A DNA stretch of 64,000 nt from Spirochaetia bacterium (GTDB lineage: Bacteria; Spirochaetota; Spirochaetia; UBA9216): positions 992,001-1,056,000 of the forward strand of contig OY776510.1 of NCBI GenBank assembly GCA_963675665.1. The letters are read 5' to 3'. The notes beneath the pieces were generated by a model. The model saw only the letters and a list, made by a program, of their open reading frames with translations. It did not search any database and was not told the DNA's origin. Within the stretch, counting starts at the first letter, position 1. The number at the start of each line of letters is the position of its first letter. The position numbers and the translations under genes were made by a program. Below are positions 1 through 64,000 of the stretch, one piece after another.

Positions 1-490
1 CGGCAGGACCGGCAAGACCGATTCCGACCTTCTCTCCGTATTTTTCACTGAGAATCTCTATAGCTTTGTAATTTCCGCATCCGCCGAGAATTTCCGAAGG
101 AGATTCGTCAATCGTGACACCGTCAATATCAACTTTAATAATATAGAACTTATCATCCGCGGGCATTCCTTCAATAACCAGGGCTTTTATGCCCATTTTT
201 GCCATCTGCTGAGAGACGACTCCTCCGGTATTACACTCTTTTATTGTCCCTGTCAGCGGGCTTTTTCCTCCTACCGAAAGACGTCCCGAGTTTGGAGCCG
301 ATGTTCCGCTTAGCAAACCCGGAGCAAAAATCAGCTTATTGTTCCTTCCCAGAGGATGGCACGTGGGTTTTACTTCGTCATTCACAAAATTGGAAGTAAG
401 CCCCCTTCCTCCGAGACTCCTGTATTTTTCAGGAACATCGTCCACAACAGCTTCCAGGGTCGTCATATTTACTCTGATAAATTTGTCCAT
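1..490 (-). CDS. aor: Aldehyde:ferredoxin oxidoreductase (W/Mo AOR family), N-terminal part; runs off the window edge
   Basis: Not in the ORF track; translated by hand: MDKFIRVNMTTLE...LGGRGLTS...CHPLGRNNKLIFAPGLLSGT...SGRLSVGGKSPLTGTIKECNTGG...MGIKALVIEG. These are AFOR_N motifs. RBS AGAGG upstream. Confidence 0.88.
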   Translation of the reverse strand, partial: MDKFIRVNMTTLEAVVDDVPEKYRSLGGRGLTSNFVNDEVKPTCHPLGRNNKLIFAPGLLSGTSAPNSGRLSVGGKSPLTGTIKECNTGGVVSQQMAKMGIKALVIEGMPADDKFYIIKVDIDGVTIDESPSEILGGCGNYKAIEILSEKYGEKVGIGLAGPA

Positions 491-522
491 TTCAACCTCT
501 CTGTATGTTTTTCAGTCAATAT

Positions 523-538
523 TGCAGGAAACATGCCA
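523..538 (-). promoter_or_regulatory. sigma54 (-24/-12) promoter of aor
   Basis: Minus strand TGGCATGTTTCCTGCA = GG-N10-GC, about 33 nt upstream of the aor ATG; a sigma54 activator gene is divergent. Confidence 0.85.
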
Positions 539-665
539 TTTTTCATTTATCAACAAATTATCAGGCTTTTTAGTGCGGTTGCCTTCAAATTCAGGCTCTA
601 AACTTAAAAGCAAAGAACGGAAACCGGAGAAAACGGCATTTAAGACCATATAAAACTGATAACGG

Positions 666-831
666 TGTTCCAATACGTAACAACTACTTAGGTAATTTTG
701 TTCCGTTATGGAGCAACTGTTCGAACAATGATTGTTCCATAAGGATACATGTTTCATATTTATTAGCTTTTTCACCAAATATAATCTTGTATTCGTATTC
801 TTTACGCGCTATTATGTTCCATAAGGGAGCA
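666..831. promoter_or_regulatory. Four 17-bp imperfect palindromes (TGTTCC-N5-GGAACA-like), putative activator binding sites
   Basis: TGTTCCAATACGTAACA 666-682, TGTTCCGTTATGGAGCA 699-715, TGTTCCATAAGGATACA 733-749, TGTTCCATAAGGGAGCA 815-831. Confidence 0.75.
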
Positions 832-837
832 GGACAT

Positions 838-2721
838 ATGGGTAAGGAATATATACAGCGGTCATTTTCCAGATGCAGAGATTTCGGTCTGGATCCGAAT
901 CTTGTTTACAGCAAAAGGATAATTGAAGGAAAAGAGCTGGAGGAGCGACTGGAAAATAACAAGGAACTGATCATTGTAGCCGAACCCTTCATTCGCCAGC
1001 TTTGTGATTTCCTGAAAGGTACAAGTTTTTTCTCCATTCTGACCGACAGCGAAGGGTGTATCCTTTTTGTTGTGGGAGATGACGATATTCTGGAGCTTGC
1101 ATCGTCGCTGAAGATGATTCCCGGGGCTTTCATGGATGAGCAGAATATTGGAACCAACGCCATGGGAACAGCCATTGCCGAAGGAAGCCCCCTTCAGGTT
1201 TCAGGTGAAGAGCACTTTATAAAAGAATACCACCGCTGGACCTGCTCCGGCGCGCCTATAAAAAATCCGGAAGGCAGGATTATCGGATCTATGGATCTTA
1301 CCGGTAATATCAGCGGCGTACACAAGCACACCCTGGGAATGGTTGTTGCCGCGGCCAATGCTATCGAGAAGACCCTGAAGCTTAGAAAGAGCAATGAACA
1401 GCTGATGCACTCAAATCTGTTTATCGAGAAACTCATGAATTCAATACAGGCGGGAATTATCTCTTGCAGCATCGAGGGGGAAATTCTGACGGCAAACAGC
1501 CAGATTTCAGATTTGACGGGACTCGACAAGGGGTCCCTTCTCTCACAAAATATATCTGCTATTATTCCTGCCTGGCATGAGATTGAACGGGCGGCAAAAA
1601 AGGGCGAGGAGTTCCAGAACCGGGATCTGCTTCTTAATGTCAGGAGCCGAAAACTCTACTTCAACGTCAGTGCCTATCCCGTAAGCCAGAACAACAGCCT
1701 GCTTTCGGCGATTATCCTGACAATCAGGGATGTCAAGCGGGTTCGTAAACACGCCAACGAAATCATCGGCCGAAAGGCAATATATACATTTGACAAGATG
1801 GCCGGAGACTCTCCGGCCTTTAGAGAGGCTGTTGATTTTGCCAAAAGAGTAGCCGACAGCAGCTCCACAATTCTGATAAGCGGGGAAAGCGGAACGGGCA
1901 AGGAAATTTTCGCTCAGTCGATTCATAATTTCAGCAGCCGGGCGGATGAACCCTTTGTTGTCCTGAACTGCGGAGCAATACCCAGAACTCTTATTGAGTC
2001 GGAACTCTTCGGCTACAGGGAGGGGGCTTTTACTGGAGCCAGGAAGGGCGGCCAGGCCGGAAAATTTGAGATTGCCGACGGCGGAACCCTCTTTCTAGAT
2101 GAAATAGGGGAGATGCCCCTGGATATGCAGGTAAAGCTGTTAAGAGTTATCGAAGAGGGTGTTGTAACCAGGCTGGGCGGCAATGATTACATACCTGTGG
2201 ACGTGAGGATAATTGCCGCCACCAACAAAGATCTGCAGAAAGAGGTGAAAGACGGAATGTTCCGAATGGATCTCTTCTACAGACTTAACGTTCTACCGAT
2301 AAAGCTGCCCTCTTTAAGGGAGAGGAAAGAAGACATCCCGGTATTAGTAGATCATTACAGTAAAAAGCTCTCGCGAAAACTGAACAAGAGGGAAGTGAAA
2401 ATAACGGAAGAGCAGATAGATCTTCTCTGCAACTATCCCTGGCCCGGAAATATCCGTGAGCTGGAAAATGTGATTGAATTGACCATAAACTCCGGGGGCC
2501 TCCCCATTACAATGTTGTCTTCTTCCCGTCACGACGATATGGGGTTTGCATTCCAGGGAACAGCAGTTGGAACGGAGGCCCTGGAAGACATTGAAGAAAT
2601 ACATATTAAAAGGGTGCTTGAAGAAAATGATTACAACATCTCAGCCTCGGCCAGGAACCTGAAAATAGGACGGAATACACTTTATCGAAAGATGCGGTTA
2701 TTCGGTATTGATGTTGCCTGA
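838..2721 (+). CDS. sigma54-dependent Fis-family activator (GAF-PAS-AAA+-HTH, AcoR-like)
   Basis: [11 protein letters not shown] motif, [34 protein letters not shown]-terminal HTH. ATG 838 preferred over TTG 787 because of the RBS. Confidence 0.92.
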
Positions 2722-2886
2722 AAAAACTCAAGCAACAGATGGAGAAAACATTTCAGGATTAAAAGATAATGATCCGGAAGCTCCGCCAGCCAGTTCTTTG
2801 CCGAGGTATGCGCCGAAATCCCGTAATCAAGTGTTTTAACCGGTATGAAGCTGTCATTTTTTTTGCTTTCCTGAAATGTGATTTTG

Positions 2887-2931
2887 TTATTAAATTTATA
2901 TATTACTATTAGTAATATATAAATTTAATAA
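2887..2931. promoter_or_regulatory. Perfect 45-bp AT-rich palindrome, putative operator
   Basis: TTATTAAATTTATATATTACTA-T-TAGTAATATATAAATTTAATAA; 22-bp perfect arms ending at the RBS of the next gene. Confidence 0.65.
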
Positions 2932-2941
2932 GGAAGGATAA

Positions 2942-4123
2942 TTGATTAGGTTATTGTTTATAGCGATACCGGCTGTACTGGCTGTTTTAATACTTATCAT
3001 CATAAAAATTAATTCCGGTCCCATGAATCCGGGTGAGATTCGACGGGGAATACAGAGCCTGATAGAACGGGAAGTTAACCGGAAGAAAAATGTGAACAGC
3101 GGGATTGTTTTGATTAAATCTGATAAATATGCAATCTCTGAAATATTTTATGCAGGACTGGCAAACGGCAAAGCCGTAGGCCCCGATCAACCCTTCCATA
3201 CGGCCAGTATCGGGAAGGCCTTTACCGCAACACTTATCGGAAAGTTGACCGAACAGGGGCTGTTGAAATTTGACGACCCGGTCATACAGTATCTTGATCA
3301 AAAGGTGCTTGAGGGGCTTTTTACCTTTCGCGGCAGGGATTACAGCAACGAGGTAACAATAAGGCAGCTTTTAAACCATACAAGCGGCGCAGCTGATTAC
3401 TTTGAAGATAAAGCAGCCGGTTCGAAATCAATGAAAGAGCTTATTTTTTCGGAGCCGGACAGGTTCTGGACGCCGGTAGACCTGCTTGATTTCAGCCACA
3501 GGTTCCAGAAAACCGTAGGAGCGCCGGGAGAAAAATATCACTATTCCGATACAGGTTATACTCTTCTCGGATTAATAATTGAGTCGGTTACCGGGAAGGC
3601 TTTTCATGAGTACATGCATGAAATAATACTCAATCCGCTAAAAATGGATGATTCGTACGTGATGTTCTATTCAGCGCCGGCGAATCCTCAGAGGGAGATA
3701 TCGGACATAATCTTAAACGGTGAACGGATCAACGATTATAAGTCTTTAAGTATCGACTGGGCGGGAGGCGGATTGATATCCACTGCTGATGATTTAGCCT
3801 CTTTTATATTCGGGTTAAACAATTTCAGAATAATTTCCAAAGAGACGCTTGATGAATTATACTGCTTCGATAAAAAGTTTATGAACGGAATTCATTATGG
3901 TCTCGGGTTTATGGAGTACCATTTCAATGAATTTTCTCCAATGCTAAAATCATTTCCTGTTATGCGGGGGCATATGGGCGTTCTCGGCACGCAGATGCTG
4001 TATGATAAAGACTCGGGGACGATTGTCGTGTGCAGCTTTGGGTCTACCGATTATGCGGCAGGAAGCGTAAGGACCGTAATAAAGATTTTGAGTATGATCA
4101 GGCGCTCAGAAGATTATATTTAA
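2942..4123 (+). CDS. Membrane-anchored serine hydrolase, beta-lactamase/class C PBP family
   Basis: SxxK (ASIGK), LLNHTSG, YSD, HMG; N-terminal TM helix. Confidence 0.88.
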   Translation: MIRLLFIAIPAVLAVLILIIIKINSGPMNPGEIRRGIQSLIEREVNRKKNVNSGIVLIKSDKYAISEIFYAGLANGKAVGPDQPFHTASIGKAFTATLIGKLTEQGLLKFDDPVIQYLDQKVLEGLFTFRGRDYSNEVTIRQLLNHTSGAADYFEDKAAGSKSMKELIFSEPDRFWTPVDLLDFSHRFQKTVGAPGEKYHYSDTGYTLLGLIIESVTGKAFHEYMHEIILNPLKMDDSYVMFYSAPANPQREISDIILNGERINDYKSLSIDWAGGGLISTADDLASFIFGLNNFRIISKETLDELYCFDKKFMNGIHYGLGFMEYHFNEFSPMLKSFPVMRGHMGVLGTQMLYDKDSGTIVVCSFGSTDYAAGSVRTVIKILSMIRRSEDYI

Positions 4124-4184
4124 GATCTGTTCAAGCCCGAATCCGAGACAGATCTACAGCATGGAGATATTCAACGCTGCACTA

Positions 4185-4643
4185 TCAATTCTGCACGGAT
4201 GTGGTAGAATAACAGGTTAAGGAACAAAAAATGACGGCGTTTTCAAAAAAAGAGAACTCCCTGTTTTGTTTCATTACCGCCCTGATGCTTGCGGCATTAA
4301 GCGGCGGCCGTTCTCCTGTTAAAAGGCCGAACAGAACCGGAAAAACAGCTCCGGAGAGCGCTGCAAGCGGAGATACTATGGAAACAATGCCGGTTGAAAG
4401 TCCGTGAAACAGCAACAGTACTCCCAGTGCTCCGGATACACCGCCGGCTGCTCCCCACAGCATATCACCGGCAGAAGCATTTTCGGCGCCTGTCAGAGGG
4501 GCGGCAATAAGAACTGTTAAAAGACCTGCAGCCTGCGACCAGGCAACCGTAACGGAAGCCGGGTTTTTCCTGGAGGAAAAGCCGCCGAGAAAGTCGGCTG
4601 TTCCGTAGGCAAAGGCTGACATCAGCGCATAGAAAATGACCAT
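4185..4643 (-). pseudogene. Truncated EamA/DMT transporter (first repeat only)
   Basis: AYGTADFLGG...SIVSPLAAL...GERP is EamA-like; similarity ends near 4300 and an unrelated tail follows. Confidence 0.75.
4231..4305 (+). pseudogene. 5' remnant (signal peptide) of a deleted exported protein gene
   Basis: TGGTAGAAT extended -10, AAGGA RBS, then MTAFSKKENSLFCFITALMLAALSG running directly into antisense EamA sequence. Confidence 0.5.
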
Positions 4644-4739
4644 GGACTGATACTATCAGTTCCCGGCTAATTGGAAAAGCGGAGATAGAGTTATAAATTC
4701 TGAATAGTTTCTCTTTAAATAATCCGTGTTACTGATATA

Positions 4740-5498
4740 ATGTCTGTTAACAATATGAATGAAAAGAAACATTTGACTTTTGTTTATGAAACCATAAAGG
4801 AAAAAATCAGATACCGGGAAAACGGTGTGACATGTCCTTTCTGCAACCGCGATGAATTAACTGATATTATCGCTGAAGACGGATCGATAATACTTTTGGA
4901 AAACAAATTTCCCGCTTTGGCTGATACTTATCAGCTGGTCCTTATCGAAACTGACAAGTGTTCTGAAGATATAACCACCTATGGCAAAACTCATCTTGCA
5001 AAGGTTATTTCATTCGGGATTAACCACTGGCTTGATATGGAGGCCGGGGGAAAATATAAATCTGTGGTATTTTTTAAAAATCACGGGCCTTTATCGGGCG
5101 GCAGTGTTGATCATGCTCACATGCAGATAGTCGGGCTGAATAATATTGATTACAGGGAGAATATCAGCGATGAAATCTTCGATGGAATTGAAATCTACAG
5201 AAAAGAAAACTGTGTTATAAATATCTCAACTCAGCCGAATGCCTGTTCAACCGAATTGAACATAATCACGAAACCGAGAGATGATGGTTTTATGGCGGAT
5301 AATCTGCCTGTCCTTATAAGATATGTTCTGAAGCAATGCAGCAGCTATAATCTGTTTTTCTATAACTGGAAAGGTTCGATCATTTGCAAGATAATGGCAC
5401 GATGGGTTACTTCTCCTTATCTGGTGGGCTATTCTATCCCTCATAATTCAAACAGGATTCCGGTTATTGCGGAAGAATTAAGGCGGTACTATTTATAA
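4740..5498 (+). CDS. GalT/HIT-like nucleotidyltransferase family protein (DUF4931-like)
   Basis: CPFC, NKFP, KNHGPLSGGSVDHAHMQ (HxHxQ). Confidence 0.8.
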   Translation: MSVNNMNEKKHLTFVYETIKEKIRYRENGVTCPFCNRDELTDIIAEDGSIILLENKFPALADTYQLVLIETDKCSEDITTYGKTHLAKVISFGINHWLDMEAGGKYKSVVFFKNHGPLSGGSVDHAHMQIVGLNNIDYRENISDEIFDGIEIYRKENCVINISTQPNACSTELNIITKPRDDGFMADNLPVLIRYVLKQCSSYNLFFYNWKGSIICKIMARWVTSPYLVGYSIPHNSNRIPVIAEELRRYYL

Positions 5499-5528
5499 AT
5501 ACGGAGGACTTCCAAAGGAATACTAAGA

Positions 5529-6065
5529 ATGAATAATACTGAAACAATAAATAAGGCTTGCTGCCTGGCGTTAAAAACGAAAAGTCTCAACAACCACTGT
5601 TCCCAGGCCTGTTTGTGCGGAATAGCGCCGTATATCGGGCTTGAAGAAGGTGAAGCTCTAAAGCTTATGGCTGCGCTTGGCGGAGGAATGAGGCACGGGC
5701 AGCTTTGCGGAGCTGTTGCTGCTGCCGGAGTAGCTTTGGGGCTTGAATTCGGGGCAAGTTCCGTTAAAAAGAATGAAGAAGAAGCTAAGCGCGATGAGCG
5801 TCTGGGTGAACTTACTGTGGAATTTATTGACAGGTTTAAAAAGATTTTAAATACTACTGTCTGCGATGAAATCCTGAATTCCGATTTAGAATCCTTCAGC
5901 TGGGACATGCCGCCGGAAATAAAATTTCATAAAACCATTGATAATGAAAACGGAAATGAATTTAATTTAAAGCACCCAAATTGCGGAGTTTCAATAACGA
6001 GCGCAATAAAGATAGCTTTGGACATTATTAACAGGGAAAGAAATATAAGTAATAGGAATATCTAA
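5529..6065 (+). CDS. C-GCAxxG-C-C family putative redox protein
   Basis: HCSQA, LGGGM, LCGAV, VCDEI and a distal Cys. Confidence 0.82.
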   Translation: MNNTETINKACCLALKTKSLNNHCSQACLCGIAPYIGLEEGEALKLMAALGGGMRHGQLCGAVAAAGVALGLEFGASSVKKNEEEAKRDERLGELTVEFIDRFKKILNTTVCDEILNSDLESFSWDMPPEIKFHKTIDNENGNEFNLKHPNCGVSITSAIKIALDIINRERNISNRNI

Positions 6066-6085
6066 AGGTCCGGGTTTTCTGATAT

Positions 6086-7723
6086 TTATTCAACAGATAT
6101 CTGAATGATCCTTTTCCGGTGTCTTACAAAAAGTTTTTTGGTAAAGCTTGCTTGTCCCCGACGTGATTCAGGAATGAAAAGTATCGAGCGTTTGAGCTCG
6201 CTCTTTGTGAAATCGGGATATTTTTCTGAAGCGATTTTACAGGCTGTAATTTTAAGCAGGTTCATTTCGGATATGGTGGTGTACTCAATAAAACCGGGAT
6301 ACCTCTGGGAATTTGCAAAAGGGCACCAGTCCAGCCGCAGAAGATCAATGAGATACGGCAGCTCATCAGGCAGTTCTCTTTTTACCAGGTTAAATATTCG
6401 CTGTCCCCAGTATTCCCATCTCTTTATCCCGGTATCCGCAGGGCTTTCCTCGTCTCTTCCGTTAAGAAGCGACTCAAACAGAAAAATCCAGTTGCCGGTT
6501 TTTTTAGATAAATATATCAGGCTGAGTTTGAAGTATCCGCTGTTATACAGTATCGAAACCAGGGCTTCAAGCTGATGGAAATGCTGAAGCTCCGAAAAAC
6601 TGAAGCTGAACGAACTGAGTATCTCATACGGGGGAGAAACCGAGGCTTTTATTCCAAATTCGTCTCTCTCTGCTTCGAGCGGCGTTCCATGAAGAACCTT
6701 TAAAAATCCAAGCTGAAAAAGATCAGGATGAAGGCTTAAAATTTGATTCATTGTTTCGGCGGCGGTTTCCGGGTTGTCTCCCGGAAGCCCTGTTATCTGA
6801 TCAAGGTGGATATGAAGGCCGTCAATCTCAGCCAGTCGGCGAATATTCTCCCTTGATTTTTCCCAGCTGTCCGCCCGGTTTATGTTTTTCAGGATCAATT
6901 GATTTGTCGTCTGGATTCCTATTTCAAGCCGGGCCTTCCCCGGCGGAATGAGCGACAGCAGCCGGATATCTTCTTCATCAAGAAGTGCCGGGTGAATTTC
7001 AAAATGAAAGCAGCCCCTTGGCGGAGTGTCCGTCATCATCTGCCAGACAAGACGGGAAACTTTTTTATTATGGTTAAAGGTCCGATCTACAAATTTTACG
7101 GTGCCGTTAAACTGACTGAGAAGTTCAATCTCTTCCCTGATCTGATCTTCTCTTCGATAGTCCGGTTGCCCTCCCGATGCTGCTGAAAGGCAGTAGCTGC
7201 AGTTAAACGAACACCCCCTGGAGGCTTCATAGTAGATTAACCGGCCCTCAAGACTTGCAAGCAGTTCTTTGCTATAGGGGAATACAGTTTCCGAAAAGGG
7301 CTTCGGGGACAGCCGGATTATCTCTGCTGCTCCGGCCGGCACCGGCGACGGGGCAAGATTCGGAAGAATTGAAGCAAAGTCTTCCGCGTTGCCGTCAAGA
7401 ATGAAATTTATTCCGGAAATTTTCCGCCATTCATTGCTGTTAAAAACCGCTTCCGGACCACCGCAACATATTATTGCATCAGGTTTAAGGGTTGAAAGAT
7501 CCGTAATGACGGTTTTTAGGTATTCCGAGTTCCAGATATAAACCGAGAAGAAATAGTGAGAGTAATCGAGTCTTAGTAATTCTTCTATAAGTCCGCGTTT
7601 TGACCTGTTAATGTCCCATTCAACCATGCTGCAGCAGTTCTTCAGGGCAGTCTTCAAATATAACAGTGCAAGATTTGAATGGGAAAAACGCGCGTTTACC
7701 GAGACTAAAGCAGGGTTTGCCAT
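6086..7723 (-). CDS. B12-binding-domain radical SAM protein (DUF4080-type C-terminus)
   Basis: HSNLAL, GGPE, YYEASRGCSFNCSYC (CX3CX2C), KFVDRTFN, QLGFLKVL. Confidence 0.88.
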   Translation of the reverse strand: MANPALVSVNARFSHSNLALLYLKTALKNCCSMVEWDINRSKRGLIEELLRLDYSHYFFSVYIWNSEYLKTVITDLSTLKPDAIICCGGPEAVFNSNEWRKISGINFILDGNAEDFASILPNLAPSPVPAGAAEIIRLSPKPFSETVFPYSKELLASLEGRLIYYEASRGCSFNCSYCLSAASGGQPDYRREDQIREEIELLSQFNGTVKFVDRTFNHNKKVSRLVWQMMTDTPPRGCFHFEIHPALLDEEDIRLLSLIPPGKARLEIGIQTTNQLILKNINRADSWEKSRENIRRLAEIDGLHIHLDQITGLPGDNPETAAETMNQILSLHPDLFQLGFLKVLHGTPLEAERDEFGIKASVSPPYEILSSFSFSFSELQHFHQLEALVSILYNSGYFKLSLIYLSKKTGNWIFLFESLLNGRDEESPADTGIKRWEYWGQRIFNLVKRELPDELPYLIDLLRLDWCPFANSQRYPGFIEYTTISEMNLLKITACKIASEKYPDFTKSELKRSILFIPESRRGQASFTKKLFVRHRKRIIQISVE

Positions 7724-7850
7724 ACCTTTATTTTAGCATATCAAACTGCATGGATGCAGCAGGTTTACCATACAGATTCAAAACAAGGATTTAACAGTTT
7801 AGCATTTCCTGTGTTATAATCCTCTGACGGAATGTTACAGGAGCAGTTTA

Positions 7851-9434
7851 ATGTTAAGGGTAGCAATAATTGATGATGAGATTTGGGTATGCCGACTGAT
7901 ACAAAAATTAGTCGATTGGGAATCCCTGGGCCTTGAAATCAGTTTTGTGGAAAATGACGGCGTAAGCGGTCTTGAACGAATAATTGATGAAAGACCAGAT
8001 ATTGTAATAACTGATATTCGAATGCCGGATATGGACGGCATGCAGATGATAGAAGAAATGAGAAAAAAGAAGATCCTTTCGAAGATTATCATCATGAGCG
8101 GATACCCTGACTTTAATTATGCAAAAAGAGTTTTAAAAAGCGGAGCCTCGGAATATTTATTGAAGCCGGTTGAGAAAAAACGGCTTGAAGAGGTTTTATT
8201 GCGTCTCATTCAGGAAATCAATACGGAGAAAAAGATAGAAGCGGACCTTTACAGGCACCAGAAAAACTCCGGCAGAATACACGAAATGCTGGAGAAGCTG
8301 TTTATTGAAAACCTTGTTACGCAAAAACCAATAGAAGAGAAAATACTTGAAGTAGGTATTAAAAATATTTTTAATAATCCTGACAATAAATGGTTTCGGG
8401 TTTTACTGGTTAAGGGTGTTCTGGATGGAACGGAAAATGATAAGGTTTTAAAATTTATCTCGGAATATGACCGGATATCAAGTAATGATCATGTGATTTT
8501 TTTTACATTCTTTTATTACAATTACCGGGTTTTCATAGTTAGTTTTCCTGATGAGTTTGAAGAAAAAATTCCGGAGCTTTTTATAAATGAATATTTAAAA
8601 ATTACGTCGGAAAAAGGTATAGATCTGGTTTATTCCTATAGTTTTAAAACGGATTATATAAATGAAATATCATCATGTCTGACAACTTCTTTTAAGGGAG
8701 CTCTGAACTACTTTTCATGTGAAGATCCGGATAAAATGCTGTTTTCAAATGAACAGGTAATTAGCGAGGAGAGGGGGATTATTCCCAGAGAGTTGAGCAA
8801 AATGCTGCTGTTAAATGTGGAAGCCCTGAGCGTTGAAAATTCTCTGTCCATTATTTCACAGATGTATGATGTTCTTGAAAAAAAAGCGGAAGAAAAACCC
8901 TATATAATATTTATTAAGTCGATAAAGATCTGTGATTATGTTTTAGGAAGTTTAAAATCAGGCTTTGAGGACGATATCGGGGCAGAGTTGAAATATGAAA
9001 AAGAGTTTTTTCGCCGGTTGAGCGAATGCAACGGAATTGAATGTTTCCGGGAAGTCGCGTTAAGGTTTTTTGGAGAACTTATTGAAGAGTTTTATAAATT
9101 AAAAAGAAATAAAAGCCGAAATCTTATTGAGAAGGCTAAAAACTATATTCAGCTGAACTATGACAAGAAACTGAGTCTGAACGATATTGCCGAACAACTG
9201 TACTTAAATCCTAAATATTTCAGCAACATTTTTAAAAAAGAGACGGGTATTGGTTATGCGGAATATTTAAACACAATAAGGCTGGATGTATCAAAGACCC
9301 TCCTTAAAGATAATGTTTACAGTATCGGACAGGTTGCAAGTAAAGTAGGTTTCTCGGACCCGAAACACTTCAGCAAGGTTTTTAAACAGAAAACGGGCGT
9401 GACGCCTAATGAATATCGCAAGTTTCATGTATAG
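7851..9434 (+). CDS. YesN-like response regulator (REC + AraC HTH)
   Basis: IIDDE, TDIRMP, YLLKP; C-terminal YFSNIFKKETG...HFSKVFK. Confidence 0.92.
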   Translation: MLRVAIIDDEIWVCRLIQKLVDWESLGLEISFVENDGVSGLERIIDERPDIVITDIRMPDMDGMQMIEEMRKKKILSKIIIMSGYPDFNYAKRVLKSGASEYLLKPVEKKRLEEVLLRLIQEINTEKKIEADLYRHQKNSGRIHEMLEKLFIENLVTQKPIEEKILEVGIKNIFNNPDNKWFRVLLVKGVLDGTENDKVLKFISEYDRISSNDHVIFFTFFYYNYRVFIVSFPDEFEEKIPELFINEYLKITSEKGIDLVYSYSFKTDYINEISSCLTTSFKGALNYFSCEDPDKMLFSNEQVISEERGIIPRELSKMLLLNVEALSVENSLSIISQMYDVLEKKAEEKPYIIFIKSIKICDYVLGSLKSGFEDDIGAELKYEKEFFRRLSECNGIECFREVALRFFGELIEEFYKLKRNKSRNLIEKAKNYIQLNYDKKLSLNDIAEQLYLNPKYFSNIFKKETGIGYAEYLNTIRLDVSKTLLKDNVYSIGQVASKVGFSDPKHFSKVFKQKTGVTPNEYRKFHV

Positions 9435-9455
9435 CGGAAATCGCGGGGTACAGTA

Positions 9456-10823
9456 TTGTCTTCAATAAACAGGGATGAAAGAAAATACAGGACATTATTC
9501 ACATTAAAAATTATAGGTATCCTGATTTTATATATTACGCTGTCTATTTTTGTAAGTATCCAGATTTCCAGAAGATTACACAAAGACAATCTGGAAGTTG
9601 AGATGAACCTGGTGCTGAACAGGCTTAAATATCAGTATCTGGAATCAGGGAATGATATGGAATTGTTAAAGAATCAGCGAATTCTGTTCGGAGAAAAAAA
9701 TCAGTACAGGGCTGATGTCTTTGTAATAAACAGCAAAAATATGAATATTTCCGGCAATGTTCTGCCTTTTGACGCGGATAAAATGATATACAGTACCGGA
9801 AATATAAAAGCGGGAGATTTTGTATACTATTATTCATATTTCAGGGATATTGATCTTTACTTTATTATCGAAGTTCCTTTCGGGTATGTTTCAAATATCG
9901 CCGGCGAAATTATCGGGGGATTGATTGCGATAAACATGATTATCTCCGTATTGGTATTTCTGCTATTTCTGGTTTTAAAAAATGTGTATTATAACCCGAT
10001 TATAAAAATCGAACGATATATTGAAGAGATTATAGAAGACGGGCATAATCCGGGCGATGATTTAAGCCTGGTAATCAGAACACATCCTTTGTCCAGCCGT
10101 TTTGAACAGGTTATTGTTATGCTGAAAGAACTTCTTGAGCGGGAATATAACGAAACGATTCTGAGAAAACAAACGGAGTTGAATGTTCTTCAAAGCCAGA
10201 TAAATCCGCACTTTCTGTATAATACGCTTGATACTATAAGGGGACAGGCGCTTTGGGAAGGAATAGATTCCATTGCCGATATGACGCAGGCGTTGGCAAA
10301 CTGTTTACGGTACAGTATAAATACCGCAAGCGATATGGTAATGCTGGGAGAAGAACTCGAAAATGTTAAAAACTATATAAAAATTCAGCAGACGAGATTC
10401 AGCGACAAACTCAGGTTTGAACTGGCTATAGATGAAGAAAATGACAACAGGATTTTAAGTTACAAGATCCCGAAGCTTACGATACAGCCTATTGTTGAAA
10501 ATGCTGTTTTCCACGGACTGGAGAAAAAAAAGAACATGGGAAAGGTCCAGATAAAAGCTTTTACAACGGACACGAGGCTCTCGATTAATATCATTGACGA
10601 CGGATTGGGTATTCCCCGGAGCAGATTGAAGATGCTGAATAAAAACCTTTATCTGGGACAGGCAAGTCTTTCAAACTCGGATAACGACAGTAAACAAAGC
10701 ATCGGTCTGTATAATGTAAACCAGAGAATAAAATTATATTACGGCGATAATTTCGGCCTGAGGATAAAAAGTTTCGTAGATAAAGGAACCGATGTCGAGA
10801 TTATTGTTCCAATAATTAAATAA
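9456..10823 (+). CDS. YesM/LytS-type sensor histidine kinase
   Basis: LQSQINPHFLYNTL, IQPIVENAVFHG, DDGLG, IGLYNV; two TM segments. Confidence 0.92.
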   Translation: MSSINRDERKYRTLFTLKIIGILILYITLSIFVSIQISRRLHKDNLEVEMNLVLNRLKYQYLESGNDMELLKNQRILFGEKNQYRADVFVINSKNMNISGNVLPFDADKMIYSTGNIKAGDFVYYYSYFRDIDLYFIIEVPFGYVSNIAGEIIGGLIAINMIISVLVFLLFLVLKNVYYNPIIKIERYIEEIIEDGHNPGDDLSLVIRTHPLSSRFEQVIVMLKELLEREYNETILRKQTELNVLQSQINPHFLYNTLDTIRGQALWEGIDSIADMTQALANCLRYSINTASDMVMLGEELENVKNYIKIQQTRFSDKLRFELAIDEENDNRILSYKIPKLTIQPIVENAVFHGLEKKKNMGKVQIKAFTTDTRLSINIIDDGLGIPRSRLKMLNKNLYLGQASLSNSDNDSKQSIGLYNVNQRIKLYYGDNFGLRIKSFVDKGTDVEIIVPIIK

Positions 10824-10963
10824 TATTCAGGTTAAAATTGATTATTTTCTCTTTTATATGGATTTTACACACCAAAAATGGAAAATATCGCGTTGCGTGA
10901 TGAAAATTTCAAGAATACAATTTTATAAAGATTATTTCATTTGTATAAACAGGAGGATTTTTA

Positions 10964-11983
10964 ATGAAAAAGAGTATTAGTATTTTACTGATATTAGCGA
11001 TTGCTCTAATGTTCGTTTCATGCGGACAGGAAGAAACTGCAACAGATGAAGCGACAAGCGAAAACGTATTGGTAGCGGAACCGGGCGAAAAATATTACAT
11101 GGTAACTTTTGCCGCCGAACACCCGTACTGGGTTGATGTTCTGGATGGATACACTGATGCGCTGAGCCTTTATGGCGCCGAGGTTGAATACACGGGTACG
11201 ATAGGCGCTGATGTTGCCGAACAGGTTACCCTGATTGAGCAGATTATTACAAAGCAGCCCGCAGGAATTGCAATTGCCGCAGCCAACGCAACGGGTATTG
11301 TTCCTGTTATTGAAGAAGCTGTGGAAGCCGGAATCTCCGTTGTAAACTTTGATGCCGCTTCAGCTCCCGCGGAAGGACTGTACGGCTTTATAGGAACAGG
11401 AAACTACCAGGCCGGTGTTGTAGCAGCACACGAAATGGCAACCATTCTGGGTAAAAAAGGAAAATGCGGAGTTATAACTGTTATTGATACGGACTCAACC
11501 AGAAACAGGGGACAGGGTTTTATTGATACAATCACGAATGATTATCCCAATATGGAAATTGTTCAGGTTGCCGACGGGGCTTTTGATCAGCAGATCAGCG
11601 CCGAAGTAACTTCCGCCATGCTTCAGAACCATGCGGACATAGCCGGAATCTTTACTTCTTTTGCAGCCGGCGGTGTCGGTGTTGCGACGGCAGTTGAAGA
11701 AAACGGTATGAAAGGTAAAATCAAAATAATCAGCTTTGATACAAACGCCGGTCTTCTCGACTTAATCAAACAGGGAGATATTTCCGGAACTATGGCTCAG
11801 GGAACCTGGGTAATGGGATGGCAGGCAGGTCATCAGGCCTATTGGCTGCATCATGATTTGCTTCAGCCCAAGCCGAACTGGAAGGCAAACGGTATAGCTC
11901 CGCTGCCTAACAATGTTGATACGGGAATCAGCTTTGTAACAGCCGAAACAGCAGATCTGTATTATCCGGCAAATTCCAAGTAA
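10964..11983 (+). CDS. Sugar ABC transporter substrate-binding lipoprotein (RbsB-like fold)
   Basis: Lipobox FVSC, HPYW, FIGTGNY, IISFD; AGGAGG RBS. Confidence 0.9.
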   Translation: MKKSISILLILAIALMFVSCGQEETATDEATSENVLVAEPGEKYYMVTFAAEHPYWVDVLDGYTDALSLYGAEVEYTGTIGADVAEQVTLIEQIITKQPAGIAIAAANATGIVPVIEEAVEAGISVVNFDAASAPAEGLYGFIGTGNYQAGVVAAHEMATILGKKGKCGVITVIDTDSTRNRGQGFIDTITNDYPNMEIVQVADGAFDQQISAEVTSAMLQNHADIAGIFTSFAAGGVGVATAVEENGMKGKIKIISFDTNAGLLDLIKQGDISGTMAQGTWVMGWQAGHQAYWLHHDLLQPKPNWKANGIAPLPNNVDTGISFVTAETADLYYPANSK

Positions 11984-12012
11984 TTGATAATAAGATTAAA
12001 TTGTTGAATTAT

Positions 12013-12041
12013 AAAGCCTGGCCTGTAAGGTTGGGCTTTTT
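12013..12041 (+). terminator. Stem-loop after the binding-protein gene
   Basis: AAAGCCTGGCCT-GTA-AGGTTGGGCTTT followed by a T run. Confidence 0.6.
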
Positions 12042-12069
12042 ATTACGGAAGATATGAGAGGATCTGAAA

Positions 12070-13560
12070 TTGAATAGCGAAGTTATCCTTAAAGTAGAGA
12101 ACATTACAAAGAGCTTTCCCGGAATGAAGGCCCTGGATAATGTTCATATTGAAGTCCGGAAAGGTGAAGCCCTGGCTCTGGTCGGAGAGAACGGCGCCGG
12201 GAAATCAACGCTCATGAATGTAATTTCGGGAGTACATAAAGAGGACGAAGGAAGCATATATTTTGAAGGAAACAGGGTAAGTGTTAATAATCCCAGAGAA
12301 GCCCAGGAACTGGGGATCGGGTTTGTGCATCAGGAATTGAGTTTGTGTAATCATGTATCTGTTGCCGAAAATATATTTATGTCCGGGGAAGCTTCCGGTC
12401 TTTTTTTGAATAGAAATGAAATCAATAAAAAATCTGATGAACTGCTCAAAATGTTTAACGTAAATTTCACAGGAAGCGATATTGTCGGCAATTTAAATGT
12501 TGCCCAGCAGCAGATAGTTGAAATCATAAAAGCGCTCAGCATTAATGCCAAGCTCCTTATTTTTGATGAACCGACAGCTTCTCTTACGGAGAATGAGATA
12601 GACGAACTTTTTAAAATAATTAAAGAATTGAAAAAGAACGGAATGGCCATTTTATATATCAGCCACAGATTGGCGGAGATTTTTGAAATATGCGAAAATG
12701 TAACCGTTTTAAAAGACGGCAAGTATGTGGACACGTTCAGGACCAACACCATTACAACGGATAAAATTGTAAACGCAATGGTCGGAAGAGATATTGAGAA
12801 TCTTTATCCGTATAAAGCCACCGATATCGGTGAGATAATTTTTGAAGTTAAAAACATGTCGTCGGAAAAAAGATATCAAAATTGCAGTTTTGAACTTAAG
12901 AAAGGCGAAATTTTGACTTTTTACGGTCTGGTAGGTTCCGGTAGAACAGAACTGATGCGTGGTATTTGCGGGATAGATAAAAGAGTTTCCGGAGAGATAA
13001 TTCTGGACGGAAAGGAAATTTACAATACCACCTATATTGATTCCATAAAAAACGGGATCGTATATATTACTGAAGACAGAAAGGACGAAGGCCTGTTCCT
13101 TGGAATGAGCATTCAACAAAATATTTCGATTGTCGTATTAAAAAAGATTTTAAAAGGCCTCTTTTTAAATAAAAATATTGAACGAAAGATAGCCAGAAAC
13201 TATATCAAAAAATTAAACGCAAAGGTCACAGATGTAGAGTTTTCAGTTGAAACTCTTTCGGGCGGTAACCAGCAAAAAATAATGATCGGAAAATGGCTGG
13301 CATCGGAACCAAGGCTTATTATCATGGATGAGCCGACAAGGGGGATTGATGTCGGGGCGAAATTTGAAATCCACCGCATGATTAGAGGACTTGCTGAAGA
13401 AGGAATCGGTATTATTGTAATTACTTCCGATTTGCCCGAAGCAATCGGTCTCAGCGATAGAATTATCGTCATGAAGGAAGGCGGCATTAACGGTGAGATA
13501 ATAAGTCCGGAAGATATGACTGAAGAGAATGTAATATCCTGGGCTTCACATACGGATTGA
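12070..13560 (+). CDS. Sugar ABC transporter ATPase (two NBDs, RbsA-like)
   Basis: GENGAGKST, FDEPT, LSGGNQQK, DEPTRGIDVGAK. Confidence 0.95.
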   Translation: MNSEVILKVENITKSFPGMKALDNVHIEVRKGEALALVGENGAGKSTLMNVISGVHKEDEGSIYFEGNRVSVNNPREAQELGIGFVHQELSLCNHVSVAENIFMSGEASGLFLNRNEINKKSDELLKMFNVNFTGSDIVGNLNVAQQQIVEIIKALSINAKLLIFDEPTASLTENEIDELFKIIKELKKNGMAILYISHRLAEIFEICENVTVLKDGKYVDTFRTNTITTDKIVNAMVGRDIENLYPYKATDIGEIIFEVKNMSSEKRYQNCSFELKKGEILTFYGLVGSGRTELMRGICGIDKRVSGEIILDGKEIYNTTYIDSIKNGIVYITEDRKDEGLFLGMSIQQNISIVVLKKILKGLFLNKNIERKIARNYIKKLNAKVTDVEFSVETLSGGNQQKIMIGKWLASEPRLIIMDEPTRGIDVGAKFEIHRMIRGLAEEGIGIIVITSDLPEAIGLSDRIIVMKEGGINGEIISPEDMTEENVISWASHTD

Positions 13561-13584
13561 TTTTAGTTTCAGAGGGGTAGAATA

Positions 13585-14550
13585 ATGATGATAAAGAAAA
13601 ATAATTTAACTAAAATTATGGAGTACAGAGAGTTTAACATCCTTGCTCTTGTTCTGCTTGTCGGAATAATACTTGGCTTCGCAACCAGAAACTTTGCTAC
13701 AAGCAGAAACTTCATGACTTTGGGTATAGGTATATCTGTAGATATAATCCTGGTTATCGGTATGACGATGGTCCTTGCAACAGGGGGCGTTGACCTTTCT
13801 GTTGGAGCAATACTTGGAATATCATGTATGGCGGCCGGTTACTTCCACGTTAATATGGGTGTAAATATCTGGTTGTCGAGTCTGTTTGCTATCGGGATAA
13901 GCGCTGTTTTGGGCGCAATAAACGGATTCATGATAGGCAAGGTCAAGATTACGCCGCTTATCGTTACGCTGGCCATGATGGGTATGGCAAGGGGTTTAAT
14001 CTACGTCGTAACAGAAGGAGCAACCGTTGCCGTAAAAGATGCCCCCAAGATCTTTAAGATGCTTGGAAAAGGCGATTTAATGGGAATCCCCGTCATAATA
14101 ATTATTGCCGTCGCCTTTGTCGTGGTGTTTGATATCGCCATGAGAAAGATGATGTGCTTCAGAAAGATGTATTATGTCGGCAGCAATGAAAAGGCGGCAG
14201 TTCTTTCAGGCGTAGATGTATTTAAAACAAAAATGCTTACCTATATTTTAAACGCTGTTTTATGCGGAATTGCCGGTGTTCTGACACTGTCAAGGTTTAC
14301 CGTAGCAACGCCCAAGGCCGGTCTCGGCGCAGAGATGAGGATAATATCCGCATGTGTTATCGGCGGATCGAGTTTGAGCGGCGGCGTCGGTACCGTTCTG
14401 GGATCCGTTGCGGGTTTGATTCTTCTGTCAATTGTCAATAACGGCCTGATATTGCTTGATGTATCAATATACTGGCAGGATTTTATCAACGGGGCAATTT
14501 TATTGCTTGCGGTAACAATCGATAAACTGAGCAGCAAGGAAAGAATCTGA
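13585..14550 (+). CDS. Sugar ABC transporter permease (RbsC-like)
   Basis: GGVDLSVG, GSNEKAAVLSG, VIGGSSLSGG. Confidence 0.93.
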   Translation: MMIKKNNLTKIMEYREFNILALVLLVGIILGFATRNFATSRNFMTLGIGISVDIILVIGMTMVLATGGVDLSVGAILGISCMAAGYFHVNMGVNIWLSSLFAIGISAVLGAINGFMIGKVKITPLIVTLAMMGMARGLIYVVTEGATVAVKDAPKIFKMLGKGDLMGIPVIIIIAVAFVVVFDIAMRKMMCFRKMYYVGSNEKAAVLSGVDVFKTKMLTYILNAVLCGIAGVLTLSRFTVATPKAGLGAEMRIISACVIGGSSLSGGVGTVLGSVAGLILLSIVNNGLILLDVSIYWQDFINGAILLLAVTIDKLSSKERI

Positions 14551-14585
14551 AACTAAAAATACATTCATGTATTTTTAGTTTTTTG
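14550..14585. repeat. Perfect inverted repeat (15-bp arms); terminator or REP-like element
   Basis: AAACTAAAAATACAT-TC-ATGTATTTTTAGTTT followed by T's. Confidence 0.55.
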
Positions 14586-14692
14586 AAGTATCACAGGCTA
14601 TGCTTGTAAAACTTCACACGCCATTACTTGCCTTCTAAGCTGCAACGCAGCTTTCGGCAGGATTTCAGGAGAGTTTTTTACAGGAGGAAAAA

Positions 14693-15682
14693 GTGGAACA
14701 GAGGAAAATCGGGAAATCGGAAATATATACTTCCAAAATATGCCTCGGCGCATGGGCCATCGGCGGCGGTCCATGGTGGGGAGATTCGGATGATAAGGAA
14801 TCTATAAAAGCCATACACGCGTCAATTGATTCGGGTATAAATTTTATTGATACCGCTCCCGGCTATGAATGGGGGCACAGCGAGGAAGTTGTCGGCAAGG
14901 CAATCAAAGGCCGGAGAGACAAGGTAACAATATCCACCAAGTGCGGTCTCTGGTGGCAGACGGAAGAAGGGCAGCCGCATTACGTGCAGAAGGGAATTAC
15001 CGTGCGCAAATGCCTTAAGCCTTCCACAATGAGAATAGAACTTGAGAACAGCCTAAGGCGTCTTGGTACCGATTATATCGATCTTTATATTACGCACTGG
15101 CCGGAAACCGGGGATGATGCGACCCCGATTTCCGAGACGATGAACTGTTTGATGGAATTCAAAAAAGAGGGAAAAATCAGGGCAATCGGCGCCTCAAACA
15201 CCTCGCTTGATATTATTCGAGAGTACTCGAAACACGGACAGCTTGATGCTATTCAGGAGCGCTACACCATGCTCGACAGGCGTCTTGAGCCTGAATATAT
15301 CGATCTCTGTGAAGAACTCGATATCAGTATTATGGGGTATTCCACTATTGAGCAGGGTCTTTTGTCCGGCAGGATAACCATGGAGACCGAGATAGATGAT
15401 GAAGCCTTCCGGGCCATGCTGCCGTGGTACAAGGCTGAAAACCGCCGGAAGGTTCTTGATATGCTCGGTAAATGGGAAGATCTCTGTAAAAAATATGATG
15501 CAAGCCTTGCCCAGATCGTTGCCGCCTGGACCGCCGCCCAGAGGGGCATTACGTTTCCGATTGTCGGCGCGAGAAAAATCAGGCATGCGGAAGAAAATGC
15601 CGCGGCAGGAGGTCTTAAACTTTCTGATGAAGATATTCTGCTTATGAGGAAAGATGTAGAAGCCCTCGGAGAGCCGTCGTAG
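14693..15682 (+). CDS. Aldo/keto reductase (YdjG-like)
   Basis: LGAWAIGGG, IDTAPGY, STKCG, SLRRLGTDYIDLYITHWP. Confidence 0.92.
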   Translation: MEQRKIGKSEIYTSKICLGAWAIGGGPWWGDSDDKESIKAIHASIDSGINFIDTAPGYEWGHSEEVVGKAIKGRRDKVTISTKCGLWWQTEEGQPHYVQKGITVRKCLKPSTMRIELENSLRRLGTDYIDLYITHWPETGDDATPISETMNCLMEFKKEGKIRAIGASNTSLDIIREYSKHGQLDAIQERYTMLDRRLEPEYIDLCEELDISIMGYSTIEQGLLSGRITMETEIDDEAFRAMLPWYKAENRRKVLDMLGKWEDLCKKYDASLAQIVAAWTAAQRGITFPIVGARKIRHAEENAAAGGLKLSDEDILLMRKDVEALGEPS

Positions 15683-15723
15683 TTTACACAGGAAAATTTC
15701 ATGTTTAAAGAGGAGCTGGAAAA

Positions 15724-17295
15724 ATGACTGATCCGGAAAAGAAATACTTTATGGTTATAGATATAGGCTCAGGAAGCGGCCGTTCTGTTCTTTTTGATAC
15801 AGCAGGCAGCGTTGTAGCGTCTTCCCAACAGGAATGGCTGCCTGAAACCGATCCCCGGTATCCCAACTCACAGGATTTCGATACTGAAACTGCAAGAAAG
15901 GTGATTGCGTCAACAATAAAGGATGCTGTCGGGAAATCCGGAGTGTCGCCGAAAGATATTGAGGTGGTTACGGCGACCTCGATGCGTGAAGGGATGGTTC
16001 TTTACGACAAGGATAAGAAAGCTATATGGGCATGCACTAATGTAGATGCACGGGCTGATGAAGAAGTTATTGAAATGATTCAGGAAGGCCTTGCTGAAGA
16101 TATTTACAATGAAGGCGGCGACTGGCTGAATGTTATCAGCCCTGCAAGATTCCGCTGGATAAAGAAACACGAACCTGAAATCTATGAAAAAGTCCGCTAT
16201 GTCAACATGATAAGCGACTGGTATTTATTCATACTGTCAGGTCTTATTGTAACGGAACCTACAATTGGATCCAGTTCCGGAATATTTGATTTAAAAGAAC
16301 GGACCTGGTCAGACAATATTATCTCGAAGGCTAATCTGCCGAAAGGTATTTATCCGCCAGTTATTGAATCGGGAAATATTATAGGGGAGATTACAGCTGC
16401 TGCGGCCGTAGAAACCGGTTTGGCTCCGGGCACAAAGGTCGCTACAAGCGGCGCAGATACCCAGATGGCGCTTGTCGGCGCAGGGGCTGTAACCCCGGGT
16501 GTGTTTACTGTCTGCGCCGGAACATTCTGGCAGACTGCTCTTACAACGGATTATGCTCTGATAGATCCGGAATACCGGCTGCGCACCCTGTGTCACGCTG
16601 TTCCGGGAAAATGGATGACGGAAGGAATTGGTTTTTATCACGGATTCAGCATGCGATGGGTCAGAGACGCATTATGCCGGGAAGAAAAAGCTGCCGCTGA
16701 AAAGACCGGCGAAAGCGCTTTTACGCTGATGGAGCGGCTTGCGGAGAAGATACCGGCGGGATCAAACGGGGTGTATGCCACATTTTCAAACATCATGAAT
16801 TCTAAAAAATGGGTGCATTCGCCTCCCGCCTTAATCGGCTTCGATCTTCTCAACCCCGAGGCTACCGGAAAAGCAGCCGCGATACGCGCCGTCATGGAAG
16901 GGGCTGCATATGTAACACGGGGTCATCTTGAAATACTTCGTGAAATATCGAATATTGAATATGACAGAATTACACTGGTGGGGGGCGCTTCCAACGGCTT
17001 TCTATGGCCGCAGATAATTGCCGATGTTACAGGGGTTCCCGTCCGGATCCCAAAGGTCAAGGAGACCACGGCATTCGGAAGCTATATCTGCTGCAGAAAA
17101 GCCATAGGTGATTATGATTCATGGAACAAAGCTACAGAGGAAGCTGTTTCCTGGGAAAGAACTGTCGAGCCGGACAAGAATAACGTTGAGGCTTACAATC
17201 AGCACTTCGATAAATGGAAACGCGTGTACAGCTACATGGTTAAGTTATCAGAAGACAATATTCTTCCCGCGCTGTGGAAAGCCCCCGGTGTGTAA
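15724..17295 (+). CDS. lsrK: Autoinducer-2 kinase-like FGGY kinase
   Basis: IDIGSGSGR, TSMREGMVLYD, IWACTNVDARA and C-terminal LWKAPG resemble LsrK signature segments as I recall them. Confidence 0.78.
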   Translation: MTDPEKKYFMVIDIGSGSGRSVLFDTAGSVVASSQQEWLPETDPRYPNSQDFDTETARKVIASTIKDAVGKSGVSPKDIEVVTATSMREGMVLYDKDKKAIWACTNVDARADEEVIEMIQEGLAEDIYNEGGDWLNVISPARFRWIKKHEPEIYEKVRYVNMISDWYLFILSGLIVTEPTIGSSSGIFDLKERTWSDNIISKANLPKGIYPPVIESGNIIGEITAAAAVETGLAPGTKVATSGADTQMALVGAGAVTPGVFTVCAGTFWQTALTTDYALIDPEYRLRTLCHAVPGKWMTEGIGFYHGFSMRWVRDALCREEKAAAEKTGESAFTLMERLAEKIPAGSNGVYATFSNIMNSKKWVHSPPALIGFDLLNPEATGKAAAIRAVMEGAAYVTRGHLEILREISNIEYDRITLVGGASNGFLWPQIIADVTGVPVRIPKVKETTAFGSYICCRKAIGDYDSWNKATEEAVSWERTVEPDKNNVEAYNQHFDKWKRVYSYMVKLSEDNILPALWKAPGV

Positions 17296-17338
17296 ACTGA
17301 AATATTATATAAGATGATGACCTGTCAGCAGCTTGCAG

Positions 17339-17370
17339 ACGGATGAGGAGCTTGTTTCCTCATCCGTTTT
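17339..17370 (+). terminator. Rho-independent terminator
   Basis: ACGGATGAGGA-loop-TCCTCATCCGT then TTT. Confidence 0.75.
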
Positions 17371-17422
17371 CAATATAAGCAACTTCTATGTTATCTCTAA
17401 ATAAAACATATCCGGAGAACCC

Positions 17423-18328
17423 ATGACAGTCATCGCCTTAGCATTGTTGTTTATTTCGTCAATTCTTCATGCAGGCTGGAATCTTTTTACGAAAGGCCGC
17501 AAGTTGGGGATTGATGTCTTTATGATTTCCTTCCTGTTCGGCAGTGTCGCTTTTTTGCCTTTAATTATTATTTTAAATTCGAGCAGCCTGTTCAGTTTAA
17601 TCACAAGGCGGTTTATTTTATATGTGCTTGTATCCTCTCTTTTTCAATCTGTTTATCATATAGCGCTTGTTAAAAGTTATGCGAAACAGGATTTGTCATT
17701 TGCCTACCCGTTGATTAGATCCTTGCCTGTTTTATTAATTGCTTTAATACAGTTGTTATTTTTTAAAGTGATGTTGAGCCCCTTTGTTTTTACGGGAATA
17801 TTTCTGATTATTACAGGATCCATACTTTTGCCTGTTCATAATTTATTTAATAAAAAAACTGTATTGAGAATAATCCATTCGTATCACATATATATTTTTC
17901 TTGCCGCATTCGGAACGGCAGGCTATACCCTTATTGATGCAAAAGCCCTGTCGTTAATGTCGGAACTGGTCCCGGAAAATCCGATTCTGATGAACGCTTT
18001 TATATGGTCTGCATTGCAGAGTCTTGTCGATTTTATATTTTTATTATTCTACATGCTTATAACAAAAAAAGACCTCAGTATTGTATTTAAGAAAATTGAT
18101 TGGCGTTTTGGGCTTTTTATAACCATTGTTATGAATTTAACGCATTTACTGGTTCTGGTTTCAATGTATTTTGTCAGGGATGTGAGCTATGTAGCTGCCT
18201 TCAGACAGATTAGCATACCTATGGGAGCTCTTTTCGGGTTTATTTTTTTGAAAGAAAAACCCCATAAATATCGGGTTATAGGAGTGACCTCCATTTTTAT
18301 GGGGCTCGTCCTTGTAGTTTTAACATAA
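17423..18328 (+). CDS. EamA/DMT family transporter
   Basis: LHAGWNL, DLSFAYPL, YVAAFRQISI; about 10 TM helices. Confidence 0.88.
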   Translation: MTVIALALLFISSILHAGWNLFTKGRKLGIDVFMISFLFGSVAFLPLIIILNSSSLFSLITRRFILYVLVSSLFQSVYHIALVKSYAKQDLSFAYPLIRSLPVLLIALIQLLFFKVMLSPFVFTGIFLIITGSILLPVHNLFNKKTVLRIIHSYHIYIFLAAFGTAGYTLIDAKALSLMSELVPENPILMNAFIWSALQSLVDFIFLLFYMLITKKDLSIVFKKIDWRFGLFITIVMNLTHLLVLVSMYFVRDVSYVAAFRQISIPMGALFGFIFLKEKPHKYRVIGVTSIFMGLVLVVLT

Positions 18329-18334
18329 ATTAAT

Positions 18335-18958
18335 TTATATCCAGCCGAGCGGAATAAAGACCAGAAGCATAACAAGATCCAGAAGGAACAGCCCTCCGAT
18401 GAATATCCGTCTCGGTTTCGGTTTTGCGTCATAACAGAGAAAAGCCGCCAGGAAGAAGGGAATATAAATAATTATCCAGACAGTCAGCATTCCCCACCAC
18501 GGGTATACCCAGTGAAAGATCGGAGAAGCCGCCAGCGGGACTTCGATCAGCGCTACGATAAATGCATTCAGTACAATAAAAAGGATCCTGTTATTTATAC
18601 CGAGGATTTTCATTTTTTTATCTTCGGGCAGCAGTTTTGACATGATGAGTCCGGCAACAGAAAACATGAAGCTGATTTCTATCCCCACTCCAATCAGAAT
18701 GACGAAAGCCGTTCCTCCGCTTGCCGTCCATAGCGCATGGCCGGAGAAATGCTGTATGAGCGAATTGACAATTTCAACAAACCAGTGCACGGCATAAAGG
18801 GCAAGCCCGGCGGCAATCTGGTTCCATTTTTTCTGTTCGATAGCTGTTCCGTATACATAGAGAACAAAAGCCAGGAATACAACAATATTCCAGTTAAGGT
18901 TTTTCAGACTTCTAACCACTTCCAGGGTCTGGGCTGTTATTTCAGGTTGATTCAGCAT
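18335..18958 (-). CDS. Hypothetical integral membrane protein
   Basis: 207 aa, multiple hydrophobic segments, GGAG RBS. Confidence 0.75.
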   Translation of the reverse strand: MLNQPEITAQTLEVVRSLKNLNWNIVVFLAFVLYVYGTAIEQKKWNQIAAGLALYAVHWFVEIVNSLIQHFSGHALWTASGGTAFVILIGVGIEISFMFSVAGLIMSKLLPEDKKMKILGINNRILFIVLNAFIVALIEVPLAASPIFHWVYPWWGMLTVWIIIYIPFFLAAFLCYDAKPKPRRIFIGGLFLLDLVMLLVFIPLGWI

Positions 18959-19311
18959 ATCATCATCTCCTTTTTTTTATATTATACTCCGCCTTTAAAC
19001 GCTTTGTCCCTGTTTATTTTCCGGCCGGAGTAAGAAGAAATCCGTTTACCAGGAATTTTCCGCTTGATTAAAAAAAAGAGTTCCGGTTTGGTATCTGTTC
19101 TGACAGTATATCTGATTTAGGAAGCAGTATGCTCAAAGATTATTTAAGTCGGAGCCCGAACTGATCATTCAGGATGCACTTTGTTCATTGGATTCTATTA
19201 TGAACAAACTTTCCGTCAGAAAGTAATTGACCTGAGGAACTTTTTCATATATTAAATACTCACAATAATAGGTTATACTAATCATTGATATAAATTTATG
19301 AGGAAGATTCT

Positions 19312-20589
19312 ATGATGAATGCACAGTTAAAACTGGGAGATCGTAATTTTGAACTGCCTGTTGTAACGGGTTCAATGGGAGAACAGGCGGTAGATATTAC
19401 AAACCTGAGGAAAGAAAGCGGGTTTATCACCCTGGACAGCGGTTATCAGAACACAGGAAGCTGTAAAAGCTCCATTACGTTTATTGACGGCGACAAGGGA
19501 ATTCTGAAATATCGCGGTGTGGATATCCAGGAACTGGCTGAAAAGGCAAGATTCACCGAAGTGGCTTATTTTCTCATACACGGGAAATTTGCGAACAGGG
19601 AAGAACAGTCTGAATTTTCCCAGCAGCTCACCGAGAACTCAATGCTTCATGAAGATATGATAAAATTTTTTCATTCGGTTCCTCCTACAGCTCACCCCAT
19701 GTCCATTTTAAGTACCATGGTCAACGCCATGAGTATCTTTTATCCCCAGTATTTTGTTGATGAACAGGACAATACAGTATATAAACTGATGGCATCAAGA
19801 CTTATATCCAAAATCCGGACTATAGCCGCCTTTTCCTATAAACGATCAATTGGAGAACCTCTGGTTTATCCGCGCCATGATCTTCCTTACTGCAGTAATT
19901 TTCTTAATATGATGTTCGACAGCCCGGTCAAGCCCTATGTAATTGATCCTGAAACCGAAAGATTGCTCAATTTGATTCTGATCCTTCATGCTGATCATGA
20001 ACAGAACTGCAGTACTTCGACTGTTCGACTTGTCGGAAGTTCAAAGGTAAATCTTTACTCTTCAGTCTGCGCAGGTATCTGTGCGCTGTGGGGGCCGCTT
20101 CACGGCGGAGCAAACCAGGAAGTGATTGAAATGCTGGAACATATCAAAAGAGAAAACTTATCAGTGCAGACCGTTATCGAAAAATCCAAAGACAAGAACA
20201 GCGGGTTTAAACTTTCAGGATTCGGACACAGGGTTTACCGTAATTTCGACCCCAGGATGAAAATATTGAAACGGGAAGCGCAGTCCTTTCTCAGTAAAAG
20301 ATCGCTCGATGATCCTCTGATGAACATAGCGCTCGAGTTGGAAGAAGCCGCTTTAAAGGATGAGTATTTTATTGAACGAAAACTATACCCAAATGTGGAT
20401 TTTTATTCGGGAATTTTATACAGAGAAATGGGATTTCCTACTGAAATGTTTACTGTGCTTTTTGCCATGGGACGTATGCCCGGCTGGATAGCGCAGTGGA
20501 AAGAGATGCACGACAGTGTGCCGTTTAAAATTGGACGGCCCAGACAAATCTATATCGGACCTGCTGAAGCAAAATATCCGGAAAAATAA
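19312..20589 (+). CDS. gltA: Citrate synthase
   Basis: HADHEQNCST, WGPLHGGAN, GFGHRVY, YPNVDFYSG, RPRQIYIG. Confidence 0.97.
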   Translation: MMNAQLKLGDRNFELPVVTGSMGEQAVDITNLRKESGFITLDSGYQNTGSCKSSITFIDGDKGILKYRGVDIQELAEKARFTEVAYFLIHGKFANREEQSEFSQQLTENSMLHEDMIKFFHSVPPTAHPMSILSTMVNAMSIFYPQYFVDEQDNTVYKLMASRLISKIRTIAAFSYKRSIGEPLVYPRHDLPYCSNFLNMMFDSPVKPYVIDPETERLLNLILILHADHEQNCSTSTVRLVGSSKVNLYSSVCAGICALWGPLHGGANQEVIEMLEHIKRENLSVQTVIEKSKDKNSGFKLSGFGHRVYRNFDPRMKILKREAQSFLSKRSLDDPLMNIALELEEAALKDEYFIERKLYPNVDFYSGILYREMGFPTEMFTVLFAMGRMPGWIAQWKEMHDSVPFKIGRPRQIYIGPAEAKYPEK

Positions 20590-20712
20590 AAAGCTGCTTC
20601 AGCAGATGTTCCGCCGTCAGTCCCGTTTACCGACTAAAAAATTGGGAAATTGTTTTGAAACGCTTCTGCTTCCCGGATTGACTTTTTTACGGTATTAGAG
20701 GAACATTCTTTT

Positions 20713-20958
20713 ATGGCTAAAATATTCGAATTCAAGAAACCGGAAGAACCAAAGAAAGATAAATCGTGTTCATGGTGTCAGCACAGGAATACACACCCTA
20801 TGGATCCGCCCTGCGACAAGTGCAAGTGGTACGATCGCGATACTGTTTTTGATTTGGAGGTTGTCGGAGAAGGTGTTGTGAAGGTCAGAAAAGAGGTTGA
20901 TCCCGATACCTTTGAAATAAGATTTATACCTGCTGAAGAGACTGATATCGATTTCTGA
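20713..20958 (+). CDS. Small hypothetical protein with two CxxC motifs
   Basis: CSWC...CDKC, acidic C-terminus, GAGG RBS. Confidence 0.65.
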   Translation: MAKIFEFKKPEEPKKDKSCSWCQHRNTHPMDPPCDKCKWYDRDTVFDLEVVGEGVVKVRKEVDPDTFEIRFIPAEETDIDF

Positions 20959-21088
20959 ATTCCAGGGAATAAAACTGTACGTTATATCCATAGATGCAAT
21001 CAGGTATGCAGGCCTGGAGGTAATGAGTTATGGAAATAATGGAATATAGCAGGCTCATTAATCCGGAAAACCCCGGGGAAATAATAAA

Positions 21089-21910
21089 ATGATAAAAATT
21101 TATTATATGACAGGCACCGGTAATTCTCTAAAAATTGCAAAGGATATCGGAATTAAACTTGGAGATCACAAGCTGGTTTCCATGCCTCATTTGTTCAATA
21201 CCGATCAGGATGTTTTTATTGAAGGCGATATTATCGGGTTTGTTATCCCGGTTTATTTCGGAAGGCCGCCGGTTTTTTTTCAGGAATTTATCAGAAAGGC
21301 CGGCTTTGGGAAGATTTCATATATTTTTACAGTTGTTAACGGAGGAGGTTTGTTCGGCAGAACTCTTGATATTGTTGAGAGACTGCTTAAAAGAAAAGGG
21401 CAAAGGGTGAATGCGGGCTTTATAATCAGAATGCCCGGTACGCATCCGTACGTGCCGAGCATACATGGTAAGAGACCCGGCGAGCATTATAAAAAAGAAG
21501 CGGTTAAAACAGCTTTAATTGCGGAGATTGTAAGAAATAAGCAGAAATACAGAGAGAGACGGCCTTTCCGGATTATTGGCTCCATCTTCAGCTTTTTTGC
21601 ATTTGATACTCCTTATGATCTGTCGAAAAAACATTCAATGGATAATCATTTCTGGATAAATGACGGCTGCCGTAACTGCGGTCTGTGTATAAAGATTTGT
21701 CCGGTTAATAATATTATTCAGTCCAGATGGAAACCGGAATGGCAACATCGCTGCATTAATTGTTTATCCTGCTATCATCTATGTCCTTCGATGGGTATAG
21801 AACTTAAATATGACTGGAAAATGATTGATATAATTACATATGAAATGCTGAACTTTAGATACCTTCACCCGGATATTTCTCTTCAGGAATTAATGCATCC
21901 GGAATCCTGA
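21089..21910 (+). CDS. EFR1-family flavodoxin-ferredoxin fusion
   Basis: TGTGNS flavodoxin loop; CRNCGLCIKICP and CINCLSCYHLCP. Confidence 0.9.
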   Translation: MIKIYYMTGTGNSLKIAKDIGIKLGDHKLVSMPHLFNTDQDVFIEGDIIGFVIPVYFGRPPVFFQEFIRKAGFGKISYIFTVVNGGGLFGRTLDIVERLLKRKGQRVNAGFIIRMPGTHPYVPSIHGKRPGEHYKKEAVKTALIAEIVRNKQKYRERRPFRIIGSIFSFFAFDTPYDLSKKHSMDNHFWINDGCRNCGLCIKICPVNNIIQSRWKPEWQHRCINCLSCYHLCPSMGIELKYDWKMIDIITYEMLNFRYLHPDISLQELMHPES

Positions 21911-21954
21911 TTTATTCAACCTGAAGTGAGACTGAATGATTCTGTTTTTACCGA

Positions 21955-22725
21955 TTATTTCAGCAGGACCGTTGCCGCGTTATATATATTCAGCATGATA
22001 ATTAAAATCACTATTATATCATAAATTCCGTGAATTACCTTTTTATTGAGTTTGCGGTTTAATTCGGATCCTATAAGGCCTCCGGCTATACCGCCGGGAA
22101 TCATAAAGATAAGCTTGTTTAAATCTATATAGGCTCCGAAGCCGGTTGTGGCCTGAATTGCCAACAGCTTTGCTCCCTGTGAAAACAATATAATAAGAAT
22201 TGAGATAACGGCGGCGTCTCTGATATCTATAGCGAGAAACATACATATTACTGCAACATTAATCGGCCCGCCGCCTATTCCCAGAAATGCCGCTATAGTC
22301 CCTAAAAGCAGCCCGATGACACCGGTAATAACCGGGTTCTCTATTTTCCAGTCAGGCAGTTTTTTTCTGAGAACAGCAGTGATCAGCAGGGCAATCAGGA
22401 TTAATGCCTGAAGTCCTTTAAGGTTTTCCGGCTCAAATCCGGCCGCCATGATGCCGAATAAATGTTTGCCGACAACTCCGCCGACTGCAGCCCCTATGAC
22501 AAGAAAGATTAAAATCCGTCGGATTCTAAATCCGGATATTATCTGCCTTATTGTTGATACAAGGGCCATTGAGAACACTGTTGCTGAAGACAGCACCGAA
22601 ATAGTATAGATGTTGTCCTGTCCGAGTGCGTCGAGGACCGGTTTTATTATAACCCCGCCGCCGAGACCGGCCATTGATCCGAATATTGTTGCGGTAAATG
22701 CAAGTATAAAATATATCAATCCCAT
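21955..22725 (-). CDS. TauE/SafE (TSUP) family exporter
   Basis: GLGGGVIIKP and LGIGGGP repeats; about 8 TM helices. Confidence 0.9.
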   Translation of the reverse strand: MGLIYFILAFTATIFGSMAGLGGGVIIKPVLDALGQDNIYTISVLSSATVFSMALVSTIRQIISGFRIRRILIFLVIGAAVGGVVGKHLFGIMAAGFEPENLKGLQALILIALLITAVLRKKLPDWKIENPVITGVIGLLLGTIAAFLGIGGGPINVAVICMFLAIDIRDAAVISILIILFSQGAKLLAIQATTGFGAYIDLNKLIFMIPGGIAGGLIGSELNRKLNKKVIHGIYDIIVILIIMLNIYNAATVLLK

Positions 22726-22982
22726 AATCCAAACAATAATAGAGTCATTTTCCCACTAAGAAAAGCTATATTATCCATATATAGTAAAATTTCAGTTCTT
22801 TTTCATTCAAAAAGATAATTTTTATAGTTACATACATAGAAACGTTAAAATTATTGGAAAGCTGCCTGGCTGTCGGCGAAAATGTAATTTTTTCCTGATG
22901 AATTAAATTTCACCCGTTCGGGTGATTCGATCCGTCATAAATCATTGTAGTATTCTTTATAATAATGATTAAGGAGAAAAGT

Positions 22983-23369
22983 ATGACAATTTCAGGAGTT
23001 ATCGGAATTTTACTTGGCGGAATCAACATTTTTATAATAGGTTCGGCTGTGAAAGGCAATAGTCTGGCGTTTTTTCAAAATGAAAAAAGTGTTTTTATAG
23101 TTGCTTTTATAATCTGTCTGGCTATGTGTTCTGTCGGAATAAACAATATGTTGGGAAATCATAGCTTCAGAATTGCCGGATTTATATCCGGCGGGATTAT
23201 TGGTATTATGCTTTTAGTCCTGTTTTTTTCAGTGGTTTCAGGAAGTATGTCGCCTATGTTCGGATCAGTACGAAACAGTCTGATAGCGTTGCTTGTTTTG
23301 ATGGCTGTTAAACTGACGATATCAACTGTTAATATAATTTATCTTGCAGTATCAGCAGGAGGCCGGTAA
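22983..23369 (+). CDS. Hypothetical 4-TM membrane protein
   Basis: AAGGAG RBS before ATG 22983; stop overlaps the next start (TAATG). Confidence 0.72.
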   Translation: MTISGVIGILLGGINIFIIGSAVKGNSLAFFQNEKSVFIVAFIICLAMCSVGINNMLGNHSFRIAGFISGGIIGIMLLVLFFSVVSGSMSPMFGSVRNSLIALLVLMAVKLTISTVNIIYLAVSAGGR

Positions 23370-24133
23370 TGAATAAAAACATTACGATGTTCTATTTTTC
23401 AGGAACCGGAAATACAAGGCTGGTTGCTGAAGCCGCCAAAGAAGAGTTTATTTCACAGGGATATAATTGCATTCTTAAAGAATTAACAAGAGGAGTTAGC
23501 GCTCAGGATTTGCCGGAAAGCGAAATGCTGGGAATTGCGTTTCCGGTTTTCGGGTTAATGATTCCCGGGATTGTTAAAGATTTTTTAAAGGACCTTCCCG
23601 GGAATAAAGACGGAAAATGCTTTATAATCGCCAACGCTCATTCCAATTCGGGCTTAAGTATTAAGCAGGCTGAAAAATTGCTTTGTAAAAAGGGATATTC
23701 ACTGGCCGGTGCTGTCAGTACGCATACCCCCAGCAGTTCAATAATTACCGAGGATACCGAGCCTGAATTAAAAGCCGAAGAGATGCGGAAAACAGCCGTA
23801 AAAAAAGTGCAGCAATTTGTCGGAGATCTTGTTACCGGAAAAGCGGCTGTAGAAACCGCCAACGTCAGTTTTAAGGAAAAAATGGTATCAATACTTTTCA
23901 AATTTGCGATGCCGGGACCGGTAGTCAAAAGCGCCCATGTTAACAGGAATTGTACAGGCTGCGGGCTTTGTGAATCTTCATGCCCCGCGGGAAATATAAA
24001 ATTAAATAATGGAAAACCTTCCTGGGGAAAAGCCTGTGAAGTATGTATGCGCTGTATAAATCTGTGTCCCAATAACGCTATTGAGATGATGCAGTCAGCC
24101 GGAAGAATCAGATATAAAGGAGGACTTGTATGA
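23369..24133 (+). CDS. EFR1-family flavodoxin-ferredoxin fusion
   Basis: YFSGTGNT; CTGCGLCESSCP and CEVCMRCINLCP. Confidence 0.9.
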   Translation: MNKNITMFYFSGTGNTRLVAEAAKEEFISQGYNCILKELTRGVSAQDLPESEMLGIAFPVFGLMIPGIVKDFLKDLPGNKDGKCFIIANAHSNSGLSIKQAEKLLCKKGYSLAGAVSTHTPSSSIITEDTEPELKAEEMRKTAVKKVQQFVGDLVTGKAAVETANVSFKEKMVSILFKFAMPGPVVKSAHVNRNCTGCGLCESSCPAGNIKLNNGKPSWGKACEVCMRCINLCPNNAIEMMQSAGRIRYKGGLV

Positions 24134-25233
24134 TAGTACTGACGGTTTTAGGATGGATTTTTACAGCGGTTTTAATATTGATGCTGGTTTCGATGGTAAT
24201 GCTCCATAAATGGCTTGCCGTCTTCTTGCTGATACTTCTGATCCTTATCATCATGCCGGCGACCTCCAATCTGGTAAAGACAAAGTTAAAAAGCAGGTTG
24301 TTTCCGATCATCAAAACGGTTGCAGTTCTTCTGTTATTATTTGCTTTTTCAAGAACACTTACAGACAGGGACGCCGTAAGTATTTATGCGGATAAAAGTG
24401 TTGAAGAAAAATTTATAACAATGTATGCCGAAAAAATGAAAGACTGGCCGGTGGATTATGAGGATATATTTCTTGAGACGGAATTTGGCAAAGTCCATGT
24501 GATTAAATGCGGAGACTGTTCCCTTCCGCCCCTTGTTCTTCTGCATGCATCAGGCGTTGCCGGTTGGTCCTGGAAACATAATGCGCAGGAACTTTCCCGG
24601 CATTACCAGCTGTTTGCGATTGATACTATCGGAGATGCGGGCCTGAGCGGTTACCATGATTTAACCAAACTGCTTAAAACAGGGAAAGATCTTGCAGATT
24701 TTTATACAACACTTTTTGATCTGCTGGGTATAGAAACAGCTGCAATAGCCGGAGCTTCAGAAGGCGGTTTTATCGGTACAAATATAGCGCTGTACAAACC
24801 GGAAAGGGTTGAAAAACTTGTTCTGGCAGGGCCGATGGGTTATTCCGGTGCGGGAAAAGCGGTTTTTAGAATTACTCTCGCACAGTTGTTTCCGCTGAGT
24901 ATTTTCCAGGAAAGTACTGAGCAATGGGCATTTGGTACCGACAGGAAGGTAAGAGATGATTTTGGGGAATGGTTCAAGCTTTTACTTTCTTCAACTGCTC
25001 CCAAAAAGGTCGCTCCTCTTGCTTTTTCATCGGAACAGCGGCAGAGTATTTCCGTGCCTGTTATGTTTATATTCGGCGAGCGAGATAATCTTGTCGGCAA
25101 TACCGAAGCTGCCGCAGCGCTTGTACAGAATATTCCGGATGTCAGGGTGGAAATTGTTGATACAGGGCACCTTGTAGCTGCGGAAAAGGCTGAAATTGTA
25201 AATCGTATGATAATAGACTATCTTGAGAATTGA
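24130..25233 (+). CDS. Membrane-anchored alpha/beta hydrolase
   Basis: Three N-terminal TM segments, GASEGG nucleophile elbow, GERD, TGH. Confidence 0.88.
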   Translation: MIVLTVLGWIFTAVLILMLVSMVMLHKWLAVFLLILLILIIMPATSNLVKTKLKSRLFPIIKTVAVLLLLFAFSRTLTDRDAVSIYADKSVEEKFITMYAEKMKDWPVDYEDIFLETEFGKVHVIKCGDCSLPPLVLLHASGVAGWSWKHNAQELSRHYQLFAIDTIGDAGLSGYHDLTKLLKTGKDLADFYTTLFDLLGIETAAIAGASEGGFIGTNIALYKPERVEKLVLAGPMGYSGAGKAVFRITLAQLFPLSIFQESTEQWAFGTDRKVRDDFGEWFKLLLSSTAPKKVAPLAFSSEQRQSISVPVMFIFGERDNLVGNTEAAAALVQNIPDVRVEIVDTGHLVAAEKAEIVNRMIIDYLEN

Positions 25234-25245
25234 GCCGGCGGGATA

Positions 25246-26178
25246 CTAACACATCGCAAGAAGTTCGAAGCGGGAATTAATTTCCAGTTTCCTGTAAAGA
25301 TTATAAATGTGGTTATCAACGGTCTTGGTAGAGATGCATAATTTGCCGGCGATTTGTTTGTTTCCCATTCCCTCAACTATAAGCGGGACAACTTCTTTTT
25401 CCCGTTCCGTCAGGCCGTGCTTTTGACTGAATTCAAACAAAAATTCTTCTGAGGTTCGTACCGATTTTTCAAGCTGCGTAATTGCAATAAAGTATCGGCC
25501 GGAATAAACAATAACCAGGACAGCAAGCAGGAAATAATACAGGGGGAAAAAAATAACTTCAATGGGAAAGATATCAAAGTAGCTTCTGCCTATTGAATAG
25601 GTAATATCATGAAAGAACCCCGGTGTAAAAAGAAGGGTTAATAAACCGCAAAACATCAGCAGTCGACGAACTGAATTCTCTTTTATTTTACGAAAACCGG
25701 TAAGCAGCAGGAATACACAATAAATAATAATTACCAGCTGGCTTATCCCGGTTACAGCAAAGAGCGGTCCCAATGTTAAAGTTCCGGTTTGTATATTATA
25801 GGAACTTCCGGCAGGAAAATACTGAATGGAATTTAAGACGATATTGATGATAATCAATATCAGGTTTCGCCATTTTTCCTTTGAAACTTCCATTATCCTG
25901 TGGAGGGCGGCAGGAAATGCAGTAAACATGATAACCGAGAAAGGCACCGATATAAGTGTGAGAAGATAGTCCCCCAGGCTTAATACACTGGTAATGTTTA
26001 TGGCCCGGTACATAAGAACCAGGTCAATAATTATATCTACCGTCATGGCGGCAAAAAACAGGTGAAAATATAGAAGGTCTTTCCGGGGATTTTTGCGATA
26101 TACAATAAACAACAATACCAGTACGGCAATACCGCCGGAGACACAGAAGAAAAGATAGAAAGGGATAACATGTTCCAT
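25246..26178 (-). CDS. Membrane-bound LuxR-family regulator (about 7 TM + GerE-type HTH)
   Basis: LTEREKEV...GNKQIAGKLCISTKTVDNHIYNLYRKL. Confidence 0.9.
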   Translation of the reverse strand: MEHVIPFYLFFCVSGGIAVLVLLFIVYRKNPRKDLLYFHLFFAAMTVDIIIDLVLMYRAINITSVLSLGDYLLTLISVPFSVIMFTAFPAALHRIMEVSKEKWRNLILIIINIVLNSIQYFPAGSSYNIQTGTLTLGPLFAVTGISQLVIIIYCVFLLLTGFRKIKENSVRRLLMFCGLLTLLFTPGFFHDITYSIGRSYFDIFPIEVIFFPLYYFLLAVLVIVYSGRYFIAITQLEKSVRTSEEFLFEFSQKHGLTEREKEVVPLIVEGMGNKQIAGKLCISTKTVDNHIYNLYRKLEINSRFELLAMC

Positions 26179-26309
26179 AAAATATTGCGTACCTTTAAAC
26201 CCATATAAAAATTTCAGGGTTTATTAATAATAGGGAGAGAAAAAAGAACTGTCAATTAAAAAAGGATATGAAGGGAGGGGCAGCAAGAATAAGTTTTTAA
26301 ATATAATCC

Positions 26310-26340
26310 CTCCCGGCAGTCGAATTTCGGCTGCCGGGAG
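26310..26340. terminator. Hairpin downstream of the serine hydrolase gene
   Basis: CTCCCGGCAGTCGAA-T-TTCGGCTGCCGGGAG. Confidence 0.6.
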
Positions 26341-26352
26341 ATATGTGAATTA

Positions 26353-28167
26353 TTATTCTCGGTGAAGTTCAAAATTCAGAAAACTTAATGTCTCAAGGTT
26401 GTTTTCAGACTTTACAGTAATACTGCCGCCGAGACTGCGGCCGATGCCCATAAGACGTGCTCTGGTTGCATTTTCCGTCTGTAACGGGAATTTGGACCAT
26501 CCGTCACTGCTTTCCAGGAAGAGACAGAGGAAACCGCTTTTTTTATCAAATTCAAGCTTAAAGCCTGTATACTGCGGCATTATTTCCGATTGAACGGGTG
26601 TATACTTTCCGCACCTCTCCATCCATGCCTGATCGACGAATACAGGCTCAATCCTGGTACACGGACTTAGAAGAATTCCCTGAAGTCTGAGATTAATGGA
26701 CTGAGTGTTATTAACTTCTTCTGTACTGATTGAGATTTCTTCAAATACGGGTAGTTTCAGCGGGATAAGTCCCAGAAGCTTCATACCAAGTGTCAATGTA
26801 CCGTCAGCGTGGTAATGAAGATCAAACCATCTGTTGAATGCGAAAATCTTCAACTTATCACCCTTTAATTTTATTTCTGACAGACCTGCAGATGATGCAT
26901 AAAAACCCGGAAGATTGTTTTTTACATTTTCAGGTGTTTTAATAATCGGGCTGTGTTCCTGCTCTTTCTGTATCGGAGCCTGCTGTTTCTCTGCGGCGAA
27001 TGTTCTGACGGTTTCAGATAAAATATTCGTAAGGCTGAAAGAGCCGACCCCGTCTACAGAGTTTACCATCACAAAAACTGCCAGGTCTCTTTCCGGAAGA
27101 ACAGCTGCAATAGCATGATATGGAGGCAGGTCGCCTCCGTGACCTAAAATATACTCGCCGGGCAGGCTCTTAAGGTCGACTATCCACCATGTAAGGCCGA
27201 TTCTGAAATCGAGATCATTTTGAACATCTATATTTGAGGGTTCAAACATTTCTTTCAGGGTTTCCTGTTTCAGCAGCCCTGTATCTTTTCGGTATGATGA
27301 TAGAATATTCTGCAGAAAGAGGCCCATGTCATTTGCGCTTGCGTTCAGGCTTCCTGCCGGCATGTCCCTGATGTAGGGCAGGGTTACCGGTTTCCCCGCA
27401 GTATATCCGACGGACATTCGATCTGCAGGAATCTCATCCTGAATAAAGCTAGAACTGGTCATGCCCGCAGGATCAAATACAAGGTCTTTAACAGCTTTCT
27501 GGAAATCCGAACCATGCACCCTTTCCACGATACATCCGAGAAGGGAGTATCCGAGGTTACAGTAAGAGAATATTGTATATGGTTCCCGAACTATGCCGCA
27601 TTGGTTAACGGCAGCTATAGCCCTGCGGTAGCTGTGAGTATAGTCCTCCGGTCTTTCGTAACCAAGAAAAAAATCCTGAAATCCGTCCGATTCAAGGCCG
27701 GACTGATGGTTCAGCAGCATCCTGACTGTAACAGTTTTTTCCGGCAGGCTTCCGCGGGGGTTGAATTCCGGTATATAGGTTGATACAGGGGCATCAAGAT
27801 CGATTTTGCCGGTTTCAACCAGCTTCATTACGGCTGTTGCCGTTATCAGTTTGGATACGGAACCTATATTGGATATTGTGTCGTCAGTGAAGTCACTTTT
27901 ATTTTTTTTATCGGCCAGACCGAACCCTTCGGACCACAGGACTCTTTCCGCGTCGGCAACTGCTATTGAAAGACCGGTAATATTTTTGGTATTCATTTCT
28001 TCCATTATCAACCCATGGAGGAGTGTCATTGCATCATCTGACAAAGGACCCGAAGCAGCAGGGGATTTTGTGTTAAGCCCGGCGCAGCCGGATATCATCA
28101 GCAAAACTGAAAGTATTGTGATAAGTGTAAAAAAGTGTGATCTGTTTTTATGTAAAGATTTCTTCAT
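26353..28167 (-). CDS. Serine hydrolase lipoprotein (beta-lactamase family) with C-terminal extension
   Basis: Lipobox ISGC, GSVSK, LLNHQSG, YCN, HGG. Confidence 0.88.
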   Translation of the reverse strand: MKKSLHKNRSHFFTLITILSVLLMISGCAGLNTKSPAASGPLSDDAMTLLHGLIMEEMNTKNITGLSIAVADAERVLWSEGFGLADKKNKSDFTDDTISNIGSVSKLITATAVMKLVETGKIDLDAPVSTYIPEFNPRGSLPEKTVTVRMLLNHQSGLESDGFQDFFLGYERPEDYTHSYRRAIAAVNQCGIVREPYTIFSYCNLGYSLLGCIVERVHGSDFQKAVKDLVFDPAGMTSSSFIQDEIPADRMSVGYTAGKPVTLPYIRDMPAGSLNASANDMGLFLQNILSSYRKDTGLLKQETLKEMFEPSNIDVQNDLDFRIGLTWWIVDLKSLPGEYILGHGGDLPPYHAIAAVLPERDLAVFVMVNSVDGVGSFSLTNILSETVRTFAAEKQQAPIQKEQEHSPIIKTPENVKNNLPGFYASSAGLSEIKLKGDKLKIFAFNRWFDLHYHADGTLTLGMKLLGLIPLKLPVFEEISISTEEVNNTQSINLRLQGILLSPCTRIEPVFVDQAWMERCGKYTPVQSEIMPQYTGFKLEFDKKSGFLCLFLESSDGWSKFPLQTENATRARLMGIGRSLGGSITVKSENNLETLSFLNFELHRE

Positions 28168-28757
28168 TTAATTATTCCTTTTTCTTCAGTTGTTTTCCGG
28201 GAATAATTCCATGGGCGTTTGATTACTTCCGTATATGATTTCAACCTGAGAGCAAGGCTGACATTGAAATAGCTTCTGGAAAAGTCCCATTCTCCGGTAA
28301 GAGCATTGTAAGGTCTGATAACCGGGGCAAAGGTAAGCGCTCCGTCCAGATCAGACATTGCCGGAAAACCAAGTGATACCCCGGGGTGGAGTGCAGGCGC
28401 TTCAGCCCGGTAGATTTTTGTTTCCTGATTTATCCTTCCTCCGGTTGCGATGATATCAAGAAATATATCAAAGTCCAGGCCTGTGTCGCCTATGAAATCA
28501 TTGTACCCGATGAACAGCCCGGTTTCAAAAAAGTTCTCTTTGATAGTAATAAAATCACCAAACATGGATCCGAAGCCGTAATAGACAGGTCCGTTACCAA
28601 TAAAGGATGACGACTTGATAAACACGCCGTAGCCTTGTCCGGAGCGGCCGTCGCCGGCATAACCCACATCGACGGAAAAAATGGATTTCCCTACATCCTG
28701 TGCACTTACTATTGAGCAAGTCAAAACTAAAATTAAAATGGTAATGAATTTTTTCAT
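28164..28757 (-). CDS. Exported hypothetical protein, possible small beta-barrel
   Basis: Signal peptide ending VSA-Q, alternating aromatic/Gly strands; 4-bp overlap with the downstream gene; AGGAG RBS. Confidence 0.7.
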   Translation of the reverse strand: MKKFITILILVLTCSIVSAQDVGKSIFSVDVGYAGDGRSGQGYGVFIKSSSFIGNGPVYYGFGSMFGDFITIKENFFETGLFIGYNDFIGDTGLDFDIFLDIIATGGRINQETKIYRAEAPALHPGVSLGFPAMSDLDGALTFAPVIRPYNALTGEWDFSRSYFNVSLALRLKSYTEVIKRPWNYSRKTTEEKGIIK

Positions 28758-28814
28758 TCATGTCTCCTTCAAATCTGATATGATAAATCTATCGCTCAGA
28801 ATAAGAATTGGAAA

Positions 28815-28853
28815 TGAGGAAAAGTACCCAATTGGGCTGGGTAATTGTACCCA
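28815..28853. promoter_or_regulatory. Tandem 16-bp LuxR/NarL-type boxes
   Basis: TGAGGA-AAAG-TACCCA 28815-28830 and TGGGTA-ATTG-TACCCA 28838-28853, 23 bp apart. Confidence 0.5.
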
Positions 28854-28974
28854 GAGGGCTTGATTTATCATGTGTTATAATAAGATCAGAGTTCCTTTAA
28901 AAAACATTTGTTATTTTTAATATCATCTCTTAGAATTAAACTGAATAGACCCTGACTTACCCGGAGCAGTTGAA

Positions 28975-29415
28975 GTGGATGATTATAAAATCAAAGATCT
29001 TGAACATTATCTTTCATTATGGACTAGAATACACTCATCAACCGGGAAATCAAGTTACGACCATATTCTGCCTTATTATGATGATGATATTTACTTTCAG
29101 GACAGTGTTCAGGAACTAAAGGGCATCAGGGCGTTTGCAGAAATGACTGAACGCCTGTCAAAGAGATCCAAGAACCTTGAAATGGTTATTCATAACAGCA
29201 GCATGCAGCAGGATGTTATTTTTGTTGAATGGGAAATGATTATCTCCTATAAAAAATATCCGAAAACATCAATTTATGGCGCAAGCAGAACCACTCTAAA
29301 AGAAGGCAAAATAATTGATCAGCGGGACTATTACGACCTCTGGGGCGATATCTTTAGAAATATAAAATTTCTCGGGAAGGGTTACCGCAGGTTTATGAGA
29401 AAGAGGTTTGGCTGA
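28975..29415 (+). CDS. NTF2/SnoaL-like protein
   Basis: YDDDIYFQD, GKIIDQRDYYD. Confidence 0.85.
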   Translation: MDDYKIKDLEHYLSLWTRIHSSTGKSSYDHILPYYDDDIYFQDSVQELKGIRAFAEMTERLSKRSKNLEMVIHNSSMQQDVIFVEWEMIISYKKYPKTSIYGASRTTLKEGKIIDQRDYYDLWGDIFRNIKFLGKGYRRFMRKRFG

Positions 29416-30359
29416 TGGGACTTCCAGGTTATCTTGTACAGTACCGGTTCCGTGATATGGGCGAGCTCATCGGAAATGATAAAAAGGAACCGCTTGAATG
29501 CAGTAAAAATATGAAAGGCAAAACAGTGGTTATCTCCGGCGCGACATCGGGAATCGGGTTGAGAACAGCCCGAAAGTTTGCGGAAAACGGAGCTGATTTA
29601 ATCTGTCTTAACCGTGATCCTGAAAAATCCCGAAAACTCGAGAACGAAATCAGGGAAAATTTCGGGTGTGAAATTTCTACCATTCTTGTAGATTTCAGCG
29701 ATATTGATCAGTTGAAGCAATGCGCTGAGGAACTGTTAAAACTGGAAACGCCCATAGATGTTCTGATTCATAACGCAGGCGTTTTTCACACAAAAAAAAC
29801 ATTTTCGCAGGATAATATCGAAATGGTTTTTCAGGTTAACCATCTCGGTTCGTTCCTGCTGAACTATATGCTTAAGGAAAGGCTGAAAAAAGAAAACAGG
29901 GTCAGGATAATATATGTCAATTCGGAAGGCCACCGCTTTGCGCTGGCCGGTGTTCACCTTGGAGATCTTGAGTGGAAAAGGCATTTATATACCGGCTTAA
30001 AAAGCTACGGGGCCGCTAAAACGGCGCAGCTTCTGACCATGCAGAAATTCCGCGATTTTTTCTCGGACAGCGCCGTAACGGTAAACGCAATGCATCCGGG
30101 TAATGTAAAGTCGGATATGGGAAATAATAACGGCGGATTATACCGTATGTTTAAGAAGAAGCTGGTACTGTCATCTGCAAAAGACCCGGATATATCAGCA
30201 ACGGCGTTATATTATCTGGCTGCTTCCGATGAAATGAAGAATGTATCAGGCAGATTTTTTAATCTGACTACCGAAGAAAAACCCGCGCCGCATGCCCGGG
30301 ACAGGAACTGTATCGGACCGGTCTGGGAAAGAAGTCTTGAATTATGCCGACTGAAGTGA
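29415..30359 (+). CDS. SDR oxidoreductase (retinol dehydrogenase-like)
   Basis: SGATSGIG, HNAG, QVNHLG, YGAAK, HPG. Confidence 0.92.
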   Translation: MGLPGYLVQYRFRDMGELIGNDKKEPLECSKNMKGKTVVISGATSGIGLRTARKFAENGADLICLNRDPEKSRKLENEIRENFGCEISTILVDFSDIDQLKQCAEELLKLETPIDVLIHNAGVFHTKKTFSQDNIEMVFQVNHLGSFLLNYMLKERLKKENRVRIIYVNSEGHRFALAGVHLGDLEWKRHLYTGLKSYGAAKTAQLLTMQKFRDFFSDSAVTVNAMHPGNVKSDMGNNNGGLYRMFKKKLVLSSAKDPDISATALYYLAASDEMKNVSGRFFNLTTEEKPAPHARDRNCIGPVWERSLELCRLK

Positions 30360-31966
30360 GCCGTAATAAAAAGAAAAAAATAATTATTGTCGGCGCGGGA
30401 ATGTCCGGGCTGACGGCGGGTGCATATATTCTCCGCGGCGGTCACGAGATCCTGATTCTTGAGAAAACTTCCGAATGCGGCGGCCTTGTCAACTCGTTTC
30501 GGAAGGACGGTTTTTTATTCGACACAGGCCCCCGGGCTGTCGGGAACGCCGGAATTCTGGTCCCGATGCTGGATGACCTCGGCATAGATCTTCCGCTGGT
30601 CAAGGGAGAGGTCTCTACCGGGATCCTTGACCGGATAGTGCATTACGATTCAAATGCCGGTGTTGATGATTTTATCGGGTCTTTGCAAAATCTTTTTCCC
30701 GAAGCTTTGAACGAGATAAAAAAGATTGAAAAATATATTCGGACATATACCTCGACAGCGGCAACCCTGAACAGGGTCCCGAACCCGTTTTTTAAAGACA
30801 TGCTGAAAGATCGGGAGTTCTTAATCAAAGAGTTTCTTCCCTGGCTGCCGTCTTTTCTTTGGGCGGCGCTGCGCACCGGTATGTTCAGCAGATCAATTGA
30901 AGATGTTCTGGGGACAATTTCCAGGAACAAGTCTCTGAACGATATGGTTTCACAGCATTTTTTCAAGGGGACGCCGGCAAATTTTGCTTTCGGGTATTTT
31001 GAAAACTTCCGGGATTATAAATATCCTGCAGGGGGAACGGCAGAGCTTCCAAAAGCTTTAGCCCGGAAGATCATTGCCGGAGGCGGGGCCGTTCAGTATG
31101 ATACGGAAATTACCGGCATAAACCCTGTTGAAAAGATATTGACGGACCAAAACGGAAACAGTTATTCCTATGATTTGCTGTTATGGGCCGGTGATCTGAA
31201 CAGCCTTTACAGGCTTTCGAACTGTGTCAACTGCCCGGCGAAGGTCCGGAATTCCGTTGCCGGAGAACGGCAAAGGTATCAGTCTGTTGCTTCCGGAGAG
31301 TCGGTGCTTTCGGTTTTCCTGGCGGTTGATGAGAAGCCGGAGTTTTTTAAGAGGATATCAAGGGGCCATTTTATCTATACTCCCAGGCTGGACGGGCTTG
31401 GAGAGCTGCACAGAAAACAGCTGAAGCAGATTAAATCGGAGTTTCAGCACATCTCAAAGCAGGAACTGTTTAACTGGCTGAAGGATTTCTGCCGGTATAA
31501 TTCATACGAAATATCGATACCTGTGCTGAAAGACAGTTCATTGGCGCCGGAGAATAAAACAGGATTGATTATCAGCCTGCTTTTCGACGGGGAATTGTTT
31601 GAAATGGCGGAGAAAGCGGGCTGGTACGAAGAGTTTAAAGAAAAAGCAGTAAGCAATATGATTGATTCGCTTGATCAGTCCGTTTACCCCGGATTGAAAA
31701 AGAAGATTATCTTTCAAAAATCCGCCACCCCGCTTACCCTGATGAAAATGTTTAAAACCGGACACGGGGCAATTACCGGCTGGAGCCTGGAAGAAAAAGC
31801 CCCTGTCCCGGACAGTCTGATGAAGATAACGGGGACGGCTGGAACTTCCATCCCGAATGTTTACAAGGCGGGACAGTGGTGCTACAGCCCTTCGGGGGTC
31901 CCGATTGCGATACTTACGGGGAGGATAGCCGCCGGCGAGATCCTGAAAGAAGCAAGGCGGTTATAA
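30344..31966 (+). CDS. Phytoene desaturase/CrtI-like FAD-dependent oxidoreductase
   Basis: GAGMSGL, FDTGP, YPAGG, ATPLT, GAITGW, AGQW. Confidence 0.85.
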   Translation: MPTEVSRNKKKKIIIVGAGMSGLTAGAYILRGGHEILILEKTSECGGLVNSFRKDGFLFDTGPRAVGNAGILVPMLDDLGIDLPLVKGEVSTGILDRIVHYDSNAGVDDFIGSLQNLFPEALNEIKKIEKYIRTYTSTAATLNRVPNPFFKDMLKDREFLIKEFLPWLPSFLWAALRTGMFSRSIEDVLGTISRNKSLNDMVSQHFFKGTPANFAFGYFENFRDYKYPAGGTAELPKALARKIIAGGGAVQYDTEITGINPVEKILTDQNGNSYSYDLLLWAGDLNSLYRLSNCVNCPAKVRNSVAGERQRYQSVASGESVLSVFLAVDEKPEFFKRISRGHFIYTPRLDGLGELHRKQLKQIKSEFQHISKQELFNWLKDFCRYNSYEISIPVLKDSSLAPENKTGLIISLLFDGELFEMAEKAGWYEEFKEKAVSNMIDSLDQSVYPGLKKKIIFQKSATPLTLMKMFKTGHGAITGWSLEEKAPVPDSLMKITGTAGTSIPNVYKAGQWCYSPSGVPIAILTGRIAAGEILKEARRL

Positions 31967-32974
31967 AAGCAGCATAAGCAGCAGAAATAGAATAATTCCC
32001 AGGTTGACCAGAGATGAAACAATAAAACCGACCAAAAGCGGTTTTTTAATGTCGTTGCCGGACATTGTCTTAAAGCCGGTTCTGTCGAGAAAATTCCTGA
32101 CCTGGTTTTCCAGACCTGTTTTATCGTTAAGTTCGTTTCTTTTCAGATCCTGCTTGATTATAAAATGCTGGCTGTAGGGAAAGATTGCAGCGCTTTCCGG
32201 TTTTTCTGTTTCGATAATGCTGTCCAGGTATGAATTAGTTGTAATTTCAATCTTGTCAACGGGAATATTCAGCGCTTCTTTCATCAAAACAGGATCAAAT
32301 ATCAGGCTGAAATTTTTGGAAGATTCGTCCCTGAGTTCGCCGCCGTAATCTACGGACATGTTTCCTTCAACCCAAAGCGCTTCGTCCAGCTGATCGAAGC
32401 TGCCGCTGCCCAAATCGATTTTTACCGAGAACTCCCGGTTTTTTTTGCTGTTTTTAAAATTTACCAGCAATTCACCGTACGGCGTTGTTGTGAATACGGT
32501 CGGATCGCTTGTGTAGCCGCAGAAGCCGTTTTTGGGATCATGGCTGTTAGTGTTGGTTTCATAATCGGATATAATCCAGGAAACCAGACCTGTTTCCCTG
32601 TTTCGGGCAATAATATAAAACTCAAGCCGGGTGCCGATGAACGCCGAGGTCCGGGCTGAAAATGCGCTGAAAATGACCATCGGATATTTTTCTTCGTTAC
32701 TGAAAAAGGAAGCCTCCGCCAGCTCGTATCCGTCGGGAAGCATTGCCTGTGCGGCGGCTGTGTCTTTTATTCTGTAAGAGAGAAAAAAGCAGTATGGATC
32801 AACAATAAATCCCATATAGGGAATCTTTCTGCTTCCCTTTTCCATGATTTTATGCTGTGCTTTTTTTGACAGCAGTTTGTTAAAGTCGCCGAGAAAGCTA
32901 ATCGCCGTAACATCCTGAGGTTTAACCAGTGATTCTGTTTTGTGAATAAAATCTCTGTTTTCTTCTCTATTCAT
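31961..32974 (-). CDS. Hypothetical protein, acetoacetate-decarboxylase-like fold, C-terminal TM anchor (paralog A)
   Basis: PYMGF, AMLPDGYEL, SWII, LWVEGN, IFDP, FPYSQH shared with the neighbouring gene; fold call is tentative. Confidence 0.65.
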   Translation of the reverse strand: MNREENRDFIHKTESLVKPQDVTAISFLGDFNKLLSKKAQHKIMEKGSRKIPYMGFIVDPYCFFLSYRIKDTAAAQAMLPDGYELAEASFFSNEEKYPMVIFSAFSARTSAFIGTRLEFYIIARNRETGLVSWIISDYETNTNSHDPKNGFCGYTSDPTVFTTTPYGELLVNFKNSKKNREFSVKIDLGSGSFDQLDEALWVEGNMSVDYGGELRDESSKNFSLIFDPVLMKEALNIPVDKIEITTNSYLDSIIETEKPESAAIFPYSQHFIIKQDLKRNELNDKTGLENQVRNFLDRTGFKTMSGNDIKKPLLVGFIVSSLVNLGIILFLLLMLLL

Positions 32975-32986
32975 TTCAACCCGCCG

Positions 32987-33991
32987 TTAAATATTAAGAA
33001 TTAATAATATTAAAAGCAATAGTGATATTATGGGAGATATAAGAATACCGGCAAGAAAAAGTCTTTTAATTGATTTGGTGGAAAAGGTTTTTATCCCAGC
33101 CATCTCCGTCATTTTATTGTAATTTTTTATCAGATCACCGGTATTTTTTATATATGTTCGGCAGCCGGGGCTGTCCGCAATATAGTGTTGGGTAAACGGA
33201 AAACAGGCGACTTTTGCAAGGTCCTGCTCCGCGAAATCGGGAACCAGCGTGTTTTTTGTTATATTAAAATCCCCGGGAGGGATGTCCATGGCCCTTGAGA
33301 CTTCGGAAGGATCAAATATAACGGCAAAAGGGTCGTCGCCGTAATCGGAAATAGCTTTGATGTGTCCTATTGAGGTATTGCCGTTTACCCAAAGGGGCTG
33401 ATCGGGTCTCCGGATTATTCCGTTATTAATATTGCCTTTTAACACAAGCTGCCGGTCTGAGTTATCATCTTTTATATCGAGATAGATATCTCCTTTGGAG
33501 CTGGTCGTGAATATTGCGTTTTTACTGTTCGGATCAGCAATGCCCTCGGACGGCAATGCAATTATCGTGTTGCTCAGAATATCGAAGAATATCCAGGATA
33601 TAAGACCCGTCTGCCTGTCTCTTGCAATAAGGTAAGATTCCAGCCTTATTCCCCAGAACGTGCTTCCGCGTGTATTTAAATTTCCTATGCCGAAATAATA
33701 ATCGGGCTCATCCTCTTCAAACACCCTGGCCTTTACAAGCTCAAAACGGTCGGGAAGCAATGATTTTGCTTTTTCAATATCCTTAAGTTTGAAAAACAGA
33801 AACAGGCTGTAGGGCTCTATTACAAATCCCATATACGGGGTTTTTTTTGAAGTTTTAATCAGTAATTTCTTGAACAGGGCCTGCGGCATAAGCTTTCTGA
33901 AACCCTGGAAAAAGAAAAGATTGCAGACCTCCGCCGGATCAATTAATTCTTCTACTGTTCTGATAAACTTTTCTTCATTTTTTATCTGCAT
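32987..33991 (-). CDS. Hypothetical protein, acetoacetate-decarboxylase-like fold, C-terminal TM anchor (paralog B)
   Basis: PYMGF, SLLPDRFEL, SWIF, LWVNGN, IFDP, FPFTQH; ATG 33991 has a GGAG RBS. Confidence 0.65.
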   Translation of the reverse strand: MQIKNEEKFIRTVEELIDPAEVCNLFFFQGFRKLMPQALFKKLLIKTSKKTPYMGFVIEPYSLFLFFKLKDIEKAKSLLPDRFELVKARVFEEDEPDYYFGIGNLNTRGSTFWGIRLESYLIARDRQTGLISWIFFDILSNTIIALPSEGIADPNSKNAIFTTSSKGDIYLDIKDDNSDRQLVLKGNINNGIIRRPDQPLWVNGNTSIGHIKAISDYGDDPFAVIFDPSEVSRAMDIPPGDFNITKNTLVPDFAEQDLAKVACFPFTQHYIADSPGCRTYIKNTGDLIKNYNKMTEMAGIKTFSTKSIKRLFLAGILISPIISLLLLILLILNI

Positions 33992-34080
33992 AAACAGGCT
34001 CTCCAAATAAAAATTTAGAAAATGAAGTCTATATATTACATAATTCTAATGCATTGCCGGAGCATTGTCAGCAATATATT

Positions 34081-34527
34081 CTAAAAAACTCCTGATGAAA
34101 ACAGGCTGATAAAAAGAGCCGCCAAAAAAACCAGAATAAATACAGTTATCATTATTAAAAGGGTTCTTGAATATCCTTCCGGAGTGATTGAATGCTGTTT
34201 GTCCATCTCGCGGATTGCCGGGTATAGCCGCCAGTAGAACGATGCAATCGACAAAATAAGCGCTGCGACTGCAAAGAACCTTGTATTCCGGCTGCCTGTA
34301 ATAAGCACGACAATCAGGAGGGCTATAAAAATCAGCTTGGTTCCTGCAACCCAGTTAATAAGATATTTTATAAATGTATGGATCTCCGGAAATTCCTTTG
34401 ATTTTTCATATGCATTGAAAATTCCGACCCCGTTTCCTTTTTTTGAACCGGGCGCAAAATAAAGCATAATAATATTCATTGTTTCGATAACTATGAATAG
34501 AATAATCACGACAGACAGTGCGTCCAT
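34081..34527 (-). CDS. Hypothetical membrane protein
   Basis: Four TM segments, NWVAGTKLIFI, ITPEGYS; GGAG RBS. Confidence 0.75.
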   Translation of the reverse strand: MDALSVVIILFIVIETMNIIMLYFAPGSKKGNGVGIFNAYEKSKEFPEIHTFIKYLINWVAGTKLIFIALLIVVLITGSRNTRFFAVAALILSIASFYWRLYPAIREMDKQHSITPEGYSRTLLIMITVFILVFLAALFISLFSSGVF

Positions 34528-34627
34528 GCAGTTTCTCCGTATTAAAGATTGATAGTCAGTTTTCTCTTAATGTCATTAACTATTTTAATCTATATTTATC
34601 TGAATTATCTATGCTAAAATAGGCTTA

Positions 34628-35380
34628 ATGATAATAAAAAAGGTCCCTGCAATTATTATCCTGCAGCTGTTCTGTATTTCAATGTTACTGTCAGCCTATG
34701 ATTTAAATATATTATCCGAACAGTACCGGAATCTTCTTGAAAGGTGGATAAACAATGAGACAAGCCGTGAACAGGCTTTACTGGAGCTGTCGAATATTGA
34801 AACGGAGCTGTCCGGCGGCTCTTTAGACCGCGAAGTTCTTTACTGGAAATCAAAATTCTCCTTTTTCAGGGGTCAGATCCATTATGAGCTGGGCGATAAA
34901 GAGCTTTCCGTCGCAGAGTTGAAAAAATGTCTTGATTATGCTGAACAGGCGAATAAGATTATGGAAGATAGTGAAATTATAGGCATAATGGCGGAAGCAA
35001 ACAGCCTTCTGCTGCTGCAGATGGATTTTCTTTACAAAGCCGCGAATTATAATGTGACGATGAATCTTGTAAGCAGAGCGCTTAAGCTTGATCCGGCAAA
35101 CTCAAAAGCCGGGTTTGTGAAAGCCCAGTATCTTTGTAATGCTCCCCCGATTGCCGGCGGAGATCTCGAGGAGGGGATTCGCCTTTTTAAAACACTTGTT
35201 AACCGGTCTGATTTGGAAGATTTTGACAGATTCTATGTTCTGCAGGGTCTGGCCGAGGTGTATGAAAATGACGGCAGAATAAACGAAGCTGCGGATCTGT
35301 GCAGACAGGCTCTGATGCTGTTTCCCGGAAACAGGAAATGTAATTCTCTCCCAGTTAAAAACCCAGCTCCTCGCCTATGA
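34628..35380 (+). CDS. Exported TPR-repeat protein
   Basis: Signal peptide, ALKLDPAN, APPIAGGD, ALMLFPGN. Confidence 0.75.
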   Translation: MIIKKVPAIIILQLFCISMLLSAYDLNILSEQYRNLLERWINNETSREQALLELSNIETELSGGSLDREVLYWKSKFSFFRGQIHYELGDKELSVAELKKCLDYAEQANKIMEDSEIIGIMAEANSLLLLQMDFLYKAANYNVTMNLVSRALKLDPANSKAGFVKAQYLCNAPPIAGGDLEEGIRLFKTLVNRSDLEDFDRFYVLQGLAEVYENDGRINEAADLCRQALMLFPGNRKCNSLPVKNPAPRL

Positions 35381-36095
35381 GCACAACATGAAAATCGGAA
35401 TCATCGGGTTTCCTGTGTATTATATTTGTAATATTGCAGTATCTTTGATCGGATCTGCAATCAAGACATTTTCCGCTTTTATTACAGGCCAGTTCATTAC
35501 CATATTTGATGTTGTTCATCTGTGCCGCCACAAAACGAATCCTTTCAAGCCCCGAGTCCAGGTCTTTTACAATCTTGTTGGCGCCGGCAATAACTATTAT
35601 TCTATCCGAGCCGTAAAGACTTCCGGCAATTCTGTTTCCGGTGCCGTCGATGTTTATTATCTGGCCGTCAATCGTTATCGCATTTGCTCCGAGCATGAAA
35701 ACATCAGCAACAAGGTATTGCATAAGAATCTCTCTCGTTTCCTCCTTGTTGCCCATGATTTTAAATCCCGGGGTCTTGTGTTCAAACGCATGGTTGTTTA
35801 CGGCACAGGTGTGGGGGATAACAACACAATTCTTTTTTTCCAGGTCGTCATCCAATTCAAGGGCGAAAACGGTATGCGAGTCTCCGCACCCGACAATTCC
35901 GTCCTCCGGAATTAAATCCAGAACAAGCTTTCCGGCTTCGGTTATTGAATCACAGTAATGCGCTGTAAAATTGTTTTTGATAAGGTTCTTTACAGTTATT
36001 TTGCATTGCTGTCTGAAGTAATCTTTTTTGATAGAGCTTCTGTTAAAAGCTTCACCCCTCAGTTTGGGTAATTTAAAATTATGTAAATCAAGCAT
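35355..36095 (-). CDS. LUD-domain (lactate utilization LutB/C-like) protein
   Basis: NAITIDGQIINIDGTGNRI, GANKIV, C-terminal Cys cluster, GEELGF. Confidence 0.88.
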   Translation of the reverse strand: MLDLHNFKLPKLRGEAFNRSSIKKDYFRQQCKITVKNLIKNNFTAHYCDSITEAGKLVLDLIPEDGIVGCGDSHTVFALELDDDLEKKNCVVIPHTCAVNNHAFEHKTPGFKIMGNKEETREILMQYLVADVFMLGANAITIDGQIINIDGTGNRIAGSLYGSDRIIVIAGANKIVKDLDSGLERIRFVAAQMNNIKYGNELACNKSGKCLDCRSDQRYCNITNIIHRKPDDSDFHVVLIGEELGF

Positions 36096-36136
36096 ATGTT
36101 ATCTCCCTGTAATTGAAAAGTGGCGGATTATTGAAC

Positions 36137-36484
36137 TCAAATTGATTGCATTGCTTCTTCTATACTGTCATACATATCAATGACCTGATCAAGGCGGGTA
36201 AGCTTAAAAATATTTCCGGGAATCTCTGATAATCCTGCAAGTTTGAGCCATCCTTCTGCTTCGCGGGTACTTTTTAATGCAGAAACAAAAATTGCCAGTC
36301 CTGAACTGTCCAGGAAGGTGATGCCTGATAGATCAAAAACAAGTTCATTATATCCCTGACCGATGAGATCCTGCAGGTATTCTTTGATATCTCCTGAATT
36401 TGAAGCTGTGAGTCGGCCGGAAATTGTTATCAGGTTTCTGTTGCCGGTAATCTTCTCATTTTCTATAAGATGGTTCTCTTCCAT
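36137..36484 (-). CDS. STAS-domain anti-sigma factor antagonist (RsbV/SpoIIAA-like)
   Basis: ISGRL, DLSGITFLDSSGL with the conserved phospho-acceptor Ser, FKLTRLD. Confidence 0.92.
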   Translation of the reverse strand: MEENHLIENEKITGNRNLITISGRLTASNSGDIKEYLQDLIGQGYNELVFDLSGITFLDSSGLAIFVSALKSTREAEGWLKLAGLSEIPGNIFKLTRLDQVIDMYDSIEEAMQSI

Positions 36485-36498
36485 ATTTCTCTCCTTGA

Positions 36499-38436
36499 TT
36501 ATTCATCTTTCTCATTCATTAATTCCGGATCCGGTTGGGGGTTCCAGTTTTCCGGAAGAGTGAATACAGCTGCTCTTACGATTGTGCTGAGATTAATACT
36601 ATTATACAAAGCCCAGAAAATATTTATTCCCAGTCCTAACGGAGCATATGCTGTTCCTGAAACAATTAAGATTATAGAGTATAAGGATGCTCCGCAGGAA
36701 ATCAGGATGATAAGTAATTGAATTCTAACAAGATGAAGGAATCTGCCGGACTGCCTTTCTTTCGGAGTTACAACGAACCGGGGTTTTCGTCCCAGAAGAA
36801 CACTGACAATAGCTTTAATCCAGACAGGAAATAATGCAAGAGAGTATTGTTCGCCCCTTCGAACACTGGTTCCGTGTGAAATATATTTGAACATCAGTCT
36901 GTTAAACAGTAAAAACGGAACAAGTCTCCAGAGGAATTCCGCGGAGTAGGTGGCCACCGGCGCTATACGTGTAGTAAGGTAAATTAACGGAGATATAATA
37001 AATATTAAACTTGCAAATCCGCTGAAATATGAGTAGATCGTTGTAAAATACTGAAGCCGTTGAAAGAACGAAAGCCCCTTTACCATCAACGGATTTTCTT
37101 TTAAAAGGACCTGGATTGTTCCCTGTGCCCATCGTAATCTTTGTGATAAAACCGAACCGAGATCTTCTGGCGCCAATCCCTGCGCAAGAATTTCGTTATG
37201 ATAAATACTCTTCCATCCGAGAGAATGCAACCGTATAGAGCTTGCCATATCTTCTGTTATACTGAATGTAGCGAGAGGAAGAATGGGTATCGCTTCATCA
37301 GGCCGGGTTATCTCGAGGGTTGCCAAAAGCTCATCTGAAAGTCCGGGGAGTTTTTCTCCGGGATTTTTAACAACAAATTCTGTTTTACTGATATCATTCC
37401 TGATTTTATCAAAAACCCTGGCAACGGGTTTTTCAGTTTTAAGCATTTCATTTGATTCATACAGTGTCTTTTTAAGGGTTGATGCAAATGATTTTTCCAG
37501 TGTATTTTTTGGCCGGTACCGGGCAAGTTCATGCTGCATAAGCAAAAGGTTTTTTTTCGCCTGTTGAATTACGGTTCTTGAATATTCAATAATTCCAAGC
37601 TGAAGCAGTGCTTCCCGGCGCAGCAGAGCGTTAGAACCGCAGAAAAAAGCGGAATTCCAGCCGTCTTTACCTTCAAGAATTGGACCGTAAAAAAGTTTTG
37701 CATCCGAACCGAAAGGGTCTCCGGGAGGTGTATTGTAGAAATGCTGAGGAGTCTGCACAAAAGCAACCTTCTCGTCACTGAAGTATCCTATGGTTTTTCT
37801 AACTATCTGCGGCGATGGTATCTGATCTGCATCAAGCATCAAAATAAAATCACCCGATGTTTGAAGTAGCGCATTATTTACATTCCCGGCCTTGGCATGC
37901 ATGGGTTTCCCTTTCCAGTTTTCGCCGCGGGTTATAACCTTACAGTCATATTTTTCGGCCAGAGTTTTTATAGCTGGTCTGTTTCCGTCATCAAGAACAT
38001 ATATTATTTTTTCGGGCCAGAGGATTTTCTGTGCGGCTTGCATTGTCAAAGCGACAAGTTCCGGGGGTTCGTTGTATGTGGTGATGAAAACATCCACAGA
38101 GGCGGAAGCCGGCGGTTCCGGTGGTTTTCGGTTTACAGGTTTCCACATCATCAGCGCAAATAATATGGAATCAAAGTAGGAATATGTTTCAGCTGCTACA
38201 AGGGGAATAGCAAACCATAGAGCATTAAGGTTTAAGCTGTATCGGTAACGCCAGTAAAGATAATATGTGGCAAGGATAACCGTACAGCAAGCTAATATGC
38301 GAAAGCCTGCCGTTTTTTTCTTTACCTGATCCTTGTATTTTATAAGCCTTGTAATAATCAGGGCAACCAGAAATAGTGTAATGATTATACCTGTTATCAG
38401 GATTGTTTTATATTCAGGCAGTAAAAGAGTTTTCAT
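36499..38436 (-). CDS. Cellulose-synthase-like processive GT2 (BcsA-like) lacking PilZ
   Basis: YLYWR, DVFITTYNE, DDG, HAKAGN, DAD, QTPQ, FFCGS, TED, QRLRW, FVVTPK; protein ends after the last TM helices. Confidence 0.88.
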   Translation of the reverse strand: MKTLLLPEYKTILITGIIITLFLVALIITRLIKYKDQVKKKTAGFRILACCTVILATYYLYWRYRYSLNLNALWFAIPLVAAETYSYFDSILFALMMWKPVNRKPPEPPASASVDVFITTYNEPPELVALTMQAAQKILWPEKIIYVLDDGNRPAIKTLAEKYDCKVITRGENWKGKPMHAKAGNVNNALLQTSGDFILMLDADQIPSPQIVRKTIGYFSDEKVAFVQTPQHFYNTPPGDPFGSDAKLFYGPILEGKDGWNSAFFCGSNALLRREALLQLGIIEYSRTVIQQAKKNLLLMQHELARYRPKNTLEKSFASTLKKTLYESNEMLKTEKPVARVFDKIRNDISKTEFVVKNPGEKLPGLSDELLATLEITRPDEAIPILPLATFSITEDMASSIRLHSLGWKSIYHNEILAQGLAPEDLGSVLSQRLRWAQGTIQVLLKENPLMVKGLSFFQRLQYFTTIYSYFSGFASLIFIISPLIYLTTRIAPVATYSAEFLWRLVPFLLFNRLMFKYISHGTSVRRGEQYSLALFPVWIKAIVSVLLGRKPRFVVTPKERQSGRFLHLVRIQLLIILISCGASLYSIILIVSGTAYAPLGLGINIFWALYNSINLSTIVRAAVFTLPENWNPQPDPELMNEKDE

Positions 38437-38437
38437 A

Positions 38438-40312
38438 TCATCTCCTTTTTACGATATGCCAATGGTTACCTTGCGGTTCGACAGCGGTATGGGTAAATTC
38501 ATCGGAAAGGTTCTGTATTATTCTTAGCCCATGACCTCCCTCTTTTAGAAGATCCTCAGCCTTTGCCGGTTGAAGATCACTTGTAAATACAGGAGCAGTA
38601 TCGTAAAGATCAAGTTCCGCCTTGTCGGTATTAAGAGAGAGTTTAAGTGATACACAACCGTCAAAATTCTTGTGTGAATGCATTATTACGTTTGTAAATA
38701 GCTCGGAAGCGGAAAGTTCCATTGCATAAGAAAATTCCTGTCCATATGCCGAACAGCCGTTACGGACAATCGTGTTCATCGCCTCAAGATTTTCAAGTTT
38801 TGCTTCAAAAGAGTATTGTAAAGTTCGGGGTTTTGCAATAAAAGTAATCAGTGAGATATCGTCTGAAAGAGGTGTTTCTTTCCTGAAATCCGATACAGCT
38901 TTAATAATAGATTGGAGCCTGTCTTCTGCATTCGGAAAAGACGATGTCGTGATTGTTTCAATTAATCTGTCCATCCCGAAGAGTTCCCATTGTTCATTAT
39001 GAGCTTCCGTAATACCGTCGCTGTAAAGAATAAAAGTATCTCCCGGTGCCAGACAGGCGCTTGTTTCTGAATATTCAACCTCATCCAGGACTCCCAGAGG
39101 GATTCCTGTCGGAGACAGTAACTCAATTGAATTTTCATAAAAGCGCAACAGTATAGCCTGAGTATGTCCTGCACTGGAATAAATGAGTTCGGAAGTGTCC
39201 GGGTTAAACACAGCTGTAAAAAAAGTTACGAACTTCTCTGCCTGGCTAAGCTGGTTGTACAATTTATGATTAATCTCATGGAGAAATGAAGCCGGAGTCT
39301 CTGCGGGAGTTACTCCGGATTGTATCAGTGTTTTAATGGAGGAGGCCAGCATCGCTGCCGGAACACCTTTGCCGGAAATATCGGCCATGGCAAAAAAGCA
39401 CTTATTATCCGGCTGCAGGAAGCAGTCGTAAAGATCTCCGCTGACATATCTTGCGGGTATCGCAAGTGCGGATATATCAAATCCGTCTAATTCAGGAAGG
39501 ACTGTTGGCAGAAGGCTTGTTTGAACTTTTCCTGCCAAATCTATATCCCTGTGAAGTAAGGCAAGGTGTTCCTGAATCATTTTTTCCGTCTTTTTCCTGT
39601 CGCTTATGTCCTGCATTATAGCAACAAAGTAAGACAATTCACCCTGAGGGTTGTATACCGGAGCAATGGTTTGTTCAACAGTATACAAGGTTCCTTCGGG
39701 TTTCCGGTTTACAACTTCTCCGGTCCATACCATTCCGGAGTTTAAGGTATCTATTATGGATGTAAAAAAATTCTCACTGTGTACTCCGGAGCTTAGAATC
39801 TTTGGCGTTCTGCCTTCTATCTCTTTTCTTGTAAATCCGGAAATTTTTAAAAATGAAGAATTGACCCAGGTTACTACTTTATTTTTATTCATCAGGTAAA
39901 TTCCGTTTGCAGCCGCTTCCATGGCGGTATAACTGACCCGAAGCTGCTCTTCCTGTTCTTTCAGAAGAGTGATATCCCTTCCGGCTGCATAGAACAGGTT
40001 TTTCCACTTGTGAGGAATTATGTTCCACTGTATCCAGCGGAATTCATTTGCCTGATCTATATATTGTGTATCAAATGTAAAACTCTTTTTTTCATGTCTT
40101 GCTTTTTTTAATTGAATTTTAAAATCATTTTTATATTCACCCGGAAAAAAATCGTAAAGCGGAAGCCCTAAAGGCTTAATCCCGTTATTTGGGAATGTTT
40201 TACAGAACGAAGTATTAATTTTCTTCAGACGGCCGTCGTCCCTGATTATTGCAGAAGGGTCTGCAGAGAATGTGAAGAACCTGTTTATATTATTAAATTC
40301 CGGCAATGCCAT
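38438..40312 (-). CDS. PAS-PAS-PP2C (SpoIIE/RsbU) phosphatase fused to an RsbW-like HATPase
   Basis: Two PAS/PAC domains; VSGDLY, ADISGKGVPAA, YSDGITEA, DDIS; ELFTNVIMH...EGGHGL. Confidence 0.88.
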   Translation of the reverse strand: MALPEFNNINRFFTFSADPSAIIRDDGRLKKINTSFCKTFPNNGIKPLGLPLYDFFPGEYKNDFKIQLKKARHEKKSFTFDTQYIDQANEFRWIQWNIIPHKWKNLFYAAGRDITLLKEQEEQLRVSYTAMEAAANGIYLMNKNKVVTWVNSSFLKISGFTRKEIEGRTPKILSSGVHSENFFTSIIDTLNSGMVWTGEVVNRKPEGTLYTVEQTIAPVYNPQGELSYFVAIMQDISDRKKTEKMIQEHLALLHRDIDLAGKVQTSLLPTVLPELDGFDISALAIPARYVSGDLYDCFLQPDNKCFFAMADISGKGVPAAMLASSIKTLIQSGVTPAETPASFLHEINHKLYNQLSQAEKFVTFFTAVFNPDTSELIYSSAGHTQAILLRFYENSIELLSPTGIPLGVLDEVEYSETSACLAPGDTFILYSDGITEAHNEQWELFGMDRLIETITTSSFPNAEDRLQSIIKAVSDFRKETPLSDDISLITFIAKPRTLQYSFEAKLENLEAMNTIVRNGCSAYGQEFSYAMELSASELFTNVIMHSHKNFDGCVSLKLSLNTDKAELDLYDTAPVFTSDLQPAKAEDLLKEGGHGLRIIQNLSDEFTHTAVEPQGNHWHIVKRR

Positions 40313-40376
40313 TTATCTAAATATATCATGGTTACTTCTATTGACTCTAATAAAATTTCCGTCAATAAATTAATAT

Positions 40377-40961
40377 ATGGAATTATTGTCAATTATCGCA
40401 ATAGCTGTGGGACTTTCTTTGGATGCTTTTGCAGTTTCCGTTACAAATAGTACCGTAATCAAGGATCTTGAGTTAAAGCATGGACTGAGAATGTCATTAT
40501 TTTTTGGTTTCTTCCAGATGATAATGCCTATATTGGGCTGGGCGGCGGGTTTAACATTCAACAGTTATATTCAAAGATTTGATCACTGGATTGCCTTCGG
40601 GTTGCTCTTTTTTGTAGGGGGCAGAATGATCCTTTCTGAAATAACTTCCGGAAAAAATGACGATGAAAATGGTTGCAGGGAAGAAAGCAGTCAGGATTGC
40701 CGAAACCTTCCTACATTATTTTTATTGTCGATTGCTACAAGTATTGATGCACTGGCTGTCGGTTTGAGCTTTGCTATGATTAATATTGCTATTGTCGGCC
40801 CGGCGGTAATTATCGGTGTAATCACTTTTTTAATTTCATTTTTCGGATATTTTCTTGGAAATCGTATAGGACATAAAATTAATTTTTCCCTTGATGTAAC
40901 AGGAGGTATTATTCTTATTGCGATAGGGGTAAAAATATTAATAGAGCATATATTTTTTTAG
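40377..40961 (+). CDS. mntP: Manganese efflux pump MntP
   Basis: LSLDAFAVS, FGFFQ, DHWIAF, ATSIDALAVG. Confidence 0.92.
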   Translation: MELLSIIAIAVGLSLDAFAVSVTNSTVIKDLELKHGLRMSLFFGFFQMIMPILGWAAGLTFNSYIQRFDHWIAFGLLFFVGGRMILSEITSGKNDDENGCREESSQDCRNLPTLFLLSIATSIDALAVGLSFAMINIAIVGPAVIIGVITFLISFFGYFLGNRIGHKINFSLDVTGGIILIAIGVKILIEHIFF

Positions 40962-41076
40962 TATTAAAAACTGCTTTAGATGCGAACTTTCATACATTAT
41001 TATTAAAACAGTAATAACCATTTCATGTTTTTTGTATGGTATAATCTACGGATTATCAGGTTTAACGGGAGGGAAT

Positions 41077-42498
41077 ATGTCTTTTAACTGGAATTTTTAT
41101 ATTCATGCAGGTATTATTGCGGCCGGGTTGATAATTGCAGTCTTTTTACGATCCAGGATAAAATTCTTCCAGAGATTCCTGATTCCCAATTCTATAATTG
41201 CCGGGTTCCTTTTAATGCCGTTTTATAATTTTGTTTTTCCCAAAGTCGGATTCAGCCAGGAATATCTCGGCGAGATTGCCTACCATCTGTTGAGCATATC
41301 GTTTGTTGCGCTCTCCATGCGTACTATAAAAAAATCCAGCAGAGCAAACCGAAATCGTCAGGGGAATGCTGTAATTCTTCTGAGCCAGTACGGTGTTCAG
41401 GCTTTTATTGGAATTATTATCACGTGGCTATTTCTTAAAACCATAAAACCGGATCTTTTTCATAGTTTCGGTTTTCTATTCCCGCTTGGATTTGCTCTTG
41501 GTCCTGGCCAGGCTTTTGCCATTGGCGAGGGCTGGAAAGTTTTCGGTATTGAAGACGCCGGAACTGTAGGTCTTACGTTTGCCGCTTTGGGCTTTATTGT
41601 GGCCAGTTTCGGCGGAGTTTTTCTGATTCATTACGGTATTAAACACAACTGGATAAGTTCCGATTATATGAAAAAGATTAGAAAAACAGATGTCAGAACA
41701 GGAGTTTTTCCGAGAGGAGCAAAACGTCCGGTAGGAGCATATCAGACAACCCAGTCGGAAGCAATCGATTCTTTTACCGCCAATATGATTTTTATTCTTC
41801 TAAGTTACCTTTTAAGTTATCTGCTGCTGAAAGGTTTGGGCTGGCTGCTGGCTTTTGCCGGGGCCATGGGAACTGAACTTGCGACCAATCTGTGGGGAAT
41901 CAGTTTTATTTTTGCGGCTCTGGTCGGGTTGCTTGTTCGAAGGGTAATGACGGGACTCCGGGTTGATCACATTCTGGATGACAGTACCCTGGGCCGTATT
42001 TCAGGTATTTCGGTGGACATTATGGTTACAAGCTCCATCGCTGCAATCAGTCTGGTAATTGCTTTCAAATACTGGCTTCCGATACTGGTAACTACTGTAG
42101 CCGGTACTGTCTTAATTCTTGTGCTTGTACCATGGATGGCTTCGCGGGTGTTCAGCAATAACAGGTTTCTGCGGACAATTATTCTTTTCGGCGCTGTAAC
42201 GGGGACTCTGACTACGGGGCTTGCTCTGCTCAGGGTTCTGGATCCGGAGTTTGAAACTCCTGTGGCCTCGGATTACAGTTACGCGTCGGGGATAACATTT
42301 GTAGCTGCCATACCTTTTATCCTTGCGATCAATTTCCCGGCAAAAGCCTACCAGACGGGTGACATGAGGTGGTTTGTCGCGGGAATTGCGGTAGCGGCCG
42401 GGTATATAGTTATTACGCTTTTATGGTATATGTTGCTTGCAAAAAAGAAATCATTCGCACGCGGTTCACAAATTTGGGCGCTGGAACGGCGGAAATAA
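41077..42498 (+). CDS. Sodium:glutamate symporter family (GltS-like)
   Basis: FFQRFLIPNSIIAG, GFALGPGQA, TGLALLRVLDP; ATG 41077 with GGAGGG RBS. Confidence 0.82.
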   Translation: MSFNWNFYIHAGIIAAGLIIAVFLRSRIKFFQRFLIPNSIIAGFLLMPFYNFVFPKVGFSQEYLGEIAYHLLSISFVALSMRTIKKSSRANRNRQGNAVILLSQYGVQAFIGIIITWLFLKTIKPDLFHSFGFLFPLGFALGPGQAFAIGEGWKVFGIEDAGTVGLTFAALGFIVASFGGVFLIHYGIKHNWISSDYMKKIRKTDVRTGVFPRGAKRPVGAYQTTQSEAIDSFTANMIFILLSYLLSYLLLKGLGWLLAFAGAMGTELATNLWGISFIFAALVGLLVRRVMTGLRVDHILDDSTLGRISGISVDIMVTSSIAAISLVIAFKYWLPILVTTVAGTVLILVLVPWMASRVFSNNRFLRTIILFGAVTGTLTTGLALLRVLDPEFETPVASDYSYASGITFVAAIPFILAINFPAKAYQTGDMRWFVAGIAVAAGYIVITLLWYMLLAKKKSFARGSQIWALERRK

Positions 42499-42531
42499 AA
42501 CGGAACAATCGGGATAATAGAATGTATTATA

Positions 42532-42572
42532 TGTAAAGTAAACTTGACAAATAGGAAAGTTTGCGCTACATT
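42532..42572 (+). promoter_or_regulatory. sigma70 promoter with an overlapping XRE-type operator
   Basis: TTGACA-N17-TACATT, 7 nt before ATG 42580; imperfect palindrome TGTAAAGT-AA-ACTTGACA over the -35. Confidence 0.6.
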
Positions 42573-42579
42573 TAAACTC

Positions 42580-43116
42580 ATGAAACGTCAAAAATCCTTT
42601 ATAAGGAAACTTTTATGTTTATTTGTTCTGCTGGTTATCTGCCTGTCGGCAGTTTCAGCAGAAGCATCCCGAAGTGAGCGTCCAATCGATTTTTATGCCG
42701 AGTTTTCCAGAATGCTGTCTCTGCAGCTCGGTATGGAATACTATTTTAACGATTACTTAGGTATTAAAGGGAGCCTGGGTGCTTCACCCTTCATGATAAC
42801 AACATGGACTTATAATCTGCTGGGTGTTTACCATTTCAACCTTCCGGCGGAGCATTTTCAGCTTGATTTTGAAGCGGGGCTTCCGCTGGCATACCTGGAT
42901 CTGTTTGAAGGCCGTGTAACCGATTGGGACCCGCAGATCGAAAGTCCTTTTATGGGTTTTCTGCCGGGAGTCGCTGTTCTGGCTTCATACAGGTTCAATG
43001 AAGAACATGCATTAGGGGTTCGTTTAGGCGGATCGGTTCAGTTTGAATACCGGTTTAACGGCAGCTGGCAGCAGCCGGGGTTTATCCCCGTTTTTGCGCT
43101 TGTTTACAATTTCTGA
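42580..43116 (+). CDS. Exported hypothetical protein, probable small outer-membrane beta-barrel
   Basis: Signal peptide, amphipathic strands, C-terminal YNF. Confidence 0.7.
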   Translation: MKRQKSFIRKLLCLFVLLVICLSAVSAEASRSERPIDFYAEFSRMLSLQLGMEYYFNDYLGIKGSLGASPFMITTWTYNLLGVYHFNLPAEHFQLDFEAGLPLAYLDLFEGRVTDWDPQIESPFMGFLPGVAVLASYRFNEEHALGVRLGGSVQFEYRFNGSWQQPGFIPVFALVYNF

Positions 43117-43124
43117 AGGCGGCG

Positions 43125-43328
43125 GTGAAGAACAATATAGGTTTATTCAGGTATCAGAAAGGCAGAATCTCACAGGCAAAGCTGGCTGAACTGACAGGCG
43201 TCAGCAGGCAGAGTATCAACGCTATTGAAACCGGCCGTTTCAATCCGTCGGTTGAACTTGCAATGAAGATAGCCGCCGTTCTTGACTGCCGGGTTGAGGA
43301 CCTTTTTATCCTGGAGGATGATAAATGA
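43125..43328 (+). CDS. Small XRE/Cro-family HTH regulator
   Basis: SQAKLAELTGVSRQSINAIETGRFNPSVELA. Confidence 0.92.
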   Translation: MKNNIGLFRYQKGRISQAKLAELTGVSRQSINAIETGRFNPSVELAMKIAAVLDCRVEDLFILEDDK

Positions 43329-44002
43329 AAAAGATACCGTTTGACAGGCTTAAAAAAATCAGGAAAACGAGTGTTATAGAATTCTCCGGCGGGCTTGCCG
43401 GGGCTGTGCTGGGAATGGTCGTCAGTCCGTGGTTTTATCTGCTGACGGCCGCCGCTCTTTATGTTCCTCCAGTGTTGAGGGTTTTCGGGGTGCAGAAAGA
43501 TGTTGATGAGTTTGAGCTTGATTCAATTAAATGGGGCGCACTTGCAAGTTTTGTTGTTACCGGCTGTTTTCTGTTCGCATACCTGATTTTTTCTGTCGTT
43601 AAGGAAGACCCGGATGATTTTTCCGGAATAATGTATTTTCTGATAATTGTCCAGGCATTCTCGTATTTCATGTTCCGTTACTATCGTTTCTGGATGAGCC
43701 GCAGGGCGGGACGGCTGATCATAGGAATCGAATTGCTGTTCTGGGGTCTGTTTACGGTGCTGAGCGCCGAATCTGTCGGCGGATTTCTCATGCAGTCGCT
43801 TGCGACAATAGTTCCACCGGCTGCAATCATTGTTTTGTCGCTGTTTCGACCGCGAATCAGCGGAGTAATATGCGCGGCATTCAGCATCTTCACAATGTTT
43901 TTCTTCGGCGTGCTGGATAATATGTTTGTGTTCATTCTGCTGTCGGTGCCGCTGATGCTCGCAAGTATTGCGCTGTTTATAAGCCCCAATGACAGTAGAT
44001 GA
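43325..44002 (+). CDS. Hypothetical membrane protein
   Basis: Multi-TM; ATGA overlap with the XRE gene. Confidence 0.75.
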   Translation: MKKIPFDRLKKIRKTSVIEFSGGLAGAVLGMVVSPWFYLLTAAALYVPPVLRVFGVQKDVDEFELDSIKWGALASFVVTGCFLFAYLIFSVVKEDPDDFSGIMYFLIIVQAFSYFMFRYYRFWMSRRAGRLIIGIELLFWGLFTVLSAESVGGFLMQSLATIVPPAAIIVLSLFRPRISGVICAAFSIFTMFFFGVLDNMFVFILLSVPLMLASIALFISPNDSR

Positions 44003-44010
44003 AATATTTT

Positions 44011-44408
44011 CTATCTGGTAATCTTTCGGATCATCTTTCCGACAAGTTTTGAAGTCTTTTTTGTCACTTCCCTGCCTGCTTCCCGTGCAATCTGGTTTTT
44101 GACGGCCCCGAACAGTTTTTCCGGGGAAATATCGCCCTTTATAGCTCCTTTCAGATCGAACGGTTTTTGTCGGTCCGAATCGGGCGCGGCCCCGGTTTCG
44201 GGGATATCGTCAATAGTCCATGCGGTTAGTGTTTTCCATTCACCGGAACCAGCCAGCCAGGCGGTAAATATCCTTTCCGTTGTTTCGACTGATAATCCGG
44301 GACCGCTGCTGTAATGTCCGGAAGCGTCCTGGTACTCGGCAATAAATCCCGTTTCGGAATACGCGCACTGGATATAGTCTTCTCCGTTTGAAAGAATCAG
44401 AAAATCGT
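44011..44408 (-). pseudogene. 5'-truncated duplicate of gene 54859-55344 (left direct repeat)
   Basis: 44012-44408 matches 54860-55256 (397 bp, about 5 mismatches by eye); lacks the first ~29 codons. Confidence 0.9.
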
Positions 44409-44595
44409 AGATGATTTCCAAGCAGGAAAAAGAGATAGTGCAGAGTTCTGGATTCAAATGGATGGTGAATTTATCCACATCCGGTATTTCCCGTTATTTG
44501 AAGGGGCAAGCTATAAAGACGTTATCGAAGTAAGCCAGGAAATATCTTACAGGAGAAGTCTTGAAAAAGAAAAACGTCTGCTGGATGAAGAATGA
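44401..44595 (+). pseudogene. C-terminal fragment of a DUF438/PAS_10-type protein
   Basis: Hand translation KIVDDFQAGKRDSAEFWIQMDGEFIHIRYF...IEVSQEI...LEKEKRLLDEE*; no start codon; begins at the repeat junction. Confidence 0.7.
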
Positions 44596-44607
44596 CTCAC
44601 TACCGTG

Positions 44608-46557
44608 TTATCCTTTTAATGAGTAGTATTTATTTAGATATTCTATTCCTGAAGGTAAATTAAGTTTCAGGTTATATTCAATAACATTGTCTTCTTTAAA
44701 TAAAATATCCAATTCGCCGGTCATTGCTTTAATAATTTTATTTGCGATTGCAATACTAAGATCTACACCGGTTTTAAAGAAAGTATTTTCTTTGGTATTT
44801 ATTGCGTTAACAATTGATTCCTTTTTTAATTCGGAAAAAATAATGCCCTGAACAATTATTTTAAAAACAGCTTTAAAATTGCTGTACTTAACAGTAATAT
44901 CAATATCGCTGTCCAATGCATTCATAACAACTGTATTTATAAGAAGAATTGTCACATGTAAAAGACGGGCTTCATCACCAAAAACAATTTTTGGGATCTC
45001 GGAATGAATTCTGAAATTTATTGTTGAATTGGTTGGATGGTTCTTTTTTACAATAGTTTTAATTCTGTTAAGGAAATTTAATAAATTAAATGCAGCTATC
45101 TGGAATTTCATTTCGCCGCTTTGAAACTCAATAAAATTAATAATATCTTTAGTCAGTATCGTAATATAATTGCACTCAAAGAAAAGTTTATCAAATGATG
45201 AATCCTTGTCGTTTATTTCCTGGATATTCTTTAAAAGTTGATTTTCTATTCTTGTCATTGAATTCAGATATTCATTTGTCATGGTCAACAAGAATTGAGT
45301 TTTTTGCTCATTTGCTATTCGTTCTTCTTCCTTCCTTTTTTCCATTTCCTGTTTTGCCAGAATTCGTTGAGTAATATCACGGCTGATACCCAGTAAACCT
45401 ATTACGTTGTTATCTGAATCAAAGAATGGAGCTTTATAAACCTCAAAACGTCTTTTCTCACCATCAGGGTAAGACATCCACTCTTCGTTTTTAAATGGTT
45501 TATTATTTTTATATACTATCCTGTCGTGTTCCAGAAAGAACTCAGCCATATGATAGGGATGAATTTCGAAGTCAGAAGATCCGATTATTTTTTCTTTTGG
45601 TAAACCTACAATTTTTGCAAATGCATTATTACATCCCATTAAAATTCCGTTTACATCCTTGTAAAAAATCAAATCAGGAGATGCGTCGATTATCTTTTGT
45701 AATAATGTATATGCTTCTGTTAATTCCTGTTCTGATTTTTTTTGACGAGCTTCCAGTGAATAAATATAGTGTTTGCGGTAATGGCCGGGCGTTGTGGACT
45801 GATGCATTTTAAATGTACGGTTGAAATGAGATTCGCTTGAAAAGTGTAGAGCTTCAGAGATCTCGGCGATAGTCATTTTTGTTTCAATCAGTAATTGTGC
45901 CGCTTCCTGGGTTTTCAGAAAATTATAATATTTCATTGGAGGCTGGTTCATGTATGATTTAAAAATACGAATGAAGTAGGATTCGGTCAGGTTTAAAGAA
46001 TTACAAATGTCATTTAAATTAATTGTTTTGTATAAATTCTCTTTCATAAATTCGCAGGCGGAATCTATATAGGATATCATTTCCGGGGCGACTTCTTTTG
46101 ATTCATATTCATTCGGCAATCTGTATAAAATAGATTTTAATAAACTTGCGGCTGAATGTAAGGAAAAATCCTTTTTTATATTATACAGATTTTCTATATC
46201 ATAAATATACGAAATTAACTTTTTGTTTGAAGAATTATATTTTTGTGTTGAAAAAAAGTTATTAATAAAAGAGAGAAATTCTGAAGAAGACTCATCAAGT
46301 TTGAAATCTATGCGGTAATAAATAACCGGTTTCGAATGCGGCATGTAATTGATAGAATAATTTTTCCTGGGAAAAGTTAAAAAGAATGTGTAATCATTTA
46401 TTTCAAATTTATCATTTTCAATTCTAAAAAAACCGTCGCCGCTAAAAAAACAGTGAAATCTGTATTCCTGTTTTTGTTGTAAAACATATTGCGGTTCTTC
46501 GGAATTAAATTCCATTGGTGATTTATTAATTCTGTTAAAGATGTTAATAATTTTCAT
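44608..46557 (-). CDS. AraC-family regulator fused to PAS and a degenerate histidine-kinase domain
   Basis: SYFIRIFK...SHFNRTFK HTH; IDASPDLIFYKD...GISRDIT PAS; KTQFLLTMTNE lacks the H-box His; GDEARL. Confidence 0.8.
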   Translation of the reverse strand: MKIINIFNRINKSPMEFNSEEPQYVLQQKQEYRFHCFFSGDGFFRIENDKFEINDYTFFLTFPRKNYSINYMPHSKPVIYYRIDFKLDESSSEFLSFINNFFSTQKYNSSNKKLISYIYDIENLYNIKKDFSLHSAASLLKSILYRLPNEYESKEVAPEMISYIDSACEFMKENLYKTINLNDICNSLNLTESYFIRIFKSYMNQPPMKYYNFLKTQEAAQLLIETKMTIAEISEALHFSSESHFNRTFKMHQSTTPGHYRKHYIYSLEARQKKSEQELTEAYTLLQKIIDASPDLIFYKDVNGILMGCNNAFAKIVGLPKEKIIGSSDFEIHPYHMAEFFLEHDRIVYKNNKPFKNEEWMSYPDGEKRRFEVYKAPFFDSDNNVIGLLGISRDITQRILAKQEMEKRKEEERIANEQKTQFLLTMTNEYLNSMTRIENQLLKNIQEINDKDSSFDKLFFECNYITILTKDIINFIEFQSGEMKFQIAAFNLLNFLNRIKTIVKKNHPTNSTINFRIHSEIPKIVFGDEARLLHVTILLINTVVMNALDSDIDITVKYSNFKAVFKIIVQGIIFSELKKESIVNAINTKENTFFKTGVDLSIAIANKIIKAMTGELDILFKEDNVIEYNLKLNLPSGIEYLNKYYSLKG

Positions 46558-46789
46558 CTATTATCCTATTATTGCATAAAATTGAACAGGTAAAATGTTC
46601 CAGGTATGCTTATGCGCTTATCAGATTTTTTTTCTAATCAAAAAATCGATGTAAATTGTATAAAATCATCCTGAACTATTACCAGTTAGTGGATTATATC
46701 ACAGGAATTTGAAATAACCAGAAAATATTGGATATTGTTTTCAGCCGCCACGAGACTATACTTCAGACAACATTGTTGCGGAGGAAAAT

Positions 46790-47923
46790 ATGAGTTCAGT
46801 TTATCCGAAAAAAAATAAAGTGAGAGTTGGTGTTGTCGGATTAGGGTTTGGAAAAGAATTCCTGCCAATCTATAAAGAATATGAAAATTGTGAAGTTACA
46901 GCGATATGCAAGAGAAACAAAAATGAGCTTGAAGAATTCGGGCGGCAGTTTGAAATTGATAAATTATATACTTCATACCAGGACATGCTTAATGATGACG
47001 ATATTGACGCTATACATATAGTAACGCCAATTTTCGATCACGCCGGAATGACAATAGATGCATTAAAAGCCGGAAAGCATTGTGCTTCAACAGTTCCAAT
47101 GGCAACTACAATAGATGAACTAAAAGAGATTGTAAGATTAAAAAATGATTCAAATAAAATCTATATGATGATGGAAACCGCTGTATATACACGCGAGTTC
47201 TTTTATGTGAAAAACCTTATTGATACCGGCAGATTAGGAAAAATTCAATTTCTGCGCGGGTCTCATCAACAGGACATGGGGCTGGAAGGGTGGCCGGGCT
47301 ATTGGCTTGGATTACCTCCAATGTGGTATGGAACACATGCAATAGGCCCTTTGCTTTGTATTGCCGGAAGCAGAGCTGAAAGTGTTGTATGTCATGGTTC
47401 CGGAAAACTTAGCCCTGATTTATCTGAAAAATATAATTCTCCGTTTTCAATCGAAACGGCTACTTTTAAACTTGAGCATTCGCCGATTGCTGTAGAAGCA
47501 ACAAGATCTTTATATGAATGTACGAGGCAGTATAGAGAAAGTTTTGATGTATATGGCGAGAAAATGTCCTGCGAATGGGAACAGATAGCCGACGAAGGTT
47601 TTGTTGTTTTTGAAGGCGGTGAAAACGCAAGGCGTATTAATGTGCCGGACACAGACAAGTTATTACCAAAAAGTATTTCCCAGTTCAGTTTAAGAGAGCA
47701 AATCCTTGATGAAGATCATGTGTCGTTTATTCAGGGCGCCGGACATGGAGGATCACACCCGCATCTGGTAAGAGAATTTATCGATTCAATCATGGAAAAC
47801 CGTGAACCAAGAGAGGGTGTTATTACGTCAGCCGACTGGACTGCGGCAGGAATTTGTGCTCATGAATCAGCGATGAAGAACGGAGAGCGAATATATCTTC
47901 CAGATTTTAGAGATATTAAATAA
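46790..47923 (+). CDS. Gfo/Idh/MocA family oxidoreductase
   Basis: VVGLGFG, AGKHCASTVP, PPMWYGTHA, GHGGSHPHLV. Confidence 0.9.
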   Translation: MSSVYPKKNKVRVGVVGLGFGKEFLPIYKEYENCEVTAICKRNKNELEEFGRQFEIDKLYTSYQDMLNDDDIDAIHIVTPIFDHAGMTIDALKAGKHCASTVPMATTIDELKEIVRLKNDSNKIYMMMETAVYTREFFYVKNLIDTGRLGKIQFLRGSHQQDMGLEGWPGYWLGLPPMWYGTHAIGPLLCIAGSRAESVVCHGSGKLSPDLSEKYNSPFSIETATFKLEHSPIAVEATRSLYECTRQYRESFDVYGEKMSCEWEQIADEGFVVFEGGENARRINVPDTDKLLPKSISQFSLREQILDEDHVSFIQGAGHGGSHPHLVREFIDSIMENREPREGVITSADWTAAGICAHESAMKNGERIYLPDFRDIK

Positions 47924-47936
47924 TGGAGGTTGCGGC

Positions 47937-48761
47937 ATGAAATTTGATATAGATCAGTTATGTATAAATACAACTACGTTAGGAGAAGGTTTAATTCAGG
48001 ATAAAATTAAACTGCTGTCGGAGAGCAGGATAAATAAAATTGCTCTTTGGTATGATGATGTTAAAGAACAGAACATAGATGAAATTAAAGAACTATTATC
48101 AGTAAATAATATAAAACCGGTGTTGTTGTCATTTCTAGGGCCTTTTAACCAGGTTACAGCAGAAGAGCGCAAACAACAAAGAGATGAAGACATCAAGAAG
48201 ATTAATATAGCGCAGCAGCTAGGTATATCCACTGTTCTGGCGCTCAGCGGTCCAAGAAAAGCAATATCTGAAAAGGATGCTTTTTATAATCTGAAATCTG
48301 CTTTGTCTGAACTATCAGGATTGTGCGCAGATTCAGATATTCGAATTGCATTTGAACCTATTCACTATATGTACCAGGACGACTGGACCTTTATTTATAC
48401 ACTGGAAGAAACATTGAAACTTGTTTCCGGGCTGGACTGTTCCAATTTGGGAGTGATGCTTGACCTGTACCATCTCTGGATGGAACCGGGACTGAGCGAG
48501 ACAATTAAATCAGCAGCGGGAAAAATATTCGGCGCGCAGTTGTCGGATTGGAAACCAATCACTGAATCGAAATATGATCGGGGACTTCCCGGTGAAGGTT
48601 GCATTCCGTTACCCGAACTGATTAACAGTATCATGGCTGCAGGATGGGAAGAATGGTTTGATATTGAGATATTCTCAAATGATCTATGGAAAAAGAGCCC
48701 AAAAGAAATAGTCAAAGAGTGTCAAAAGTCTTTTGAAAAACTGGCGGAACAGATCAACTAA
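47937..48761 (+). CDS. Sugar phosphate isomerase/epimerase (xylose-isomerase-like TIM barrel)
   Basis: FEPIH, DLYHLW, QLSDW, RGLPGEG, EIFS. Confidence 0.88.
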   Translation: MKFDIDQLCINTTTLGEGLIQDKIKLLSESRINKIALWYDDVKEQNIDEIKELLSVNNIKPVLLSFLGPFNQVTAEERKQQRDEDIKKINIAQQLGISTVLALSGPRKAISEKDAFYNLKSALSELSGLCADSDIRIAFEPIHYMYQDDWTFIYTLEETLKLVSGLDCSNLGVMLDLYHLWMEPGLSETIKSAAGKIFGAQLSDWKPITESKYDRGLPGEGCIPLPELINSIMAAGWEEWFDIEIFSNDLWKKSPKEIVKECQKSFEKLAEQIN

Positions 48762-48814
48762 AGTCAAGATCTTGCGTATGTAAGATTAATATATAATTTT
48801 TTTAGGAGAGTTGT

Positions 48815-49891
48815 ATGAAGAAAATTCTTGTTTTGGCATGTGTGCTGATGGTAGTCTTTTTATCAATCACAGCGGCCGAAGGCTCACAGGAAGGGAATGG
48901 GAAGGATATCTCTAACGGTGGTTATGATATTGCTTTTTCTAATGGTCTGGTTACTCACAGCTGGCGCAGTCAAATGGTTGCCGGAATACAGGAAGCTGTA
49001 GCTTTCTACAAGGGTAAGGGGCTAATAAACGAATTTTATCTGGAACATGCAGGTTTCGACGTCGATTTACAGATTCAGCATATGCGTAATTTTATAATCA
49101 TGGGTGTTGATGCAATAATTGTTGATGCGCTTTCTGTCTCTGCCTTGAACCCTGTTATGGAAGAAGCAATGGAAGAAGGTATCCTTGTTGTAGCTTGCGA
49201 TATGCCGGTTACATCGGAGGCCGTCTGGCAGGTACGACCGGATCATGTTAAATGGATAGAAAGCATGGCCAGATATGTTTTTGAAAACATGAACGGCGAA
49301 GGAAAGCTTGTGTATCTCAGCGGGATTGACGGTGCACCTGTAAGTGATATGCGTGATGAAGGTTTCGATTTAGCTCTTTCAGAATATCCGGATATCCAAC
49401 TACTGGCAAAATCATACGGTAATTGGGATCCTTCACAGGCTATGCAGGCTATGGGTGATATTATTGCGGCATATCCAGATATAAACGGGTTTGTTTCACA
49501 GGATGGTCAGTGTATTTCTGTGGTCAGAGCCTTTGAAGCAGCCGGAAGGCCTCTTCCTGTAATGAATGGAGAATATTCAAAAGATTTCTGTGAATATTGG
49601 GCGGATCATCTCGATGAAGGGTTTACAAGTTATGCTATAGTTCATGGACCAAGCCAGGTTGTAACTGCAGCGCTTGCTGTAACAATGAATCTGCTTCAGG
49701 GAAAAGACTTAAAAACAAAATTACCGGAAGGTGTCAGGCTTGACGGCAAAGCGATAATATTTGACTGGCGGCAGGAAATAACAGACGACAATGTTGAAGA
49801 ACTTCTTTCTGAACATATACGTACACGCGGAATAGATGATTATATTGATGCAGTCTGGAACTACGATGAAGTAAGTGCTTGGTTTAAATAG
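48815..49891 (+). CDS. Sugar ABC transporter substrate-binding protein
   Basis: Signal peptide, SWRSQM, GVDAIIV, GNWD. Confidence 0.88.
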   Translation: MKKILVLACVLMVVFLSITAAEGSQEGNGKDISNGGYDIAFSNGLVTHSWRSQMVAGIQEAVAFYKGKGLINEFYLEHAGFDVDLQIQHMRNFIIMGVDAIIVDALSVSALNPVMEEAMEEGILVVACDMPVTSEAVWQVRPDHVKWIESMARYVFENMNGEGKLVYLSGIDGAPVSDMRDEGFDLALSEYPDIQLLAKSYGNWDPSQAMQAMGDIIAAYPDINGFVSQDGQCISVVRAFEAAGRPLPVMNGEYSKDFCEYWADHLDEGFTSYAIVHGPSQVVTAALAVTMNLLQGKDLKTKLPEGVRLDGKAIIFDWRQEITDDNVEELLSEHIRTRGIDDYIDAVWNYDEVSAWFK

Positions 49892-49910
49892 GGAATAAGT
49901 TTTCAATCAA

Positions 49911-49941
49911 CTGATGTTAGGATAAAACATCCTAACATCAG
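49911..49941. terminator. Intergenic stem-loop after the binding-protein gene
   Basis: CTGATGTTAGGAT-AAAAC-ATCCTAACATCAG. Confidence 0.6.
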
Positions 49942-49974
49942 GTAAATTTTGTTAATTAGGTAGAGCAGGTTGAG

Positions 49975-51498
49975 ATGAAGGATTTTAAAGCATTAGGATT
50001 GCAGAAAAGATTTGACGGTGTTGTAGCACTTAAAACAGTAGATGTCGAATTTGAGGGCCCGAAGATTTGCGGACTGGTAGGTGCAAACGGTTCAGGCAAA
50101 ACAACATTCGCACGATTATGCTGCGGTTTTTATCATGCCGATTGCGGAGAAATATTTGTTAATGGAGAAAGGGTAGATATTAAAAAACCTGAAGATGCTC
50201 TCCGTTACAGAATTGTTTTGGCGCATCAGAATTTAAGTTTAATACCTGATCTTTCAGTTTGGGAAAATATTAAATTAGGCAGAGAAGCAAGAAAAGGTTT
50301 CTGGCTGGATGATAAATTCGATAAGGAGCATGCAAAAGAGATCCTTAATGAATTAGCGCCCGGTGAAATTGCCATAGAGATGAAAATCAGAGATTTGATC
50401 CCTGCTCATAAACAAATCGTTGAAATAGCAAAGGCGCTATCTCAGGATCCTGAGCTTTTGATTCTGGATGAACCGACAGCGGCGCTTGAGATCACACATG
50501 TTAAATTATTATTTAGAAAAATAAAAAAGCTTAAAGAAAATGATACATCAGTGATATTTGTATCCCATAGATTATGGGAAATCACAGAGATTTGTGATGT
50601 TGTATTTGCGTTCAGAAACGGAGAATATGTCGGGTCCCTTGATTTTGCAAAACAGCCCCGTGATGAGGAACTTATAATCCCTTTTGTAACCGGTCAGAAT
50701 GTTAAATATGAAAAGAAGACCAGAAAAAATGATTATTTGAATGAAGGGCCTGATGGTAGAGACTATTTAATACTGGAAAATGTGAATTACGGAAACAAGG
50801 TAAAGAACATCTCCCTGTCTGTGAAGAAAGGCGAGATTATAGGTATCGGAGGATTAAGCGGGCAGGGGCAGGAAGAATTGATAATGTTGCTTGCGGGCGC
50901 TTTAAAGAATACCGGGGGTCTGATAAAAATGGGTGGTGAAGTCCTGAAAATGAATCATCCGGTACATGCTGTAAAGAGAGGAATTTTCCTGGTTCCCGGA
51001 GATAGAAATGTGGATGGTTTATTTAATTCGCATGATGTCTTTACTAACGGGATATTTCCAAGATTTTCATTGAACAAAGAAAAGTTTCTTTTAAATTTCA
51101 GAAAATTATACGACATCATAAATGAAATTATTATTAAAGTAGAATTAAAACCGCAAAACAGTAAAAATGTTGTGAAAAAGCTCAGCGGTGGAAATCAGCA
51201 AAAAATAGTATTCGGCAGATGGCTGCAATTTAAACCGGCAGTGCTGCTTTTAAACGATCCTGCAAAAGGAATAGATATTCAGGCAAAAGATTCGCTTTAT
51301 ACATTGGCAAGAGGTTTGTCGAATGATGGTACTATTGTCGTATTATATTCCAGCAGTAATGAAGAATTAATTGAAAATTGCGATCGCGTGTTTGTTATGT
51401 TTGAAGGGGAGATCGTAGACGAATTTGAAAATCAGAATCTGTCAGATGATAATTTAATAAAATCCTCTTTACGTGTTAAGGGAGATATGAATGAATAA
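49975..51498 (+). CDS. Sugar ABC transporter ATPase
   Basis: GANGSGKTT, LDEPT, LSGGNQQK, NDPAKGID. Confidence 0.93.
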   Translation: MKDFKALGLQKRFDGVVALKTVDVEFEGPKICGLVGANGSGKTTFARLCCGFYHADCGEIFVNGERVDIKKPEDALRYRIVLAHQNLSLIPDLSVWENIKLGREARKGFWLDDKFDKEHAKEILNELAPGEIAIEMKIRDLIPAHKQIVEIAKALSQDPELLILDEPTAALEITHVKLLFRKIKKLKENDTSVIFVSHRLWEITEICDVVFAFRNGEYVGSLDFAKQPRDEELIIPFVTGQNVKYEKKTRKNDYLNEGPDGRDYLILENVNYGNKVKNISLSVKKGEIIGIGGLSGQGQEELIMLLAGALKNTGGLIKMGGEVLKMNHPVHAVKRGIFLVPGDRNVDGLFNSHDVFTNGIFPRFSLNKEKFLLNFRKLYDIINEIIIKVELKPQNSKNVVKKLSGGNQQKIVFGRWLQFKPAVLLLNDPAKGIDIQAKDSLYTLARGLSNDGTIVVLYSSSNEELIENCDRVFVMFEGEIVDEFENQNLSDDNLIKSSLRVKGDMNE

Positions 51499-52477
51499 AA
51501 TAAAAAGAATATCGGCTGATTTGATCAGGCGGCCGTCATTTACCAGTTTCCTCATATTAGTAGTTTTAGTTATTGTAAATGCGATAATTCAGCCCAACTT
51601 TTTTTCGTATCGATCATTAAAATCAAATTTCATGAGCTACACTCCGCTAATATTTGCGGCGGTAGCACAGGGAATGATAATACTCTCCGGTTCCATAGAT
51701 CTGTCGCTTGGAAGTACCATAGCATTGCTCAATTGTCTGACGGCTTCAATGCTGTCCGATTCAAATGTATTCAAGGTAATGATGTTTGGTCTTTTTATAA
51801 CACTTGTCGTCAGCGGTGTTATTAATGGATTATTAATCGGTAAATTAAATCTGTCTCCGTTGATTACTACATTTGCAACCTCGGCAATATATTTAGGAAT
51901 TGCGATGATTATCCTGCCTAAAGCAGGCGGGTATGTCCCGAGGTTTTTATATAATTATTATAAGGGCAGTTTTCTGGGAATTATACCTAATGCCTTTCTA
52001 TTGTTGATTTTAGGTTTGGCTTTATGGTTAATATTCAGCAGAACTTCCGCATATAGATATATCTATGCTGTAGGCAGCAATGAAGACGGCGCTTTTGCCT
52101 CCGGAATTTCAATTTTAAAAACCCGCCTTTTTGCACATCTTTTTTCCGGGTTTTTTATTTTTCTTGCGGGAGTATGTGTTATTATGTTTACTTCAACCGG
52201 AGACTATCGAACGGGAAGCAGCTATACAATGAATTCAATTGCCGCTGTTGTTATCGGAGGAATCTCTCTTTCCGGAGGAAAAGGTTCGATGGCAGGCGCC
52301 GTATGGGGCGCTTTGATATTAGGAGTCCTGAATAATATAATATTCTATTCACATGCCTCTTCATATTTCCAGGTGTTGGCAAAGGGTCTGATTATTGTTG
52401 CTGCATTATGTATCGGAATTATTCCGGCGCTGATTAATAATTCAAGAATGAAAAAAATCGGGGGAAATCTTAAATGA
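51491..52477 (+). CDS. Sugar ABC transporter permease
   Basis: GSIDLSLG, AAVVIGGISLSGG. Confidence 0.92.
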   Translation: MNKIKRISADLIRRPSFTSFLILVVLVIVNAIIQPNFFSYRSLKSNFMSYTPLIFAAVAQGMIILSGSIDLSLGSTIALLNCLTASMLSDSNVFKVMMFGLFITLVVSGVINGLLIGKLNLSPLITTFATSAIYLGIAMIILPKAGGYVPRFLYNYYKGSFLGIIPNAFLLLILGLALWLIFSRTSAYRYIYAVGSNEDGAFASGISILKTRLFAHLFSGFFIFLAGVCVIMFTSTGDYRTGSSYTMNSIAAVVIGGISLSGGKGSMAGAVWGALILGVLNNIIFYSHASSYFQVLAKGLIIVAALCIGIIPALINNSRMKKIGGNLK

Positions 52478-53490
52478 GTGAAATGGCATGTTCGGATAAA
52501 AATGACAGAGGTTCATCAGGAATTTTATTGCGAATAATCAATAACAGGGTTCTTTTTGCATTTATTTTGGTACTGTTTCTTTTTATATTCGGTGAGATAA
52601 TAGTTCCCGGATTTATCAAGTTTAACCATATTATGTCAGTGCTGCAGGCTTCATTCTTTCTGGGAATTATAAGTCTTGGTCAGACAATTGTTGTGATTTC
52701 AGGTGATGATGGTGTAGATCTTTCTGTAGGGGCTGTTTTAACCCTGGGCGTAGTAATTGGAGCTGCAGTTATTAATGGCGATAATGGGCGCGTACTGTAT
52801 GCAATACTTGCTGCTGTCAGTGCAGGTTTTATTGTCGGAATGGTTAACGGTATAGGAGTCTCGATATTGAAAATTTCTCCGTTGATAATGACTATGTCCT
52901 GGGGAATAGTCATTGAAGGAGGGATATTGTTTGCGATAAAAGGACATATGTATGGAACCGGGTCATCTTTCCTGGACATGATTGGAAACGGACATTTTAC
53001 AATTCCTGCATCCTCCGGAGGAAGTTTTACAATTCCATATGTCCTGTTTATTTGGGTTGTTTTAATTTTATTAGCAGTTTTTATTCTGAAAAGAACACGA
53101 GTGGGTTTTATCCTGTATGCTATTGGAGAAAACGATAATGCAGCACGTTTGCAGGGGATAAGAACCGGACTTGTCCGTATTCTGGTATATGGCATTAGCG
53201 GCTTACTGTCATGCCTGACCGGCATACTCCTTTTAGGCTATGTAGGAAGTGCGCATTTGAATTTAGGTAATCGATATATTCTTCCTTCTATTGTTGCAGT
53301 TGTTATTGGGGGTACGAATTTCGGCGGCGGCGCAGGCAGTTATATTGGAACGGTCGGCGGCGCAATATTCTTAACAACATTACAGAGTATATTGGTAACT
53401 CAGGAGATGTCTGAAGGCAGTAAACAGGTAGTTACCGGTTTAGTATTGTTGCTTTTATTAATTTTGTATAACAGAAAAAAGCAAAGATAA
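52474..53490 (+). CDS. Sugar ABC transporter permease
   Basis: GVDLSVG, GENDNAARLQG, AVVIGGT. Confidence 0.92.
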   Translation: MSEMACSDKNDRGSSGILLRIINNRVLFAFILVLFLFIFGEIIVPGFIKFNHIMSVLQASFFLGIISLGQTIVVISGDDGVDLSVGAVLTLGVVIGAAVINGDNGRVLYAILAAVSAGFIVGMVNGIGVSILKISPLIMTMSWGIVIEGGILFAIKGHMYGTGSSFLDMIGNGHFTIPASSGGSFTIPYVLFIWVVLILLAVFILKRTRVGFILYAIGENDNAARLQGIRTGLVRILVYGISGLLSCLTGILLLGYVGSAHLNLGNRYILPSIVAVVIGGTNFGGGAGSYIGTVGGAIFLTTLQSILVTQEMSEGSKQVVTGLVLLLLLILYNRKKQR

Positions 53491-53514
53491 ATATTCATAC
53501 ATAAGGAGATTATA

Positions 53515-54771
53515 ATGGAAGCGGATGTTAAGGAATTATACGATAATAGATTAAAAAGGGTAAAAGATGCTATAGCACTGAAAGAGCCGGATCAGATACC
53601 TATTGTCAGTCCTGTTCAGAAATTTGTTTACGATCATGCCGGAATCACTATGCGTGAGGCTATGTATGAATATGATAAAACCAAATTTGCATGTAAGAAA
53701 TTTGCAGAAGAATTCACGCCTGATATGGATTTTGGGCCCTGGTTTGCACTGCCCGGAAAGGTTTTGGATATTACCAAATTAAACTGGCTTCGCTGGCCGG
53801 GCGGCGGACTGGAAGATGACAATAATATGTATCAATTTATTGAAGATGAATATATGAAAGAAGATGAATACGATGAATTCAATTTTGATATGACTCATTT
53901 TCTTTTAACAAAATGGCTGCCCCGCTCGGTTGGAAATGCAGAAGGATTAAAAAACTTCCCGGTAATAAGAAACGCCATGTGGTTCGGGTGGTTTCCGGCT
54001 TGTCTGCCGTTTGCTTCAGATGAGCTGATCAAGGCTTTTGATACACTGAAAAGAGCAGGCGAAGAATTAGGTAATTATTATAGTTTCGTAGGGCAATACT
54101 TTGACGAAGTAAAGAGTGAATTCGGAATGCCCGCTGCTGCAGGATCCTTTGCCTGGGCGCCCTTTGATTTAATTGGAGATACTCTTCGCGGAACCGAAGG
54201 CGTTCTGATGGATATGTATGATCGACCTGAAAAACTCGAAGAAGCAATAGACAGAATGGTGCCGATCGGTATTGATATGGGTGTTCAGGGATTAAAAAAC
54301 AATCAGAACCCATTCTGCTGGATCTGGCTTCATAAAGGAATGGATTCGTTCATGTCTGATGAATATTTCTCCAGGTTCTACTGGAAAAGCTTCCTCAAGA
54401 TGATAGAGGGAATGGTTGAAGAAGGAGTAATTCCGATGATTTACGGAGAGGGTTCCTTAAATTCCAGACTTAAATATTTTGCCGAATTGCCTAAAGGCAA
54501 GTGTATGCTCCATCTTGAAAATGCCGAAATTGAGGAAATGCGAACCGCCAAAGAAACTCTTAAAGATGTAGTATGTCTTTCTGGAAATGTTCCGAATATT
54601 TTATTCTCGCACGGTTCTGTTGATGAAATAAAAGACTATACAAAAAAACTGATAGATATTTGCGGTAAAGACGGAGGATATATAATGGATACCTCTGCGT
54701 TATTGGATGAGGCAAAGCCCGAGAATGTCAGAGCCTGGTTCGACACGACCCGTGAATACGGCCGTTATTAA
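53515..54771 (+). CDS. Uroporphyrinogen decarboxylase superfamily protein (MtaA/CmuA-like)
   Basis: RVKDAIALKEPDQIP, APFD...LRG, DMYDRPE, SGNVP, GGYI, AKPENV. Confidence 0.85.
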   Translation: MEADVKELYDNRLKRVKDAIALKEPDQIPIVSPVQKFVYDHAGITMREAMYEYDKTKFACKKFAEEFTPDMDFGPWFALPGKVLDITKLNWLRWPGGGLEDDNNMYQFIEDEYMKEDEYDEFNFDMTHFLLTKWLPRSVGNAEGLKNFPVIRNAMWFGWFPACLPFASDELIKAFDTLKRAGEELGNYYSFVGQYFDEVKSEFGMPAAAGSFAWAPFDLIGDTLRGTEGVLMDMYDRPEKLEEAIDRMVPIGIDMGVQGLKNNQNPFCWIWLHKGMDSFMSDEYFSRFYWKSFLKMIEGMVEEGVIPMIYGEGSLNSRLKYFAELPKGKCMLHLENAEIEEMRTAKETLKDVVCLSGNVPNILFSHGSVDEIKDYTKKLIDICGKDGGYIMDTSALLDEAKPENVRAWFDTTREYGRY

Positions 54772-54858
54772 AAACTGATTTTAAACTGATGTCTGGGCGG
54801 AAGTGCCGGGCGGAGATGTTCCACGAACTTTTACCCAGACCTGATGAAAGTGATCAGT

Positions 54859-55344
54859 TTATCTGGTAATTTTTCGGATCATCTTTCCGACAAGTTTTGA
54901 AGTCTTTTTTGTCACTTCCCTGCCTGCTTCCCGTGCAATCTGGTTTTTGACGGCCTCGAACAGTTTTTCCGGGGAAATATCGCCCTTTATAGCTCCTTTC
55001 AGATCGAACGGTTTTTGTCGGTCCGAATCGGGCGCGGCCCCGGTTTCGGGGATATCGTCAATAGTCCATGCGGTTAGTGTTTTCCATTCACCGGAACCAG
55101 CCAGCCAGGCGGTAAATATCCTTTCCGTTGTTTCGACTGATAACCCCGGGCCGCTGCTGTAATGTCCGGAAGCGTCCTGGTACTCGGCAATAAATCCCGT
55201 TTCGGAATACGCGCACTGGATATAGTCTTCTCCGTTTGAAAGAATCAGAAAATCGTTATCGCTGTTAAGTTTTGAGATGTTGTTTTTTAACTGTTCCGCA
55301 GTTACGTTTTCTGCGCTGTAACCGGAAGCCGTCTCTATATTCAT
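54859..55344 (-). CDS. Hypothetical protein (intact copy; its 3' 397 bp form the right direct repeat)
   Basis: 161-aa ORF with AGGAGG RBS; duplicated at 44012-44408. Confidence 0.8.
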   Translation of the reverse strand: MNIETASGYSAENVTAEQLKNNISKLNSDNDFLILSNGEDYIQCAYSETGFIAEYQDASGHYSSGPGLSVETTERIFTAWLAGSGEWKTLTAWTIDDIPETGAAPDSDRQKPFDLKGAIKGDISPEKLFEAVKNQIAREAGREVTKKTSKLVGKMIRKITR

Positions 55345-55519
55345 TCTTTTCCTCCTGATAAAAAAACATTATAACACGGAAAATGCCGGAAATCGGGTAT
55401 TAACAGCAATAAGGGGCGGCAAAGTCTGTTAAACAGTGCAAAGACCCTCGACAAATTAAGGTATCGGGTTTAAATTTGTAGATGTCAGGTTATCACAAAA
55501 AAAACAAGGAGGCAAAACT

Positions 55520-56641
55520 GTGAAATATCTAATCACAGTCATCTTCCTGCTGTTGCTTGTTGCATATTCGCTGTCCGGAGAACCCCTTACAACCGGGGTG
55601 GTCGAATTTGAAGAAAAAAATGATATCGGGCTGGATAATGCCGGGATAATTATTCCCGAAGTTCTTGTTTCACACTTGAAAAATATCGGCAAATATAAAT
55701 TTACGGAACGTATACTGTTAAAAAAGGTGCTCGAAGAACAGGCCCTGCAGATGAGCGGAATAATTGATGAAGATACAGCGGGAGAAGTGGGAAAACTTTT
55801 CGGTCTTGAGGCGGTAATCACCGGTTCGGCAATGAAGATCGGCGATGAAATCACAATCAGCGGAAGGGTCATAAAAACCGAGACTGCGGAGATTATAGCA
55901 TCCGGAACGATAGAATTCACGGAAATCGACAGGCTGAAAGAAAACCTGGAAAAACTGGCTTATCTTCTGTCGGGTTATTCGGAAGACGATTATCAGAATA
56001 TAAAGGTTTCCTATGAAATCTCCAAGAACAACTACGGTTTAAGGCTCGGTTCGGGATATGCCCGGAATTCAAACGATAACGGGTTTTCGGGCCTGCTTAT
56101 AGGCCTGTTCTACCAGGGAGAGAAAATCAGCGCAGAGTTTAACGGTATTCCTCCTGTTCTTGCCAATGTCGCCCTGATAAACCCAGCGGTCAGTTATTTT
56201 CCGTTTACCCATGTCGGATTCGGAGCAAGCTTCATCTTCTGCAGCGATGAACTGAGCAAGGCTGATAAAAATGTAACAGGCGAGGACCATTGGCACGGGG
56301 AATACATGTCGGTTCTTCTTGGAATTAATCTGAGAGCTTCCGAAGCACTAAGGGGTTCCGTATACATGGGGCCGACAATTGACACGGCCATAATGTATCA
56401 GGATGAACAGAATGAAGAGAGGCATTATTCCGGCGGATTTCAGTTCGGGTTTCCTCCTCCGGCAATAACCGTTGAAGCTGAATACTGGTTTCCCAATAAT
56501 ATGTCCTTACGGTTTTTGTTTATAATGGACGGCGGCGACGGCGTATTTGAAGGTGCGGAGACTGATACCGATGGCATGAGCACAATGTTTATAACTCTGT
56601 CGTTGGGATATAAATTTTCAATAAAATCCAGTGATAAATAG
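55520..56641 (+). CDS. Exported CsgG/HfaB-like domain protein with beta-rich C-terminus
   Basis: ERILLKKVLEEQALQMSG...VGKLFG...ITGS motif; signal peptide; LGYKF near the end. Confidence 0.75.
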   Translation: MKYLITVIFLLLLVAYSLSGEPLTTGVVEFEEKNDIGLDNAGIIIPEVLVSHLKNIGKYKFTERILLKKVLEEQALQMSGIIDEDTAGEVGKLFGLEAVITGSAMKIGDEITISGRVIKTETAEIIASGTIEFTEIDRLKENLEKLAYLLSGYSEDDYQNIKVSYEISKNNYGLRLGSGYARNSNDNGFSGLLIGLFYQGEKISAEFNGIPPVLANVALINPAVSYFPFTHVGFGASFIFCSDELSKADKNVTGEDHWHGEYMSVLLGINLRASEALRGSVYMGPTIDTAIMYQDEQNEERHYSGGFQFGFPPPAITVEAEYWFPNNMSLRFLFIMDGGDGVFEGAETDTDGMSTMFITLSLGYKFSIKSSDK

Positions 56642-56693
56642 AGAAAACATCTGTTTGTCCGGGGTTAAAGCCCTTTAACCGTTTGGTAGATTT

Positions 56694-58517
56694 TTATTTC
56701 AAATTAAATCTAATCGTAAAAATGCAACCGCTTGGTTTTTTGTTTGAATAGTTTATTGTTCCGTTATATTTATTAATAATGTTGTAGACTACCGACAACC
56801 CCAGTCCCATATTGTTGCCGGTGTTTTCCTTTGTTGAAAAGAATGGAGAAAACACCTTCTCTATGTATTTTTTATTTATTCCCGGACCATTGTCGCTTAC
56901 TTTAATTTCTACCTCTCTGGAATTTTCTTTAACATCAAGAGAAGTGACAATTTCAATTTCTCCGCCGTCGTTCATTGCTTCAAAACTGTTTCGGATCAGG
57001 TTTAAAAGAATTTGCTTGAATTCAATCGGGTTTATTATAAGCCAGATATCTTCGCGTGATTTGGTAAAATATATTTTTATGTTCTGGTATTGGGCGTTGA
57101 AATTCAAAAGGTTAATTGTTTCCTGCACCAATGAGTTAATTTCAACCTTATCGGTCCAGTCTACAGGTTTGTTTGCGAAGGTCATCAGGTTGCTGGTAAT
57201 ATGGGCGATTGTATTTATTTCGCTGCACAAATTATCTACAGTTTCTTTAAGTGCTGTGTCATCTAATTTCAGGTTAAGGTATTCCAGGTAATTATAAACT
57301 GCAGTCAAAGGATTATTTATCTCATGAGCAACTCCGGCGGCAAGCAGTCCGGTAGACGCAAGCCGTTCCGACAAAATAACCTTTTCACGAAGTTCTTCTC
57401 TTTGGGTTATATCTTCAAGAATTATAATTGAACCGATAAGAAATGAACCGTCATATATCGGATGTGTTTTTATATTTACTCTAAGCTTATCTGATTTTGT
57501 CGTAAAGTTTAAATTAAAATAATTTTTTTCATTTGATTTTAATAAACCGTCTTTTATTAAAGTAAAGATGTCAGGATTTTCTTCAAATAAGTATTCAATA
57601 TTCTTTCCGAGAAATTTATCTGTTTTTGAAAAAAAGCTTTTTGCCTGGTGATTGATTAGTTTTATATTGTTATGACGATCAAGCGCCAGCAGTATAACCG
57701 GAAGTTTCTCCAGAATGGCTTTGTTGTATTTTAACAGTTGATAAAATTCTTCTTTTTCGGAATCAATCATGTCTTCCGACATTATCTGCGTATAAGCCAG
57801 TTTTATCAGGTTGATTTTGTCAATATTTTTTACTCTGTCGGTAATAATTAGCTCGCCGTTTCTTATTATAGTAACCTTGTCGGCGAATTCATAAATGTCG
57901 TCTATACGATGCGTAACATAAAGAATGGTTGTGCCTTCTTCTCTCAATTTTTTGAGAATGTTGATTATTTTTGTAAAATTTATCTGCGACAGTTTCTGAA
58001 GGGCTTCATCAAGAATAAGCAAAGAAGGTTGAGTATAGATATGCTTAATTATTTCAATCAGAATCCTGTCTGAAAGTTTAAGGTTTCGTATTTTAATATT
58101 AGGATCAATATTGAAACCGTACTGTTGTATTATTTTTCTTGCGTTCTCTGTAATTTTTGTTTTATTTTTTCTGAAATATCCGGTCTTGTTTTTTATATGG
58201 GAAAACAAATTGTCCGCAACTGAAAAATTATCAAGCATAGGAAATTGTTGAGTTATAATTTCTACTCCATTATCCATTGCGGTTTCGCGGCTGAAAAAGG
58301 AATGTCTCTTACCGTTGAAAATTATATCTCCGTTTATCGGTTTTTCTATTCCGCTGATGATATTGCATAAAGATGTTTTGCCTGCTCCGTGTTCGCCGAC
58401 TATTGCAATTATTTCTGATTTATTAACCGAATAGTTGATATTTTTCAGTACCTTAAAACCGTTATATGAAAGCTCTATGTTCTGTAATTCAAGCAGCTTA
58501 ATTTGTTCTGATTTCAT
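56694..58517 (-). CDS. ABC-ATPase-PAS-histidine kinase fusion protein
   Basis: N-terminal GEHGAGKT, LLILDE, YVTHR; PAS region ending EDIT; AGVAHEINNPL, NLIRNS, DNGPGI, PFFSTK, GLGL. Confidence 0.9.
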   Translation of the reverse strand: MKSEQIKLLELQNIELSYNGFKVLKNINYSVNKSEIIAIVGEHGAGKTSLCNIISGIEKPINGDIIFNGKRHSFFSRETAMDNGVEIITQQFPMLDNFSVADNLFSHIKNKTGYFRKNKTKITENARKIIQQYGFNIDPNIKIRNLKLSDRILIEIIKHIYTQPSLLILDEALQKLSQINFTKIINILKKLREEGTTILYVTHRIDDIYEFADKVTIIRNGELIITDRVKNIDKINLIKLAYTQIMSEDMIDSEKEEFYQLLKYNKAILEKLPVILLALDRHNNIKLINHQAKSFFSKTDKFLGKNIEYLFEENPDIFTLIKDGLLKSNEKNYFNLNFTTKSDKLRVNIKTHPIYDGSFLIGSIIILEDITQREELREKVILSERLASTGLLAAGVAHEINNPLTAVYNYLEYLNLKLDDTALKETVDNLCSEINTIAHITSNLMTFANKPVDWTDKVEINSLVQETINLLNFNAQYQNIKIYFTKSREDIWLIINPIEFKQILLNLIRNSFEAMNDGGEIEIVTSLDVKENSREVEIKVSDNGPGINKKYIEKVFSPFFSTKENTGNNMGLGLSVVYNIINKYNGTINYSNKKPSGCIFTIRFNLK

Positions 58518-59802
58518 AATGTTTCATCTTGTTATATAGAGTCTTTCTGCTTATACCGAGTAATTGCGCCGCCGCCGATTTATGATTATTTGTTGTTTTC
58601 AGCGCCTTGAGAATCAATTCTTCTTCATTATTTTTTTTTATGCTTAATGAATAAGGCGTTTCTTTAGTATTAAGATACGGCGGCAGATCGTTAATCCGGA
58701 TCTCGTCATTCCTGGCTAAAACCAGCGCATAATTAATAACATTCTCAAGCTCACGTATATTTCCGGGCCAGGAAAATGTTTTAAAAAGGAGAGTTGTTTC
58801 TTTGCTGAGGTGTTTATTGCTTCCTTTCTTTTTGATGAAAATTGCCGACAGGTGTTCAATATCTTCAATTCTGTCTCTGAGCGGCGGCAGTATTACTGTA
58901 GCCGTGTTCAGCCTGTAGTACAGATCCTTGCGAAAGGTTTTTTCCTTAATCATCTCGGGTAAGTCTTTATTTGTTGCTGCAATAAATCGTACATCAATAT
59001 TCAGATCTTCTTTTCCGCCGAGGCGGCGTATCTCCTTGTTCTGAATGGCTCTTAAAATTTTTGCCTGGAGCGACAGCGGCATGTCGCCAATCTCATCCAG
59101 AAAAAGGGTGGATTTATCTGCACGTTCAAAAACTCCTTTAAATAAATCTCCTGCGCCTGTGTAAGCGCCTTTTTCATGGCCGAACAGTTCATTTTCCAGA
59201 AGAGATTCGTTAAAAGACGAGCAGTTGATTTTAACAGCTTTTTTTCCCCTGTGCTGTGAGTTTTTATGAATGAAATCGGCAAGGACCTCTTTCCCGGTAC
59301 CGCTTTCGCCCTGTATCAGGATTGGAATGTCTGATGTTGCAAGGACTTTTACTTTCTCGATTATTTCCTGCATTTCCGAATTCAGAGAAAAGACGGAATC
59401 GTTGACATTCAGGACATTGCTGTTTTCTTCAGCTGTTTGAAGATGCTTCTCAATTATTGTGAAGAGCTTTTTAAAATTAATAGGTTTCTGTATATAGTTT
59501 TTTGCGCCGAACTGAATTGCCTGTACTGCAGTCTCGATTGTTCCGAAAGCGGTTATCATTATTATGGGAATATCCGTATTATATGAAAGCAGTTTTTTCA
59601 GTATAGACATGCCGTCTTCATCACCAAGCCTGATGTCCAGCAGGGTTAAATCCACCGATGAAGATGAATAATGCCTTGCCGCCTCTTCAAAATTTCCTGC
59701 ATAGAGACAATAAAAACCCTTTTCAAGCAGAAGTGGTGATAAACTTTTATAGATGCTGATATTGTCGTCAACCAGTAAAATTGTTTTTTCAAATGTCACC
59801 AT
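58498..59802 (-). CDS. NtrC-family sigma54 response regulator (REC-AAA+-Fis HTH)
   Basis: [43 protein letters not shown]; start 59802 preferred over 59856. Confidence 0.93.
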   Translation of the reverse strand: MVTFEKTILLVDDNISIYKSLSPLLLEKGFYCLYAGNFEEAARHYSSSSVDLTLLDIRLGDEDGMSILKKLLSYNTDIPIIMITAFGTIETAVQAIQFGAKNYIQKPINFKKLFTIIEKHLQTAEENSNVLNVNDSVFSLNSEMQEIIEKVKVLATSDIPILIQGESGTGKEVLADFIHKNSQHRGKKAVKINCSSFNESLLENELFGHEKGAYTGAGDLFKGVFERADKSTLFLDEIGDMPLSLQAKILRAIQNKEIRRLGGKEDLNIDVRFIAATNKDLPEMIKEKTFRKDLYYRLNTATVILPPLRDRIEDIEHLSAIFIKKKGSNKHLSKETTLLFKTFSWPGNIRELENVINYALVLARNDEIRINDLPPYLNTKETPYSLSIKKNNEEELILKALKTTNNHKSAAAQLLGISRKTLYNKMKHYEIRTN

Positions 59803-59846
59803 ATTACCCAAAATATACAAACATGGGTATACATTACCCATGTTTG
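59794..59846. promoter_or_regulatory. Putative enhancer sites for the NtrC-type regulator
   Basis: Perfect palindrome CAAACATGGGTA-TACAT-TACCCATGTTTG 59818-59846; half-degenerate copy TGTCACCATATTACCCA 59794-59810. Confidence 0.7.
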
Positions 59847-59957
59847 ATTTAATCAAATAAGGAATTGTAAAAGCAAAATTTGTATTTGTCCAGAAAATAA
59901 TGTTTCAGAGGTTATTTCCTGATTCATTTTATCGATTTAAACGCTATTTCGTGTTGT

Positions 59958-59973
59958 TGGCATGGATGATGCT
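59958..59973 (+). promoter_or_regulatory. sigma54 (-24/-12) promoter of the ABC operon
   Basis: TGGCATGGATGATGCT = GG-N10-GC, 30 nt upstream of ATG 60004. Confidence 0.82.
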
Positions 59974-60003
59974 TTATATAAGCAAATCTACAGGAGGTTT
60001 TTT

Positions 60004-60948
60004 ATGAAACTGTTAAAAACTTTACTAATTGTAATGGCCGTCGTTTTGATTGCAGCAGGCTCTTTGTCTGCAGCAGGTCAGCAGGAATCCGACGGAAAGC
60101 TGAAGATCGTGCTTGTTCCCAAATCGGTAGGACATCCGTTCTGGGCTGATCTGGAGAAGGGTATGGAAGATAAAGCGGAAGAAATGGGAGTAACAGCTTT
60201 TTTTCACGGCCCCCAGAGTGCAACCGCAAGCGGCCAGATATCAATAATTGAAGATTATCTTGCAATGGGAGTTGACGGAATTGCTATAGCGGCTAACGAC
60301 CCTGATGCAATCAAGAAGTATGTTGAAATGGGTCTTGAGCAGGGTGTCCAGATGGTTACGTTCGACACTGATGCTCCCGACAGCGGACGTCTTTTTTATG
60401 TCGGAACTGATAATGTAGCCGCAGGCAACCAGGGTGCGGAAGCACTGATAAAGATGATGAACGGAAAAGGCAAGGTTGCAATACTTACTGGCGGACTGAC
60501 AGCGCTTAATCTCAATCAGAGAATTGAAGGTTTCGAGAAAGCTGTTGCTGCGTATCCTGATATAGAAATTGTTGCCAAGGAATCTCATGGTGATTCTCTG
60601 GAACAGGGGATTCCTCTGATGGAAAACCTTTTAACTGAATATCCGGATATCGATGCGTTTTATTGTGTAAGCGGTCCCAATGTAGCAGCGGAAGGGTTGA
60701 AGTCTGCAGGATATGCACCCGGAGAAAAAATTGTCTTCGGCTTCGACATTTTCGATCCTGTTCCTGCTCTTATCAGAGAGGGGTATATACAGGGAACTGT
60801 TGCTCAGCTTCCGTATAAAGAAGGCCAGATAGTTGTAGAAAAACTTGTTGCCAAGATAAACGGTGAAAGTGTAGATGAAATCGTCGGCACAGGCACAAAT
60901 GTAGTTACATCAGAGAATATTGACGCATATCTCTCAGAGGTTCATTAA
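60004..60948 (+). CDS. Sugar ABC transporter substrate-binding protein
   Basis: AGGAGG RBS; leader ending SAAGQQE; HPFW, FDTDAPDS, YVGTDN. Confidence 0.93.
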   Translation: MKLLKTLLIVMAVVLIAAGSLSAAGQQESDGKLKIVLVPKSVGHPFWADLEKGMEDKAEEMGVTAFFHGPQSATASGQISIIEDYLAMGVDGIAIAANDPDAIKKYVEMGLEQGVQMVTFDTDAPDSGRLFYVGTDNVAAGNQGAEALIKMMNGKGKVAILTGGLTALNLNQRIEGFEKAVAAYPDIEIVAKESHGDSLEQGIPLMENLLTEYPDIDAFYCVSGPNVAAEGLKSAGYAPGEKIVFGFDIFDPVPALIREGYIQGTVAQLPYKEGQIVVEKLVAKINGESVDEIVGTGTNVVTSENIDAYLSEVH

Positions 60949-60957
60949 GGATTTTTG

Positions 60958-60993
60958 CCGGGGCATAAGGTAAAACATTGCCCCGGGGTTTTA
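60958..60993 (+). terminator. Stem-loop after the binding-protein gene
   Basis: CCGGGGCA...TGCCCCGG followed by GGTTTTT. Confidence 0.5.
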
Positions 60994-61006
60994 TGAGGTA
61001 AATTGC

Positions 61007-62521
61007 ATGACTGATGTACTGCTTGATTTAAGATCTATTTCAAAAAAATTCCCCGGGGTTAAAGCTCTGGATAATGTTAATATTCAAATTAAAAAAGGTG
61101 AGGTTCATTCGATTCTGGGAGAAAACGGTGCAGGGAAATCTACACTGATGAAAATAATCAGCGGTGCGTTGAATAAAGATGAAGGTGAGATGATTTTTGA
61201 AGGCCGGACCGTCAGTTTCTCGAATACAATGGACTCTCAAAAAGCCGGAATAGCGATGATATATCAGGAGTTTAATCTTGCGCCGCATTTGACGGTTGAA
61301 GACAATGTCTTTATTGCAAACGAACCCTGTTCAAGGTTAAATATTGTTGATAGAAAAACTGTTCGCAAAAGAACATTCGAGCTGCTGGACAGTATAGACT
61401 TCAAACTGGATCCTTCAAAAAAAATAAAGAACCTGAATGTCTGTGAACAGCAGATTACGGAAATAATCAAAGCGCTTCGAAATGAATCAAAGCTAATCAT
61501 TATGGACGAGCCGACGTCTGCGTTAACCGAGAACGAAATCAGAAAATTCTTTAAATGTATTGATAAAATGAGAAGCGAAGGTCTCAGTATCTTATTCATA
61601 TCACATAACCTTGAAGAGGTTTTTGAGATCTCTGATACGATTACTGTTATGCGTGACGGAAAATCGGTCGGAACCTACCCGATTGATGAAATCACACCGA
61701 ATGATGCAGTCAGGCTGATGGTCGGAAGAGAAGTTGAAAATATCTACGACAGGAAGACTGTAGAAATTGGCGAAGAAGTTCTGAGAGTAAAGAATTTATC
61801 CAGTCCCGGCAAAATACACGATGTTTCGTTTACTCTCAGAGAAGGTGAGGTTCTCGGTATCTGCGGTCTGCTCGGCGCCGGGAAGACTGAAATTGTCCGC
61901 GGCATTTTCGGTGCGGATACGAAAGCGACGGGAGAAGTATTCATAAAGGGCAGAAAATTAAAAGTAGGCAATATTAATGATGTTATAGATGCGGGTATCG
62001 GATTAATACCTGAGGACAGAAAAAACCAGGGATTATTTCTGGACAAAAACATAAAAGAAAACCTGAGTGCAGCAAGTATTGAAGAGCTTTCAAAATGTAA
62101 GTTCCTTTCAAAAATGCGGGAGCAGGATCTTGCTTCTCAATATGTGGAGATTCTGCGCATAAAGACCTCCGGTTTGAAGCAGATTGTCAATAATTTGAGT
62201 GGCGGGAACCAGCAGAAAGTTGTAATCGGCAAATGGCTTGCTCTTTCTCCGAAAGTGCTGCTTATGGATGATCCGACAAGGGGTGTTGATATCGGCGCGA
62301 AACAGGCTATCTATAAACTTATCGGAGAGCTTGTGTCCTCCGGTGTCGGGGTGATTTTTATTTCTTCCGAGCTGCCGGAGGTTATAGGGATTTCGGATCG
62401 TCTGCTGGTGATTGCGGATGGAGAATTAAAAGCGGAATTTAGAAGTGATGATGCAACCCAGGAAAAAATCCTGACAGCGGCAACATTAAAAACAAAACTA
62501 AATTCAGAAAAGGCGGTATGA
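61007..62521 (+). CDS. Sugar ABC transporter ATPase (RbsA-like)
   Basis: GENGAGKST, MDEPT, LSGGNQQK, DDPTRGVDIGAK. Confidence 0.95.
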   Translation: MTDVLLDLRSISKKFPGVKALDNVNIQIKKGEVHSILGENGAGKSTLMKIISGALNKDEGEMIFEGRTVSFSNTMDSQKAGIAMIYQEFNLAPHLTVEDNVFIANEPCSRLNIVDRKTVRKRTFELLDSIDFKLDPSKKIKNLNVCEQQITEIIKALRNESKLIIMDEPTSALTENEIRKFFKCIDKMRSEGLSILFISHNLEEVFEISDTITVMRDGKSVGTYPIDEITPNDAVRLMVGREVENIYDRKTVEIGEEVLRVKNLSSPGKIHDVSFTLREGEVLGICGLLGAGKTEIVRGIFGADTKATGEVFIKGRKLKVGNINDVIDAGIGLIPEDRKNQGLFLDKNIKENLSAASIEELSKCKFLSKMREQDLASQYVEILRIKTSGLKQIVNNLSGGNQQKVVIGKWLALSPKVLLMDDPTRGVDIGAKQAIYKLIGELVSSGVGVIFISSELPEVIGISDRLLVIADGELKAEFRSDDATQEKILTAATLKTKLNSEKAV

Positions 62522-63537
62522 ATATTATGAAATACACTGACACTGTAAACAAGGAAAAGGATGACATCGAAGAAAAACAGATTAATAAGTGTACGAATAT
62601 TCTGAAAAAAATATTTAACTTTCAGGAATCGGCGATTTTATTTGTATTTATTATTTTCTGTATTCTGCTGTCTATCGTTGCTCCGAGGTTTTTGCTTCCG
62701 CAAAACATATCAAATGTAATCAGACAGTTTTCAATGGTTGCTATAGTAGCAGTCGGAATGAGCTTTGTTATAATTTCCGGAGGAATTGATCTTTCAGTCG
62801 GCGGTATCGTCGCCTTTGTCGGCGTTTCAGTTGCCTGGATGATAGTAAATATGGGGATGCCTATCTGGCTGGCCATATTCATCGGCCTGATTCTCGGATC
62901 ATTTCTTGGTCTTCTTAATGCAATACTGATTGTTCGGGTCGGACTGCCTCCGTTCATTGCGACCCTTGGAACAATGCAGATTTCCAGAGGGCTGGTTCTG
63001 GCTTTAACCAGGGGGTACCCCATCAGACCGTTTCCCGAAGTCTTTCTGGCAATAGGTCACGGCAAAATAGGCGTTATCCCGGTTCCTATTGTAATCATGA
63101 TCATCGTAATTATTGTTGCTCATATATTTCTGAGTAAAACAACAACCGGCAGGTATATCTACTATACGGGCAGCAACCTTGATGCCGCGGTTCTGTCCGG
63201 AATAAAAACCAAACGGATTTTGTCGTCGGTCTATATAATTACAGGGTTTCTTTGCGCAGTAGCGGCGGTTTTGTTGACAGCCAGGCTGTCTTCGGCCCAG
63301 AGCAATATGGCTGAAGGCTGGGAGCTTGATGCTATTGCCGCTGTCGTAATAGGCGGGGCAAGCCTGTCGGGCGGTGAAGGATCAATTATCGGCACTCTCA
63401 TAGGTGCGGCAATTATGGGAGTCATCAGAAACGCTCTGGTACTTCTTCACGTTTCGGTTTACTGGCAGACCGTTGTTATCGGCTGTGTAATTATTGCGGC
63501 GGTTACCATAGATAAAGTCAGGCATAAGGATAATTAA
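62518..63537 (+). CDS. Sugar ABC transporter permease (RbsC-like)
   Basis: GGIDLSVG, PPFIATLG, ELDAIAAVVIGGASLSGG. Confidence 0.95.
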   Translation: MNIMKYTDTVNKEKDDIEEKQINKCTNILKKIFNFQESAILFVFIIFCILLSIVAPRFLLPQNISNVIRQFSMVAIVAVGMSFVIISGGIDLSVGGIVAFVGVSVAWMIVNMGMPIWLAIFIGLILGSFLGLLNAILIVRVGLPPFIATLGTMQISRGLVLALTRGYPIRPFPEVFLAIGHGKIGVIPVPIVIMIIVIIVAHIFLSKTTTGRYIYYTGSNLDAAVLSGIKTKRILSSVYIITGFLCAVAAVLLTARLSSAQSNMAEGWELDAIAAVVIGGASLSGGEGSIIGTLIGAAIMGVIRNALVLLHVSVYWQTVVIGCVIIAAVTIDKVRHKDN

Positions 63538-63552
63538 AAGAAGGGGAATGAT

Positions 63553-64000
63553 ATGAGATTTAAATCACAGGCAGCATTACTTACAGGTGCAGCGAGAGGA
63601 ATAGGAAAGGCAGTGGCAAAGAAGCTGGCCTCGGAAGGTTGTTATGTTGAAATTACCGATATAGACGAAAATGCAATAGATGAAGCTGTCAGGGAAATAA
63701 ATAAAGAATTCCCGGGACTGGCGGGCGGATCAATTATGGATGTAACTGATAGTTCATCGATAAACCGGGTTGTAAAAAAACTGTTAAATGAAAAAAGCAG
63801 GATTGATATCCTCGTTAATAATGCGGGAGCAAACGGAAAGGGCTGGGTTGTGGATTTTGAGGAGAAATTATGGCAGACGATTATTCAAACTAATCTTACG
63901 GGGACATTTCTCTGTTCAAAAGCGGTTTTGCCGGGAATGATAAAAAAAGGAAAAGGCAGGATTATTAATATTGCTTCAATTGCCGGAAAACAGGGCGAAT
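63553..64000 (+). CDS. SDR oxidoreductase (polyol/sugar dehydrogenase-like), partial
   Basis: Hand translation MRFKSQAALLTGAARGIG...DILVNNAG...TNLTG...IINIASIAGKQGE; runs off the window edge. Confidence 0.88.
   Translation, partial: MRFKSQAALLTGAARGIGKAVAKKLASEGCYVEITDIDENAIDEAVREINKEFPGLAGGSIMDVTDSSSINRVVKKLLNEKSRIDILVNNAGANGKGWVVDFEEKLWQTIIQTNLTGTFLCSKAVLPGMIKKGKGRIINIASIAGKQGE

Follow-up and report, generated by a model that had tools for sequence, protein, structure and literature searches.

Few systems are known by which bacteria report a periplasmic sugar to the cytoplasm, especially where uptake proceeds through binding-protein-dependent ABC transporters. In MalK-MalT, the state of the nucleotide-binding domain (NBD) of an ABC importer is relayed to transcription. 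The sensor kinases AtoS and ZraS are membrane proteins with a periplasmic or transmembrane (TM) input, and CbrB, the partner of the kinase CbrA, is an NtrC-family activator. Further systems couple transporters to signalling. In the Bce modules of the Firmicutes (BceRS-BceAB), the kinase senses through an ABC transporter; the kinase and the transporter are described as separate proteins, the former an intramembrane-sensing kinase and the latter a peptide-resistance pump with a large extracellular domain (PMC4513084, PMC10314905, PMC9169098). In the SLC5/STAC kinases CbrA and CrbS, described as "transceptors", a transporter part is fused to the histidine kinase (PMC7096432, PMC13022988, PMC9100948), while the Pst-PhoU-PhoR relay works with PhoU (PMC9239213). 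A literature search, with subscription journals and supplements outside its range, found no description of a histidine kinase fused to an ABC NBD, and the sequence-only reading of this DNA likewise knew of no characterised example.

The window, that is, the whole stretch of 64,000 nucleotides from a Spirochaetia bacterium that was analysed, carries on its minus strand a gene (P0001, 56694..58517) for a histidine kinase whose predicted input module is half of a sugar transporter's ATP-binding motor in place of the usual sensor, and for the family to which it belongs we found no description. The frame is unbroken over 607 amino acids, as the sequence-only reading had stated, although the gene had to be reassigned to the minus strand, since the plus strand reading is full of stops. 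The protein begins with ABC_tran (aa 7-243), which a short linker joins to PAS; HisKA and HATPase_c follow. A Pfam scan, proposed in that reading, placed three of these above their cut-offs, namely ABC_tran (aa 24-173, 77.4 bits against a cut-off of 25), HisKA (aa 391-448, 39.7 bits) and HATPase_c (aa 497-606, 79.9 bits). PAS_9 (22.8 bits) and PAS (21.2 bits), both at aa 266-372, fell slightly below theirs, but a PAS fold is nevertheless seen in the AF2 model at aa 257-369, and PF08448, PF00989 or PF13426 is present in homologues.

On the DNA, all on the minus strand, the NBD (aa 7-243) occupies 57789..58499, and a variable linker (aa 244-256), which joins the C-terminal helix of the NBD to the N-cap helix of the PAS domain and forms the fusion junction, occupies 57750..57788. 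The latter agrees with the fusion point previously placed near 57780; its pLDDT is below 50 at aa 244-255 of the AF2 model and its mean identity is 11% among the eight paralogues of the genome. The PAS domain with its conserved N-cap helix (aa 257-370) follows at 57408..57749, with Foldseek matches to the PAS/LOV kinases 4gcz and 3a0r. The kinase core, assigned from Pfam, NCBIfam, alignment and AF2, lies at 56700..57407 and comprises HisKA (DHp aa 371-448, with H398) and HATPase_c (aa 456-606); its solved relatives by sequence are ThkA (3a0r) and ZraS (9jfj). AtoS is aligned in NCBIfam by aa 260-606 with 249 bits, which is below the equivalog cut-off. In an alignment of 74 sequences, strongly conserved columns occur in every domain, and H398, N506/N510, D542/G544, F556/F559 and G571/G573 are invariant, so that the H, N, G1, F and G2 boxes of the NtrB-class kinase are indeed intact, as had been read by eye. 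No TM helix was found in the kinase, where the highest 19-residue Kyte-Doolittle mean is only 1.15, again in keeping with the earlier reading, and the protein is predicted to be soluble.

The NBD-kinase fusion is real and conserved, and it belongs to a large, widespread family of fixed architecture, which takes in 126 or more of the best 150 clusters at 50% identity. An architecture search, which the sequence-only reading had suggested, showed ABC_tran, HisKA and HATPase_c in all 120 homologues among the matches listed, and the same arrangement was found in 126 full-length representatives drawn from the best 150 clusters at 50% identity. When aa 150-300 served as the query, 115 of the 120 matches listed had these three domains and the remaining five were pieces of 363-459 aa; no alternative output domain was found among these 120. 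A contig search with the pattern AGVAHEIN was dominated by generic kinases, full-length family members making up six of the 80 loci returned. In the sample of the phylum holding genome G401, none of 401 genomes gave a match at E <= 1e-60, a count from three candidates scored per genome that does not imply absence. The source genome itself holds eight paralogues, each following an activator gene. As for sequencing support at the junction, which had also been called for, a contig of 626 bp from another study (run X4) spans 57340-57965 and bridges the NBD and PAS portions, and no indels were seen in four runs.

The N-terminal portion aligns over aa 5-256 with the first half of AraG, YtfR, MglA, XylG and RbsA in NCBIfam, members of the CUT2 (TC 3.A.1.2) sugar importer ATPases. 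The AraG match reaches 168 bits over aa 5-239, and against the CUT2 ATPase equivalogs (RbsA, AraG, XylG and MglA) the kinase scores 139-168 bits compared with cut-offs of 689-828, only the first half being aligned. Between aa 8-259 and the NBD1 of the neighbouring ATPase that starts at 61007, we found a 29% identity. In a tree of 44 kinase NBDs with the 70 CUT2 NBD1 and 70 NBD2 sequences of the genome, all the kinase NBDs group together (support 0.59) and branch from within the NBD1 side, and the NBD2 sequences are separate (support 1.0). The likeness to NBD1 that had been noticed in the first ~245 aa is thereby borne out, and the comparison points to a single descent of the N-domain from the NBD1 of a CUT2 importer. 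The NBD fold is retained at high confidence in the AF2 model, with a Foldseek TM-score of 0.87-0.88 to LptB when normalised to target length. A C-terminal helix motif reads AYTQ in the kinase NBD and MVGR in CUT2 NBD1.

Walker A (GEHGAGKT, aa 41-48), the Q-loop (Q90), Walker B (LLILDE, with D170-E171) and the H-loop or H-switch (H203, in THR) are all present in the kinase. The sequence-only reading had listed these motifs correctly but overlooked two others that are degenerate: the position of the LSGGQ signature reads L-K-L-S-D-R, and that of the D-loop (SALD) reads QKLS, with EKLS in the family consensus. Both motifs act across the NBD dimer. Among the 126 representatives, Gly is outside the four commonest residues at either of the signature Gly positions. 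The Walker A Lys and the Walker B Asp are each retained in 121 of these representatives, the catalytic Glu in 109, the Q-loop Gln in 95 and the H-loop His in 85, whereas all five cis residues occur together in 67, and they do so in the member studied here. In the source genome, the H-switch His is found at the aligned position in three of the eight paralogues. Because the nucleotide-binding residues are nearly universal and the catalytic set is complete in only 67 of 126, the property conserved in this family would be ATP binding, not turnover. The suggestion that the kinase senses ATP turnover is weakened by these counts and by a signature and D-loop that are degenerate family-wide.

Immediately upstream of the kinase, and on the same strand, lies the gene of an NtrC-type response regulator (58498..59802), the stop of which overlaps the kinase start by 20 nt. 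Its probable start is the ATG at 59802, the ORF being open up to 59856. Pfam finds REC, Sigma54_activat (the sigma-54 AAA+ domain) and HTH_8 in it, a GAYTGA loop is present in the translation, and the NCBIfam match is AtoC/NtrC-like (372 bits to AtoC, below the equivalog cut-off). On the plus strand follow, by Pfam and NCBIfam, a sugar-binding protein (Peripla_BP_4, 60004..60948), with a probable start ATG at 60004 preceded by AGGAGG in an ORF open from 59962, a CUT2 ATPase of 504 aa with two NBDs (61007..62521) and a CUT2 permease (BPD_transp_2, 339 aa, 62518..63537), which is the proposed docking partner. The next gene of the operon, identified by Pfam as a short-chain dehydrogenase (63553..64000), runs off the window.

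A sigma-54-type -24/-12 element, TGGCATGGATGATGCT (59958..59973, plus strand), is situated 30 nt upstream of the start codon of the binding protein and matches 8 of 11 consensus positions. The consensus alone gave 23 matches in the window with up to two mismatches, compared with 23.9 expected, which is not above chance; we credit the element because of its placement and because equivalents occur at six of the seven other paralogous loci, not because of its motif score. Indeed, a GG-N10-GC element with 8-11 of the 11 positions precedes the first gene of the target operon at seven of the eight paralogous loci, and sites with at least nine consensus matches number only 320 in the 10.3 Mb of the genome, in which rpoN is intact (a 462-aa ORF). 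About 126 bp upstream of the -24 element, a perfect 12-nt inverted repeat, CAAACATGGGTA-N5-TACCCATGTTTG (59818..59846), is a candidate binding site for the activator; nowhere else in the window than in its two arms is the exact half-site present. The features of a sigma-54 two-component system are thus all in place (a REC/AAA+/HTH_8 partner, -24/-12 elements and rpoN), and the prediction that the kinase shares a transcript with its NtrC-type sigma-54 activator, and that the latter, once phosphorylated by the kinase, drives the divergent sugar ABC operon, is strongly supported.

This neighbourhood recurs. Seven of the eight paralogues in the genome adjoin a CUT2 operon, and in other genomes a CUT2 ATPase and permease are adjacent at 24 of 25 distinct loci, the ATPases at some loci (L123 and L129) having a single NBD. 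In all, 33 loci were examined and 31 of them have a CUT2 transporter as neighbour; the exceptions are the paralogue p3 and locus L122, which have no transporter within ~8-10 kb and adjoin catabolic genes instead. A predicted wiring of the kinase to a sugar ABC transporter is supported by this synteny.

We propose that the members of this family are sensor kinases that probably switch neighbouring transporters on by reading the transporter itself. The kinase is predicted to phosphorylate the NtrC-type activator, which would then open the divergent sigma-54 promoter of the binding protein, ATPase, permease and dehydrogenase genes. For the input, the two NBDs of a kinase dimer would engage the cognate permease dimer at its coupling helices, where they would stand in for the transporter's own two-NBD ATPase. 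Docking of a sugar-loaded binding protein on the periplasmic face would move the permease, and this movement would close or re-orient the ATP-bound kinase NBDs. The signal would pass from the conserved NBD C-terminal helix through the PAS N-cap helix to the DHp and turn autophosphorylation on, nucleotide binding being required and hydrolysis not. On the explanation as a whole, a soluble kinase with a captured CUT2 NBD1 as its input that reads the permease and drives the sigma-54 operon, our judgement is evenly balanced, and to the NBD-permease relay as part of the mechanism we give about even odds. More tentatively, and with a little less than an even chance in our estimate, a kinase dimer may take the place of the ATPase on some of the permease dimers, in which case binding protein, permease and NBD-kinase would form a dedicated transmembrane sugar receptor made wholly of transporter parts, using ABC coupling "outside-in" with ATP only as a bound cofactor for NBD closure. 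If this were true, members that lack catalytic residues would be pseudo-ATPase receptors, and the eight paralogues of one cell would each pick their own permease among 86.

Several observations favour docking on the permease. Binding of the ligand takes place in the periplasm, yet the kinase has neither a TM nor a periplasmic sensor. The NBD fold is kept, as are, in nearly the whole family, the Walker A Lys and Walker B Asp, and within the orthologous subfamily the Q-loop region matches the catalytic motifs in conservation. Among the paralogues no part varies more than the helical subdomain, and the same is true among genuine NBD1s. When a complex of the NBD (aa 1-250) with the permease was predicted, as the sequence-only reading had asked, the median score was 0.47 (runs of 0.44, 0.47 and 0.72) against 0.00 for the best of three controls, with at least 88% of contacts shared between runs and a partner pLDDT of at least 79. 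A close template is unlikely, since the permease matches no solved structure by sequence. We grade this result as weak support: in the calibration, 116 of 157 solved complexes and two of 215 mismatched pairs reached the score mark, but scores at that mark of 0.60 or less were those of 18 of the 157 solved complexes and of both mismatches, a band in which most predictions are wrong except where the pairing had been likely from the outset.

Other observations argue against docking. The complex score falls within that band, and an NBD paired with a TMD is textbook geometry. The transporter owns a complete ATPase, and two of the 33 loci have no transporter nearby. The Q-loop Gln is missing in 31 of the 126 representatives and in three of the eight paralogues, and the Q-loop region is less conserved among the kinase paralogues (24%) than among NBD1s (48%). 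The linker between NBD and PAS is variable and of low confidence, which speaks against a rigid helical relay. A Mantel mirror-tree comparison of the genome's seven kinase-transporter modules has no power at this divergence, since r is -0.26 even between ATPase NBD1 and permease, which are known partners; for the kinase NBD it is 0.21 (p = 0.27) with the permease and -0.01 with the ATPase NBD1. Of the genome's 70 CUT2 ATPases and 86 permeases, the 8 and 10 that adjoin a kinase do not form a clade and are scattered over the respective trees, with 8 and 10 Fitch changes compared with shuffle means of 7.7 and 9.6, and therefore the kinase and the transporter did not diversify together. Nor do the Q-loop and helical region of the kinase NBDs resemble the cognate NBD1 more than they do the remaining 69 (ranks 22, 13, 39, 17, 53, 33, 2 and 32 of 70; mean 26.4 against a null of 35.5, not significant). 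The docking that the sequence-only reading had proposed thus draws some backing from the complex prediction and none from the co-evolution and mimicry tests, and we regard it as plausible.

In a second reading, the NBD never contacts the transporter and acts as a module for nucleotide-dependent dimerisation or for sensing the ATP/ADP energy state. Sugar specificity would then lie in the PAS domain, with the imported sugar or a catabolite as its cytoplasmic ligand, and the transporter would be a regulatory target only. Synteny with a target operon is expected of any two-component system, the nucleotide-binding residues are kept while those for coupling and catalysis decay, and the two loci without a transporter adjoin catabolic genes. 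The missing co-diversification and mimicry and the flexible linker fit as well, and the PAS domain is as low in identity among paralogues (28%) as the NBD (30%), so that either could carry specificity. However, such a module leaves unexplained why a CUT2 NBD1 specifically was captured and why CUT2 transporters, and not other sugar systems, adjoin 31 of 33 loci; a general energy sensor needs no eight paralogues, and with a signature and D-loop that have degenerated family-wide, a homodimer of the canonical ATP-sandwich kind is improbable. We consider this reading rather unlikely.

It is also conceivable, but in our view quite improbable, that the kinase NBD pairs with the transporter ATPase or with another soluble NBD, completing an ATP site with an NBD2-type LSGGNQQ, and that the kinase reads the ATPase cycle in this manner. 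The kinase NBD has the cis motifs of an NBD1 without a usable signature, the canonical signature is here found in NBD2, which in this genome has Arg for the Walker A Lys and lacks the Q-loop Gln and the H-loop His, and the single-NBD ATPases at L123 and L129 could form mixed dimers. Yet NBD1 and NBD2 of the two-NBD ATPases are covalently linked and already paired, and catalytic residues are gone from about half of the family. That the kinase is bifunctional and also energises transport as an alternative permease ATPase we consider very improbable. The five cis catalytic residues of the member studied here would allow it, but against it stand the same loss in half of the family, a complete ATPase gene adjacent here and at 31 of 33 loci, and a degenerate signature and D-loop that leave a homodimer without a canonical site. 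We found nothing in favour of gene decay or of an artefact of assembly or annotation, and give practically no credence to either, given the uninterrupted frame, the one architecture of 120 listed homologues from many assemblies, the eight paralogues, the indel-free junction bridged by a contig of another study and the conserved columns across all domains.

If the transporter-reading kinase proposed here is correct, a copy of the motor domain within the kinase would be a simple and direct way to read permease conformation, and would add a fused ABC domain to the known forms of transporter-coupled sensing (Bce, Pst/PhoU, DctA/DcuS and CbrA). Nature would thereby supply a case of an ABC NBD used in signalling rather than work, pseudo-ATPase forms included. 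The predicted sigma-54 promoter next door offers a clear output and easy genetic testing, and the system might be re-used as a sugar biosensor.

Compared with the described systems, the kinase N-domain shares with the CUT2 ATPases the NBD1 motifs Walker A, Q-loop, Walker B with its Glu, and H-loop; however, those proteins have two NBDs whereas the kinase has one, fused to PAS and a kinase core, with a signature and D-loop degenerate beyond those of CUT2 NBD1. With AtoS/AtoC, ZraS/ZraR and NtrB/NtrC it has in common the PAS-HisKA-HATPase core, the REC-AAA+-HTH_8 partner and the -24/-12 target promoter, but in contrast to the membrane input of AtoS and ZraS it has no TM helix and an ABC NBD as input. 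No SLC5 or STAC Pfam match and no TM helix were found in the NBD-kinase; CbrA and CrbS carry an entire membrane symporter, which itself binds or transports the solute, whereas here the fused part is only the cytoplasmic ABC motor domain, to which, if the transporter is sensed, the solute would be invisible without permease and binding protein. The Bce modules resemble our proposal in that an ABC transporter, itself induced by the kinase's regulator, provides the input to a kinase that lacks a ligand sensor. They are marked by two TM helices in the kinase and a BceAB-type transporter, while the NBD-kinase is predicted to be soluble, has no TM helix, carries the transporter domain fused to it, and goes with a CUT2, binding-protein-dependent sugar importer and a sigma-54 regulator. 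In MalK-MalT and PstSCAB-PhoU-PhoR the state of an importer NBD likewise reaches transcription; there, separate proteins bind the transporter's own NBD, whereas the NBD-kinase would have an extra copy of that NBD built in.

The kinase P0001, claimed in the sequence-only reading as an uninterrupted 607-aa ORF at 56694-58517, is real and lies on the minus strand. Of the four domains proposed for it, Pfam placed ABC_tran (aa 24-173, 77.4 bits), HisKA (aa 391-448) and HATPase_c (aa 497-606) above their cut-offs and PAS and PAS_9 (aa 266-372) slightly under theirs, and the PAS domain was seen in an AlphaFold2 model computed from 74 homologues (mean pLDDT 78.8). The model comprises an ABC nucleotide-binding domain (NBD, aa 7-242), a low-confidence linker (aa 244-255), a PAS domain with an N-cap helix (aa 254-369), a two-helix DHp (aa 371-448) and a catalytic domain (aa 456-605). 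For the N-terminal third Foldseek returned ABC NBDs (LptB at TM-score 0.87-0.88 with target-length normalisation) and for the C-terminal two thirds the PAS/LOV kinases 4gcz and 3a0r; it found no solved chain spanning both parts. P0001 also lacks a TM helix, as had been supposed, since its top 19-residue hydropathy mean is 1.15. NCBIfam models place aa 5-256 on the N-terminal half of AraG, YtfR, MglA, XylG and RbsA, and match aa 260-606 with AtoS. None of the scores comes near its equivalog cut-off, and P0001 was rejected as an equivalog of the ATPases of CUT2 (ribose/arabinose/xylose-type) sugar importers; it belongs to the HisKA kinases and to the ABC NBD superfamily. Immediately downstream, and convergent with the kinase gene, is a 373-aa ORF (55520-56641) with a weak CsgG match (34 bits, aa 47-103).

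A fusion artefact is ruled out by the homologues and by a contig from a separate study. ABC_tran, HisKA and HATPase_c occur together in 120 of 120 homologues among the matches listed (562-634 aa), and when 1.84 billion cluster representatives were searched exhaustively, P0001 and the 560-670 aa proteins among the best 150 matches make up 126 representatives. A 626-bp contig of sequencing run X4, from a different study, spans 57340-57965 with 32 differences and therefore bridges the NBD/PAS junction (57750-57788). Run X1 contributes a 26,592-bp contig, possibly the source of the window DNA, that spans 56600-60100 with zero differences, and no insertions or deletions were reported in the four runs. 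At 59057-59290, which encodes part of the sigma-54 AAA+ domain of the adjacent regulator, summed contig depth reached 425-976 in X1 and about 100-300 in other runs, with many loose ends; this excess probably comes from conserved activator genes of other organisms.

A word-indexed search yielded 1344 proteins with E ≤ 0.001 out of 7999 candidates. The distribution is patchy: with just three candidates scored per genome in both searches, members turned up in 14 of the 401 genomes sampled from the window's phylum (its own genome, G000, counted) and in none of 401 from another phylum, that of genome G401. A search with aa 150-300 returned the full architecture in 115 of 120 listed matches, the other five being short pieces, and no other output domain on the NBD among them. 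One longer variant, P0220 (851 aa), has ABC_tran at its N-terminal end, HisKA matched over two stretches, and HATPase_c (aa 742-850).

G000, a single 5.15-Mb contig, encodes 70 two-NBD CUT2 ATPases, 86 BPD_transp_2 permeases and eight full-length NBD-kinases; CUT2 importers are thus expanded in it. We built a tree from both ATPase halves (70 NBD1 and 70 NBD2), the eight G000 kinase NBDs and 36 from elsewhere (every second row of the kinase homologue alignment). All 70 NBD2s form one clade (support 1.0), and the 44 kinase NBDs form a single clade (support 0.59) nested among the NBD1s, from which we conclude that the input domain was captured once, from a CUT2 NBD1.

The kinase NBD keeps the motifs acting in cis on the nucleotide and has lost the two that act in trans across an NBD dimer. 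Its Walker A consensus is GEHGAGKS (GENGAGKS in NBD1, GxxGxGRT in NBD2), its Walker B LLILDE (present in both halves), and it retains the Q-loop Gln and the H-loop His (THR), both found in NBD1 and missing from NBD2. The signature reads L[NK]LSDR, against LSvAxQ in NBD1 and LSGGNQ in NBD2, and the D-loop region DEALEKLS, against DEPTsaLT in NBD1. P0001 itself lacks the ABC signature and, in agreement with the earlier reading, retains all five nucleotide and catalytic residues. Among the 126 representatives, Walker A Lys and Walker B Asp are each kept in 121, the catalytic Glu in 109, Q-loop Gln in 95, H-loop His in 85, and all five together in 67. The G000 paralogues keep Asp-Glu in 8/8, Walker A Lys in 7/8, Q-loop Gln in 5/8 and the aligned His in 3/8, one more having His one residue on. 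Judged from these residues, ATP binding appears conserved across the family and hydrolysis does not. Among features specific to the family, conservation is highest in the NBD C-terminal helix (D233, L237, Y242) and the PAS N-cap helix (Y264, N265, E266, A267, L269), which are joined by a variable linker (11% identity among paralogues).

The first 20 nt of the kinase gene overlap the end of a REC-Sigma54_activat-HTH_8 regulator gene (58498-59802, minus strand) that has a GAYTGA loop. Such an activator gene precedes the kinase in all eight G000 paralogues; the genome has 17 full-length NtrC-type regulators, eight of them paired with NBD-kinases. The intergenic region contains a perfect 12-nt inverted repeat (59818-59846) and, about 126 bp downstream, the -24/-12 element TGGCATGGATGATGCT (59958-59973), followed by AGGAGG and the ATG (60004) of a Peripla_BP_4 binding protein, then a two-NBD ATPase, a permease and a short-chain dehydrogenase. 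Alone, this element is not above chance: it matches 8 of 11 consensus positions, as do 1986 sites genome-wide, and the window holds 23 consensus matches against 23.9 expected. Correctly oriented elements, however, precede the first target gene at six of seven other paralogous loci (11, 10, 9, 9, 9 and 8 of 11 matches), and just 320 sites in 10.3 Mb have at least nine; rpoN is intact. The repeats upstream of the promoter, candidate activator binding sites, differ from locus to locus, as expected for paralogue-specific activators.

The kinase adjoins a CUT2 operon (binding protein, ATPase, permease or permeases) at 7/8 G000 loci, six divergent and one on the same strand, usually followed by dehydrogenases or lactonases. 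Opposite paralogue p3 lie genes for two Zn-dehydrogenases and for a glycyl-radical enzyme with its activase; there the glycyl-radical enzyme and activase genes take the transporter's place as the sigma-54 target operon. PFL-like glycyl-radical enzymes with Gly_radical, and radical-SAM activases, lie beside both p3 (L092, 8261-13760) and p6 (L095, 1622-4975). In other genomes (record names Spirochaetaceae, Thalassospirochaeta and KSB3), CUT2 ATPase and permease adjoin the kinase at 19 of 20 loci, the exception, L122, having a LacI-type regulator and arabinose-catabolism-like genes. The transporter is also present at all five additional loci, which come from KSB3 and Moduliflexus genomes (L139, the same place as L004, is not counted), hence at 31 of 33 distinct loci overall. 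L075 (2971-9806) carries two regulator/NBD-kinase pairs in a back-to-back arrangement, each adjoining its own CUT2 ATPase. At L123 (4761-7653) and L129 (1583-7795), tblastn matches to the ATPase cover the first-NBD part alone (query aa 5-239 or 5-226), accompanied by CUT2-type permease and binding-protein genes, in two sets at L129; these ATPases are possibly single-NBD. The window also has a second CUT2 operon without its own NBD-kinase (49975-54771), with a two-NBD ATPase (49975), permeases (51491 and 52474) and a URO-D-like protein (53515).

Whether the kinase NBD docks on the sugar permease, as the sequence-only reading proposed, is in our judgement evenly balanced. Docking is favoured by the CUT2-NBD1 origin of the domain, by the retained NBD fold and nucleotide binding, and by the fact that a periplasmic signal would otherwise have no way in. 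A Q-loop region well conserved within the orthologous subfamily and a helical subdomain more variable than the rest of the NBD, as in true NBD1s, point the same way. We also counted in its favour that no solved relative of the permease is detectable by sequence. When aa 1-250 and the permease (62518-63537) were modelled as a complex, the runs scored 0.44, 0.47 and 0.72 (median 0.47, three controls 0.00), with at least 88% of contacts common to the runs and partner pLDDT of at least 79; this lends the proposal weak support, passes at or below 0.60 being wrong in most cases unless the pairing was already likely a priori. The main rival, a nucleotide-dependent module combined with PAS-based cytoplasmic sensing, is rather unlikely. 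Several observations count against docking: a quarter of the family has lost the Q-loop, two loci lack a transporter, transporters next to NBD-kinases do not group together in either the ATPase or the permease tree, the kinase NBD does not mimic its cognate NBD1, and the NBD-PAS linker is flexible. A mirror-tree test of kinase against transporter gave no signal and is uninformative, because even true partners failed to correlate.

With docking on the permease, the system would be of the transporter-coupled sensor kinase type. No description of an NBD-fused kinase turned up in the literature searches, in line with the earlier statement that no characterised example was known. Identity with Bce modules was rejected, the P0001 system having neither a TM kinase nor a BceAB-type pump, and identity with CbrA/CrbS-type kinases likewise, P0001 having no SLC5/STAC domain. 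The likeness to Bce modules (PMC4513084, PMC10314905) and to the CbrA/CrbS transceptor kinases (PMC7096432, PMC13022988, PMC9100948) is one of logic. New here are the negative co-diversification tests, the trans-motif degeneracy relative to NBD1 and NBD2, the family-wide decay of catalytic rather than binding residues, and a set of eight paralogues with sigma-54 promoters.

Follow-up and report, generated by a model that had tools for sequence, protein, structure and literature searches.

A soluble histidine kinase carrying an ABC transporter NBD and its putative sigma-54-dependent CUT2 importer circuit in a spirochaete

To our knowledge, how ABC importers report their cargo to the cell is known for a few indirect cases only, such as PhoU bridging PstB and PhoR or MalK holding MalT. 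MalK, which binds MalT, and MetN are ABC ATPases with C-terminal regulatory domains. In the rhizobial DctB-DctD/dctA system, the sigma-54-dependent transporter gene is transcribed divergently from the two-component genes and the transporter modulates the kinase. A precedent for transporter-to-kinase signalling is PstSCAB-PhoU-PhoR, with a kinase that does not bind the substrate and a signal passing from the NBD side of an ABC importer to a cytoplasmic PAS domain (PMC9239213, PMC13577022). A flux-sensing precedent is BceAB-BceS, where the ABC transporter is needed for, and induced by, its own two-component system BceRS (PMC4513084, PMC10314905).

The locus described here occupies the end of a 64-kb window, the whole stretch of spirochaetal DNA that was analysed. 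Every gene and site noted initially is there, two of the sites in corrected form, and the features are as follows:

56694-58517, minus strand: soluble sensor histidine kinase, 607 aa, with ABC NBD, PAS, HisKA and HATPase_c (Pfam, NCBIfam)
57750-58517, minus strand: kinase residues 1-256, ABC NBD of the CUT2 NBD1 type (NCBIfam, motif table, tree)
57393-57749, minus strand: kinase residues 257-375, end of a low-confidence linker (244-258), then PAS (Pfam PAS/PAS_9, AlphaFold2)
56694-57392, minus strand: kinase residues 376-607, DHp and catalytic ATP-binding domain, AtoS/ZraS-like (Pfam, NCBIfam, conservation, PDB matches)
58498-59802, minus strand: NtrC/AtoC-type response regulator, 434 aa, with REC, sigma-54 AAA+ (GAYTGA) and HTH_8 (Pfam, NCBIfam, translation)
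59803-59810, no strand: ATTACCCA, a direct repeat of 59833-59840, single half-site abutting the regulator ATG (repeat analysis)
59818-59846, no strand: inverted repeat CAAACATGGGTA-TACAT-TACCCATGTTTG, candidate enhancer or UAS (repeat analysis, related loci)
59864-59892, minus strand: sigma-70-like promoter of the regulator-kinase operon, TGGACA, 17-nt spacer, TACAAT, 10/12 (consensus match only)
59958-59973, plus strand: sigma-54-type promoter TGGCATGGATGATGCT, -24 GG at 59959-60 and -12 GC at 59971-72 (consensus match)
60004-60948, plus strand: periplasmic sugar/polyol-binding protein (SBP), Peripla_BP_4, with signal peptide (Pfam, NCBIfam)
61007-62521, plus strand: CUT2 ATPase, 504 aa, two fused NBDs, i.e. 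two ABC_tran (Pfam, NCBIfam, motifs)
62518-63537, plus strand: CUT2 permease, BPD_transp_2, RbsC-like (Pfam, NCBIfam)
63553-64000, plus strand: short-chain dehydrogenase (SDR), cut by the window end (Pfam, NCBIfam)

With DctB-DctD/dctA this locus shares the divergent layout, candidate enhancer sites between the genes, a sigma-54-type transporter promoter, an NtrC-family regulator and the transporter as a proposed co-sensor. There, however, a membrane kinase, DctB, has its sensor domain in the periplasm and the carrier DctA is of the secondary type, whereas here a soluble kinase accompanies an ABC importer, to which a fused NBD is proposed to link it. As in MalK and MetN, an NBD is followed by a C-terminal regulatory extension coupling transport state to regulation, but those extensions are TOBE/ACT-like and sit on a working ATPase, while here a full PAS-histidine kinase follows an extra, signature-less NBD. 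The best NCBIfam matches of the PAS-kinase core and of the regulator are AtoS (8.9e-74) and AtoC (4.4e-111). Neither match reaches its equivalog cut-off, and AtoS and ZraS of the AtoS-AtoC and ZraS-ZraR systems are membrane proteins without an NBD. The likeness to PstSCAB-PhoU-PhoR is at the level of our proposal; there, the link from PstB through PhoU to the PhoR PAS domain is non-covalent and PhoR is membrane-anchored (PMC9239213, PMC13577022), whereas here NBD, PAS and kinase form one polypeptide, encoded beside a sigma-54-dependent regulator. The likeness to BceAB-BceRS is equally that of a proposal; in that system, BceS is a membrane kinase whose transmembrane helices contact the permease, the transporter BceAB is a resistance pump of the exporter type, and no NBD is fused to the kinase.

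The kinase has the Pfam domains ABC_tran (residues 24-173), PAS (266-372), HisKA (391-448, 5.2e-10) and HATPase_c (497-606, 2.5e-22), the last two being those of a HisKA-type kinase. The phospho-acceptor H398 sits in AGVAHEINNPL and is invariant in 42 family sequences. No transmembrane domain family from Pfam or NCBIfam matched the protein, and judged by its domain content it is a kinase without a membrane segment or periplasmic domain. In the AlphaFold2 monomer (mean pLDDT 78.6, pTM 0.43) the domains are good and the inter-domain arrangement is unreliable; residues 244-258 between NBD and PAS have pLDDT below 50, so that together with the low pTM there is no sign of a rigid signalling helix. 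With the model as query, a fold search matched NBDs and PAS-kinases only separately (best TMq 0.36), with no solved structure of such a fusion; the NBD matches include MetN and MalK, ABC ATPases with C-terminal regulatory extensions. No CUT2 transporter was found among the sequence matches in the PDB.

The whole kinase NBD (about residues 5-256) aligns in NCBIfam with the first half of AraG/YtfR/MglA/XylG/RbsA. It retains Walker A (GEHGAGKT), the Q-loop Q90, Walker B with the catalytic glutamate (LLILDE) and the H-loop H203, but has LSDR in place of LSGGQ and DEAL in place of DEPT. Across eight such systems (this window and the related loci described below, designated by L numbers), Walker A, Q-loop, Walker B and H-loop are present in every kinase, except that the H-loop histidine is a serine in L004, and the motif table has no LSGGQ in any of the eight kinase NBDs, which carry LSDR, LSQQ or other variants. 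The signature of NBD1 is likewise degenerate in the eight cognate ATPases, where LSGGNQQK occurs in NBD2 only. In the 42 family sequences K47, Q90 and D170 are invariant and E171 and H203 are conserved in at least 90%. With the canonical signature missing, the kinase homodimer probably binds ATP and hydrolyses it poorly, as a switch would rather than a motor. In the tree, the kinase NBDs form a single clade (100/100) within NBD1; on this sequence evidence, the kinase NBD is of the NBD1 type and has a single origin.

The best 120 database matches of the kinase all combine ABC_tran, HisKA and HATPase_c in 562-634 aa, and the family overall is about 600-630 aa long. The few source names given for the family include Spirochaetaceae, KSB3, Desulfomarina and Spartobacteria, and existing annotation calls its members no more than "ATP-binding cassette domain-containing protein" or a generic kinase. 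In a tblastn search against plasmids, none of the 397 matching records covered at least 80% of the kinase. We found no earlier description of the NBD-kinase fusion in the literature outside subscription journals and supplements, nor in passages of PMC2853384 and PMC1183210.

The regulator and kinase genes share 20 bp (regulator stop at 58498, kinase start at 58517), as the initial annotation had it. The regulator start is likely the ATG at 59802, while the ORF listing offers a TTG at 59856. The product has the domains of the NtrC family (Response_reg 5e-23, Sigma54_activat 1.4e-65 and HTH_8 5e-13 in Pfam), and its translation contains the Walker B motif LFLDEIG and the GAYTGA loop region, whose Y for F we take to be compatible with the GAFTGA loop that contacts sigma-54. 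The sigma-70-like promoter assigned to this operon is of a quality found 15 times over the 3.7 kb scanned, where 12.6 such matches are expected; minus-strand transcription from it would begin near 59857. On the plus strand, the consensus scan found no sigma-70-like site in the divergent gap.

Genes for SBP, ATPase, permease and SDR follow the sigma-54-type promoter in the order initially read from the sequence. The true start of the SBP gene is the ATG at 60004, after AGGAGG at 59992-59997, and the ORF listing gives 59962. A Peripla_BP_4 binding protein, a two-NBD polypeptide and a BPD_transp_2 permease together make up a CUT2 importer; in the ATPase, NBD1 is of the catalytic type; NBD2 contains LSGGNQQK, and its Walker A is degenerate. 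The NBD of the kinase had been called extra, and rightly so, as the operon codes for its own double-NBD ATPase. All NCBIfam matches of the importer proteins are below the equivalog cut-offs, hence no substrate is assigned. The SDR is probably the first catabolic enzyme.

Sigma-54 promoters follow the consensus TGGCAC-N5-TTGCW with GG-N10-GC. The GG-N10-GC promoter proposed ahead of the SBP gene agrees with the consensus at 9 of 11 positions and leaves 30 nt to the SBP ATG; it proved to be the sole match to TGGCAYN5WTGCW on both strands of the window, in the whole of which 0.26 are expected. Transcription would be expected to start near 59984, about 12 nt past the GC. A promoter of this type (9-11 of 11 positions) precedes the adjacent transporter operon in all eight systems, 23-141 nt ahead of the first gene. 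No sigma-54-like site was found upstream of the second transporter of L003 (11780-11960), at 7100-7300 of L002 (the junction of the URO-D-like and ATPase genes within the operon), upstream of the L008 regulator or between the two L075 regulators.

The contig scan for related loci mostly picked up the generic kinase motif AGVAHEIN, and a full NBD-kinase was present in 6 of the 80 kept loci; the other 74, with related kinases lacking the NBD, served as controls. The synteny set is thus a small sample of six loci, five of them spirochaetal, with seven kinase copies, which together with the window make eight systems. In all eight, the NBD-kinase gene lies directly downstream of a sigma-54 response regulator gene and adjoins a CUT2 transporter, which is complete and has its own double-NBD ATPase; the predicted linkage of kinase homologues to CUT2 transporters therefore holds throughout. 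Among the controls, one has a CUT2 permease, one a CUT2 ATPase and none both, although a sigma-54 regulator is frequent there too (41/74); CUT2 linkage is thus specific to NBD-bearing kinases and sets these apart from their NBD-less relatives. Chance juxtaposition of kinase and transporter is ruled out by the same comparison. Neighbouring catabolic genes vary among the loci (SDR+RpiB+Dak; Zn-ADH+FGGY; GH3; GH43/32), and mean identity among the eight systems is lowest for the SBP (21.6%), a combination that fits specificity residing in the SBP. In L001, the set SDR+RpiB+Dak may point to tetritols as substrates. Next comes PAS with 27.7%, the most variable kinase domain, as ligand-specific cytoplasmic sensing would predict; the other kinase parts are at 35-37% identity (35.5% for the NBD).

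Synteny, promoter and repeat conservation bear out the wiring of kinase, NtrC-type regulator, sigma-54 promoter and sugar ABC operon into one circuit, and an induction circuit of two-component system, sigma-54 promoter and CUT2 importer can be considered well supported by these genomic data. The kinase would phosphorylate the regulator, which would bind the inverted repeat at 59818-59846 and, from about 130 bp upstream, activate the promoter at 59958-59973 and thereby the SBP-ATPase-permease-SDR genes. Family membership and conserved layout argue strongly for these steps; the case for the manner of sensing is weaker. As the best reading, which we hold tentatively and short of even confidence, the importer would be the transmembrane receptor of the soluble kinase. 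The two NBDs of the kinase dimer may dock with the permease dimer at its cytoplasmic coupling helices, taking the place of the transport ATPase or alternating with it; docking of the substrate-loaded SBP would then alter NBD spacing or ATP occupancy, and the change could pass via the PAS domain and the DHp helices to shift the kinase/phosphatase balance. Sigma-54 induction circuit and importer-as-receptor sensing taken together are our best explanation of the locus, nearly as plausible as not. We also consider it possible, if rather uncertain, that the NBD-kinase stands in as a second kind of "ATPase" subunit, for signalling only, which assembles with the same SBP and permease as the transport ATPase, and that it serves widespread sensing of external sugars or polyols in spirochaetes, KSB3, Desulfobacterota and Verrucomicrobia.

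If true, a kinase fused to the transporter's own NBD would be the most direct importer-kinase coupling yet seen, with an ABC NBD serving as histidine kinase input domain and the importer as receptor for a membrane-free kinase. The system would lend itself to experiment, since the kinase is soluble and both the promoter and the candidate enhancer are defined. The family is large and spans phyla, so the mechanism of one member would annotate many loci, and a modular sugar/polyol biosensor with specificity set by the binding protein can be envisaged.

Some points speak against the importer as receptor. The double-NBD ATPase present in every locus should fill both coupling helices of the permease dimer, so that the kinase would face competition from it unless a separate pool were used, and if SBP and permease are made solely from an activator-dependent sigma-54 promoter, a self-inducing receptor has a start-up problem. 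The same circuit could instead respond to a cytoplasmic signal, with PAS binding the imported sugar or polyol or its first metabolite, and the NBD, never in contact with the permease, serving as a module for ATP-dependent dimerisation or for energy status. PAS as a sensor of sugar or metabolite is, as such, equally plausible as the importer as receptor, and the variability of PAS, the flexible NBD-PAS linker in the AlphaFold2 model, the full ATPase already available in each locus and the conserved catalytic residues of the NBD, consistent with nucleotide sensing, all agree with it. However, a purely cytoplasmic signal leaves unexplained both the choice of a CUT2 NBD1 as the added domain and the linkage to complete CUT2 transporters in all NBD-kinase systems but in no NBD-less control, and induction by a substrate that has already been imported meets the same start-up problem; we regard this alternative as doubtful. 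It is improbable that the NBD-kinase mainly throttles uptake, competing with the ATPase for the permease or pairing with it, with the kinase output reporting occupancy as in MalK-MalT or MetN trans-inhibition. A permease carrying an NBD with P-loop, Q-loop and H-loop but no signature would indeed be transport-dead, and the fold search did return MetN and MalK, yet contact between kinase and transporter is purely hypothetical here, and the conserved response regulator and sigma-54 promoter point to gene control as the main output.

The inverted repeat to which the regulator is proposed to bind had been described as a perfect 29-bp palindrome. Its two 12-nt arms (59818-59829 and 59835-59846) are indeed perfect, but the 5-nt spacer TACAT is not self-complementary. 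By arithmetic, arms of such length are expected about 2.5e-4 times by chance in a 200-bp gap. The repeat lies 113-141 bp upstream of the -24 GG, in keeping with the 110-140 bp given before, and sites of NtrC-family regulators typically lie at such a distance ahead of sigma-54 promoters. Inverted repeats whose arms measure 7 nt or more occur upstream of the transporter operon in seven of the eight systems. In the four divergent loci (the window W, L001, L002 and L004), 15-24 nt separate them from the start of the regulator gene, and they differ in sequence. Here the repeat is 16-44 bp upstream of the regulator ATG, between it and the sigma-70-like promoter, a position that suggests autoregulation of the regulator-kinase operon; the regulator may thus also modulate its own operon via the repeat in the leader or promoter region. 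Alternatively, the same sequence might form an RNA hairpin, an attenuator or stabiliser in the regulator-kinase mRNA leader, instead of an enhancer. It does lie downstream of the sigma-70-like promoter (59892-59864), and a scan finds it terminator-like on the minus strand, with a 12-bp stem, a 5-nt loop and the tail TATATTTTGG. This role seems very unlikely, since the T-run is poor, the start codon comes within the next 16 nt, the repeats at the same place in related loci have spacers of 0, 4 and 14 nt and the spacer-less palindrome cannot loop, and the distance from the sigma-54 promoter is that of a typical NtrC-family site. Enhancer and hairpin roles are not mutually exclusive.

The second site that had been placed over the regulator start amounts to the 8-nt direct repeat ATTACCCA, one half-site that alone is not beyond chance. 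Read on the minus strand as TGGGTAAT, 59803-59810 may perhaps be only a Shine-Dalgarno-like region.

The region comprises two operons arranged back to back, with the regulator and kinase genes on the minus strand and the importer genes on the plus strand:

59802 (most likely ATG)-58498, minus strand: NtrC/AtoC-type response regulator, 434 aa, with REC, sigma-54 AAA+ and HTH_8 domains
58517-56694, minus strand: histidine kinase, 607 aa, with ABC_tran, PAS, HisKA and HATPase_c domains
59892-59864, minus strand: sigma-70-like promoter, 10/12 match to consensus (consensus scans not enriched over shuffles)
ATG at 60004 (true start), plus strand: binding protein (Peripla_BP_4) with a signal peptide, preceded by AGGAGG at 59992-59997
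plus strand: double-NBD ATPase, 504 aa
plus strand: permease (BPD_transp_2)
plus strand: SDR, interrupted by the end of the window

As initially annotated, the regulator and kinase genes overlap by 20 bp, and the plus-strand operon holds all the genes of the claimed SBP, ATPase, permease and SDR order. The regulator translation contains LFLDEIG. Judging by family membership and conserved layout, the kinase and regulator very probably form one circuit with the enhancer, the sigma-54 promoter and the importer operon.

All of the best 120 protein-collection matches to the kinase (562-634 aa, 41-60% identity, the query itself excepted) carry ABC_tran, HisKA and HATPase_c. Their sources, where named, include Spirochaetaceae, KSB3 (Moduliflexus, Vecturithrix), Desulfomarina and Spartobacteria, and they are labelled only as "ATP-binding cassette domain-containing protein", "histidine kinase" or "PAS domain S-box-containing protein". 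By sequence, the kinase is thus a member of a large, conserved family without a name. In an alignment of 42 sequences K47, Q90, D170 and H398 are invariant, and E171 and H203 are conserved in at least 90%.

A genome scan left 80 loci, six of which (L001, L002, L003, L004, L008 and L075) encode a full NBD-kinase; the remaining 74, matched via a generic kinase motif, served as NBD-less controls. L075 holds two copies. Immediately upstream of each of the seven, in the same orientation, is a sigma-54 response regulator gene, and next to each is a CUT2 transporter that brings its own double-NBD ATPase and permease. A binding protein accompanies six of the seven, the L008 contig stopping before it. 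With the window added, linkage to a CUT2 transporter, one of the points on which the proposed circuit was to stand or fall, is found in 8/8 systems, and the importer operon has its own full ATPase in each, as was claimed for the window; the sample is small (six loci, five of them spirochaetal). The arrangement is divergent in the window and L001-L004. Among the controls, one locus has a CUT2-type permease, one a full CUT2 ATPase and none has both, whereas 41/74 have a sigma-54 regulator. The regulator type is therefore a trait of the wider kinase clade, and the CUT2 link is specific to NBD-bearing kinases. Matching longest-contig values for kinase/permease homologues (12149 for P0003 and P0123, 16941 for P0027 and P0132) hint at more syntenic instances.

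The kinase comprises a whole NBD (residues ~5-256), PAS (266-372), HisKA (391-448) and HATPase_c (497-606); the domain search gave no match to a membrane or periplasmic domain. In NCBIfam, residues 5-256 align with the first half of the CUT2 sugar ATPases AraG, YtfR, MglA, XylG and RbsA, and residues 260-606 with AtoS. The NBD1 of the eight cognate ATPases is canonical at Walker A, the Q-loop, Walker B and the H-loop, but its signature is degenerate. In NBD2 the signature is the canonical LSGGNQQK, but the H-loop carries Ser, Walker A has Arg for Lys (6/8) and the Q-loop is without Gln (Glu in 7/8). Of the two ATP sites, this makes one catalytic and the other degenerate. The NBDs of the kinases resemble NBD1: P-loop, Q, DE and H are retained (L004 has Ser in place of H), the signature reads LSDR, LSQQ or some other variant, and DEPT of the D-loop is replaced by DEAL or DEIS. 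Both ATP sites of a kinase homodimer would consequently lack a canonical signature, which fits a nucleotide-dependent switch more readily than a motor. In the tree the eight kinase NBDs form a single clade (100/100) nested among NBD1 and apart from NBD2 (100/100). They do not pair with NBD1 of their own neighbouring ATPases. The tree as a whole points to one ancient fusion event.

How the kinase is informed is a more tentative matter. We favour, as a possibility, that its NBDs would dock on the permease, because the added domain is specifically of the transporter's own NBD type, the linkage to CUT2 is specific, and substrates evidently vary by locus, specificity residing in the highly divergent binding protein. 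Against docking, both permease sites should already be filled by the resident ATPase, and PAS is the most variable kinase domain (27.7% mean identity). The NBD-PAS linker also looks flexible: the AlphaFold2 model has well-folded individual domains (mean pLDDT 78.6, pTM 0.43), with pLDDT below 50 at the junction (residues 244-258). Foldseek matched the two halves to different structures, NBDs (LptB, TMt up to 0.89) on the one hand and PAS/LOV-kinases on the other; neither it nor a PDB sequence search found a solved protein spanning both halves. A receptor made only from a sigma-54 promoter also poses a start-up problem, which negative logic as in DctA-DctB would remove. The main rival, in which PAS senses a cytoplasmic signal and the NBD acts as an ATP module, is a somewhat less likely possibility.

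The closest comparisons include DctB-DctD/dctA, which is not known to have an NBD-kinase fusion, and NBDs with regulatory tails such as MalK and MetN, which are not known to be fused to a kinase. We rate the NBD-kinase system as a candidate for transporter-coupled two-component sensing, with the fusion as its distinguishing feature. PstSCAB-PhoU-PhoR (PMC9239213) and BceAB-BceRS (PMC4513084) are equally among the closest and differ in having no NBD fused to the kinase. No earlier description of the fusion was found in the openly accessible literature, supplements aside.

The regulator and binding-protein starts are separated by 201 bp. The annotated GG-N10-GC motif holds up: TGGCATGGATGATGCT at 59958-59973 fits 9/11 specified positions of TGGCAC-N5-TTGCW, is the sole match to TGGCAYN5WTGCW on either strand of the 64-kb window (0.26 expected) and is followed after 30 nt by the start codon of the binding protein. 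The "perfect 29-bp palindrome" does have two perfect 12-nt arms (59818-59829 and 59835-59846), but its 5-nt spacer is asymmetric; its position, 113-141 bp ahead of the GG, agrees with the annotated ~110-140 bp. The "second site" over the regulator start is reduced to one copy of ATTACCCA abutting the ATG, a single half-site, unconvincing alone, which doubles as a Shine-Dalgarno-like stretch on the minus strand.

In 8/8 systems the adjacent transporter operon has a sigma-54-type element (9-11 of 11 positions) 23-141 nt ahead of the start of its first gene. None was found in the short gap before the second, downstream transporter of L003, at L002 7100-7300 (a URO-D-like/ATPase junction inside the operon), upstream of the L008 regulator or between the two L075 regulators. 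Upstream of the promoter, 7/8 operons carry inverted repeats whose arms are at least 7 nt long; in four divergent loci (the window, L001, L002 and L004) these are 15-24 nt from the regulator start, differ in sequence and have spacers of 5, 0, 4 and 14 nt. Given the sigma-70-like promoter, the window repeat would fall in the regulator's leader, and the same consensus scan, not enriched over shuffles, flagged it as a terminator-like hairpin. The spacer-less palindrome among the divergent loci is incapable of forming an RNA hairpin, which favours protein-binding enhancers over attenuation.

Just past the 3' end of the kinase gene lies a second CUT2 sugar cluster on the plus strand (44608-54771 together with its divergent regulator) with genes for a GFO/IDH/MocA oxidoreductase, a xylose-isomerase-like TIM barrel, SBP, double-NBD ATPase, two permeases and a URO-D-like (uroporphyrinogen decarboxylase family) protein; no sigma-54 motif was found in it. 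The URO-D-like protein, its last gene (53515-54771), recurs in L002 (7218-8474), where it opens the transporter operon behind the sigma-54-type promoter. Nearby are:

44608-46557, minus strand: AraC-HTH and PAS regulator, 649 aa, divergent, ahead of the cluster
54859-55344: 161-aa ORF, no Pfam family matched
55520-56641: 373-aa protein that separates one sugar cluster from the other; its match to CsgG is weak and partial (1.9e-8, profile positions 42-97 only)

L075 (1-15500) has two paralogous regulator/NBD-kinase pairs back to back, each flanked by a separate SBP-ATPase-permease operon that has a sigma-54-type promoter to itself—natural material for testing insulation between paralogous systems. 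The L008 kinase (2646-4453) is broken into overlapping ORFs (2646-4142 and 4091-4453) by a frameshift or sequencing error in a low-coverage MAG contig. The divergent transporter of L003 has its permease as two ORFs (5576-6373 and 6370-6891), frameshifted or misassembled; the NBD-kinase of this locus is followed directly by another CUT2 transporter and by a GH3 glycosidase (11898-17119), which may share a transcript with the kinase. Near the L004 system, at 13696-16335, is the gene for a chemoreceptor (MCPsignal) whose C-terminal domain is a sugar-binding Peripla_BP_4. L001, at 60% G+C, looks at odds with its Treponema denticola label; its operon continues with SDR, RpiB/LacAB isomerase, Dak1 and Dak2, a set presumably resembling erythritol/threitol catabolism.
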